Shown: in pieces, positions 1-37,986 of the stretch
How the letters are laid out: every line of letters begins with the position of its first letter
How positions within the stretch are numbered: the stretch's first letter is position 1
DNA from: a bacterium
GTDB taxonomy: Bacteria; Patescibacteriota; Saccharimonadia; UBA4664
Assembly: GCA_016699105.1 (NCBI GenBank)
Contig: CP064960.1
Location: forward strand, 1,034,729 to 1,072,714
Reading direction: 5' to 3'
DNA: 37,986 bases
Program-made: the position numbers and the translations under genes
The notes under the pieces: model-generated
The model's database searches: none
The model's input: only the letters and a program-made list of their open reading frames with translations
Told to the model about the DNA's origin: nothing

Positions 1-380
1 TATATTTCCAGGAGCGCGACATGTGGTGGTGCTCTGTTGGTGCGAATATTGGCCATGAGCAAGATGGTCACCACGAACAGTACGTGAGGTCAGTACTTAT
101 TCTACGCGGATTTAGCCAGCAATCATTTTGGGGTGTCCCGATATCAACGAAGCTGAAGCCAGCCAACCCCTACTATCTGGCGTTTGATATTCCATCGGGC
201 CAGTTTTCTGCACTTATCTCTCAGATGCGATTATTAGATGCTAAGCGGCTAATCCGGAGATTGTACACCATGCCACAAATTGTATTTAGCGAGATTCAGT
301 TAGCTATAATACGTGTGGTCGTGAAACCTCGGAAAATAAACGGACTCTCAGTTGAGGGTCCTCGGATCCCGAAGGAATAG
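1..380 (+). CDS. PemK/MazF-family type II toxin-like protein (5' end outside window)
   Basis: Track ORF 21..380 stays open upstream to the window edge (YFQERD-MWWCSVGANIGHEQDG...). The blocks WWCxxGxNIGxEQDG, VPISTK and SALISQMRLLDAKRLIRR fit the MazF/PemK toxin family as I remember it. Confidence 0.65.
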   Translation, partial: YFQERDMWWCSVGANIGHEQDGHHEQYVRSVLILRGFSQQSFWGVPISTKLKPANPYYLAFDIPSGQFSALISQMRLLDAKRLIRRLYTMPQIVFSEIQLAIIRVVVKPRKINGLSVEGPRIPKE

Positions 381-434
381 TAGATTCATCTTACCGTATT
401 GCCATGTGAACCGCAAACAAGGGATTGTTTGAGT

Positions 435-484
435 CTACTTCGCCCGCATCCGATTCCCCCGCGCATTGTGCTCCAACTCAGCCA
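435..484 (-). repeat. copy 1 of a repeated gene end: last 15 codons plus stop of the small NRMRAK-ending gene family
   Basis: 47/50 nt identical to 1861-1910. The minus strand reads AELEHNARGNRMRAK*. Nothing recognisable of the rest of the gene lies upstream of it. Confidence 0.75.
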
Positions 485-546
485 TATCCCTATTCATTCC
501 TAGTTGAGGCGAGAAATAATAGCGCTCGAAAACGAATCACCAGCGT

Positions 547-969
547 TCAACCAGCGATTTTTTTCAATATTAACGATAGTCCATACAGCATTCCAAGCGA
601 CCACACCGTTAAAAACAATGCCAAATAACCATATTCAATTCTTATTAACCATCGAACAAATCCAAGTTTCTTCAGTTCATCATCGGCAATCGTAAGGCCG
701 CTTGATTGTAGTGCGCCTACAATTTTATCGATTGATGTGCTTGTGAACCAATATGTATGAAAGCCAACGCAGAATACTACATATCCGAGACGACTGATGC
801 GTATTTGCTCAATATCGGCATGTTTGAAATTATATTTTTTACCAGTAATAGAGAATATGACTTCGTCACGAGCCACAATTAACCGGCTAAATGGCCAGGT
901 AGCCGAGAAACCAAATGGACTTCCATTTGTATAGATCCTGCCACCGCCGCGTTGATTATAAAATACCAT
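547..969 (-). CDS. hypothetical protein with C-terminal membrane anchor
   Basis: I start it at the internal ATG at 969 of track ORF 547..1173. The first 68 codons of that ORF are the out-of-frame pseudogene 998-1161. The product is 140 aa: MVFYNQRGGGRIY...ATWPFSRLIVARDEVIFS..., with a hydrophobic tail WLIRIEYGYLALFLTVWSLGMLYGLSLIL. Confidence 0.45.
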   Translation of the reverse strand: MVFYNQRGGGRIYTNGSPFGFSATWPFSRLIVARDEVIFSITGKKYNFKHADIEQIRISRLGYVVFCVGFHTYWFTSTSIDKIVGALQSSGLTIADDELKKLGFVRWLIRIEYGYLALFLTVWSLGMLYGLSLILKKIAG

Positions 970-997
970 TATTAATATTATACGCTGTATACTCGCC

Positions 998-1161
998 TTA
1001 CTTCGCCCGCATCCGATTCCCGCGGGCTTTTGCTCGTCGGTCATACACGATTCCACCCAGTCGCTGGGTGATATCAGTATGGCGCACAGATCTTCCACGG
1101 CCCGGCTTCTAGCTTTTAAGCTGCCAGGGGTCAGTTTTGGTGCAGGTGCCTGTTGCCATGA
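998..1161 (-). pseudogene. collapsed, frameshifted copy 2 of the small NRMRAK-ending gene family
   Basis: The start MATGTCTKTDPWQLK (then a stop), the middle SRAVEDLCAIL...DWVE..TDEQKPA and the end GNRMRAK* lie in three different frames. The nucleotide blocks 998-1026, 1089-1106 and 1119-1161 align to 1861-1889, 2014-2036 and 2136-2178 of the intact gene. Confidence 0.7.
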
Positions 1162-1234
1162 CTGGTAGCACACCCACTATTCCAAAACGCTTGTGTTAGA
1201 GTATGTGTAGATACATCTTGAAAGGATCCGGAAC

Positions 1235-1522
1235 ATGCCATATAATCCCAGTCCGGAGAGAAAGAGGACGAGAATGACAAAGAAGCAGTTTATTTCTAGT
1301 AGCGAAGATGTTCTGGGCGGTGAACTTGTTGTTGCCGGAACCCGCATCCCCATCGAACGGATCGGCGAGTTAGTTAAGCATGGCTATACCGAAGAGAACC
1401 TCCAGGCCGAGTACCCACAGCTAAGCCAGGAAACGGTACGTGGCGTACTTTACGAACTTATTACCTACGGGCGTGAACATATTGCCGAACTGAACCATGA
1501 GTCCCATCCGGCGCACGCCTAA
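1235..1522 (+). CDS. DUF433-type antitoxin-like protein
   Basis: 95-aa ORF. The core VLGGELVVAGTRIPIERIGELVKHGYTEENLQAEYPQLSQETVRGVL fits the DUF433 pattern. AGGA lies ~9 nt before ATG 1235 (alternative ATG at 1274). It overlaps the next ORF by 26 nt. Confidence 0.7.
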   Translation: MPYNPSPERKRTRMTKKQFISSSEDVLGGELVVAGTRIPIERIGELVKHGYTEENLQAEYPQLSQETVRGVLYELITYGREHIAELNHESHPAHA

Positions 1523-1853
1523 GCCAAAATTGCTCCTCGATGAAGGCTTCCGACCTCGGAAGTCTTTTTCTGAACTCAATGGATATTTTGATGTTAAGCA
1601 TATTGCGCACGATTTGAGTAAATCCGGTGCAAGTGACACAGAGGTTTACGCGATCGCAACTGCCACTGGCAGGATTGTAGTAACGCACAACCCGCGCGAC
1701 TTTAAGCCACTGATCAGCGATGTTACCGCAAGCGTGATAGGTGTGAGCATGAAACTCGATCCGGATAAGGTTGGTGCAAAGCTGGTGCGTTTGGCGAAGG
1801 AGATTAGGCCGAAGCAGCATAGGGGATGTTATTGGGCACTGGGAGCGAGGTAG
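1497..1853 (+). CDS. DUF5615/PIN-like putative toxin, partner of DUF433
   Basis: 118-aa ORF. KLLLDEGF...DTEVYAIATATGRIVVTHNPRDF fits the Mut7-C/DUF5615 PIN-like pattern that usually follows DUF433 genes. Confidence 0.65.
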   Translation: MSPIRRTPKPKLLLDEGFRPRKSFSELNGYFDVKHIAHDLSKSGASDTEVYAIATATGRIVVTHNPRDFKPLISDVTASVIGVSMKLDPDKVGAKLVRLAKEIRPKQHRGCYWALGAR

Positions 1854-1860
1854 GCCAGAC

Positions 1861-2175
1861 TTACTTCGCCCGCATCCGATTCCCCCGCGCATTGTGCTCT
1901 ACCTCAGCCAAATCCAGGGCTTCCAAGAGCGGCGGCATGTACATACCAAAGCGTCCGCGCAGACCTTTCTTTAATCCATACCAGCCGCCGTGGGATTTGA
2001 GCATGGCATGTAGGTCTTCCACGGCCCGGCGCTGATAGTACAGGGTGGTCGAGCCCACCACGCACACAATCACGGGCTGGCCGTCTTTGTCGCCGTAATA
2101 CATCTGATACTCGCTCGAAAGCGGTGGGGTTTTGAGCTGCCAGGGGTCAGTTTTGGTGCTGGTGCCAGTTGCCAT
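1861..2175 (-). CDS. small conserved hypothetical protein (intact copy 3 of the NRMRAK-ending family)
   Basis: 104-aa ORF: MATGTSTKTDPWQLKTPPLSSEY...RRAVEDLHAMLKSHGGWYGLKKGLRGRFGMYMPPLLEALDLAEVEHNARGNRMRAK*. I recognise it as a widespread uncharacterised family. I give no family name because I am not certain of it. Confidence 0.7.
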   Translation of the reverse strand: MATGTSTKTDPWQLKTPPLSSEYQMYYGDKDGQPVIVCVVGSTTLYYQRRAVEDLHAMLKSHGGWYGLKKGLRGRFGMYMPPLLEALDLAEVEHNARGNRMRAK

Positions 2176-2241
2176 GATGGGTCCTCTCGTTCTTGTGGGG
2201 AGTGTAGCAGGTTACCCGGGGTGGGGGTAGGCTACGAGTTG

Positions 2242-2754
2242 CTAAGGCAATTTGAAGAACATTGTGGATTCATTTTCCACGTTCTCGATGTGTACAAATC
2301 CCATGTGCTCGTAAAATTCGACTGCGCTCGGATGTGAATGAAGCAGTATTCCAGCACATCCCGTTAATTCATTCATCTTGAGGGCGACGCCAATCACGAA
2401 TTGCACCGCAATCCTCCCTATACCATTCCCCCGACAGGTTTCCGATATGAATAGCTTGCCCATCAATACGGCCTGAGGATCGTGACTTGTAGTGTTCGCC
2501 AAACCCGGCGGTGTAAACTCAATCGCAACCGTCGATATGTTTATATAACCGATCAATGAGCCGTCATGGGTAATCAGGTAAGTCTTTGATTTTCTTTCCC
2601 GTTGGGCAATGAATGCCTGCGTCTTGAACCATCCTACCAGATGCTGGTAATCTGGATCGCTCTCATTCGCAAAAGCCCCTCTGATTTGGGCTTTTGTCTC
2701 AAGAGGGGCAATCTGTATTGATGCAAGATTTATGATTTGGGTGGAGTCTGCCAC
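2242..2754 (-). CDS. GNAT-family N-acetyltransferase, TacT/AtaT-like toxin candidate
   Basis: 170 aa with a GTG start at 2754. It has the acetyl-CoA motif CRGNGIGRIAVQFVIGVA and EFYEHMGF. The N-terminal half (HLVGWFKTQAFIAQRERKSKTYLITHDGSLIGYINIS) resembles GNAT toxins of type II TA pairs. Confidence 0.75.
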   Translation of the reverse strand: MADSTQIINLASIQIAPLETKAQIRGAFANESDPDYQHLVGWFKTQAFIAQRERKSKTYLITHDGSLIGYINISTVAIEFTPPGLANTTSHDPQAVLMGKLFISETCRGNGIGRIAVQFVIGVALKMNELTGCAGILLHSHPSAVEFYEHMGFVHIENVENESTMFFKLP

Positions 2755-2906
2755 TTTGCTGCGTAGTAGCCATAGACGCCAACTGCCTGATCAATCATCT
2801 GCTTTTGAGTATCAGAAAGCGGCCGCTTCAATGTTTTTTGAAACGTTTTGGCTGACTCACCTTCAAATTTGACGGTTGATGGATATTCTTTGTACTTGGT
2901 TGCCAT
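2730..2906 (-). CDS. 58-aa ORF upstream of and overlapping the GNAT gene; candidate cognate antitoxin
   Basis: It is below the ORF-track cutoff. My hand translation from ATG 2906 is MATKYKEYPSTVKFEGESAKTFQKTLKRPLSDTQKQMIDQAVGVYGYYAAKWQTPPKS*. AAGGGA lies ~9 nt upstream. It overlaps the GNAT start by 25 nt. I recognised no family motif. Confidence 0.35.
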   Translation of the reverse strand: MATKYKEYPSTVKFEGESAKTFQKTLKRPLSDTQKQMIDQAVGVYGYYAAKWQTPPKS

Positions 2907-3096
2907 TGCTACAGTCCCTTTACAGCCACCCTTGCGAGTGGCCAGCCGGCCAAGTAGTCCTGCGACTCTTCCTTATGGGAATTTGTCCTTGGTGGCTCGT
3001 TATGGCGTAATTGTAGCACGAATGTGGCACATTTTGATGATCAAAATGTTGATTTTTGTGTTGATGTGCGTGTTGCTCTATATGCGAGTTGAACAA

Positions 3097-4606
3097 CTAG
3101 CGGAACACTTTCTCCCGCGTGCTAATCGTCTCGCTCGTCAGAATGCCGTTGTGATTGAATACCTGCAGGTTCAACGGGCCGGCGTTTTCGCGCTTGCTTA
3201 CTCGATCCATAAATGTCTTAAATGTGCCGGCGCCAATGATGGCGATGTTCAAGCCACTTTCGGCCGACAATTTGATAGCTTGCTGCTGAAGCAGATCTTC
3301 GTCGCCGAGGTCACCAGTAATAATCAGAAACGAAAGTACCGGTAGCTTGGATTTCGTAACGTAGTGTAGGAATTGCTTGTGGTGTGCCAGCGTAATTTGG
3401 TAGTTGAGCTCTTGGCTCTTGTTGTCCCAGAGCAGTACACTCTTTCCGTCTTCGGTGAGTGCTCCCCGTCTGGGTTGTTGCTGCGGAAAAGTTGAGCAGT
3501 TTGGCACGGGCAAATTTGGTGAAGGCGTAGCGCGTTAGCTTTTCGAATTGGTGCTCAATTTCGAGGTCTTTGTCGATGAGCTTGGTCTTGCGCAGCAGCG
3601 CGTAATTGCGTCGGCCGAACTCGGGGTAATATTCCCAAAGCTGGGCGTCGGTTACTGCTTTTACTTCGGCGATGGGGTTCGTATCGAGCAAGAAGTAGTA
3701 AAGATTAAGATCGGCGATTAAGGCCTCCTTAACGCTTGAGCTCTTGATAGTTGGGATCTTAGCGGCGATCGCCGAAAGTTCCGAGCGGTTAGCTGCGCCT
3801 AATACATCTGATGCCGCCCGCCCCTGACACCACAGCCGGTTAATTACCTCATCCTTGGTGCCAGACGAGTACAGGCCAAATTTCTTGGCCGCGTCCCCAA
3901 TTGTGGCGCGCGATAGCTCGCCCACCAGTAGCGTGTATGACCGCTGGTCGAGGGGGTAGTTCTTGAACTCAGCCAGAACAAGCGCGATATCTTTGGGAAT
4001 CATAAACTTGCGTGGCGAGACTTCTTTGCTCAGATACAGCACAAGACCATGGCACTGTAAGTCCTTGAGGGCCTGGGCGAATTGGACAGGCGTGTAGGCC
4101 AATTGCTTGTCAATTTTGTATTGAGCGGCCAGGATCGTCCAGACTTCAATATCGGTTAGCGAGAGCTTATGTTGGAGCCCGCTCAACACCTTTTCCTCGT
4201 CCTGAGAGATGGCATCGTTCTCGTACACCACTTCGTAGAGCGTGCCCATGATTTCCTGCTTATTGGCAGGGATGGCGTTTAAGACGTCCTGTGACTTGTA
4301 CCTGCGGAGCTTGTTCTTACGGAATGCCGCAAAAGCGGCCTCAATGTCCTTCTCGGCGCATTCGTATTTGCGCTGCAAGAGTAAGAACTCCAAGATATCC
4401 CGCATGAGCAGACGCTGTTGGTAGGTGACCGAATGGAACGCTACCCGCTTTTTGATGTGTTCGGGATCTCGGATTTCTTTGAGGTTCTTCTCGATGTATT
4501 TGCGCGCCTCGGACTCGTCAAATTTCTGAATGTCCTTAGAAAACGAGCTAATGAGTCGGTCTAGGTACATTTTACTCATATAGTCGACGGCTTCAGTCAA
4601 CGTCAT
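3097..4606 (-). pseudogene. TerB-like / SAP-motif / PD-(D/E)xK nuclease-like protein with one apparent frameshift
   Basis: ORFs 3311..4606 and 3097..3513 overlap in different frames, so read-through needs one shift near 3480-3513. There is a TerB-like stretch (YENDAISQDEEKVLSGLQHKLSLTD) and a SAP-like motif (AAKKFGLYSSGTKDEVINRLW). At the C-terminus, FEKLTRYAFTKF...EDGKSVLLWDNKSQ...HKQFLHYV looks like a D...DxK restriction-endonuclease-fold core. Confidence 0.5.
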
Positions 4607-4822
4607 AAAATCCTCAACTGGTTAATGGCCTGGGAACTGGGGTTGTTATGGCGAACTATAGCCGTTGGGCTCGAAAATGTCTACTTAACCCGCCGACCGG
4701 ATTGCCGTCGCTGCGCATTGCTACCTCCGGCAACAATCACCGATGCTACTTACTAAATTTCCGCCGTGACAGCTTTATCACGCGCGAATTATTCCTGAAA
4801 TCTTCATATTCTAACTCTGCAT

Positions 4823-5560
4823 TTAACGGGCTAGAAGGTCTTCAAGTACGCTGGCTTTCCAAACAATGCCGATACTTGAGTCCATGCCGTCCTCTTCTGG
4901 TATTCGCCCAGAATATATACCAAGGAATTTAGTTGCGATACCAGTAATCATTACCAGATCTCCGTTTGACGTTTGGTACGACCCCGCACGGCGAGCGTAG
5001 ACAGGCGATCCTGACATCCCTTGTTTTGTTGTTGCGTCAATCAGAAAAGATGGCGAACGAAATAATCCGCCTCAAAGTCGGTCGCGATATGCCCGGTTTT
5101 CCATAACGGAATTTCTACGGTCGCAGTCTGCCCATTCGGATACCCGACTATTGATACGTCGCTTGAGGAGATAAGCCGATATCAGTGTGTTCGAGAGAAG
5201 CGTCGACCGGATAGTAAGTCGATTTGGCGGAAGGTTCACCGGAAGAAGTATTACATCGGTATTTTGTGATTCTGTCCATTTGGGGCTTACATTCTGGTCG
5301 AATAGATCAAATTCGTGTAATTGCCATGTACCGAGTCTATCGCGGACATGCATGTAGACCCCGAGCTTGTTAGGAATCGCCCCGAGCTTATTTAGCGCTC
5401 GAGTAAAAAAATGGCGCCCCGTGACTACATGTGCAGTTTGTCACGAGTATAGGCTGCTCTCGTGACGCTCAATAAAAACATGTTCCCTGCCCGACAGGTT
5501 GATTGCCGAACTTTGCGATAACAAATAGTGATGCGGCGCTTAAGGGTCAATCGATGGCAT
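4823..5560 (-). pseudogene. chymotrypsin-fold (S1-like) serine protease, heavily frame-disrupted
   Basis: The minus strand reads in successive frames: MPSIDP / SLFVIAKFGNQPVGQGTCF / LLSVTR / EQPILVTN / AHVVTGRHFFT...TDVILLPV / DVSIVGYPNGQTATVEIPLWKTGHIATDFEADYF / SFLIDATTKQGMSGSPVYARRAG.... His, Asp and Ser (GMSGSPV) motifs are all present, but at least 5 frame changes are needed. Confidence 0.7.
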
Positions 5561-5570
5561 GACTAAATAG

Positions 5571-5772
5571 CTACCCTAGCTCAGCTTCATCCACCAACTT
5601 CGTCCCATACCTCTGCGCTTTTGTGAGTTTGCTGGCTCCCGGCGATTCGCCGATGATGAGCCAGGTGGTGTCTTTGCCGACGCTAGATTGCTCCTTGGCG
5701 CCCAGGGCCACGAGCTTGGCGGCCACTTCGTCGCGGGTACCCATTTCGAGGGTGCCAGTGATCACGAATTTG
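5571..5772 (-). pseudogene. duplicated 3' fragment of ligA (BRCT domain end), stand-alone 64-codon ORF
   Basis: 5578-5772 aligns ungapped to 6708-6902, with ~21 mismatches in 195 nt by hand count. The translation [63 protein letters not shown] differs from the ligA C-terminus by only 7 conservative replacements. Confidence 0.85.
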
Positions 5773-6673
5773 CCTCTGGCCTGAGCGTCGCAAATTGGTC
5801 ATCGCCGGGTTGAGGTGCTGAAGTTGGCTTGTGAGCGACGATTAAAAACTTATGTTCACCATTTCCCTCAACGGCCTTCCACAAAGTTTCTGCCTGTACC
5901 TCTTTAAATCTCTGCTCAACCAATCGTCGAATACTCAATAATGTCTCGGTCTCAGCGGCCGTTATGAGCAACTCGCCGCCCTCTTTCAATAAGTCACTGA
6001 GATCCTGAATAAAGCCAGCTCGCTCCGAATTTGGTACAAGGATGTTAAAGACCGCTACGACATCGAACGTTCCCTTGAGCTCTTCCGGGACATCATGTGC
6101 GGTAGTAGCAATGGCGTGATCTGGCTCCAAAATGTGCTCATCCACCGCTACTTGTAAATCTTGTTCGCTCGGATCGATCCCATATACGTCCTTGGCGCCA
6201 AGCTTGCGAAACAGTGGCACAAATCGTCCGTCGCGAGTGCCTACATCCGCCACCACTTTGTCTTGAAAACCCGAGAAACCAAGGCGTTCACCTGTCGCGC
6301 CGGGCCGTAACCGGCTCTCAAGACCGTAGGATATGTTTTGGATTGAATCGCCACCACGATAATATGGGACGCTGTTAAATTCATGATCTGTGATATTCAA
6401 CTGGACAGCTAGCTGGTCGGCCTCGCCATATTCTTTGTGCGCTTTCGCCGCCTGATAGGCTTCTTCCATAAGTCCAGCCTCCTTGAGAACCCGAACGCCG
6501 AGAGCGGCATAACCGGTACTGAAGTAGAGCTCAGTTGCTCCATGTATGTCGCCAGCTTCCTGGAGCCGTTGCGCGCGACGATACGTTTCGGCCGGGGTCT
6601 CGGACTGCTCATGCTGTTCTAGCGCAGGATAAGATTGTGGCGGTTGAGGATAAATGCCCTCGGGCCTTTCCAT
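5762..6673 (-). CDS. class I SAM-dependent methyltransferase with helical (TPR-like) N-terminal region
   Basis: 303 aa. Motif I is VVADVGTRDGRFVPLF, the post-I block is DVYGIDPS, and FDVVAVFNILV is also present. The stop codon lies inside the duplicated ligA fragment. Confidence 0.75.
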   Translation of the reverse strand: MERPEGIYPQPPQSYPALEQHEQSETPAETYRRAQRLQEAGDIHGATELYFSTGYAALGVRVLKEAGLMEEAYQAAKAHKEYGEADQLAVQLNITDHEFNSVPYYRGGDSIQNISYGLESRLRPGATGERLGFSGFQDKVVADVGTRDGRFVPLFRKLGAKDVYGIDPSEQDLQVAVDEHILEPDHAIATTAHDVPEELKGTFDVVAVFNILVPNSERAGFIQDLSDLLKEGGELLITAAETETLLSIRRLVEQRFKEVQAETLWKAVEGNGEHKFLIVAHKPTSAPQPGDDQFATLRPEANS

Positions 6674-6682
6674 CGACAGTGA

Positions 6683-8716
<2,034 letters not shown>

Positions 8717-8760
8717 TTATAAATCGAGGGGGAATCTATTTTTTGCGACATCGTGATTTT

Positions 8761-8800
8761 ATATGCTACAAGGTATGCATTTCATATGCTGTAGCATATC
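8761..8800. promoter_or_regulatory. 40-bp palindrome-containing element upstream of ligA (copy A)
   Basis: The sequence is atatgctacaaggtatgcatttcatatgctgtagcatatc. It contains ATATGCT-gt-AGCATAT (7-bp inverted arms). It is 31/40 identical, ungapped and in the same orientation, to 17579-17618. It lies 63 nt upstream of the ligA ATG. Confidence 0.4.
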
Positions 8801-8873
8801 AATTTGCAATTTACACTAAAGATGAAGGCCAAAAAAACGCGACAGCTCCCGACACATGCGCAATTGTCGCCGG

Positions 8874-9666
8874 CTAAACTGATTGATCTTCGAGGCTGAT
8901 ATACAACTCAAACAGATACAAATACATAATCGGCAGGATGATAAACCAGGAGTAATACTGGAATAATAGTTTGGCCCAGCCGACATAGCCAATATTGACG
9001 AGCAGTCCGGCAGCTACGGCCATAGGGGCCAGCAGAATACTCATCCAGATTATTAACAGAATCAAGCGGGCGACGGTGGACCAGAAACTGCCCCGGACCA
9101 GTTTGCGGGCGGTTCGGAGGGCTTCAATCGGTCGACCACCATCCCGAGCCACCGCAATCAGTCCCAGACTATAGCCACCCAGTAGATAAAACGTCGGTAG
9201 TGCAATGAGGGCACAGACGGCCGTGATAATGAGCTGCTCTGGCGATATAAGATTGGCAAAGCCGGTAACTGAGAGGCTGACATTGAGCAGTCCCAGCCCG
9301 ATGGCTAGAGGCACAACCATACTGACCAAGCTCAAACCGACTAGCATAAATTTCACAAACAATTCGGAACCGTCATAGTAACTGCGGGCAACTGATGCCG
9401 GTCGGGGCAGGCGCTCGGTCATCTGGGAAGTGCGGCCGGCAAATTGACGAGCCATGGCCCACACCAAGGCCGTAGTCATCACCAGAGACGCCAAGCGCCA
9501 AGTAAGCCGACAGTGTAGTATCGGAACTGGCACCCATGAAGAGACCCAAAAAGCCGACTGGCAAAGCCGTTACCGCTACAATGCGCCAGTAGCCGGTCCA
9601 ATGGTACCGGAAATGACCCAATGCGCGCCGCAGCAGCCGGAGACTACCAAGCTTTTTAGACGCCAT
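8874..9666 (-). pseudogene. polytopic membrane protein of unknown function, one apparent frameshift
   Basis: ATG 9666 overlaps the htpX stop by 11 nt. MASKKLGSLRLLRRALGHFRYHWTGYWRIVAVTALPVGFLGLF... (frame of ORF 9373..9795) continues in the frame of ORF 8874..9533 after ~9490. Several hydrophobic helices follow. Confidence 0.55.
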
Positions 9667-10549
9667 GACGGTCATCCATTTGGCGCAGGCGGGCGATGCG
9701 TTCGGCCATCGGCGGGTGGGTATCAAACATATGGGCAAAAAACTTGCCTGACAAAGGGTTGGCAATGTAGAGCGGCGCGGTGGCGGAATTGGCATGGGCT
9801 AAGGGGCGTTGCTCGGCATAGGCGCCAATCTTTTCGAGGGCTCGGGCTAATCCATCGGGGTAGCGCGTTAATAGGGCTCCGGAAGCGTCGGCCAGGTATT
9901 CGCGTTGACGCGATACGGCCATTTGAATGACGGCTGCTACCAGTGGCGCCAATAACGCACCAACAATGCCTAAAACGAAGAAAAATTGGCCACCAGCACC
10001 GGCATTGTCATCGTCGCCCGCCCAAAAACTAATGCGTAAGAATAAATCTGCAATCAGCGATACGACCGAGACAAGTGCCATTACCAAGCCCATATAGCGA
10101 ATATCGTAATTACCGACATGGCTGAGTTCGTGGGCTAGGACACCTTCAAGCTCGGGTTTGTCGAGCAGGCGGACGATGCCAGAGGTCACGGCTACGGCGG
10201 CATGCTGAGGATCGCGCCCGGTGGCGAAGGCGTTAGGTGAGGGGTCGTCAATCATATAAATTTTGGGCATAGGCAAACCCGAGGCAATGGTAAGATTTTC
10301 GACGATGCGATAGACCTCGGGCGCTTGTTGTTTGGTCACCGCCCGGGCACCAGAGGTGGCGAGGGCAATATTGGCCGAAAAGTAATAACTCAAAGCGGCA
10401 TAACCGAAGCCAAAGATCATGATGGGAATGGTCAACGATTGTTGACCAAAGGCCCGGGCCATGACGTAGTCGAGTGCAGCCACCAACGCCACAAAGCTGG
10501 CTAACAGCAACCAAGTGCGGCGCTTGTTTTGGGCGATGTGTTGGTACAT
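9656..10549 (-). CDS. htpX: M48-family zinc metalloprotease HtpX
   Basis: 297 aa and intact. It has the HELSH zinc motif, TM helices flanking the catalytic domain, and the typical PNAFATG and EYLAD blocks. Confidence 0.9.
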   Translation of the reverse strand: MYQHIAQNKRRTWLLLASFVALVAALDYVMARAFGQQSLTIPIMIFGFGYAALSYYFSANIALATSGARAVTKQQAPEVYRIVENLTIASGLPMPKIYMIDDPSPNAFATGRDPQHAAVAVTSGIVRLLDKPELEGVLAHELSHVGNYDIRYMGLVMALVSVVSLIADLFLRISFWAGDDDNAGAGGQFFFVLGIVGALLAPLVAAVIQMAVSRQREYLADASGALLTRYPDGLARALEKIGAYAEQRPLAHANSATAPLYIANPLSGKFFAHMFDTHPPMAERIARLRQMDDRHGV

Positions 10550-10567
10550 ACGACTCCCCTTTTTGAG

Positions 10568-11097
10568 TTACCCTTGGGTGGGACCGAAGCGGGTGAAGAT
10601 GGGTGCAGCGGCCGGATCGGTCGATACCGGTGTTTCAGCGGCTGGTTGAATAGTAACGTTGGTGGGCGCAGCCGGCATGGGGGCGATTCTGAAATAATGT
10701 CGGCGGCTGGCGCTTCCGGTGCGGGGCTGGAGCGGGAGCGGCTGGTTCTGGAGTCACAACTGGTACTGCCGGAGCCGAACCACCAAAGTCACTGGCAAAG
10801 AGCTTTTCGAGCAGGGCATCCACCGCTGAACGGCCAGCAGCCGTGTCCAAGGCGGGATAAACTTTGTCGATCAATTCAACGGCCGCAGCCAATTTGAGGG
10901 CCGGGCGTGGCGCGTAGTACCACCATCCATGAGATCGGAGGCAATGGCGGCTGGTAATTCGATGGCGACCAGGCGTAATACCTGACTAATGCCGGTGGCC
11001 TCTGAGGCCGGAGTTCGTCGGCGAGCCGCACCAAGGTGGGGCCCAGGTCAACGGCAGCTTTCCAATACGGGTTTGAGCGGTAATCTGACAGCGTCAC
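10568..11097 (-). pseudogene. hypothetical protein between lemA and htpX, frame-disrupted
   Basis: It starts MTLSDYRSNPYWKAAVDLGPTLVRLADEL. The middle (AAAVELIDKVYPALDTAAGRSAVDALLEKLFASDFGG) and the Ala/Pro-rich tail (...APMPAAPTNVTIQPAAETPVSTDPAAAPIFTRFGPTQG*) are in other frames. The 530-nt length is not a multiple of 3. Confidence 0.4.
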
Positions 11098-11126
11098 AAG
11101 TGGGTCCTTTGTTCGTTAAATAGCGC

Positions 11127-11682
11127 TTAAAATTTGACGTCGACGGCTTTTTCGACTTCGGCCTGGTTTTCGACTTCGAAGAAATCACGGGTTTAAAGCC
11201 GAGGAGCGAAGCAAACATATTGGTGGGGAACATCTGGATTTTGGTATTGAGATCGCGGACAGCACCATTGTAGAAACGGCGCGAAGCTTGGATTTTGTCT
11301 TCAGTGTCGACTAAGTCGGTTTGGAGTTGGGCAAAGTTTGGTTAGCCTTGAGGTCTGGGTAGGCTTCAGCCAAGGCAAACAAGCTTTGAGAGCTCCGGTC
11401 AGCATATTTTCGGCGGCTGCGGTGTCGGCGGGACCGTGTGGCACCCATAGCGGCGGACCGAGCGGCTGTTACGGCTTCAAATACCCCTTTTTCGTGGGTG
11501 GCATAGCCTTTGACGGTATTTACTAAGTTTGGTATGAGGTCGTAACGGCGCTTGAGCTGGACAGTAATGTCCGACCAGGCTTCATCTACTCTGATTTTGG
11601 CCTGAACCAAGCTGTTGTACAGCCCGATGAGACCCAACGCCAATACGGCGGCAACAATTAGTACTATGACTACAGGATCCAT
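11127..11682 (-). pseudogene. lemA: LemA family protein, frame-disrupted
   Basis: It has the TM helix MDPVVIVLIVAAVLALGLIGLY, then NSLVQAKIRVDEAWSDITVQLKRRYDLIPNLV, AEAYPDLKAN, RRFYNGAVRDLNTKIQMFPTNMFASLLGFKP and ...EVEKAVDVKF*. These blocks are spread over three frames. The 556-nt length is not a multiple of 3. Confidence 0.8.
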
Positions 11683-11711
11683 TATTTACCCTTTCACTTG
11701 AGGCTATTATA

Positions 11712-13137
11712 TCAGACTTTTGGATAGAAAATCGTGCCAGATGACGTACAGCTAAACGCACCATAAAACAGACAGGCGGTAGCTAGAGCCACTATTCGCC
11801 AGGAACTGGGACCAATTGGCCGGGGTAGGGCTGTCATATTGAGCCATAATGTTAGTCCAGAGTGCACAAACATGGCAAAGGCGTTGAGCACGGCAGCCAA
11901 GGTTATGAGCTGCAGTGGCTGGGTAAAACCGCCCATAAACACTAGTATGCCCGTACAATAAAACCCCAAAGCACCATATGTAGAGCGGCCGGATGTGATG
12001 CGAACGCAGCTTGTTGGGGGCAGCCAAAACGGCATTTTCAGCGATGATTCGGCTACTGGCATCAAAGACGGTCAATTGTGTCCCAAATAGTGTCAAGGCT
12101 ACTACGAGTAAGAAAAAGGTGCCTACAGCTGGTAACAACCGTTCGCCAATGACGCCGGCTTCAGCAATAACGAACGCAAAAGTGGCAGTGGTACCGCCAG
12201 CTTTGAAGACCGTGGTATAGGCCAATAAACTTAAGAGCACAATGGTAATTGATCCGGTCAGCCAAAACACCACAAAATGCTCAATATTGATGCGACGCCA
12301 CCAGAGTTTGAACGTTGCAATACTGTCAGGTGTGATCGTGAAGCGATGGCCTTCAAGCGAGACGTTTTCGTGAGTCGTGCCGGTAATGAGCCCCGTAATA
12401 CGTCCTGCATAGCGGCCCATGCCAAAGCCTTTTTCTTTGATGTAGAATGACTGCGCCAAGTTGAGATTGCCACCCGCTCCCGAGTAGGCCAATGCAGCCA
12501 AGAAAGCAGCCAACGAGATGCCGGCAGGCAGCCACCAGAAGCCTTCGCCCTGCCCCACGAGGCCCGCGACAGCTGCGCCCCAATCGGCGGGTTGAGCAAG
12601 CCAAACGCTAATAACCATGATTGAGGGCACACCAATCAAAATCAGACCTTTTTGGAGCGATTCGACAGTCTTATAGAGTACTGGTCCCAGCGACAATATC
12701 AGGCCCATTACCACCAAAAAACCGATGCCAATATATTGAATCTCGGAGATACCAAAGACATGACCGACCAATGACGCTGACGCCGCCGCAATGCCGGGCC
12801 ACATCCACGGAATAAAAGTCGAGATAAGAAACCACAAAGGCAACCGACGCCATTTCCGAGCGTACCCGACAAAGATACTCTCGCCATAGGCCAAGGTATA
12901 GCGCTCAATTTCGAGATTGATAATAAATTGCAGGCTTAAGCCCAAGATGGCACCCCAAATGAGGCCTAGACCATACTGAGACGCCAGGTACGGCCACAGG
13001 ACTACTTCCCCACTACCAAGACCGAGTCCTAGAATAATAAAACTCGGTCCTAACAGTTTGATAATGGGCGGGGCTGGTGGCAGTTTTTTTACAGGTAAGT
13101 CGGTGAATTTATTGAGCATGACATAAGCATTATACAT
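11712..13137 (-). pseudogene. Nramp-like (MntH-related) polytopic transporter with one apparent frameshift
   Basis: ORF 11752..13137 (GPSFIILGLGLGSGEVVLWPYLASQYGLGLIWGAILG..., ~10 TM helices) loses frame near 11975. It continues as ALGFYCTGILVFMGGFTQPLQLITLAAVLNAFAMFVHSG... in ORF 11712..12065. Confidence 0.55.
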
Positions 13138-13145
13138 GAGCTTGG

Positions 13146-13175
13146 TTGACAGGAATCAGCAAGTTCTGATAGCAT
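13146..13175 (+). promoter_or_regulatory. possible sigma70-type promoter for the surface-protein pair
   Basis: TTGACA (13146-13151), an 18-nt spacer, then TAGCAT (13170-13175). It lies ~65 nt upstream of ATG 13240. Confidence 0.3.
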
Positions 13176-13239
13176 AAGCGTAACGTCCTATGAAAACAAA
13201 AACTATATCTCAAATTCGGATAGGGAATAGGAAAATCAG

Positions 13240-13869
13240 ATGTTGCGGCGCTTAACCAACGTCAAATTAGCAGCGGCACTGGGTTTGGTTGGGTTGAATG
13301 TGGCCGCTATTACCCTGCCCATGGTGGCCTCGGCTGATACCGTCACAACTACGACCACTATTAACTTATCGGTATTGGGCGTAATTACGTCTTACTCATC
13401 TGGCCCGACGGTGACGCTGGGAGCTATCACGCCAGATGGCACCGGCCGTCAATCAACAGCCAGTGACACGGTTAGTGCGACCACCAATAACTCAGCTGGA
13501 TTATCGATTACGCTGGAAGCCAATGGCGCCAGTACCAACATGGTGTCTGGTGGAAATACGATTGCTACCGATAGTGGTACGCCTGCTTCACCGGTGGCTT
13601 TGGTAAATAATCGTTGGGGCTGGCGCATCGACGGTTTGACCTTGGGTGGCGCTACATTCGGAGCTGGACCGGCCGGAGTACTAAACAGTGCCGCACCGAG
13701 CGCTTTGACCTATGCTGGCATGCCGGCCAGTGGTGCCCCGTATACTATCAACACCACGGCAACGACCGGTTCGACGAGTTCCACGGTTTGGTACAGCGCC
13801 CGGGTCGATAACACCCAACCTACCGGCAGTTACTCGACCGTCGTCAAATACACTATCGCGACCAATTAA
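13240..13869 (+). CDS. secreted Thr/Ser/Gly-rich surface protein
   Basis: 209 aa with signal peptide MLRRLTNVKLAAALGLVGLNVAAITLPMVASA. The composition is beta-rich. It only loosely resembles WxL-type cell-surface proteins that accompany DUF916 genes. Confidence 0.55.
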   Translation: MLRRLTNVKLAAALGLVGLNVAAITLPMVASADTVTTTTTINLSVLGVITSYSSGPTVTLGAITPDGTGRQSTASDTVSATTNNSAGLSITLEANGASTNMVSGGNTIATDSGTPASPVALVNNRWGWRIDGLTLGGATFGAGPAGVLNSAAPSALTYAGMPASGAPYTINTTATTGSTSSTVWYSARVDNTQPTGSYSTVVKYTIATN

Positions 13870-13870
13870 T

Positions 13871-14839
13871 ATGAAAATGTTTAAACGCTGGTTGATCCGG
13901 GTTGGTTTGTTGTTTGCGGCTAGTTTGGGGTTAGCTATGGTTCAAGCGCCATCAGCGGCGGCCGTGCGGGGCATTGGTATATCGCCCACCAATCAGGAGC
14001 TGACCGTGAACGCCGGCGAAAAACTCAGTGGCGAACTGACGGTACTCAATGATGGCGACACTGACGTTATTTATAAGCTCTATGCCACTGATTACCGGGT
14101 CTCGGGCGAGGATTATGCCGGTGATTTTACCAATGATGCCAGCAAAGCTAATGTGTCGGCAGTATCCTGGTTTAGCTTGCCATCCGCAAACGCCTCCATC
14201 AAACCCCGGCAACAGGTAAAAATACCTTACACGTTGACTATTCCGGCCAATGCCAGCGTGGGTGGGCATTATGCGGCGGTGTTTGTGGAGACGGTGCCGC
14301 CCAAAAATACTTCCGGATCAGTGATTAACCGGGTCGACCGGTTGGCGTCAATTTTTTATATTGCCGTTGATGGTAACTTAAACCAAGTTGGCAGTATTGC
14401 CGAGCTTAATGTGCCACGCATGCAATCATTGCCACCGATTACTGGTACTTTGCGGGTCAAAAATGAGGGTAATGTACATTTCAACGCCGATGTCACGTTC
14501 ACCCTGGAATCGCCCTTCGGTAAGATTGGTCAACCGCACAATGTCAAAGGTGAAGTACTGCCTGGGACGACCCGGCGCTTTGCAATTAGTCTGCCACCCG
14601 GTTCGGCTATTGGTTTATACAAAGTGACCGCGAGCGTGAAGTATCTCGATCGAACCGACAGTATATCGAAATGGACGCTCTTGGTTCCCCGATTGACGTT
14701 TATGATCGTAGCCGGCAGTTTACTACTGGTTGGTGTGGTCTTGGCTTGGGGCTCGTGCGACGCTTCCGGCGTACGCGTCGTCGCTAAAGCTTTCAGCTGG
14801 CTTTCAGTCATCTCATGGTATGGTAGGGAGCGTATGTAA
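13871..14839 (+). CDS. DUF916-like cell-surface protein with C-terminal TM anchor
   Basis: I start it at ATG 13871 (MKMFKRWLIRVGLLFAASLGLAMVQAPSAAA), 1 nt after the previous stop. The blocks ISPTNQELTVNAGEKLSGELTVLNDGDTDVIYKLY and IPANASVGGHYAAVFVE fit DUF916. After the TM helix an alternative frame gives the expected basic tail GLVRRFRRTRRR* (stop 14785-14787), so a 3' frameshift is possible. Confidence 0.6.
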   Translation: MKMFKRWLIRVGLLFAASLGLAMVQAPSAAAVRGIGISPTNQELTVNAGEKLSGELTVLNDGDTDVIYKLYATDYRVSGEDYAGDFTNDASKANVSAVSWFSLPSANASIKPRQQVKIPYTLTIPANASVGGHYAAVFVETVPPKNTSGSVINRVDRLASIFYIAVDGNLNQVGSIAELNVPRMQSLPPITGTLRVKNEGNVHFNADVTFTLESPFGKIGQPHNVKGEVLPGTTRRFAISLPPGSAIGLYKVTASVKYLDRTDSISKWTLLVPRLTFMIVAGSLLLVGVVLAWGSCDASGVRVVAKAFSWLSVISWYGRERM

Positions 14840-14854
14840 GGCGAGGAATTATAG

Positions 14855-15298
14855 TTGTTGAATTTACGAGCGAGTTTAGTAATGGTCGCGGTGGTAGCGA
14901 TACTGGGGTGATGGCAGTCAATTTTGGGCACGGCGAGGCCGCTATGGTCAACCCGACGCCAACGGCTACAGTGGCTACAACCACAACAGCGACGAAAGCG
15001 ACGACGGTGAGTGCATCGTACCAAGATGGCACCTACACCGGCGCCACTGCCAGTCACAAATTTGGTAGCGTTCAGGTCAGCGTGACCATCAAGAGCGGTA
15101 AGATCACGGCGGTCGATATTCCCGTATTGCCTATGGGTGACCACGAGTCGGCTGATATCTCCGATTATGCCAGTAGTGAACTCGTGGATCTGACACTGGC
15201 AGCTCAAAGCAGCACCTTCGAACGTCTCTGGCGCCACCCTGACGACGCGCGCTTACAAAACATCATTACAATCGGCGCTCGATCAGGCCAGAAGCTAG
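14855..15298 (+). pseudogene. FMN-binding domain protein (extracytoplasmic), two apparent frameshifts
   Basis: The N-terminus is a signal anchor (L/M)LNLRASLVMVAVVAILG in frame 2, broken at the GGGG run near 14905. The FMN_bind core YQDGTYTGATASHKFGSVQVSVTIKSGKITAVD is in frame 1. The end SGATLTTRAYKTSLQSALDQARS* is back in frame 2. Confidence 0.6.
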
Positions 15299-15300
15299 TC

Positions 15301-15957
15301 ATGCGCCGGGTCGAACACGTCATGGGTCTACCGGTCAGTATTGATGTGCCGCCGCCCGGTGGGATGCTGATCTGGAACCAGCCTTTACCGTAATGCGGCT
15401 GGCTGATGCCCGGTTTAGTCCCTACCGGCCTAATTCAGAACTGTCTCGGTTTAACCGGGGCGAGCTGGCTTCAGCGGACCTGAGTACCGAGTTTCGTGAA
15501 GTTCAACAGGCCTGCATTATCTGGAACCAACAAACTGATGGTTTATTTTCAGCCAATTACGGCTCCCAATATGATCCCAGTGGCTTGGTCAAAGGCTGGG
15601 CGGTGGCCCGCGGGGCGGGCGCTGGAGGAATCAGGATGGCACCATTATTTAACAAATGCCGGTGGCGATATTTTGCCGCTGGCAGGCATGATGATACCTG
15701 GTCCATTGGATTGCAGCATCCGTTGATCAAACAAAAGTTAATGGGTTCACTGTCGGTGCAAACTGGTGCTATTGCCACTTCGGGTACGTACGCCCGGGGC
15801 CAGCATGGTGAACCCACTGACTGGTCAGGCAGCAACAGAGCTGGTAAGCGTTACGGTCGTGGGTGCCGAAATCATACCAGCTGATGTTTTTGCGACTGCT
15901 ATCCTGGCGGGCGGGATCGCGGGTCTACGCCACGACTGGGGCGGCTATGGTGGCTAG
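15301..15957 (+). pseudogene. apbE: ApbE-like FAD:protein FMN transferase, frame-disrupted and short
   Basis: The blocks MRRVEHVMGLPVSIDV, RFSPYRPNSELSRFNRG, DPSGLVKGWAV, NAGGDI, WSIGLQHP, GAIATSGTYARG and NPLTGQAATELVSVTVVGAEIIPADVFATA appear in alternating frames. At least 3 shifts are needed. Confidence 0.6.
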
Positions 15958-16014
15958 CCATCGAGCCGGATGGCACGGCTCATACCAACGATGCCTGGCT
16001 GAAGCTGGCCGTAT

Positions 16015-17331
16015 CTAATAATTGAATTCTTCGGTAATAATGCGCAGTGGAGGCACACCCAAGCCTTTGAGGTAGCGTTTGACTGGCCGGGTGAGCCGAT
16101 CGGGACCACAGATATAAACAGTACTGCTCGACGTTAGAAATTGCTTGAGGGCGGCGGGAGTCAGGCGGTTGCCTTGGGTGGAAATGAAGTGTTCGAGCCG
16201 CAATCCGTGGGACTGAAGCTGGGCTAATTCCTGTCCAAAGGCCACTTGCTCCGGATCGTGCGTGGCGTACAACATGGTCACGTGACGGCCCTCAGCCAGC
16301 AAGGCGCGAGCCTGCACCAGTAGAGGCGCAATACCGATGCCACCGCCCACCAACAAGGCATCGCGAGTGCTAATACGGTCGGCTGTAAAAGCGCCGCGCG
16401 GCCCGTCCACGATAATGCGGCTACCGATAGCAGCGCTAGCTAATTTCTCAGTATAGGTACCAGTGGCTTTGACCGTAAATCGGAGGCGGTTTTGGCCGGG
16501 GTAACCCGAAAAAGAAAATGGGTGCCCTTGCCACCACAAGCCAGGCGACAGCACCCACCAGGTAGCATATTGGCCAGGCTCAAACTGGAAGGCTTTGACG
16601 TTGTGCCCTGATACATAGACGGAATAGACACCCTCAGCTTCGGCTACGATCTGACTGATATGCAACTCATGGCCCCAGCTTTTGACTATCGGTCGTAATA
16701 CTCGCCAGTATGCCAATGCCGTAAACACTAAGCCAAACAAGCCATACCACAGCCACTCAAACCATTGCTGCGAGACAAAATCGCCACCCACATTGACCTG
16801 GTGTAAGAAGGTCAAGCCAATAGCCCCATACATTGTGAGATGGATGGCATACCACAATTCGTGCGGCAAACGCCGGCGCACCACCGCTACCGAGGTAGCC
16901 ACGGCGCCGAAGAAAACGCCCGTGCCAATACTAGCCCATAACACATAGGCCATGTCGGTATTAATGTTGATATACTCAGTAATAAGGTTGATTTGACGCG
17001 GTGCGGCATAACCCACAGTGATGGCAACTACGTGAGCAACTGTCAGTAAAAGCACGGCATAACCATTGAGACGATGGAGATCTAAGTTTTCGTGCAAATC
17101 AAAGAATTTCTCGATATACGGTATGCGCGCCATGAGGACGATTTCGAGTAGGATGGCAACGGCCGACAACAACCCAAACAAGCGCCCGACGGCCACCAAC
17201 TGGCCACCTGTTAAGGCCAGATCGGCGCTGGAGCCTTGCCACCAACCGAAACAGACCACGGCCAAGACCGCGGTGAGGGCAATAAAAAACCAGCTACGCT
17301 GGAGATACCATTTCAGTATACGATTATTCAT
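16015..17331 (-). CDS. ferric-reductase-like transmembrane flavocytochrome (FRD + FAD/NAD(P)H domains)
   Basis: The true start is ATG 17331 (MNNRILKWYLQRSWFF). The first 56 codons of track ORF 16015..17499 run through tRNA-Leu. It has 6 TM helices with conserved His residues, the HPFSFSG FAD motif and the GGGIGIAP nucleotide motif. Confidence 0.75.
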   Translation of the reverse strand: MNNRILKWYLQRSWFFIALTAVLAVVCFGWWQGSSADLALTGGQLVAVGRLFGLLSAVAILLEIVLMARIPYIEKFFDLHENLDLHRLNGYAVLLLTVAHVVAITVGYAAPRQINLITEYININTDMAYVLWASIGTGVFFGAVATSVAVVRRRLPHELWYAIHLTMYGAIGLTFLHQVNVGGDFVSQQWFEWLWYGLFGLVFTALAYWRVLRPIVKSWGHELHISQIVAEAEGVYSVYVSGHNVKAFQFEPGQYATWWVLSPGLWWQGHPFSFSGYPGQNRLRFTVKATGTYTEKLASAAIGSRIIVDGPRGAFTADRISTRDALLVGGGIGIAPLLVQARALLAEGRHVTMLYATHDPEQVAFGQELAQLQSHGLRLEHFISTQGNRLTPAALKQFLTSSSTVYICGPDRLTRPVKRYLKGLGVPPLRIITEEFNY

Positions 17332-17387
17332 TCTGGACTGATTATAATTGTAGGCTCCTGAATGTGAGCTGAGAAATACGTTCAAAC

Positions 17388-17473
17388 TGGTAGGCGGGGC
17401 GGGACTCGAACCCGCAAGCCGGTTAGGGCAGCGGATTTTAAGTCCGCCGTGTATACCATTCCACCACCCGCCC
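17388..17473 (-). tRNA. tRNA-Leu(UAA), class II, CCA encoded
   Basis: I folded it by hand. Acceptor is gggcggg/cccgcct (G1-U72). The D arm contains GG. The anticodon arm is gcgga-cuuaaaa-uccgc. It has a long variable arm and the T arm gcggg-uucgagu-cccgc, ending in ACCA. Confidence 0.9.
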
Positions 17474-17578
17474 GGGTGAGGTCGCAATTTATTATACAAG
17501 GTTCGATAGAGTATCGGAAGCAGGATATAAGCTTTCGATTGAGCCAGCGTGGGTGTCTTTTATATTAAATGGGATTTC

Positions 17579-17618
17579 ATATGCTACAACATATGAAATG
17601 TATATGCCACAGCATATC
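17579..17618. promoter_or_regulatory. 40-bp palindrome-containing element (copy B) between tRNA-Cys and tRNA-Leu
   Basis: The sequence is atatgctacaacatatgaaatgtatatgccacagcatatc. It is 31/40 identical to 8761-8800. It lies 106 nt upstream of the tRNA-Leu 5' end. Confidence 0.4.
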
Positions 17619-17664
17619 ATCTCGTAATTATTGCAAATAGAGTAGTGGTATTTCTTATACTCAT

Positions 17665-17738
17665 TGGAGGCACCTACCGGATTCGAACCGGTGTAAACGG
17701 TTTTGCAGACCGCTGCGTAGCCACTCCGCCAAGGTGCC
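17665..17738 (-). tRNA. tRNA-Cys(GCA), CCA encoded
   Basis: Hand fold: acceptor ggcaccu/aggugcc, anticodon arm gcggu-cugcaaa-accgu, T arm accgg-uucgaau-ccggu, ending in UCCA. Confidence 0.9.
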
Positions 17739-17773
17739 AAAATGTGACCCTACCACCAGGGCCAACGAGGTAG

Positions 17774-17803
17774 ATTATACCAGCAATCGGTGTATTTCGT
17801 GAA
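17774..17803 (-). promoter_or_regulatory. promoter for tRNA-Cys with extended -10
   Basis: The minus strand reads TTCACG, an 18-nt spacer, then TGG-TATAAT (perfect -10 with a TGn extension). The -10 lies ~36 nt upstream of the tRNA 5' end. Confidence 0.55.
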
Positions 17804-17814
17804 TTAAGTGGGTG

Positions 17815-17844
17815 CCCACCAGAGGAGATGCGTCCTCTGGTGGG
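17815..17844. other. perfect 12-bp GC-rich hairpin downstream of the ParB-like gene
   Basis: cccaccagagga-gatgcg-tcctctggtggg. There is no U-tract on either strand, so it is not a canonical intrinsic terminator. Confidence 0.5.
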
Positions 17845-18048
17845 CGGTTGCGCCCGACCTACCTGGCTGGCAAGCGCTTCATCAGAAACTCAGTAACTAC
17901 CGTGACATGCCGCGGAGATACCGAAGTAAATTTTGCGTCGACTTCGATATTGAAATCAACACTGTCGTCGGTCTCGTCGAGTACCAGGCCGACACTTTGG
18001 ATGAGATTGGCGAGCAATCGAGCTAATGTTCTGTAGTTGACCTTAGCT

Positions 18049-19656
18049 TCAGGCCCGATATCTCTTGAACGGCAACTTCGATGTCAACTGACAACGTTCA
18101 TTTATCGGTTGATACTCTACCTCCCAACGCGAACTGGCATTCTTAATGTCGTCACTATACAGGCCAGTGAGCTGTTCAATCCGGTATTTGCGCTCGGTTG
18201 TCGCATTTTGACGTCCAAATGCAACTTGCCATAGCGATTGTGCATTTTTGTACTGAAGTTGAACTTGGAGATCCTCCGGTGTGAAAATCTCAAGTGCAAC
18301 GAGACGGATTAGCATCCGGCCATGTCTTGTAGATTGACGGTACTCTGTAACATCGTAGCCCAATAGCTTGAGCAAATACATCAACCGTGCATAGAAGTTG
18401 CCGTTCGGCACTGTACTGCCTTGAGCCCACCGTTCAGCTGTAGGATGAACTGTCGATTTGGTGAACTTCGCCATGATGTTGGCTGCTTCCTGGCGCCAAA
18501 CTGAATGCACCATATGAGCGATGCATTCCTGTACTGTTCCGAGAATGCCATAATTACTCATCGCCTGCATCTTCATCACCAATGTCGATGATAAAGCTGT
18601 GTCGCGGTTCAGTTTACGACGACTCTTGCCGACAATTGTCACCAAGTGCAGGAACATACTTGCGGAACCTTCCTGACCACCCTTTACCCATCCTGAAATG
18701 ATCCGACTGATTGGATCGATTTTGCGCAGTCTGGCAATCGTCGGTTCGTCAATCACCAGCCGGCCATCATCCCAGTAGTTGTAGTGGTCAGACAAGAACG
18801 CCGCCAGCGCGTAGACAAAGCGGTGCTTCAACCATGTAATGTCGGCTCGGTTAAAGCCTTCGTCAAAGTTAGGGATACCCCATACTTCATCGATTAGTTC
18901 GAAGAACCTGATGATATTCGCGCGCATTGTGGAAATGCCGCAGTTTTCAGCGATTTTCTGAAGTCCATCAACAATTTCAGCTGATCCATTACTCCGACCA
19001 GGTCCCATGTGGGCGTGCAACCTGGCGACAGTCAGTAGCAAGTTTCGACCCGTAATGACATGCGCCGGAGCCATGTTCTGACTCCACTGAACCCTTCCGT
19101 TCAACTGGAAGTCAGCGTTACGACTCAGCTGCAAAATCATTCGGGCAGCAGTATTTCCCTCATCTGCTGCCAGGTTTCGCAATACTACATTTGCGCCTAG
19201 CTTTGTCTGGAACAAGTTGAGTCGATCGAAACGATCACGCTCCCACGCTCGACTTGTGTTGAAATGGACGACCGCGCCAACTCGCGGCAATACTCCGTCG
19301 TCCATTGCCAACAAAGCACCGGCACGTCGCTGCTGACCGTCAATGATATAAATCCGGCCCGACAGACGCCACGTACCAGATTCATAAGGATATTCAATGC
19401 AGTCGTCGCCGCGCATGCCAAGGTCGATATCTGGCAAGATTTCACCCATACGGAAAGCTTCGGCCAATGCTTCGATCTTCTTGGGCGTCAATTCTTCGCG
19501 CTGATATGAGCTGTCAATTTGTAGGTGCTGCAGACACGTAGGATCGACGTTTCCACGCAAAACCATTGTTTCTGTACCTTCATCTGTAATGATTTCCAGT
19601 AAACCATTTGTAATGATGATCTCGGGAACAGTCGACCTGCTCTTACCTTCCGCCAT
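18049..19656 (-). CDS. ParB/sulfiredoxin-fold DGQQR-motif protein with a large uncharacterised C-terminal region
   Basis: 535 aa, intact, with a TGA stop. The N-terminal ~200 aa contain IYIIDGQQRRAGALLAM, the DGQ(Q/H)R signature of DUF262/DndB-type ParB-like NTPase/nuclease domains. No HNH/DUF1524 motif was seen in the remaining ~300 aa. The RBS AAAGGA lies before the ATG. Confidence 0.65.
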   Translation of the reverse strand: MAEGKSRSTVPEIIITNGLLEIITDEGTETMVLRGNVDPTCLQHLQIDSSYQREELTPKKIEALAEAFRMGEILPDIDLGMRGDDCIEYPYESGTWRLSGRIYIIDGQQRRAGALLAMDDGVLPRVGAVVHFNTSRAWERDRFDRLNLFQTKLGANVVLRNLAADEGNTAARMILQLSRNADFQLNGRVQWSQNMAPAHVITGRNLLLTVARLHAHMGPGRSNGSAEIVDGLQKIAENCGISTMRANIIRFFELIDEVWGIPNFDEGFNRADITWLKHRFVYALAAFLSDHYNYWDDGRLVIDEPTIARLRKIDPISRIISGWVKGGQEGSASMFLHLVTIVGKSRRKLNRDTALSSTLVMKMQAMSNYGILGTVQECIAHMVHSVWRQEAANIMAKFTKSTVHPTAERWAQGSTVPNGNFYARLMYLLKLLGYDVTEYRQSTRHGRMLIRLVALEIFTPEDLQVQLQYKNAQSLWQVAFGRQNATTERKYRIEQLTGLYSDDIKNASSRWEVEYQPINERCQLTSKLPFKRYRA

Positions 19657-19741
19657 GATGGCAGTCCTTTCGACGTGGGTTAAGCTCCGCGATGGGACAG
19701 CAACCCGTATCTAAAGTTGCTCACAGGTTTATGAGCTATAT

Positions 19742-19769
19742 TATTGTACTATTATATTGCCTAGAGTCA
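19742..19769 (-). promoter_or_regulatory. possible promoter of the ParB-like gene
   Basis: The minus strand reads TTGACT, a 16-nt spacer, then TACAAT. A TATAAT also lies within the spacer. The -10 lies ~85 nt upstream of ATG 19656. Confidence 0.4.
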
Positions 19770-20057
19770 AATCTTCTGGTTATAACAAAAATAGCAATTA
19801 GCTACTATCGACATTCGTCGGCTGCAATTTAGCGACATCTTCTGGGGTGTATCGAATTTTTCGACAATACTATACCCTGATTCGGTATGAATAACTTTCT
19901 CTATAACACCAGTTTCATGCCCAGTTGCCACTCCAAACCGATCCCGATGCCGATGGATTTGATCATACTGGTCGGAGCCTAATTGGTTACGCTGGGTGCA
20001 ATTTTCACCGGAACATTCACAATAAAATTGCAATGGTAAGTCAAAATCCGGAACCAC
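19767..20057 (-). CDS. small Cys-cluster protein (CxC-x5-C) of unknown function
   Basis: 96 aa with a GTG start; start uncertain because the AGGAG is only 2 nt away. FYCECSGENCTQRNQL...DRFGVATGHE...YSIVEKF matches a small conserved hypothetical family I know mostly from actinobacteria. Confidence 0.5.
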   Translation of the reverse strand: MVPDFDLPLQFYCECSGENCTQRNQLGSDQYDQIHRHRDRFGVATGHETGVIEKVIHTESGYSIVEKFDTPQKMSLNCSRRMSIVANCYFCYNQKI

Positions 20058-20193
20058 TACTCCTGGCCTTCGGCTTTGGCCATCATTTGGAGATCATGCA
20101 TCCCCTGTTGCACGCTTTCATTGCGCTTACGAAGATTACTTCATTTTCAGCCATGCGGCGTTTGGACGATGGATTGGCCATAGGAGTTGGAAG

Positions 20194-20952
20194 TTATTTT
20201 TTAAACGATTTGATAATGTCACTAATCTCGGCGGGCAGGACGACAAGAGTCTTCTGGGATGGTTCGACGGCAATTTTTTCCAGTGTCTGCAATGTACGAA
20301 TACTAATGCCGCCCGGAACCGCTGATAGCATTTGGGCAGCTTCGGCGACTTGCTGGGCGGCGGCTTTCTCACCTTCGGCACTGATGATGACAGCCCGGCG
20401 CTCGCGCTCGGCTTCGGCCTGCTTGGCCATGGCTCGCTTCATATCTTGGGGTAGTTCGATGTTTTGGACTTTGACGTTTTCAACATCTATGCCCCAGCGG
20501 TCGGTTTCGGCGTCGACGATAGCTTTGATCTGCTGACTAATTTCTTCGCGCTTACCAAGGAGACTATCAAGCTCGACACTTCCCACGACATCACGCAAGG
20601 CAGCTTGGGCAAATTGCGCCGTAGCATAACGGTAATCATTGGTTTCTAGCACTGCCTTGGATGCATCCAATACTCGAAAATAGACGACTGCATCAACACC
20701 AATGGTGACGTTGTCCTTGGTAATTACTTCTTGTTTGGGCACATCAACCGGCGTGGAACGCACATCTATTTTGCGCATGGTCTGAAAAATTGGCACAACG
20801 AGCCGTAGACCAGGCTCCTTCATACCGCTATATTTTCCGAGCGTGAGAATTACACCCCGCTCGTATTGATTAATTACGCGGATGCCAGACAAAAGAAACA
20901 CGACTGCCAGCACAATCAAGCCAGAGCCGCTAAACAGAAATTCCATTCTCAC
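20194..20952 (-). CDS. SPFH/band-7 (stomatin-like) membrane protein
   Basis: 252 aa and intact. It has an N-terminal TM helix, then INQYERGVILTLGKY, KDNVTIGVDAVVYFRV, and the AEAERERRAVIISAEGEKAAA coiled region. Confidence 0.85.
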   Translation of the reverse strand: MRMEFLFSGSGLIVLAVVFLLSGIRVINQYERGVILTLGKYSGMKEPGLRLVVPIFQTMRKIDVRSTPVDVPKQEVITKDNVTIGVDAVVYFRVLDASKAVLETNDYRYATAQFAQAALRDVVGSVELDSLLGKREEISQQIKAIVDAETDRWGIDVENVKVQNIELPQDMKRAMAKQAEAERERRAVIISAEGEKAAAQQVAEAAQMLSAVPGGISIRTLQTLEKIAVEPSQKTLVVLPAEISDIIKSFKK

Positions 20953-20983
20953 ATTCCTTTTTTTATAGTTGCAGTATACACCG

Positions 20984-21427
20984 CTACCGCATGAAATAAG
21001 CCAGACTCATGCAAAGTGTGATGGTGGCAATTTGAGTGTATACGCCGAAGAGATCATTGGTCTCGCGCTGTATGCGGCAGTGCCAGTCCCAGAACTGCTG
21101 AATGGGTCCGCGTCTGAGGCCGGGTACCAGAACAGTCAGTGTATCCAGATCGGGTGCATTGGCAGCGGCCGCCCCGAGCCAAATCATGACAGCTCGATCT
21201 GGGTACCAGCTAGCTACGAGCCCGACGAGCAGCCCAGCTAATGTCAGATCAAAAAAGATACGGATATATGTCCGGCGGGTGGGGATATACGGAGCCAAGG
21301 TTTCCTGCCAGTGAGGTATGTGATCGAGTACAAAATGACTGGCAACAGCGGCTGGCAGAGCTATCCAAGGGCTGGGCATGAGCGCAGCGATGGCGGCTCC
21401 AGTCACTGCGTGAGGAGTAGTTAACAT
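20984..21427 (-). CDS. YdjM/DUF457-like membrane-bound metal-dependent hydrolase
   Basis: 147 aa. His-rich blocks TPHAVTGAA and SHFVLDHIPHW are embedded in 4 hydrophobic helices. Confidence 0.5.
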   Translation of the reverse strand: MLTTPHAVTGAAIAALMPSPWIALPAAVASHFVLDHIPHWQETLAPYIPTRRTYIRIFFDLTLAGLLVGLVASWYPDRAVMIWLGAAAANAPDLDTLTVLVPGLRRGPIQQFWDWHCRIQRETNDLFGVYTQIATITLCMSLAYFMR

Positions 21428-21787
21428 AATTCTATTGTATACGGTTTATACCCGAATGACTTGTGCTGGAGAAGTTACCAGTTGAACGATCGGTAAGTCT
21501 AGAAGATTGATGTACATTGTAAAAACAGCGACGCTAAAAGGTTAGGTATGAGCAAACAAGATTTGTTGCAAAATTTGTCACAGAACGAGATGCGCTCGCA
21601 GAATTTGAAGCTATTTATCAAGTGAAGACAATCTAGACCATCTAGTCTACTCCACCTGGATTTGTTCGGGACTTGCTAGCGTTATTGGCTGCTTGCGTAG
21701 CGTTTGTCTGAAACGTGGAGGCAATGGCGCATGAGCGCAACCGGAGCCGCTTAAGGCCAATGAAGTTAAATTGAATGACAAAGTGTA

Positions 21788-22133
21788 TTAGATAATATTC
21801 CATCCACGCAATGCTTCCAGTAGTTTACCGCTACCAAGAATCAGGCCAACCGCTGATAGTTTCGCCCGCATCCGGATGTTAGATCCCACCGAATGCGCCC
21901 AACTGGAAGCACACCAGCCTTTTGCTTCATGTCAGCGTCGGATAATTTGAGGTACCACTGTTCGCTATTAAAGCAAGCTTTGAGGATGAGATGCAAAGCG
22001 CACAGAACGAATATCTGGTTTGTCGAAAACTGCGCACCGTAAACTCAATGGAAGAACCGTTGATTTTAGAGTCGATAACCTCCTGCTTCAAATTCCTTAT
22101 AACATAGATGCACCCCCCACTTCCGCCTCCCAA
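21788..22133 (-). pseudogene. divergent, frame-disrupted copy 4 of the NRMRAK-ending small gene family
   Basis: Minus-strand frames give ...NGSSIEFTV..., LCALHLILKACFNSEQWYLKLSDADMKQKAG and SNIRMRAK (core ttcgcccgcatccgg at 21861-21875). Block order matches the family (W.LK..SSE.., DLHAMLK..W..L..ADEQKPA.., NRMRAK). The similarity is weak. Confidence 0.35.
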
Positions 22134-22620
22134 GTCCCGCCACCCACGCCACCTGTCTCACCCGCCACCCACTGCTTGTTACCTCAGCCTTCCACGCTCC
22201 CGCCTTGTTCTGTCCCACCTTCAGCTCCACTATCCACCCAGCCTCTTCCTGCGCCCTCTGCCACCTTACCTTTTCCTTCCTGCCCTGCTTCCGCCTGCTC
22301 CTATGGACTGTTCACATTCTTCCTCAGTCTTCATTTTTTCCTTCACTCAAAACTCTTCAAAACTCCCATTCACCTTCTGTTCTTCCTGTTCTTCGCTACG
22401 CTGTCTCCTTTCTATGCTCACTCCAGCTCCTTCCTTCCCACCACCCGCTTCCCACCCACCCTACCATTCCTTGCTCACCTTCACCCCCTTCGCCTCCCAG
22501 TCCCTCATGCCCTGTCCCTGCCCAGCTGTCCTTCGCCCGCGCCCGCCCGTCCCGTTTACTGCTTCCTCGTTCCTTCTTCACACATTCACTTCCACTTCAT
22601 CCTATATTTCACCAGATAAC
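22108..22620 (+). repeat. ~500-bp polypyrimidine low-complexity tract (non-tandem)
   Basis: My hand count over 22111-22610 gives ~10% G, ~12% A and ~78% C+T. All three forward frames are open (track ORFs 22020..22619, 22108..22677, 22205..22639). There is almost no GG dinucleotide. C3 runs give G-quadruplex-type motifs on the minus strand at 22444-22461 and 22536-22553. Confidence 0.85.
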
Positions 22621-23340
22621 TTTCGCTGGTTATTTCTGAAACCCAACTATAATGATTTGATTGGAATACTTGTTTAAGAAACAGCCTCAGCTATCAAAGA
22701 GTTTCAGACACAAATTCCATATATCCCACCTTTAAAACCAAGATCATTTCAGTTAAACACAACAGCAGATTCTACTCCCAATTTCTTCAGGTCCAACTTA
22801 ATCACACTCTTTTATTTTAGAGCACAGCTTTGATGTTGTTAATCACATGACATTTTTAACTGGTTCTGACTTAAACCACTGTTGTCCTGTAATGGTCTTT
22901 AGATACTGCAGCCATCTGCACATTTAGCTTCACTGTGGAGTAAACATCAATACATTTTCCATTCCATCAACAGGTCAACAGTCAACAACGCTTGACGATA
23001 TGATTTCCGCAATTTGTTTATAATATTAATGATACTGGCAAAGATTTGTCGTTTTGTACTATTTTCAAATGTCAACTGACGATTTCGCCAATCCTGGTGA
23101 TGGTTTGATGGTCGGCAACTGCGTAATATTCATGGTCGTTTATCAACATCTGATCCGAATTATGAAACAGTCACACTTTTATGATTGGTTTCTGCGAACT
23201 CAACAAGACAATATTTGATTTAATTTGTTTTTACCCAAATGTGATATATTTCGGCAATTTGTAAGTTGAGTCCGCCATAGTTAAAACATTAATACCGCTA
23301 CCCCATATTATTCTGTTTAAACAGTATGAAACTAATTAAT
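22621..23340. other. AT-rich segment with no ORF of 60 aa or more in any frame, with short iteron-like repeats
   Basis: No track ORF lies here. The plus strand is G-poor. atttcCgcaatttgt (23003-23017) and atttcGgcaatttgt (23248-23262) are 14/15 identical, with a partial third copy at 23082-23092. gtcaaca occurs in tandem at 22974-22987, and gtcaac recurs at 23071. Confidence 0.6.
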
Positions 23341-24157
23341 TTATCACAACCAATGATACAAAGACGGAACGTCCGCTTCGACACGCGTGCCGCCGTCCAA
23401 AGAGCACAAGAATACGTGATCGATGCCCGCCCTTGCTGTACTTGGTTCACTCTTCAACATGTCACCCGGTGAATGCAGAGCGTGCATACAAAGATATGTC
23501 AGTTAACTGTGGTTTCACCACCGGTAAGTTGTATGCTTAGGTGGAACATGTTGGCTTGTTAAAACCCAAAAGAAACGCGCTTTCGATAACAGTAATCTCC
23601 GCCATCCAGCCCGCACCTCAGACCCTGTCACCATGTTCCAGACGCCGATATGTGGAATCCCATGTCGGCATGTCGCCACGCTGGTGTTTACGTCGGTGTT
23701 AGCGAACTGTTTCGGCATCGGGGCCGAAAAATTTCCGGGCGATCATCTCGAAGTGACCGAAGTCGTCTTCTGCCCTGACCTGAATGGCCAACGAATCGCC
23801 ACTCGAGCAGACCTTCAGCGATGGCTGCTTCGAATGCAGCCCGTGACTGTAAGCGTTTTCTCGGCCAAGCGTCCTTATCGGTCATGGTCTTGTAGCGACT
23901 GTCGAAGTCGGCAGCTACGATATTTCTCCTCAAGGGTTGAACGTGCGTGATGGATAAAAAGCCCGGTAGACTGACCTAATATACAGCAATTATGAATATT
24001 TATCGAAGATATTTGGTCGCCCTTGTTGACGGCTGGCGACTTATGGTGTTGCTGAATTTTCAAGAGAGGTAATGAGGTCCGAGACTGTGCAATCCTTATA
24101 GCTGTAAACTGGAGTGAGCGTATCCATGACATTGGCGGATCATCAATCACATCTGTC

Positions 24158-24397
24158 TTAGATACCTTTATGTTTGAGCCATTTTATGGCAACGTGCCGT
24201 TGTTGGGGCGTTAACGTGACCTGGCGATAAATCTGTGCCATATGCCACTGAATTGATGGCTGGGTATCACTAGTAAAGATCAGATGAAAATTTGTCGATA
24301 TAAGGTTTAGCCAAACGGGATGAACCCGGCAGATTTTCTCGAGGGCATCGGCTGCCCGCATCCGCACCTCAGGCATCTTCACTAAACAGGCAGTCAC
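24158..24397 (-). pseudogene. C-terminal fragment of a DNA-alkylation-repair (AlkD-like HEAT-repeat) protein
   Basis: VRMRAADALEKICRVHPVWL...QPSIQWHMAQIYRQVTLTPQQRHVAIKWL fits the C-terminal ~80 aa of that family. The expected ~150 N-terminal residues are absent, and a terminator lies at 24517-24543. Confidence 0.4.
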
Positions 24398-24516
24398 AGT
24401 TCCGATAGGCGTTGGTGCTCAGCCAAAACAGTATTAATGACGGCCGGCACTTCGCCGAGCGAGTTGGGCTTACCGCGCGAGAGCATTGATGCAAAAATTA
24501 CCCGTCATATAGCTAT

Positions 24517-24543
24517 TAAAACAAAAACTTCCGTTTGCGGAAG
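24517..24543 (-). terminator. probable rho-independent terminator (minus strand)
   Basis: The hairpin cttccg-tttg-cggaag is followed on the minus strand by TTTTTGTTTT. Confidence 0.4.
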
Positions 24544-25539
24544 CCTCATGAATAGTGGCGCAGTTGGACCTCGGCGCGGTGCCGAGGGTCCAACCCCTAC
24601 TGATTGTTCACTACGTTCAGTACGCGGGCGAGGTCTCGCTCAAGATTTCAAGCGGCACCGAGACCGGCACTGATGGGGTTGAGGCGACCGGCCCCACTTG
24701 ACGAGGTTGAATGCCACTGAGCCAGTCAATCGAACAGCGCTGTAGCTATCCACTTCCGGAGCTTTGCCCTCAGTGACCATGCCGTGCGCCTGTTCCTCGG
24801 TACATCGACAGCAGCGTTGCCACCAGCCAGATCGACGAGCTTGCCAGCAGTGGCGCACCCGACCACTCGAGTGCCATCCCAGACGGCAACACCTACTTCA
24901 GAGGGCTGGCTGACCCTGCGCGCCAGCCTGCTGCGACATTGCCACCGAAACGCGTGGGTACGCTGTAGCCGAAGGTGTTGGTCGGGAACATGACGGCAAT
25001 GGCGATGCTCAGGTGCATAGAGCACTCGCTTGTCTACCATTCTGGATCTGAATGACGGTACCCGGATGCCCGGCGGTGCGTGACTCCCAGATGGGCACAT
25101 TGCCAGGTGCTCGTAGGATTTGTGCACCGCTGTCACGCATGAATGCCACCGTGCCAGGATGATCACAGGTAGCGGTATCGCCGATGATCTTGCCATCGTT
25201 GTAGCGCAGCACCATATTGCCACTATCATCATCTTGAGCTGGTAGAGACCATTCTCGGAAGAGATGATGCGGCCCGGAAGGAGCTGGTCGCCCGGATCGA
25301 GCTGAAGCCCAAACTTTAAAGCCGCTGCGCCGGACTATTGACAGCGTGATTGTGACCAGAACAGACACAAATGCAGCTGCCAAAGTCTGGTGATTCTGCT
25401 GAGCCGTCTGTTCATGACACTCCTCGTGAATTGTCGGTGAACGAGCAGGACTTTTGCTACTATACAATGATAGATAATGCTTCTTTGTCCACACTTCAAT
25501 TTTCTGCATGCCTAGCCCTCAACAGCTACTTCAAACCCA

Positions 25540-25886
25540 CTCATAAGCCATTTTTTTTGTATATCAATGGTGAAACGAAGTCACTTTGGTTTACATGCTT
25601 CGGCTTACCGCCACTTTTGGTGTTGACTTCGTCAAAAAGGTCGAGCTGAATACACGAAAGAAAAACCAGACGTTTTCATCGCTATCGGTACCAGCCATAT
25701 CGGCAAAGGCCTGTGATTTTTCGTCGCCCATTTCTTGTTGTTTGAGGTCTTCGCCCCGGCATTCGTGCGCCATTGAAGGGCACCATGTTTCATCCACGAG
25801 TCGCGGCCATCTTCAGCCATTTTCTGGTAGTCAGCTTCTTTGCCTTTGGGCACTACGAGTACAAATCCATCTACATATTTAGCCAT
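25540..25886 (-). pseudogene. DUF1428-family protein, frame-disrupted (3' limit approximate)
   Basis: GGGAGAA RBS, then MAKYVDGFVLVVPKGKEADYQKMAEDGRDSWMKHGALQ. After that, ECRGEDLKQQEMGDEKSQAFADMAGTDSDENVWF and the tail are in other frames. Confidence 0.55.
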
Positions 25887-27113
25887 CTTAAGTTCTCCCA
25901 CCCATTAACAATAGTTACTAATTTAGTTTAGCACTATGCCGAAGTATCTGACTATTAGGATACAATGATGCATAAGATGAAGAAACGCATTTATACTTAT
26001 CGTTTATGTCCGAATTCACGTGATCTACCCGTTTTACGTCATTATGTTTGGCGATCATGGCATGTCGGCAGCTGGAAGTGCTGGCTTATTGCTAGCCGTC
26101 TGGATGATAGTAGCGGTATTGGCCGAAGTTCCCACCGAGTCATCGCCGACAAAATGTCAAAGAAATGGTCGCTTGTGCCGACGAGTCATGCAGCTAGTGA
26201 CCTTATGATCTGTTGTTCTTTCCAAATTTTAATGGTTACTGCTCGGATTTGTCATTTGGGGCAAAGTAAAGCCTTTATTTCCGGTGTTCCAGGTCGCCTT
26301 AATCGTTGGGCGATACTAGCAAAAATCATTTGGGCGAATTTACGCACGCACAGTGCTTTTACCATGGCAGCTGCAAAGCGCCAGTTTGGTGGCGTCGCGC
26401 TATTGAATTTACAATATACATTATTGTTTACACTAAGGTTCTCGTGAGCACTATCTCGCCGGAACACATTGAGCCTACCAGCCATGCATAGAAAGGTTGA
26501 TGTCGAAGCTGCCAGCTTCGCCACCATCTATTGCATTCAAACACCAGAAAGTGCCACGTTGCGACGAATACTCATTACGCCGTCATCGTGCAAGGCTTCC
26601 CGCGGGTATGCTGTGAATATTTGCCAGTCTATTAGCAACCAGGTAGGCACACCAACACAATGGGTGGCTTTACTTATCAGTTGGCAGTGTCACAGCCGTT
26701 GTCATGTACTGCGGATGCATCACTTGAAGAGCACATATCGCGGCACCAAATTTGTTTATTATCTTGGGATTTACGACTCTCTTTTGCGCTTAGTTTTCTT
26801 GGCGGCAACAAATTGGTTGCGATCGGTTTCTTTTACTCACGAGGATGCTACGGTATTAGCGGTACATAATGAAACCCAACCAGCATCAAGCGCTCAACGA
26901 GTCACGCGCCACACTCGGCTCATCTACTCGTTTGCCGGGCAAAGTACTGTCGGGCAATTCTTTTGAGTCGGCTTAGATTTTCCAGACGGAAAATTGTAAT
27001 TCCGATTCGCTGGCGGCATGTGATGATACCGATATTTTTATTAAGTTGGCTTGGTAATATTCGTCCGCCTGATCAGATTTGGTACGGGAATGTGAATACC
27101 AATCTCTTAGAAT

Positions 27114-27143
27114 AAAAAGCGCCCAAACTTGGGCGCTTTTTTT
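27114..27143. terminator. bidirectional rho-independent terminator
   Basis: AAAAA-agcgccca-aact-tgggcgct-TTTTTTT: a perfect 8-bp stem flanked by an A-tract and a T-tract. A plus-strand reading frame stops at 27113-27115 just before it. The minus-strand tRNA-like cluster ends at 27153 just after it. Confidence 0.8.
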
Positions 27144-27152
27144 GAATTATTC

Positions 27153-27227
27153 TGGTGCGGGTACAGGGATTCCAACTTCGGACCTCCTCCTTGGCAAGAG
27201 GCGCTCTAACAGCTGAGCCACACCCGC
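27153..27227 (-). pseudogene. decayed tRNA-Gly(GCC)-like sequence
   Basis: It is 75 nt. The acceptor gcgggug/uacccgc is intact, ACCA is present and the loop uugccaa is correct. The 5' anticodon stem has only 4 nt (cctc versus ggagg). The D loop lacks GG (agctgtta). The T stem cgaag/ccctg pairs at only 3 of 5 positions (one a G-U wobble), and the T loop is ttggaat. Confidence 0.6.
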
Positions 27228-27239
27228 GTAATGTAAACC

Positions 27240-27346
27240 GGTGGCGAGATTCTCGTCATGTCGCTTCGCGACCAGCGCACGGAATTTTTGCTTTTAAATT
27301 TAGCAAAATGCACGTTTGCTGCCGAACCGAGCGACGGTTCTCGTCC
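27240..27346 (-). other. tRNA-like fragment with a long AT-rich hairpin insert
   Basis: The 3' end ...gagaatctcgccacc and the 5' end gg(a)cgaga could form an acceptor stem. The centre holds a ttttgct/agcaaaa 7-bp hairpin. No canonical cloverleaf can be drawn. Confidence 0.3.
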
Positions 27347-27359
27347 GAAATGTAACAGA

Positions 27360-27437
27360 TGGTGGCGAGACTCGACTCGAAACTGAGGACATGAGGCTTC
27401 CCCAGGCCATTTCGTTTTACCAACTGAGCCAACTGCC
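27360..27437 (-). other. tRNA-like fragment (degenerate)
   Basis: ggcagttggctcagttggtaaaac... has a D-arm-like start, ...tttcgag... is T-loop-like, and the 3' end is tctcgccacca. The acceptor and T stems do not pair. Confidence 0.3.
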
Positions 27438-27545
27438 GGGCCGATGATCACCGAAAAGGTACTGCAGTATCGTACATTAAATAGCCGTCGGCAACGGATC
27501 GGCTTCAAGTGGTCGCATTGCAGCATTTGCTGCAATGGTTAGCCG

Positions 27546-27880
27546 CTACGGATCGGTTTGTGATTTGACGAGATAATCGTCACTCCAGCCGCTTGACTTT
27601 GTCGATAATTTCGGGATTGTCGACATTGGTTAGTACGATGATTTTGGCCTCTTGGCATGAGCGTCTTCGTAGATTAAAGGGTCTTGAGAAAATCGTATAT
27701 ATCACACCATGCCAGCTAGCATGAGATCAACCAAAATTATGTCAAAATCTATTTCGACTGCACATGGCCAGGCTTCACCGGCGCTGCCCACAATTTCGAC
27801 TTCAAATCCCGCTTTGCTAGACCATAGCCATACATACGCTGCATCTCCGGAGTATCTTCGATCAGCAATACTTTGGGCAT
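27546..27880 (-). pseudogene. single-domain response-regulator receiver (copy B), frame-disrupted
   Basis: ATG at 27880, then MPKVLLIEDTPEMQRMYGYGL. The blocks GFEVEIVGSAGEAW, DIILVDLMLAGM and AKIIVLTNVDNPEIIDKVKRLGVTDYLVKSQTDP* follow in other frames. Confidence 0.6.
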
Positions 27881-28272
27881 TAGGCGGCTCGGGACTTCGC
27901 CGGGGTGAGTGTAACCGGCGATACCTCCTTTCTTGACCATATCGGCCACCTGTTTGGGTTCATATTCACTTTGACGATATATTTGACGGCGCCTTTGGTC
28001 AGGGCGGTTTCCTATGTCTTGCTCACCAGCTAGGTTGGTGAGCATGATCACGGGCGGATTTGCGTCAGGATCGCTCTGAGCTTTTCCAACACTTGAAATC
28101 CGTTCATTTTAGGCATCGCCACATTTGTTAAATGACCGTTGGTTTTTCGGATTGGGCGAGGTCGAGCCTCTTTGGCCATCTTTGGCCATGACTACCCGTA
28201 CTGTTCAAACGTGAAGATCTTTTGCACATCCGGACATCAGCGGGTCGTCTTCGATGATAAGTACTTTACTTA
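27880..28272 (-). pseudogene. single-domain response-regulator receiver (copy A), frame-disrupted, start codon lost
   Basis: The blocks KVLIIEDDPLM, MPKMNGFQVLEKL, VIMLTNLAGEQDI and KYIVKSEYEPKQVADMVKK appear in changing frames. AAGGAG sits at 28277-28282 but no start codon follows it. The stop overlaps the next ATG (TAATG). Confidence 0.55.
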
Positions 28273-28280
28273 GTTTCTCC

Positions 28281-30677
28281 TTATGATTTAGATTGTACGT
28301 TATTTCTGAGCAATCGGCACGTTATGGCAAAGGTCGAACTGGAACCAAGCGTTGATCGATGTTCTAAGTCACCATTCATGGCTTTCTCATATGTCTTTGG
28401 ATATGTACAACCCTAAACCAGTCGAGCGGGTCGAATCACGTGAGGATATCGTCGCTAGCTTGCTGAAACTTGCGGAAGAGCAAATGTTTAGCCTCGTGCA
28501 ATACCTACCCGAATCTTTAATCAGCAATCACTCGAATCGACTTGGCAAAACCGATTGAGATTTCGCCCTTTATCGCAATTTGAGGGCGTTACCGATGAGG
28601 TTGGTAATGACTTGAGCTAACCGATCGTAATCTGCCCACACAAGTGATATGCTTCGCTGGCCAGTATTTTGACTGGCACCGATTGGCTGGGTTTGAGCAG
28701 CAGATTGCGATTGATCGATTTGGCGGTTCGGCACAGAGCCACCATATCGACTGATTCCAGCTTAAAGCGAATTCTTCCTTGTTCGAGCCGAGACGATATC
28801 GAGGAAGTTAGCCATCATCGCAATCAGACGCGCTAGAGCTGCAAATGCGCGTCGCCAAGCATCGACTTTACATCTGGGTTCTGATTTTATCGCCAGTACT
28901 GTTGATCATGGTAGTATTACCCCCCAGGTTAGTGGCGTACGGAGTTCAGTATTGGCATAGAGAAAAACTCATCCTGAGACCGCCTGAGGTTGGGCCAAAT
29001 CGCACGTCGTCATAATACAACTACCCCAGTAATTTTTGTTCTCTCTTGGCGGTCATGACCGGTTGTAAGGTAATGTTCATAATACGCCTTGAAACTGAAG
29101 GTTATGAAACGTTCAGGATGAGCTTTATCTTGAGACATTTATTAATTTTTGCAATGAGGCCGAAGTATTGATCGAGACACCAGTAAGAATATTGGGCTCA
29201 ACAATGGTTTGACCCCCTTGGAGCCCTTGTTCCCTTCGATAATTTGCAGCTGAGTGGCGGTGTTTGCCATCACTATTTGACCGCGTGCATCTGTCATTAC
29301 GAAGCCAATATTTATAAGCTATTTGATGGAGCGGCGGTAACTTCTGGCATGCTCAGCCTGAAACCCAGCTGTAGCTCGAACCACCGCCGTCAACACTAGC
29401 TTTTCATCGCGTAGTTGATCTTTCAAGAATTTTTGCCTTGAAAGCGACGCCGTAAGTTCATCGCGAGATTGTTGAGCTCGGCATTGGCTTTCGGCTTAAT
29501 AACGACGTCACCAAGGCGCCTGCCAGCCCCAAACCAACGAGTAGCTTCTTCAATTTATTATGGTCATTTGATTTGAATTTGTCAGCTTTCTTGAGTCGGT
29601 ATATTCACCGCATTGAGCTCAGCCCGGTGATTCAGTGCCACCTCTGATGTCACGATTCGTCCACGATCTAGTTGGCCTTTGGCTGTAATCATGAAGATTG
29701 CGGCCAATGATTGAGCAGTTTTTTACCACCGAGTAGTGAGGTCAAAGTGCGTACTTGCATAAACAACTTCGGTCATGTTTGATTGCTTGGCAAAACGGCT
29801 TCAGCCATAGTACCCAACACTTAACCGCTAATTCTCCATATTAGAAAAGACCATATTTGGCGAACGCTCATTATAACCGTGATTGCCATGATGGTTGACT
29901 TACTGGCCCAGTGACGGAATCACCCATGAAACCGAGTCCAGGTAATACCACAGCCGATAACGACCAGTGTGACAAGTAATACATGTTGGCGCTGGAGGAG
30001 TAATGCTTGGCGACGGTCTTTGGTACTTGTGCGCTCATTCGGTACAGGACACCGAGCCGACCGGCAGCGGCGAGAGTTACTAGCATAGACCAAGCTACGA
30101 ATAGATATGAGACTAAGGTAGTAGGCGCTTCATAGCCCCATGCAAGTCGTTCTGAAAGCAATGGCGTAGGAAAAACACCATCACCAGCTACAAGTCCTGA
30201 TATGATCATGGCACCGGCAATGAATACGGCTGGTGTGCGCCAACTATCAGACAGCCGGCTGCGATCGGTATAACTGCGGATGAATAGATAGAAGAATACT
30301 GGCAGAAAGCTTAACAATCCGAAGTTTATATGGCTCCAAAAAGCATTGCCAGCGGGTGAGTTGGTCAGACGCTGGGCAGTTTCAAAAGTACCCCACAGGG
30401 CGTTAAAGATAATAAACAAAGCAAACCAAAGCATGGCTTGACCTTCATTGGGACGACGAGCCAACACGACAATGAGTGTTAAATTCGCAATCGCGCTGAC
30501 CGCCGGTACAAGAGCAAACCAATTGATACCCATGGAAAACGATGCCGGAACTGCATTTGACACAGCCACAAGGATGGCCGCTACAAATATAAAATTAATT
30601 ACAAACAAAGTAATATCAAACCAGACTGTCAACGCTGATATATATTGTCCAGTTTGTGATCGTCGCCGATGAAACAT
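28281..30677 (-). pseudogene. 7TM-sensor histidine kinase (copy 2): N-terminal sensor intact, kinase part shattered
   Basis: ORF 29871..30677 is an intact multi-TM sensor region. Below ~30000, minus-strand frames show DEFFSM..ELRTPLT (H-box with the His codon destroyed), LARLIAMMANFLDI, TGLGLYISKDI and STLGSSSTFAIT, with a stop at 28281-28283. Confidence 0.6.
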
Positions 30678-30682
30678 GCTAT

Positions 30683-32965
30683 TTAAGTATCCTGCTTTGA
30701 GAGTTTAAAGCCAAATGTAGAGCCTTTGCCTTCGATTGATGAGAATATAAGCTGGCCTCCCTGATCTTCAATAACGCGTTTAGCCAAATACAACCCTAAG
30801 CCGGTGCCATCGGGTCGCACCGACTTGGCATTGGCTGCTCGGTAAAACTTTGCAAATAGCTTAGATTGCTCAGCCATTGGTACTCCCATGCCTGTATCCG
30901 ATACGGTCAAGATGACATGGGTTTTGGTTTGTTCCAATTTGACGTGTACACCGCCGGTTTCAGTGTAATAGAGAGCATTGTCAATGAAGTTCATGATTAC
31001 TTGCCGCGTTTTTGATTCATCAATACTTAAGGTCACCGGAGTATCGGGCAATTCGGTCGTGAGGGTGAGCCCCTTGCGGGCGGCAGCTGGTTCGAGCTGG
31101 TGAATTTCTTGTTGAACCATTTTAACGAGCTCGGCGGGCTGGCGTTGAATCATGAAACGGCCCGAATTAAGCCGGGAGACATTGAGCATATCACCGGACA
31201 TGTAGACCATTTTTTCGGCGGCTTCTAGCGCATAACTGACGAATTCTTTTTGGTCGGCTGTTAAATTGTTTTTATCGGAGTCGAGGGTCATAGATAAATA
31301 GCCGGTGATGGCTGTCAAGGGTGTGCCTAGTTGATGGCTCGCCATGGAGATAAATTCGTCTTTGGTTTTGTCGAGAGCCCGCAGATTTGTATTGGCGATT
31401 TTGAGCCGTTTGGTGGCGTCTCTGATACGTTGCTGCAGCGTGACGTTAAACTGAGAAATTTCGTCGTAAGCTTTGGCGTTGGCGACGGCGACTGACAACT
31501 CTTTGCGCATTATCTCTAGGACAGCTAGATCTTCATTTGAATAGACTGTGCCAGCTTGCTTGTCACCGAGTGCTAGGTAGCCCACGAGTTCACCGTGAGC
31601 GCGCAGTTGAGTAACAACCTGGATGCCTTGTGCCACCATGACGTGCTTGGCATGAGCGGCCGGCATGAGGTCAGCCACCATCAAGGGATGTTTGAACACT
31701 GGTAAACTGTCAGGACCGAGTGGCGCCACAACCAGTTTGCCGTGGGCAGTTTGACCATAGACCGACTTTCCTTCCATGACGACCAGTTGGGCGTTGACGA
31801 GGCGCATCGTTTTAGTTAGTTCACGTAAGAATTTGTTCATGAGTGGGTTGAGTTCGAGTTCGGTGGCAAAGATACTCGATACCCGATCCAAGAGCGCCTG
31901 AGCGTCGTAGTGATCACGGAAGAACACACGGTCGGTAGCCCGCTCAAAGAATCGGCGCAAGGGTGGGAGGAAAATGCCAGCAAAATGGCACCGATAATAT
32001 AAACCGCGTTTTGGGTGGGTGTGAGTTCAAGTCCGGGTATAATTGCGCCAGCTATGCCGTACATAGCAACGAAGTAGAGAATTGTTAGCGCCAAGAGTAG
32101 CAATATAAATGCCACCGATCGTGCAACTAGCCAACGAAAGTCAAACATTTTATGCGCGACTATGGCATAACTAAAACTCCCAACTAAAAACAACGTAAAA
32201 TATATAGCCAAAACGAGAAATACTCTTGGATTATGTGCTAGTATCGGTAATGCTACGTTCGTAAACAGGGCGATGCCGATTGTAAGTAAAAATCCCAGAA
32301 ACACATATGTCAGTTGTGTTCTTTCGACTTGCAAGGATGACCGCTTAAATTTACGTGATAAATTTATGAGCGCATACATAAGCCAAAAAATATAAATCAT
32401 TGGAAATATTAGATACAAAGGTCCAGGTATAACATTATTTCCCTGAGATTTGAAGTAGTCACGGCGCTAATGACATACTCGCCGAAGAAAAGTACCAAAA
32501 TCGTTGCAACAATCGATGAGATAATGGCTGAAATATTGACTAAAGTACGGGTACTAGCCGAGAATTTGGCTGAGTTTCTGGAAAGTAGAGCGAGAATGCC
32601 GCTATCATATGTATTGTCCAAGCAGCGGCGGCAAATGGCACTCCAGCTAAAATCTTAAACAGTGGGTCAGATATGTTGGCTGTTTGGTCATAATATCCGG
32701 TTGCGCTCCAGACGATAAGTCCCAATACGAGGAGTCAAAAACACGATTCAAAGGCCGATTTGGAGATTGAAGCCATACACACTAGTGCTAAGCCAGTATT
32801 AATTACTAGCACAATCACGAGTGATATGAGAGAAATATTCATATTGCTTAAGCTTAAATTACCATAAATTGACCTCAATATCCATGTATCAACACCGCTG
32901 TTTGTTGAAATGGACCGCCAGCAATTAAGCCGGCGGTCCACGCTCAGGTGTTCAAACGGGTCCAT
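30683..32965 (-). pseudogene. 7TM-sensor histidine kinase (copy 1): kinase part intact, sensor part with apparent frameshifts
   Basis: ORF 30683..31960 is intact. It has the H-box SMASHQLGTPLTAITGY, the N box NFIDNALYYT, and the G boxes DTGMGVP and GTGLGLYLAK. The TM region is split over ORFs 31837..32418, 32409..32621, 32540..32725 and 32735..32965, with shifts near 31960, 32410, 32545-32620 and 32730. The start is uncertain (ATG 32842 or 32965). Confidence 0.7.
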
Positions 32966-33050
32966 TTCTCCTTATCTTGTCGTCGTATTTCTACGTTGGA
33001 TGCCGCAAGCTCAGAAAATTCGTCAGCACTCGGCATTTCGGGAATATCAG

Positions 33051-33616
33051 CTACATCTGCAGGATCAACGTGGGAAACAACACCGAAAAGTTGTGCGGCT
33101 CCAGAGCAAATACTGATCCCAAAGACTGAAGCGGGTTAACACCGACGAGCCAGATGGGCTCTTTGGTAGCTGGTCCACCATCCATTTCTCGCGAATCTAA
33201 CATGCCAAATATTTGAAACGGATAGGTCGCCAATGATTGAGCAATATCTCGCGGGCAGTTAATATCCAATATTCTCCCAGCAGATATCCATCATAGGCAG
33301 CAGATCCGGTAGCCATGAGAAATGCACGACGATTAATTCCGCCAAATCGCGACGGTTCTGCATACGGCCCAGGTGGCAACACAATTCCACGCTTGATGAA
33401 ATAATGACCTGATGGCAACTGGTCAATATTTTGCCGGACCACACGAGCGCAGCTGACTGGTCTACCACCGAGTTCAACCCAATAGTGCCAGGAATACCGA
33501 TCAAATTCATCGACCGGAGAAGCGCTACCGAGCAGTTTGCGAAATGCCACAAGTCGCGCTTGTCGCCAATACGGTAAACGCGCGGTGCCGTATGAGCTGT
33601 GGAGTACTAAATTCAT
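33051..33616 (-). pseudogene. GNAT-fold N-acyltransferase of the LuxI / N-acyl-amino-acid-synthase type (tentative), one apparent frameshift
   Basis: RQARLVAFRKLLG, VDEFDRYS, SCARVV and AEPSRFGG recall the conserved R..F..W / E.D..D / R / E.SRF pattern of acyl-HSL and N-acyl amino acid synthases. The frame changes near 33265, continuing into ORF 33051..33269 (INCPRDIAQSLATYPFQIFGMLD...). The ATG overlaps the upstream stop (ATGA). Confidence 0.45.
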
Positions 33617-34368
33617 ACCTCAACCTTCGTCCGCGTAGCTACGACCATCAGATCATTGCCGGCATATGTCCGATAGTGGTTTTGGAGTTGCCAGTACCGA
33701 GGTTCGAGCCAAGCTAAAGTCGTAGCTTCATCGCTCATATGGAGTTGGCCACTGTGTCGCAAAATTTCATCATTGATGGCCACGAGCGGCGCCAGTTCAG
33801 TCTGCAACATGGCCAGTTCGGCTCCGACATCGAGACCGGCTGCAGCAACTACTGCTAGGTGTTCTTTAAGTACCGCCATCATGTTTGGTTCTGGCATCGG
33901 GTTTGTGAATACGAGTACTCCATTCGGCTTGGTCACAGCGGCAAATCGTCGGATGAGGGCACACGGATCGTTACTGGCATAGACAGCATGACCGCAGTGG
34001 ACTGCGTCAACGGGCTCTGGGATAAACCAAGTCGTGTGGGGCTGATCGATATCGGCTACCCGGCAGTCTACGTGGCCATCGTAGGGCTCACACTGAGCTC
34101 GGGCTATCATGTCTGGTGACTGATCAATCAACAAAACGCGCGGTTTGGGCAGCGCTGGATCGCTTTGCAACGCCCACAGCAATCCGCCGTCGCCACCGGC
34201 TGCATCGAAAATCGTTGACGTTGGCTTGAGATTGATATGACTGTTCATCTCAGAAATGGCGGTCAGCAATAGCTGTCGGTAAGGATGCAGGAGCCGCAAC
34301 CGACCATAGTACTCGGCATATAACTTCCAGATCTCTGCCATAGACAGGGAGGTTAGATCCACAGTCAC
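33613..34368 (-). CDS. class I SAM-dependent methyltransferase
   Basis: 251 aa and intact. Motif I is IFDAAGGDGGLLWAL, and VLLIDQSPDM and GVLVFTNP are also present. Confidence 0.7.
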   Translation of the reverse strand: MTVDLTSLSMAEIWKLYAEYYGRLRLLHPYRQLLLTAISEMNSHINLKPTSTIFDAAGGDGGLLWALQSDPALPKPRVLLIDQSPDMIARAQCEPYDGHVDCRVADIDQPHTTWFIPEPVDAVHCGHAVYASNDPCALIRRFAAVTKPNGVLVFTNPMPEPNMMAVLKEHLAVVAAAGLDVGAELAMLQTELAPLVAINDEILRHSGQLHMSDEATTLAWLEPRYWQLQNHYRTYAGNDLMVVATRTKVEV

Positions 34369-34426
34369 TTACTCCTCAGTCGAGATGTGATAGTGCTAGG
34401 GAGTGGTCACTCCCTCTGTAACTATT

Positions 34427-35482
34427 TTAATTGCTCGGGAGAGGGAACGCCACGTCCGGTAATGTCGGATCCAAGCATTTGGTCAGCGCCGAAATAAACT
34501 GATGATTATGTTCGCGTAAACCGACAGTGATTCTGACACAACCAGCAAGCCGTGGCAAATTGCTCAGATCGGCGATAGCAATATCATGATCATTACATGT
34601 ATGAACGAGTCTCTTGGCTGTGGCATGATCGGGACACTTGAGTAATAAGAAGTTTGCTTCCGATTGAAATAAATACCAGGTTGGAGGCAACAAAGCTTGA
34701 CAAGTCTCATAAATCAATTGTCGTTCTTTTATGACTTTCTGAATTTGCTGTTTCACCCAAGAGACATCTCGGTCATAAGCTAACATTTGTTTGACTATCT
34801 GGCTCGTAAGCGAACTAACCTGAAATGGCGTCTGTAATCTCGTAAGTTCACTGACGGTGCGTTCGTTGGCAATGAGTGCACCACAGCGTATGCCCGCAGC
34901 GCTCAACGCCTTTGACAAGGTGCGCAGAACTATAAGATTTGAAAAATTGTTAATTAGTTTTAGTGTAGAGTTGCCAGCAAACTCGGCATAGGCTTCATCG
35001 ACCACGAATAAGGTTTGAGGACAGCGTCGCAGCAGTCTTTTTAGCATAGGCAGTGGTATACTCTGCCCTGTAGGATTATTGGGGCTGGCAAACATAACCA
35101 TCGATTGTTCAGGTAATTTACCAAGTTGGTTTTCATCAAATTCGAGATGTTCATCTAGTTCCCACGTCGAATAGGCAATGCCAAATGCCTGACAATATTC
35201 CTCATAATATTGAAACGAAGGCCGCGCAATTACGATGTATCCTTGAGGTTTGATGGCATAATGGGTAAATAACAATCGAATAAACGCGCTGGAGCCGGGT
35301 GCGACCATGAGCTGTTCTGGCCGGCAGCCATACCACAACGCCAATTCAACAACCAGGCTTTGAGCGAATGGTTCTGGATATATGTTAAAAGCGACATTTG
35401 ATATTTTATCGGCAATGCGCCGTTTCAGCTCCATAGGTATATCATGCGGCATTTCATTGCGATGTAAAGCTACTGGACTCAT
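34427..35482 (-). CDS. PLP-dependent class I/II aminotransferase, HisC-like
   Basis: 351 aa and intact. The blocks LHRNEMPHD, NIYPEP, ASPNNPTG, VVDEAYAEF and VLRTLSKALSAAGIRCG (PLP lysine context) are present. Confidence 0.75.
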   Translation of the reverse strand: MSPVALHRNEMPHDIPMELKRRIADKISNVAFNIYPEPFAQSLVVELALWYGCRPEQLMVAPGSSAFIRLLFTHYAIKPQGYIVIARPSFQYYEEYCQAFGIAYSTWELDEHLEFDENQLGKLPEQSMVMFASPNNPTGQSIPLPMLKRLLRRCPQTLFVVDEAYAEFAGNSTLKLINNFSNLIVLRTLSKALSAAGIRCGALIANERTVSELTRLQTPFQVSSLTSQIVKQMLAYDRDVSWVKQQIQKVIKERQLIYETCQALLPPTWYLFQSEANFLLLKCPDHATAKRLVHTCNDHDIAIADLSNLPRLAGCVRITVGLREHNHQFISALTKCLDPTLPDVAFPLPSN

Positions 35483-36458
35483 GAGGCTCTCAGCACAAAC
35501 ATATAGGTATTGGGCACACCTAAGACTTGGCGATCAATCAGTTTGAGCCCACTGCGGGCAAAACGCTGCTCATAGTAAGCCAAGGGAAACGTTTTGATAC
35601 CCCTCATGGCATGGACCAGTTCGAACCCCAAAGGTAAACACCGGATACTGAATACCAGCATTTTCGTGCTCATCCTGGCAGGTGTCGGCTAGTACGAAAT
35701 ATTTGGCATTGGGAAACGACTGCCGCAATTTTGTAAACAAGTTGTCGTCAAGCTCCGGCATATTAAATAAGTCATGGAGCATCATGTAGCTCATGACCAG
35801 GTCAGCTTTGGCCAGCTCGGGATGGGGTTCGGATATGGTCGTGAACACGTTTTCGATGATCAACTCTAAGCGGTTCTCTAGTCTGTGTTTTGCTCGTTCG
35901 TGCTGAGCGGCAGTGATGGCGCCAGGATCAATGTCGATGCCAATACCAGACAGCTGCGGACGACGGATGAGTAGTTCGGCTAAGCGGCCAGCATTGCCAC
36001 AACCTAAATCAGCAACGCAGGTAGCTGGTAAACTATCCAGGATTTGCGCAATTGGTTTGGGCCATAATACGCTGGTGGGCTTCGTCTGATCCGATAGCCA
36101 CGTAGTTACCGCGCACGTGGGCATGCCAATCGGTTTGGGGATTCATCAGATACTGATCCATATTTTCAAGTAGTGGACCATAGCCGCCAATCGCCCAGGT
36201 AATAAAGCCGATGTGTTGCTTGAGTTCGACGCCAAGCTCGGTTAAGTAATAGCGGTCATCACGCAGGGTGGTGGCACCGGTCGCAGTGGTTATTAGTAAT
36301 ACTTGTTTGAGGCGATTTTCATCGAGGCGACGGGCGATCACCATCCCTGTTAAACTCATACCCATTTCTAAATCATCGAGTAATTCCAGTTTGGCGAGGC
36401 AATAGAGACTATACGACAAGAGTAGATCGTTAAATACGGTTGCCGAATTGATGGTCAT
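35479..36458 (-). pseudogene. O-methyltransferase with N-terminal winged-helix dimerisation domain, two apparent frameshifts
   Basis: ORFs 36033..36458, 35570..36124 and 35479..35673 join to one 980-nt gene, with shifts near 36085 and 35630. Motif I is VADLGCGNAGRL, and DLVMSYMMLHD is also present. The stop overlaps the aminotransferase ATG (ATGA). AAGGA lies 6 nt before ATG 36458. Confidence 0.65.
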
Positions 36459-36495
36459 AGGTGTCCTTGGTTATTGTTATTGGTTTTTAACAAAA

Positions 36496-36510
36496 CTGAC
36501 AAATTGTCAG
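36496..36510. promoter_or_regulatory. 15-bp palindrome upstream of the biosynthetic operon (candidate operator)
   Basis: CTGACA-AAT-TGTCAG has perfect 6-bp arms. It is centred 45 nt upstream of ATG 36458, inside a 216-bp intergenic region. Confidence 0.35.
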
Positions 36511-36674
36511 GCCATTTGCGCTGTGGGTATTTAATTTTCAAAGAAATTATTTGGAGGTTATGATAAACCGCTGCCATACCGTTGTGAGATCGCCCAATAG
36601 ATGCTATTTAAGCATAAGCGATTTGAGGTCGTCACGCCAGGGGTTTAATTGTTATTTCGTCAGGGTGGCAGCCA

Positions 36675-37019
36675 CTACTTTGACCACCTCTTCCGGCCGG
36701 TAGTCGCTTTTTGGATGAATTTGGTGGCACCAGCGGCGAGGGCAGCTTCGGCGGTAGCTGTATCGGTCAAACTGGTCGTAACTACTACTGGCACATGCTG
36801 CCATGCTCGGTTGGCGCGTAATTTGGTAAGCATTTCGATTCCCCCGACTTTGGGCATGACAACGTCGAGTAAGATTACGTCGGGCAAAGACTGCTTGACG
36901 GCAACCAAGGCGGATTGGCCATCGCCGGCAACTTTAACTGTAAAACCTTCGTGTTCAAACACAACTTGATACATATGGCGGAGTAATTCATCATCTTCGA
37001 CGATCAAGACTGTGGGCAT
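36675..37019 (-). CDS. CheY-like single-domain response regulator
   Basis: 114 aa and intact. It reads MPTVLIVEDDELLRHMY...DVILLDVVMPKVGG...VPVVVTTS...GATKFIQK. No output domain is present. Confidence 0.85.
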   Translation of the reverse strand: MPTVLIVEDDELLRHMYQVVFEHEGFTVKVAGDGQSALVAVKQSLPDVILLDVVMPKVGGIEMLTKLRANRAWQHVPVVVTTSLTDTATAEAALAAGATKFIQKATTGRKRWSK

Positions 37020-37051
37020 AGATACAGACTCCTGTTAATAGATTGCAACTG

Positions 37052-37986
37052 TTATTGTAATTGGCGCTCGATGTACTTAGCCAGCTTGAAGAGTGGTAAC
37101 GCTGCTAGTAGCACCAAGGCGCTGGCGAGCAGTAGCATGAGTTGCAACGAGTGGTCAGCCGCTGCAAACAAGTCGGTGGCCGGGCGTGCGGCCTGGAGCA
37201 TACCCACGGGTTGGTTATTGACATCAACCAAGGGCGTAATAGCGGTCAGATATGGCCGATTGTTGATGGTGACGCTGCCGGTATAGGTTTGATTGTGTTG
37301 GAGCACTTGGCTCACCGCTGTGGCGTCCGTCAAGCTCACCTATTTGGCGACTGCCGGCTGCATCCGTCAGGGTGGTAGCAGCTCGAACTTGGCCGCCATA
37401 AACCGTGCTCGATAGGCCCGTCGAAGCTTCGATACCATCCACAAACCCGCTCGTGACATCAACTCCGAGCGTCACACTACCGACAACGAGACCGTCGGTG
37501 CCAGTGATAGGGCTGACAGCAGTGAGTGCTACTATCGGTGCTGTCACACCAGAGCTGACGACTACACTGGATGCTGTCTGGCCAGTGAGTGCCCGACGAA
37601 CGAGCGGGTCACTCGAAACCGAATCGCCGTAGCGTTCGGGATCTTCGGCCCTCAGAGGACTCCGCCACTGGCGTCGGTGACGACCAAACTGCTGACATGA
37701 TGATCCCGATAGAATGAGGTCAGTGCAGCAGCTAGCCCCACCTGATTGCGGGTCGCCACGGCACTTGCCACTGAAGCAGTAGCGGCTGCAGTTTGGGTTT
37801 CAGCCTCATTTTGGGCTTGGCGGCTAACGACAGCATATTGCAAAACCCGGCTAGCGGTCTGGAGATCATTGAGCTGGGCGGATTTGACGTCGCGGAGCAT
37901 GAGGTACGTAAAGCTCATGGTTGCTAGCAAGAATATGACAATGACTTGAGCAATGAGCGCCATATAAAGTTGGCTCAGTAATCGCT
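37052..37986 (-). pseudogene. Cache-domain membrane sensor without recognisable output domain, two apparent frameshifts, 5' end possibly outside window
   Basis: TM1 is IAQVIVIFLLATMSFTYLML. The periplasmic part is split between frames at ~37650 and ~37340: ...VVTDASGGV / LRAEDPERYGDSVSSDPLVRRALTGQTASS...GSVTLGVDVTSGFVDGIEASTGLSSTVYGGQVRAATTL / TGSVTINNRPYLTAITPLVDVNNQPVGML. TM2 follows and the protein ends KYIERQLQ*. The frame is open to the window edge upstream of ATG 37963. Confidence 0.55.

Follow-up and report, generated by a model that had tools for sequence, protein, structure and literature searches.

Does an ~8.6-kb stretch without credible intact genes in a Saccharibacteria (TM7) genome record real gene decay, or the way in which that genome was read and assembled? 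The stretch lies in a window of 37,986 nucleotides (the whole segment of DNA analyzed here) on a contig of 1,322,297 bp, a length that fits a long-read assembly. A preliminary description had proposed three alternatives: a decaying accessory island, a segment assembled from low-quality or heterogeneous reads, and a chimeric join that includes foreign DNA. Our analysis supports the second, as the stretch is a noisy, colinear copy of intact sequence that carries the error signature of a single strand. We conclude that positions 21472–30034 are very probably an assembly or consensus artifact, i.e., ~8.6 kb left at the accuracy of a single raw long read, and that the apparent “gene graveyard” reflects data quality, since independent assemblies of this bacterium from short reads contain its genes and tRNAs in intact form.

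No ORF longer than ~200 aa was found between 21430 and 29870, except for three mutually overlapping ORFs at 22020–22677 that are explained by the rarity of stop codons in a G-depleted tract, and the earlier impression that no convincing intact ORF is present was thus correct. Stop-codon recoding was considered and rejected, since reading through TGA, TAG, or TAA did not restore long ORFs in the tract. The edges, previously noted as sharp, could be placed to within a few bases, with noise starting at 21472 on the left and the first indel relative to reference contig L087 standing at 30034 on the right. This right edge does fall inside a gene, kinase 2, of which positions 30035–30677 differ from L087 by 10 transitions only while the remainder is garbled. 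A search for tandem and dispersed repeats found none flanking the tract.

Public short-read contigs from >10 other samples run colinear with nearly all of the tract, and every “wreck” is intact in these contigs (Table 1). A 99% homolog of kinase 1 (P0002) is located on contigs L087–L092, which beyond it carry kinase 2 (797 aa), the two receivers (131 and 136 aa), tRNA-Phe, and tRNA-Gly, all intact. Contigs L093–L099, reached via P0122 and P0241, carry intact MFS, DUF1428, 268-aa, HEAT, 171-aa, SDR, and DinB-like genes. The tract is covered piecewise by these two sets and by L081, with no single reference spanning all of it and no matched counterpart for 21547–21625 (80 nt) and 22100–22620. In two stretches, one running from kinase 2 through tRNA-Gly and the other spanning the HEAT and 171-aa genes, the references agree with one another at 98.8–99.9% with 0 gaps, whereas the window differs from them by 10–12%, with 114–120 gap openings per 3.6 kb; as the references come from other samples, ~1–2% of the differences represent real strain variation. 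Intact ORFs, proposed earlier as the outcome of re-polishing if the region were an artifact, are thus in effect supplied by the reference contigs.

Table 1 Features of the noisy tract and their state in the reference contigs
Feature	Position in window	Strand	Comparison with references
Noisy tract	21472–30034	.	~88% identity over 23680–30034; ~70% over 23040–23680; ~51–64% over 22620–23040; random over 22100–22620; ~63% over 21800–22090; ~87% over 21472–21800
Kinase 2	28300–30677	-	True gene 797 aa (HisKA_7TM, PAS, HisKA, HATPase_c); L087 11610–14003
Response regulator	27880–28271	-	True gene 131 aa
Response regulator	27477–27880	-	True gene 136 aa
tRNA-Phe(GAA), garbled	27360–27437	-	Anticodon loop CTGGGGAA in place of CTGAAGA
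tRNA-Gly(GCC), garbled	27153–27227	-	Base lost from anticodon stem; T arm broken
MFS transporter	25968–27115	+	True gene 395 aa; L093 7322–8509
DUF1428 gene	25512–25886	-	True gene 126 aa
268-aa protein gene, function unassigned, GC-rich segment	24617–25415	-	L093 9062–9868
HEAT-repeat (“AlkD-like”) gene	23990–24486	-	True product 166 aa (P0122)
171-aa protein gene (P0241)	23426–23918	-	
Short-chain dehydrogenase (SDR)	22680–23297	-	True gene 224 aa, L097 1065–1739; 5′ third alone still aligns
CT-rich, G-depleted junk	22100–22620	.	~50% identity, i.e., random
DinB_2-family gene	21626–22010	+	At least 129 aa in L097
Spacer upstream of YdjM-like gene	21472–21546	.	5 substitutions and 4 indel events in 75 nt vs L081

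The kinase, receivers, DUF1428, and membrane protein recognized beforehand as wrecks are real remnants, but what had been taken for an AlkD-like C-terminus and a membrane-protein remnant correspond to a full-length HEAT-repeat gene and a full-length MFS gene. In the tract, the membrane protein is split among three frames, and DUF1428 occupies two. A six-frame Pfam search of the tract matched HisKA_7TM, HATPase_c, Response_reg, and DUF1428 weakly, all of them on the minus strand; the plus strand gave no hit, this method being too insensitive at such a noise level. Synteny with 80 species-level relatives reached only as far as the YdjM-like gene. Scans of metagenome collections with an L081 30-mer and with the 171-aa protein gave no matches, and neither did exact-protein look-ups for two flank ORFs, probably because start codons were called differently or the strains differ. 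Searching proteins with the clean 268-aa N-terminus of kinase 2 also returned nothing, although L087 encodes a near-identical sequence, and we regard this outcome as a match missed by the word-index search.

Next, we consider the pattern of differences. Relative to the reference contigs, the noise in the tract amounts to ~6.8% substitutions (431) and 3.7% indel events (232, i.e., 145 deletions and 87 insertions), and the overall error of ~12% rises to >30% around 22–23.7 kb. Below 30034, identity to L087 is 75–91% with 10–25 indel columns per 250 nt, while 30035–37986 is 97–100% identical and almost indel-free, its few divergent patches containing few or no indels. The indel:substitution ratio is ~0.54 in the tract vs at most 0.06 in the flanks, where the consensus errors detected against L081 and L087 (~0.2%) are of the deletion type and split or fuse genes that are intact in the references. 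Read on the minus strand, substitutions are dominated by A<->G (97 + 97 = 194), with 71 C<->T changes (40 + 31) and an average of ~21 for each transversion type; this purine/pyrimidine asymmetry is significant in the L087-aligned part (p = 3e-5), while the flank shows none (124 vs 144, p = 0.63). Among insertions, A (25) and C (17) outnumber G (6) and T (5). All three codon positions are affected to a similar extent in the tract, with substitutions distributed 60:61:100 vs 74:58:292 in the flank. The noise is also bursty: 40.6% of error columns adjoin another one, compared with 12.4% under independence, and 24 perfect runs of ≥40 nt were observed where 4.1 were expected. The two “perfect terminators” singled out earlier (24517–24543 and 27114–27143, the latter identical to L093) fit chance error-free runs of this kind.

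These patterns make a real decaying accessory island, in which stops and frameshifts gathered after inactivation in this strain, highly improbable. The tract does hold homologs of functional genes broken by frameshifts and stops, it overlaps two junctions, at 21471 and tRNA-Gly, that vary among strains, and the related contig L097 carries genuine band-7-like and HEAT-like fragments in its SDR/DinB-like spacer. Against decay, however, stand the high indel:substitution ratio, an A<->G excess that is confined to one strand and balanced between the two directions of change, a divergence of 10–12% directly next to flank sequence of 97–100% identity with one boundary inside kinase 2, and a gradual drop of identity toward the low-complexity tract. 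Reductive genomes such as those of Mycobacterium leprae, Sodalis, and Rickettsia contain runs of recognizable genes broken by stops and frameshifts, and natural decay leaves substitutions far in excess of indels, near strand symmetry, spared essential tRNAs, and similarly divergent neighbors. The tract resembles these pseudogene regions in its runs of broken genes, but displays none of the four traits of natural decay.

The anticodon and stems of tRNA-Phe(GAA) are destroyed and the stems of tRNA-Gly are lost, and tRNAs and spacers are damaged as heavily as coding sequence. Single copies of tRNA genes are usual in these small genomes, and loss of tRNA-Phe or tRNA-Gly would be lethal if single-copy. 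Two of the three tRNA-like sequences reported previously were verified, while a third was not found; the degraded tRNA at 27156–27227 scored 40.8 bits with Rfam and was missed by ARAGORN. A large non-coding RNA locus was rejected as well, since Rfam at gathering and permissive thresholds returned only the degraded tRNA and sub-threshold matches, and relatives carry protein-coding genes at this place. Another biological scenario would be a real, strain-private, and localized strand-asymmetric hypermutation of 8.6 kb including the two tRNA genes, with tRNA function provided from second copies or by the host, which we consider extremely improbable.

We thus return to an artifact and ask what produced it. 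In raw nanopore reads, deletions are the commonest error, A<->G changes are 3–5x as frequent as transversions with C<->T only slightly above these, errors cluster where translocation is abnormal, and overall error is 6–8% for 2020-era base-callers (PMC8486125). The tract shares with this profile its deletions as top indel type, its A<->G excess by read strand, and its clustering, which we counted in favor of a probable nanopore-type origin, although its error of ~12% exceeds 6–8%. Noise of another origin, i.e., PacBio CLR or raw-read gap filling by a scaffolder, a collapsed strain consensus, or deliberate perturbation, is very unlikely. The window does mix L081-type and L083-type variants at 21463–21471, and two-base indels are unusually common (66 vs 131 one-base events), an excess that may come in part from alignment scoring. 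Errors in the tract are nevertheless private to the window rather than a mixture of known alleles, and they occur in bursts and depend on context, unlike independent errors. In its excess of deletions over insertions and its dominance of A<->G, the tract resembles nanopore reads more than PacBio CLR reads.

Taken together, the tract is not a real biological feature, and what lies here is a segment of ordinary two-component, tRNA, and accessory genes. We infer that the noisy block is one raw read, most likely nanopore, placed in the minus-strand orientation of the window, while the flanks would represent polished consensus. The real locus would then be an ordinary gene-dense segment in which, along the minus strand, kinase 2 is followed by two response regulators, tRNA-Phe, tRNA-Gly, MFS (opposite strand), DUF1428, the 268-aa protein, HEAT-repeat, 171-aa, and SDR genes, a ~770-nt spacer, DinB-like (opposite strand), and the YdjM-like gene. 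Polishing may have failed for want of reads supporting this path, likely because the tract spans the strain-variable junctions at 21471 and tRNA-Gly.

Gene-fragmenting errors in long-read assemblies were reportedly described by Watson and Warr in 2019. The flanks of the window resemble such assemblies in the usual sparse form of these errors (~0.2%, mostly deletions), whereas the 8.6-kb block is ~50-fold worse than its own flanks, at raw-read accuracy, and includes a stretch of pure junk. Long-read indels and substitutions can generate frameshifts and premature stops that resemble pseudogenes (e.g., the Kastor paper, PMC12007338). Annotating this contig as is would accordingly yield about a dozen false pseudogenes, an apparent lack of tRNA-Phe and tRNA-Gly, and an inflated picture of gene decay for a CPR genome, to which the flanks add sparser frameshift errors. 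Pseudogene, tRNA-complement, and coding-density statistics from this contig thus need prior re-polishing.

The tract includes a G-depleted stretch, with ~50% C and 7–13% G at 22100–22620 and 7–15% G across 22100–23050. This aberrant composition, the lack of detectable homology for 22100–23050 in our searches, and the unmatched 21547–21625 could be taken to indicate a chimeric join, in which all or part of the tract would come from foreign DNA or from unrelated molecules joined by mistake. We consider this highly implausible, since all but the ~0.5 kb of junk and the 80 unmatched nt align, with order and orientation kept, to Saccharibacteria contigs (very weakly for 22620–23040), and these contigs either match the flanks as well or overlap each other. 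Comparisons of 21472–25513 and 21472–23700 with phage (including lambda, a possible control DNA), plasmid, and E. coli sequences gave no match. The junk itself stands where L097 has a spacer of similar length (~640 nt), and identity falls gradually toward it. We interpret 22100–22620 and its very noisy shoulders as a probable collapse of base-calling. In L097, the fragments found in the spacer between the SDR and DinB-like genes are small and genuine.

Between the stop of the YdjM-like gene (20984–21427, minus strand) and position 29870, the ORF listing contained nothing longer than ~200 aa apart from three mutually overlapping ORFs at 22020–22677, which bears out the lack of intact genes reported in the preliminary description. 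These three exceptions lie in a G-depleted tract and owe their length to the rarity of stop codons in such sequence. Read-through of TGA, TAG, or TAA did not restore genes in the tract (21472–30034), an Rfam search of it returned one degraded tRNA and otherwise no match, and the only six-frame Pfam matches, all weak and all on the minus strand, were to HisKA_7TM, HATPase_c, Response_reg, and DUF1428.

We compared the window with public contigs from other samples. Kinase 1 is itself recorded as a protein of the window's own contig, 1,322,297 bp long. A 99% homologue of kinase 1 (30683–31960), the 718-aa protein P0002, is carried by contigs from six samples (L087–L092), in which kinase 1 is followed by five intact features (Table). 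The window is colinear with L087 from 37986 to 27142, and an identity profile in 250-nt bins showed 97–100% identity, essentially without indels, across 30035–37986, save for a few divergent patches that are mostly indel-free, with substitutions mainly at third codon positions. The 643 nt at 30035–30677 differ from L087 by 10 transitions and nothing else, discordance sets in with a 2-nt insertion at 30033–30034, the right edge of the tract, and every bin below 30035 contains 8–40 substitutions and 10–25 indel columns. A “clean” 268-aa ORF (29871–30677) extends slightly beyond this edge into noise only because the first indels add up to multiples of three. A word-indexed protein search with this ORF gave no match; its near-identical counterpart is the N-terminus of the 797-aa kinase of L087, and the missing match looks like a sensitivity gap of that search, not orphan status.

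In the left half, HEAT-repeat fragments are identical to the reference protein P0122 wherever readable, and the contigs encoding P0122 (L093–L095) align to window 27158–23680 with 89.5% identity and 114 gap openings. The “AlkD-like” C-terminus reported earlier corresponds to a full-length HEAT-repeat gene, which is intact in these contigs. The 171-aa protein (P0241) led to further contigs (L096–L099) that carry the map farther left. Each reference gene was mapped onto window coordinates. Only 21547–21625 and the CT-rich stretch lacked a matched counterpart; the comparison with syntenic regions of relatives, as the preliminary description had proposed, found the tract’s broken genes and tRNAs intact there. 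The L097 counterpart of the CT-rich stretch is the spacer (1787–2428) that separates the SDR gene from the DinB-like gene. It contains a fragment resembling the N-terminus of the band-7 gene (70%), another resembling a HEAT-repeat paralogue in its 3′ part, and sequence found upstream of the YdjM-like gene in contigs L083–L086; the spacer has the look of a real, small scar of rearrangement.

Features of the window and their counterparts in reference contigs
Feature	Window position	Reference	Observation
Repeat families D2, D3, D5	436–2182		several 50–57 nt modules recurring every ~0.9–1.0 kb, 76–94% identity
DUF3800-II RNA motif	2940–3003 (−)	Rfam RF02961	63 bits vs gathering score 43.2
Direct repeat	5578–5779; 6708–6909		202 nt, 88% identity
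NAD-dependent DNA ligase gene	6683–8698		seems split: 186-aa N-terminal ORF (8138–8698), 365-aa C-terminal ORF (6683–7780), unassigned gap between
Palindrome-rich element	8755–8822; 17556–17629		~60 nt, two copies 8.8 kb apart
535-aa ORF	18049–19656		two genes fused by 4-nt loss at 18612–18615
DinB_2-family gene	22090–21626	L097 (opposite strand)	~63% then ~87% identity
CT-rich tract	22100–22620	L097 (~640 nt spacer)	~50% identity, equal to random
SDR body	23040–22620	L096–L099	~51–64% identity
Segment right of SDR body	23680–23040	L096–L099	~70% identity
171-aa protein; start of SDR		L094	additional to the genes of L093–L095
MFS transporter; DUF1428; 268-aa protein; HEAT protein		L093–L095	intact; 395, 126, 268, 166 aa
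tRNA-Phe(GAA); tRNA-Gly(GCC)		L087–L092	intact
Two receivers		L087–L092	intact; 131 and 136 aa
Kinase 2		L087–L092	intact; 797 aa; HisKA_7TM, PAS, HisKA, HATPase_c
Kinase 1	31971 (site of deletion)	P0002 (718 aa)	deletion of C; broken into 193-aa and 425-aa ORFs
Methyltransferase (325 aa)	36059 (site of insertion)		insertion of C; split

On the left flank, the band-7 protein adjoining the tract has a best match of 86% identity among Saccharimonadales MAGs, and in L001, the closest relative at species level, the YdjM-like gene is immediately adjacent to a kinase gene. Looking up the YdjM-like protein by exact match led to public contigs nearly identical to the window. One of these (L081) matches window 21546–16464 at 99.4%; at or below 21427, every indel is a base missing from the window and the affected genes are intact in L081, indicating that the flanks also carry deletion-type consensus errors. 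Four others (L083–L086) are 100% identical to the window as far as 21471 and divergent beyond, so that, on these alignments, position 21471 is a strain-variable junction. From 21472 on, the window tracks L081, but 75 nt of it contain 5 substitutions and 4 indel events.

Next, we evaluated the nature of the differences. L087–L092 across kinase 2 to tRNA-Gly, and L093–L095 across the HEAT/171-aa segment, agree among themselves at 98.8–99.9% and show no gaps. The window departs from every one of these contigs by 10–12%, so the differences belong to the window alone. Across 23680–30034, substitutions numbered 431 and indel events 232, of which 145 were deletions and 87 insertions; the ratio of indels to substitutions was 0.54 here vs ≤0.06 in the flank. 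Substitutions at codon positions 1:2:3 were 60:61:100 in the tract vs 74:58:292 in the flank. Damage extends to tRNA-Phe (GAA anticodon lost, three stems partly lost), tRNA-Gly (anticodon stem minus one base, T-arm pairing lost), and the spacer between them. Errors were clustered, with 40.6% of discordant columns adjacent to another (12.4% expected if independent) and 24 perfect runs of ≥40 nt (4.1 expected). This clustering also accounts for the two terminators singled out earlier as perfect.

Counted on the window’s minus strand, there were 97 substitutions of G>A and 97 of A>G, with 40 of C>T, 31 of T>C, and on average ~21 of each transversion; A or C was inserted ~4 times as frequently as G or T. 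This purine/pyrimidine asymmetry was significant in the L087-aligned part (p = 3e-5), whereas the flank was symmetric (124 vs 144). For raw nanopore reads analysed by read strand, A<->G errors are reported to outnumber transversions 3–5-fold and C<->T errors to exceed them only slightly, with deletions the most frequent error and rates rising steeply at abnormal translocation speed (PMC8486125); the tract shows the same substitution spectrum and deletion excess. A duplex mutational process over evolutionary time would not yield a one-strand A<->G excess equal in both directions. Natural decay of an accessory island, one of three alternatives initially considered, is rejected on this strand asymmetry, the indel ratio, the contrast with the flanks (one edge falling inside a gene), the destroyed tRNAs, and the identity gradient. 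A chimera including foreign DNA is not supported: Saccharibacteria contigs run colinear with the tract, whose segments gave no match against phages, plasmids, or E. coli.

The remaining alternative, low-quality reads, proved correct: the tract consists of window-private, indel-rich, strand-specific errors over sequence intact in the references, and is not a real biological feature. It is best read as a single raw long read, nanopore-like and in minus-strand orientation, which the assembler would have placed across a segment that varies between strains and which polishing would have left uncorrected. Read quality would fall toward 22.1–23.7 kb, ending in ~0.5 kb of purine-only junk (on the read strand; CT-rich in the window). 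Both the sequencing platform and the cause of failed polishing are what we infer; a shortage of reads from this haplotype would naturally account for the latter. Other strains have different DNA at two sites that the tract spans, the 21471 junction and tRNA-Gly. False pseudogenes made by long-read errors are a familiar problem (PMC12007338), here in an unusually concentrated form, and the contig should be flagged for re-polishing.

Sparse indel errors relative to near-identical short-read contigs also occur in the flanks (16464–21427 and 30035–37986), where they fuse or split genes (Table); the ligase split is probably another consensus error. Directly 3′ of tRNA-Gly (window 27142–27158), related strains carry other DNA: a recombinase zinc-ribbon domain gene (24.1 bits, just below the Pfam cut-off) in L087 (15171–15878), and N6/N4 methyltransferase, SNF2-type helicase, and DUF4238 genes beside the MFS gene in L093 (1–7280). 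The two contigs could be the two ends of one integrative element absent from the window’s strain; the core common to both sites is only ~GCACCA.

Toward the window’s left end, the recurring modules suggest tandem paralogous genes or cassettes. In the 202-nt direct repeat, a copy of the ligase gene 3′ end extends over both the 5′ end and the upstream sequence of an adjacent gene (303 aa). The palindrome-rich element (CATATGCT...AGCATATG) was found as both a direct and an inverted repeat, and its copies are intergenic, one adjoining ligA and the other between tRNA-Leu and tRNA-Cys.

Follow-up and report, generated by a model that had tools for sequence, protein, structure and literature searches.

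A putative synthase-receptor locus for a small-molecule signal, with a hypervariable block, in a Saccharimonadia genome

Four genes coded on the minus strand of a Saccharimonadia contig (CP064960.1) lie between sensor proteins, and the question is what molecule their products make and whether the neighbouring kinases read it. The window, that is, the whole stretch of DNA analysed, is 37,986 nt long. It belongs to a Saccharimonadales (Saccharibacteria/TM7, CPR) genome, with an HtpX 85% identical to that of a Saccharimonadales MAG, and its source contig has 1.32 Mb.

Gene order and reading frames

The genes designated MT1, AT, MT2, and X are co-directional. The stop of MT1 overlaps the ATG of AT at 35482-35479, by which MT1 is translationally coupled to AT, and the stop of MT2 overlaps the start of X at 33616-33613 (ATGA in both cases); the earlier note had these overlaps right. 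The flanks that it had named are there too: Pfam identified a Cache protein and a CheY-like receiver upstream, and two HisKA_7TM kinases downstream. After these kinases come two receivers. Its operon end at 33051 was about 100 nt short, as X terminates at 32944. The features are as follows.

37052..37986, minus strand: 3' part of a Cache-domain protein (aligned to positions 3607-5235 of the related locus L001; Pfam dCache_3/sCache_3_3)
36652..37019, minus strand: REC0, a stand-alone CheY-like receiver (Pfam Response_reg, E 4e-25)
36496-36510, minus strand: perfect palindrome CTGACAAATTGTCAG, centre 45 nt before the MT1 ATG
35479..36458, minus strand: MT1, gene 1 (325 aa after repair; PDB MppJ E 9e-24, TIGR04543 72 bits)
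34427..35482, minus strand: AT, aminotransferase (351 aa, intact; Pfam Aminotran_1_2 E 7e-49)
33613..34368, minus strand: MT2, second methyltransferase (251 aa, intact; Pfam Methyltransf_11/12/25/31)
32944..33616, minus strand: X, gene 4 (about 224 aa after repair; fold and LuxI alignment)
32247..33628, minus strand: hypervariable cassette: the complete X gene, the spacer up to HK1, and the HK1 5' part (break points and identity profile)
30683..32842, minus strand: HK1, with HisKA_7TM (residues about 1-290), linker, HisKA, and HATPase_c (Pfam, repaired translation)
28300..30677, minus strand: HK2, HisKA_7TM-PAS-HisKA-HATPase_c (797 aa in relatives)
27477..28267, minus strand: REC1 and REC2, two stand-alone receiver domains, both disrupted in the window (Pfam, alignment)

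The Cache protein (542 aa in relatives) is frameshifted and runs off the window end. HK1 (718 aa in relatives, with 8-10 predicted hydrophobic segments) is frameshifted as well, and REC0 (122 aa in relatives, 98.9% nt identity in the alignment to a relative) has one 1-nt deletion near its 3' end, at 36713. Two 1-nt insertions, at about 36059 and 35632, break MT1 into three ORFs, and X lacks single nucleotides at about 33240 and 33073. Compared with near-identical relatives, the indels are mostly in short homopolymers. Because of this setting, and of dN/dS values against a relative of 0.085 for X and 0.11 for MT1, the four single-base indels in MT1 and X are most likely assembly errors and not marks of old pseudogenes. 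A decaying, non-functional pseudogene cluster in this genome, whatever the family does elsewhere, is accordingly given a low probability. It would account for the four frameshifts and the further ones in HK1, and for HK2, heavily disrupted from about codon 200 onward: across HK2, REC1, and REC2 there are about 20 indel columns and about 20 substitutions per 300 nt, and none of the codon positions is favoured. However, the indels of MT1, X, and intergenic DNA are each one base long and have a homopolymer-like setting, AT and MT2 have none across 1.8 kb, dN/dS is 0.085-0.11, and the noise starts abruptly within HK2, which a local problem of assembly quality fits better than decay.

Enzymes of the cassette

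The first gene had been described as an O-methyltransferase with a dimerisation domain. The domain was found, but O-methylation was rejected: MT1 matches PDB MppJ across its full length, with the metal ligands H243/D244/H295 aligned and conserved, and it is a metal-dependent SAM alpha-keto-acid beta-C-methyltransferase of MppJ/SgvM type. It is alignable to MppJ end to end, and both the His/Asp/His metal site and the PxFTLGFE motif are retained. With SgvM, which binds zinc via the equivalent H244/H296, it shares the N-terminal helical dimerisation domain and the Rossmann domain (PMC10502145). The best NCBIfam match, TIGR04543 (2-ketoarginine methyltransferase), gave 72 bits, where the cut-off is 425.

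AT is a HisC-like PLP aminotransferase, as proposed, of the HisC family and fold type I (PDB HisC E 6e-40), with 247 bits against TIGR01141, under the cut-off of 276.55. By sequence, MT1 and AT are predicted to form a classic beta-methyl-amino-acid module. Similarly, MppJ, SgvM, MarI, and MrsA (for beta-methyl-Phe, -Leu, -Trp, and -Arg) are C-methyltransferases paired with an aminotransferase. In actinomycetes and pseudomonads, the products of those enzymes go into NRPS antibiotics or yield a free toxin, whereas the MT1 locus has no NRPS, is in a CPR genome of about 1.3 Mb, and has a LuxI/FeeM-like enzyme and a sensor kinase as partners.

MT2 is a class-I SAM methyltransferase, again in agreement with the first reading, and it has no match in PDB by sequence. 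Every X-family gene examined is preceded by an MT2-like gene, and remote X homologues always by one or two methyltransferases.

X relatives with intact frame have 224-229 aa. The AlphaFold (AF2) model of X is confident (pLDDT 90.7) and does not come out as a common acetyltransferase of proteins or aminoglycosides: AHL synthases TofI, EsaI, LasI, RpaI, and BjaI, together with FeeM, were the best PDB matches in Foldseek (E about 1e-6), with generic GNATs SACOL1063, ElaA, and YjcF only slightly worse and TM-scores of just 0.45-0.68. When X was aligned to seven LuxI synthases in hhalign (E 2.9e-5), R..F, DxxD, R, and ExSR were in register. All LuxI-like blocks reported earlier are present in repaired X (R21..F25, DEFDRYS, CARVV, and AEPSRFG), aligned with LuxI R25/F29, D46/D49, R70, and E101-S-R104. 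Equivalents of LuxI W35 and E44 are absent, and about 60 additional residues form a helical region at the C-terminus. No family threshold in Pfam and NCBIfam was reached by X, and PF00765 was not matched at any threshold. FeeM in Pfam (six of the 12 X-family members, best E 1.4e-5) and TIGR03694 (PEP-CTERM-associated acyltransferases; E 0.003, one member) are the sole sequence-level family signals of X, all below curated cut-offs; members of the family also match Pfam Acetyltransf_5, the OlsB-containing family, weakly. X founds a very small, un-annotated family of putative GNAT acyltransferases, LuxI/FeeM-like by its model.

Conservation and the hypervariable block

The gene set is co-conserved. 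This and the fold of X were the two computational checks by which the earlier note could have fallen, and both turned out for it. In a distant Saccharimonadia genome (L048), the order is MT1-AT-MT-MT2-X-HK1-REC, with one extra methyltransferase and directly upstream of the orthologous 7TM kinase; identities are 50% (MT1), 48% (AT), 35% (MT2), and 53% (HK1), and the two X proteins align with hhalign probability of 99.6%. Sister species L039 and L041 have the arrangement REC0-MT2-X-HK1-HK2-REC-REC, in which MT2, X, and the kinase are kept and MT1 and AT are absent. Between species, evolution is fastest in X (16-23% identity), MT2 (26%), and the 7TM domain of HK1 (26-48%); REC1 keeps 93-96% identity.

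The link of X to the kinase is stronger than could be seen earlier, as X and the HK1 transmembrane sensor share one hypervariable block. L001 and the type 2 haplotype are 100% nt identical along 3.7 kb; over the next 1.9 kb or so identity drops to 40-60%, after which it is back at 99-100%. The diverged stretch covers the 3' end of MT2 (its last 100 or so codons), all of X, and the HK1 transmembrane sensor. Between these haplotypes, aa identities are 100% for REC0 and MT1, 99.7% for AT, 94.8% for MT2, 39% for X, about 55% for HK1 7TM, 100% for the HK1 C-terminus, and 99.7% for HK2. Divergence is highest over X and tapers off into MT2 and HK1 on either side. In the window, the cassette at 32247..33628 has no detectable nt similarity to type 2 haplotypes; in the flanks, these haplotypes and the window are 96-98% identical. 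The window carries a third sub-allele (at X, dS is 0.89 and dN/dS 0.085; in the flanks, dS is 0.01-0.07). Only two major alleles and this sub-allele were found; both major ones are present in samples SRR5278610 and ERZ27275550.

From these sequences, X, the MT2 C-terminus, and the HK1 sensor are best read as a co-inherited specificity cassette with deeply diverged alleles (pherotypes) in one population. Hypervariability of a synthase together with its receptor sensor is a hallmark of signal specificity, and the agr (agrB-agrD-agrC) and ComQXPA loci have the same layout: the variable segment spans the signal-making gene or genes together with that half of the receptor kinase which is the membrane sensor, the flanks with the cytoplasmic kinase half are conserved, and alleles coexist in one population (PMC4408185, PMC3673130). 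In the Firmicutes loci a precursor gene encodes the signal, a ribosomal peptide, whereas here the variable gene codes for a small-molecule enzyme, a peptide precursor is not evident, and the specificity is putative.

Proposed function and alternative readings

With somewhat more confidence than doubt, the locus is taken for an autoinducer-type module of small-molecule synthase and receptor with specificity alleles, and the product is probably a modified N-acyl amino acid. We infer the substrates, step order, product release, and sensing by HK1, the steps being taken from family chemistry. AT would convert an amino acid to the alpha-keto acid, MT1 would methylate its C3 with metal and SAM, and AT would re-aminate the product to a beta-methyl amino acid. 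X would N-acylate this from acyl-ACP or acyl-CoA, and MT2 could add a further methyl group, as ester or N-methyl. No ACP, acyl-CoA ligase, or exporter was seen in the locus; Saccharibacteria generally lack fatty-acid synthesis. The small lipophilic product would be sensed by the 7TM domain of HK1, and HK1 and HK2 may signal to the single-domain receivers. No DNA-binding regulator or transcription factor is encoded in the locus. If so, this tiny symbiotic bacterium (Saccharibacteria/TM7) would have strain-specific "dialects" of communication.

LuxI-like genes beside sensor kinases in CPR are already reported in a computational survey (Bernard et al. 2020, PMC7567580); in CPR genomes it lists 18 such genes adjoining a kinase, of which a single one is from Saccharibacteria. 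A synthase gene directly upstream of a polytopic sensor kinase follows the logic of LuxM/LuxN and AinS/AinR. The fold of X is closest to LuxI-type AHL synthases, with which its core motifs align, but a LuxR-type receptor is absent and X comes with one or two coupled methyltransferases in every case, here also with the beta-methyl-amino-acid module, which argues for an amino-acid acceptor and not a SAM-derived homoserine lactone. With FeeM (PF21926; PDB 2g0b), X shares the fold and the predicted N-acylation of an amino acid; it differs in having no dedicated FeeL-type ACP gene nearby and in its partners, which are methyltransferases, the C-methyltransferase with the aminotransferase, and the 7TM kinase. 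The Ralstonia phc system is alike in outline: SAM methyltransferase PhcB makes a fatty-acid methyl ester, a lipophilic signal, and the membrane histidine kinase PhcS senses it and acts through non-canonical downstream regulators (PMC8578825); no sequence relationship is claimed, and phc has neither a LuxI/FeeM-like enzyme nor a beta-methyl-amino-acid module.

A membrane aminolipid is a rather unlikely alternative, in which an OlsB/FeeM-like X would make an N-acyl amino-acid lipid, methylated by MT2 as ornithine lipids are by OlsG, and the product would stay in the membrane and tune the 7TM kinase or the cell surface. The weak Acetyltransf_5 matches beside those to FeeM, the methyltransferases always preceding X, and the integral-membrane nature of the co-varying 7TM domain agree with it, but the locus has no second (OlsA-like) acyltransferase or lipid-type genes, beta-methyl-amino-acid modules are typical of specialised metabolites, and synthase and receptor-sensor hypervariability marks signal specificity (PMC4408185, PMC3673130). 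The chemistry is mostly common to the lipid and signal readings, which sequence alone separates poorly.

An antimetabolite is less probable still. MT1 and AT would then make a beta-methyl amino acid toxin, comparable to 3-methylarginine made by MrsA, with X as a self-resistance or tailoring acetyltransferase, kinases that merely regulate, and hypervariability from an arms race with hosts or competitors. Clusters for amino-acid antimetabolites commonly include GNAT self-resistance enzymes, and Saccharibacteria are obligate epibionts, for which a host-directed molecule is plausible. The best NCBIfam match of MT1 also points to ketoarginine, but far below the cut-off, and MT1 is nearer to MppJ. 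Since MT2-X-HK1 is kept in sister species without MT1 and AT, X is not there to handle their product; moreover, MT1 and AT are nearly invariant between haplotypes where X and the kinase sensor diverge, and an exporter or immunity gene is absent. Mere coincidence, with X an ordinary GNAT acetyltransferase of a small metabolic operon and the diverged block one neutral recombination import functionally unlinked to the kinase, is about as improbable. The generic GNATs close behind in Foldseek, the scores of X under all curated thresholds, and the two or three alleles seen in sparse metagenomic collections would suit it. Against it, X adjoins HK1 in lineages as far apart as 53% HK1 identity, the divergence is graded around X, all three allele classes are under purifying selection, alleles coexist within the same samples, and X and HK1 7TM are also the fastest evolving between species.

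The palindrome noted earlier before MT1 is present as a single perfect copy within the window, and the 45 nt given for it hold when counted from its centre; CTGACAATTTGTCAG has a 6-3-6 structure and lies 37 nt 5' of the MT1 ATG. Comparative support was not obtained, as it occurs only in near-identical strains and is absent from the loci of other species. Its score is that of a terminator-like hairpin with T-run, and a -35-like hexamer, TTGTCA, overlaps it; it is possibly an operator, a weak terminator of REC0, or a chance occurrence.

Gene order and sequence quality

The operon is situated on the minus strand of the window and consists of four co-directional genes; the ATGA stop/start overlaps reported in the earlier note were confirmed at 35482-35479 and 33616-33613. 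The operon end, placed there at 33051, has to be moved by about 100 nt, as the last gene ends at 32944. The genes are as follows:

36458-35479, minus strand: MT1 (gene 1), methyltransferase, broken into three ORF fragments in the window
35482-34427, minus strand: AT, aminotransferase of 351 aa, intact
34368-33613, minus strand: MT2, second methyltransferase of 251 aa, intact
33616-32944, minus strand: X (gene 4), putative acyltransferase, broken into three ORF fragments in the window

Sensor systems flank the operon, as described in the same note. A Cache-domain protein and a 122-aa receiver (REC0) are encoded upstream, and two HisKA_7TM kinases (HK1 and HK2) followed by two stand-alone receivers (REC1 and REC2) downstream. 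All receivers encoded at the locus are single-domain proteins. HtpX of the window has 85% identity to an uncultured Saccharimonadales MAG, with other Saccharibacteria and Patescibacteria as the next-best matches, which assigns the locus to a genome of the Saccharibacteria (TM7, CPR).

In alignment to near-identical metagenomic relatives, the breaks in MT1 are 1-nt insertions at ~36059 and ~35632, and those in X are 1-nt deletions at ~33240 and ~33073. Indels relative to these sequences are mostly single bases in short homopolymers, intergenic DNA included, with none in AT and MT2. Compared with L001, a closely related locus, MT1 has a dN/dS of 0.11 and X one of 0.085. The frameshifts are probably assembly errors, judged from these alignments; decay of the window's own copy is the rival explanation. 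Of NAD-dependent DNA ligase, the LigA ORF at 6683-7780 (minus strand) encodes just the C-terminal half, corresponding to model positions 301-663. Its truncation is probably another frameshift or assembly break, and its position in an essential gene supports sequence error over real pseudogenes. A noisy stretch starts abruptly within HK2, at about codon 200, and occupies 27150-30080, including REC1 and REC2. Compared with L001 and likewise with L007, another related locus, it has ~20 indel columns and ~20 substitutions per 300 nt. Its substitutions have no codon-position bias (48/39/64), whereas HK1 keeps the normal third-position bias, which points to either low assembly quality in this stretch or real decay. 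The ORFs of the window are of poor quality over the wider region of about 22-30 kb as well.

The palindrome noted before the first ATG is real and is the sole perfect copy within the window (36496-36510). Its role as a conserved operator found no support, as the corresponding loci of other species (L039, L041, and L048) do not have it. It also scores as a small hairpin with a T-run and overlaps a -35-like hexamer, and it was given no weight for or against any reading. No riboswitch or other RNA element was found within or upstream of the operon when the whole window was searched against Rfam.

Predicted enzymes of the operon

Gene 1 had been described as an O-methyltransferase, but it is a C-methyltransferase of MppJ type; the plant-type O-methyltransferase was ruled out by the match to the MppJ family. 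The best solved relative is MppJ (4kib; E 9e-24), a phenylpyruvate C3-methyltransferase. The match runs end to end (query 6-312 vs chain 35-345) and takes in both the Rossmann SAM domain and the helical dimerisation domain at the N-terminus. Further PDB matches are the SgvM-like 8ftr/8ftv and 2-ketoarginine methyltransferase 8r4z. The metal site is recognizable as well: MppJ H243-D244 aligns with MMLHD and H295 with FELVH, with a shared PxFTLGFE motif around, and both segments are present in the repaired window MT1. In the SgvM structure, which also has an N-terminal helical dimerisation domain, H244/H296 bind the zinc by which the α-keto acid is enolised (PMC10502145). With 72 bits against the cut-off of 425 for the 2-ketoarginine methyltransferase equivalog TIGR04543, arginine specificity is unsupported; membership of MT1 in the MppJ/SgvM/MrsA α-keto-acid β-C-methyltransferases is secure at the level of sequence.

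AT belongs to the HisC subfamily of PLP aminotransferases, as had been proposed, and is a clear Aminotran_1_2 member (Pfam E 7e-49). HisC proper was not assigned, as the score of 247.4 bits is below the TIGR01141 equivalog cut-off of 276.55. An aminotransferase with a coupled MppJ-type enzyme constitutes an established route from amino acid via keto acid and β-methyl keto acid to β-methyl amino acid. MT2 is a class-I SAM methyltransferase, in agreement with the earlier note, and has no informative relatives; among PDB sequences it gave no match.

The X protein gave no usable match in Pfam, NCBIfam, and PDB sequences when searched as fragments or crudely merged. It is represented by only three 90%-identity clusters among 5.8 billion proteins, and HMMER, run in full against 1.8 billion representatives, recovered a family of 11 proteins, one remote member of which is annotated as from Candidatus Saccharibacteria. 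None of 77 pattern matches in GTDB-representative genomes was confirmed. Searched against PDB sequences, the family profile gave only a marginal GNAT match, SACOL1063 at E 0.015. A first AF2 model from a 2-sequence alignment was too poor (pLDDT 48) and was superseded by a confident AlphaFold model from a 12-sequence alignment (pLDDT 90.7, pTM 0.87), in which an additional helical C-terminal region of ~60 residues is predicted.

Foldseek placed TofI, EsaI, SACOL1063 (a small GNAT), FeeM, LasI, and RpaI at the top of the PDB matches (E ~1e-6, TM 0.46-0.68), followed by BjaI and MesI. The AHL synthases TofI, EsaI, LasI, and RpaI occupy ranks 1-3 and 6-8 (E 1e-6 to 4e-6, TM 0.48-0.68), and several FeeM chains (2g0b) were matched with E 2.5e-6 to 3e-5. 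The resemblance to LuxI-type and N-acyl amino acid synthases put forward earlier is thus borne out by the GNAT-related α/β fold; SACOL1063 is among the leaders, however, generic GNATs are close behind, and the gap to them is small. PF00765 (Autoind_synth) had no match at E<=10 in the repaired window X or in any of the 12 family members. FeeM (PF21926, gathering score 27 bits) was matched weakly at E<=10 by 6 of 12 members (best 1.4e-5), all below the cut-off except possibly one; a precomputed PF21926 match exists for the family member P0013, and the window-type proteins P0001 and P0003 have none. Acetyltransf_5 was matched by 3 of 12 members, P0001 with 15.6 bits against a cut-off of 22.4, and one member touched the PEP-CTERM-associated acyltransferase model.

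In a reference alignment of seven annotated plasmid AHL synthases, R25, F29, W35, E44, D46, D49, R70, E101, and R104 (TraI numbering) are invariant. Profile alignment of the X family to these synthases (hhalign probability 73.6%, E 2.9e-5) sets R..F, D36-x-x-D39, R58, and E87-P-S89-R90 in register with R25/F29, D46/D49, R70, and E101-S-R104 of LuxI; W35 and E44 have no counterpart. From the fold ranking, the core residues in register, and the sub-threshold family matches, X is predicted to be distantly related to the LuxI/FeeM branch of GNATs and to have kept most of the catalytic core; by its sequence, it is a member of neither curated family.

Conservation of the gene set and the variable block

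Related loci have the following gene content:

L001-L012, close relatives: Cache, REC0, MT1, AT, MT2, X, HK1, HK2, REC, REC, all frames intact
L039 and L041, sister species (HK1 64-67% identical): Cache, REC0, MT2-like, X-like, HK1, HK2, REC, REC, without MT1 and AT
L048/L049, more distant Saccharimonadia (HK1 53%): MT1 (50%), AT (48%), an extra methyltransferase, MT2 (35%), X, HK1, REC

For the X-like genes, hhalign to the X profile gave probabilities of 97% (L039) and 95% (L041), and the MT2-like gene of L039 matches MT2 with BLASTP E 1e-14. X of L048 matches with 99.6% (E 4e-24), and the neighbourhood search proposed for the four-gene set came out positive there, with MT1, AT, MT2, and X next to HK1. 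Remote X-family genes are always preceded by one or two methyltransferases and are followed by varying enzymes (ThrC-like PLP enzyme or α/β-hydrolase). Because the methyltransferase-X pairing occurs throughout, and MT1 and AT are missing in L039 and L041, the core unit is MT2-X, which in Saccharimonadia is located directly upstream of HK1. MT1-AT would be an add-on supplying an unusual amino acid, which fits an amino-acid acceptor for X. At L013, a remote X-family locus in a Saccharibacteria MAG, the gene after X codes for a threonine-synthase-like PLP enzyme (10971-12200; TIGR00260, 184 bits, above the cut-off). This organism presumably has no amino-acid biosynthesis, and the enzyme hints at homoserine- or phosphohomoserine-derived chemistry there.

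Other genes adjoin some HK1 orthologues in other Saccharibacteria. In L047 (3236-6909), a 506-aa Pfam-less protein and a 718-aa ThiF/nitroreductase fusion (RiPP-like) are directly upstream, and in L043 (7903-9988) two Pfam-less proteins of 440 and 188 aa. Interchangeable biosynthetic cassettes may share the 7TM kinase as their docking point; across the class, these cassettes may include MT2-X, MT1-AT-MT2-X, ThiF/nitroreductase, and others.

Two haplotypes, type 1 (L001) and type 2 (composite of L008 and L007), were compared along the locus.

Nucleotide identity between type 1 and type 2
3.7 kb upstream (Cache 3' end, REC0, MT1, AT, most of MT2): 100%
~1.9 kb (last ~300 nt of MT2, all X, spacer, first ~288 HK1 codons): 40-60%
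Downstream of the variable block: 99-100%

At the aa level, REC0 and MT1 are 100%, AT 99.7%, and MT2 94.8% identical between the haplotypes; X has 39% and the HK1 7TM sensor ~55% identity, and the HK1 cytoplasmic part and HK2 have 100% and 99.7%, respectively. The first ~288 codons of HK1 coincide exactly with the HisKA_7TM domain. Both haplotypes (P0001-type and P0003-type contigs) are present in each of the samples SRR5278610 and ERZ27275550. The window carries a type-1 cassette within flanks 96-98% identical to type-2 contigs, with break points at 33628 and 32247. Its X is a deep sub-allele of the L001 X (dS 0.89), and dS against L001 is 0.36 in the MT2 C-terminus, 0.20 in the HK1 7TM domain, and 0.01-0.11 further out. 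Between species, X (16-23% identity), MT2 (26%), and HK1 7TM (26-48%) evolve fastest; REC1 (93-96%) and the HK1 C-terminus (76-95%) are slower. The two major alleles and one sub-allele recovered are a lower bound, as the HK1 search returned no separate type-2 cluster. The JGI metagenome scan with the aminotransferase gave only two matches, at 22% identity, and thus no further alleles; the GTDB scan added none.

MT1 (35479-36458) forms a second, smaller peak of divergence, with window dS of 0.44 against L001/L008, between near-identical REC0 (dS 0.011) and AT (dS 0.057). As L001 and L008 have the same MT1 (100% identity), the comparison suggests mosaic recombination within the operon.

The block has the layout of the pherotype loci agr (agrB-agrD-agrC) and ComQXPA, where it likewise spans the signal-making gene and the receptor sensor within conserved flanks (PMC3673130, PMC4408185). 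As in those systems, alleles of the locus coexist in one population. Their variable signal gene codes for a peptide precursor, whereas here it codes for an enzyme.

Putative signalling role and its alternatives

All conclusions are based on sequence and predicted structure, and the most economical reading of the locus is a putative synthase-receptor signalling module, with its chemistry and sensing both predicted. MT1 and AT would make a β-methyl amino acid, with the order of steps presumed, X would N-acylate it, and MT2 would methylate the X product. The resulting molecule would be sensed by the 7TM domain of HK1, with specificity set jointly by X, the MT2 C-terminus, and the HK1 sensor. As to the acyl donor, no ACP or ligase gene was found in the locus, and Saccharibacteria are not known to have fatty-acid synthesis.

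The product could also be a non-diffusible membrane aminolipid made by the logic of OlsB/OlsG. Alternatively, the locus could be a cluster for a β-methyl-amino-acid toxin, in which X would serve for resistance or tailoring; the MT2-X-HK1 loci without MT1 and AT argue against this. Coincidental neighbourhood or neutral import would leave the genes functionally unrelated, and the conserved synteny, the three allele classes, and the graded shoulders of divergence argue against it. An anti-phage defence system was rejected, as PADLOC gave only generic methyltransferase and HATPase domain matches and nothing for X.

Saccharibacteria are ultra-small obligate epibionts, and the CPR, to which they belong, is a large share of bacterial diversity living attached to host bacteria. 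We know of no self-produced autoinducer of Saccharibacteria and of essentially nothing on the means by which they perceive one another or their hosts. A putative synthase-receptor pair with natural specificity alleles would be a direct entry to this question. Pherotype-style diversification has so far been a hallmark of Firmicutes peptide signals. If the signalling module is real, it would be the first pherotype system with an enzyme-made small molecule in place of a peptide and would extend such diversification to a radically reduced genome. It is proposed tentatively, as a possibility somewhat short of probable, that Saccharibacteria use a small molecule for kin recognition or quorum sensing, with a new LuxI/FeeM-like family, co-inherited alleles of synthase and 7TM sensor, and a kinase docking interchangeable cassettes.

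The general idea of LuxI homologues with kinases is not new, as a computational survey from 2020 listed 36 LuxI-HMM homologues in CPR genomes, 18 of them adjoining sensor kinases and one of these 18 in a Saccharibacteria genome (PMC7567580). New here are an enzyme family missed by the LuxI HMM, its apparently obligatory methyltransferase coupling, in some lineages also with the MppJ-type β-methylation module, its conserved place before one orthologous 7TM kinase, and the intraspecific hypervariable cassette of putative synthase and sensor. A methyltransferase-made lipophilic signal sensed by a kinase has a precedent in Ralstonia PhcB/PhcS (PMC8578825). Within the LuxI/FeeM acyltransferase superfamily, X would represent a new branch that current annotation overlooks, and β-methyl-amino-acid biosynthesis would gain a context outside NRPS pathways.

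Other features were recorded elsewhere in the window. A DUF3800-II RNA motif (RF02961) is at 2940-3003 on the minus strand and scores 63 bits (gathering score 43.2). Genes for tRNA-Leu(TAA) and tRNA-Cys(GCA) are at 17388-17473 and 17665-17738, respectively, both on the minus strand. A tract of ~500 nt at 22110-22610 (plus strand) is almost purely C and T, with GC skew of -0.48 in its 1-kb bin; no tandem repeat was detected in it, and three overlapping plus-strand ORFs were called across it.
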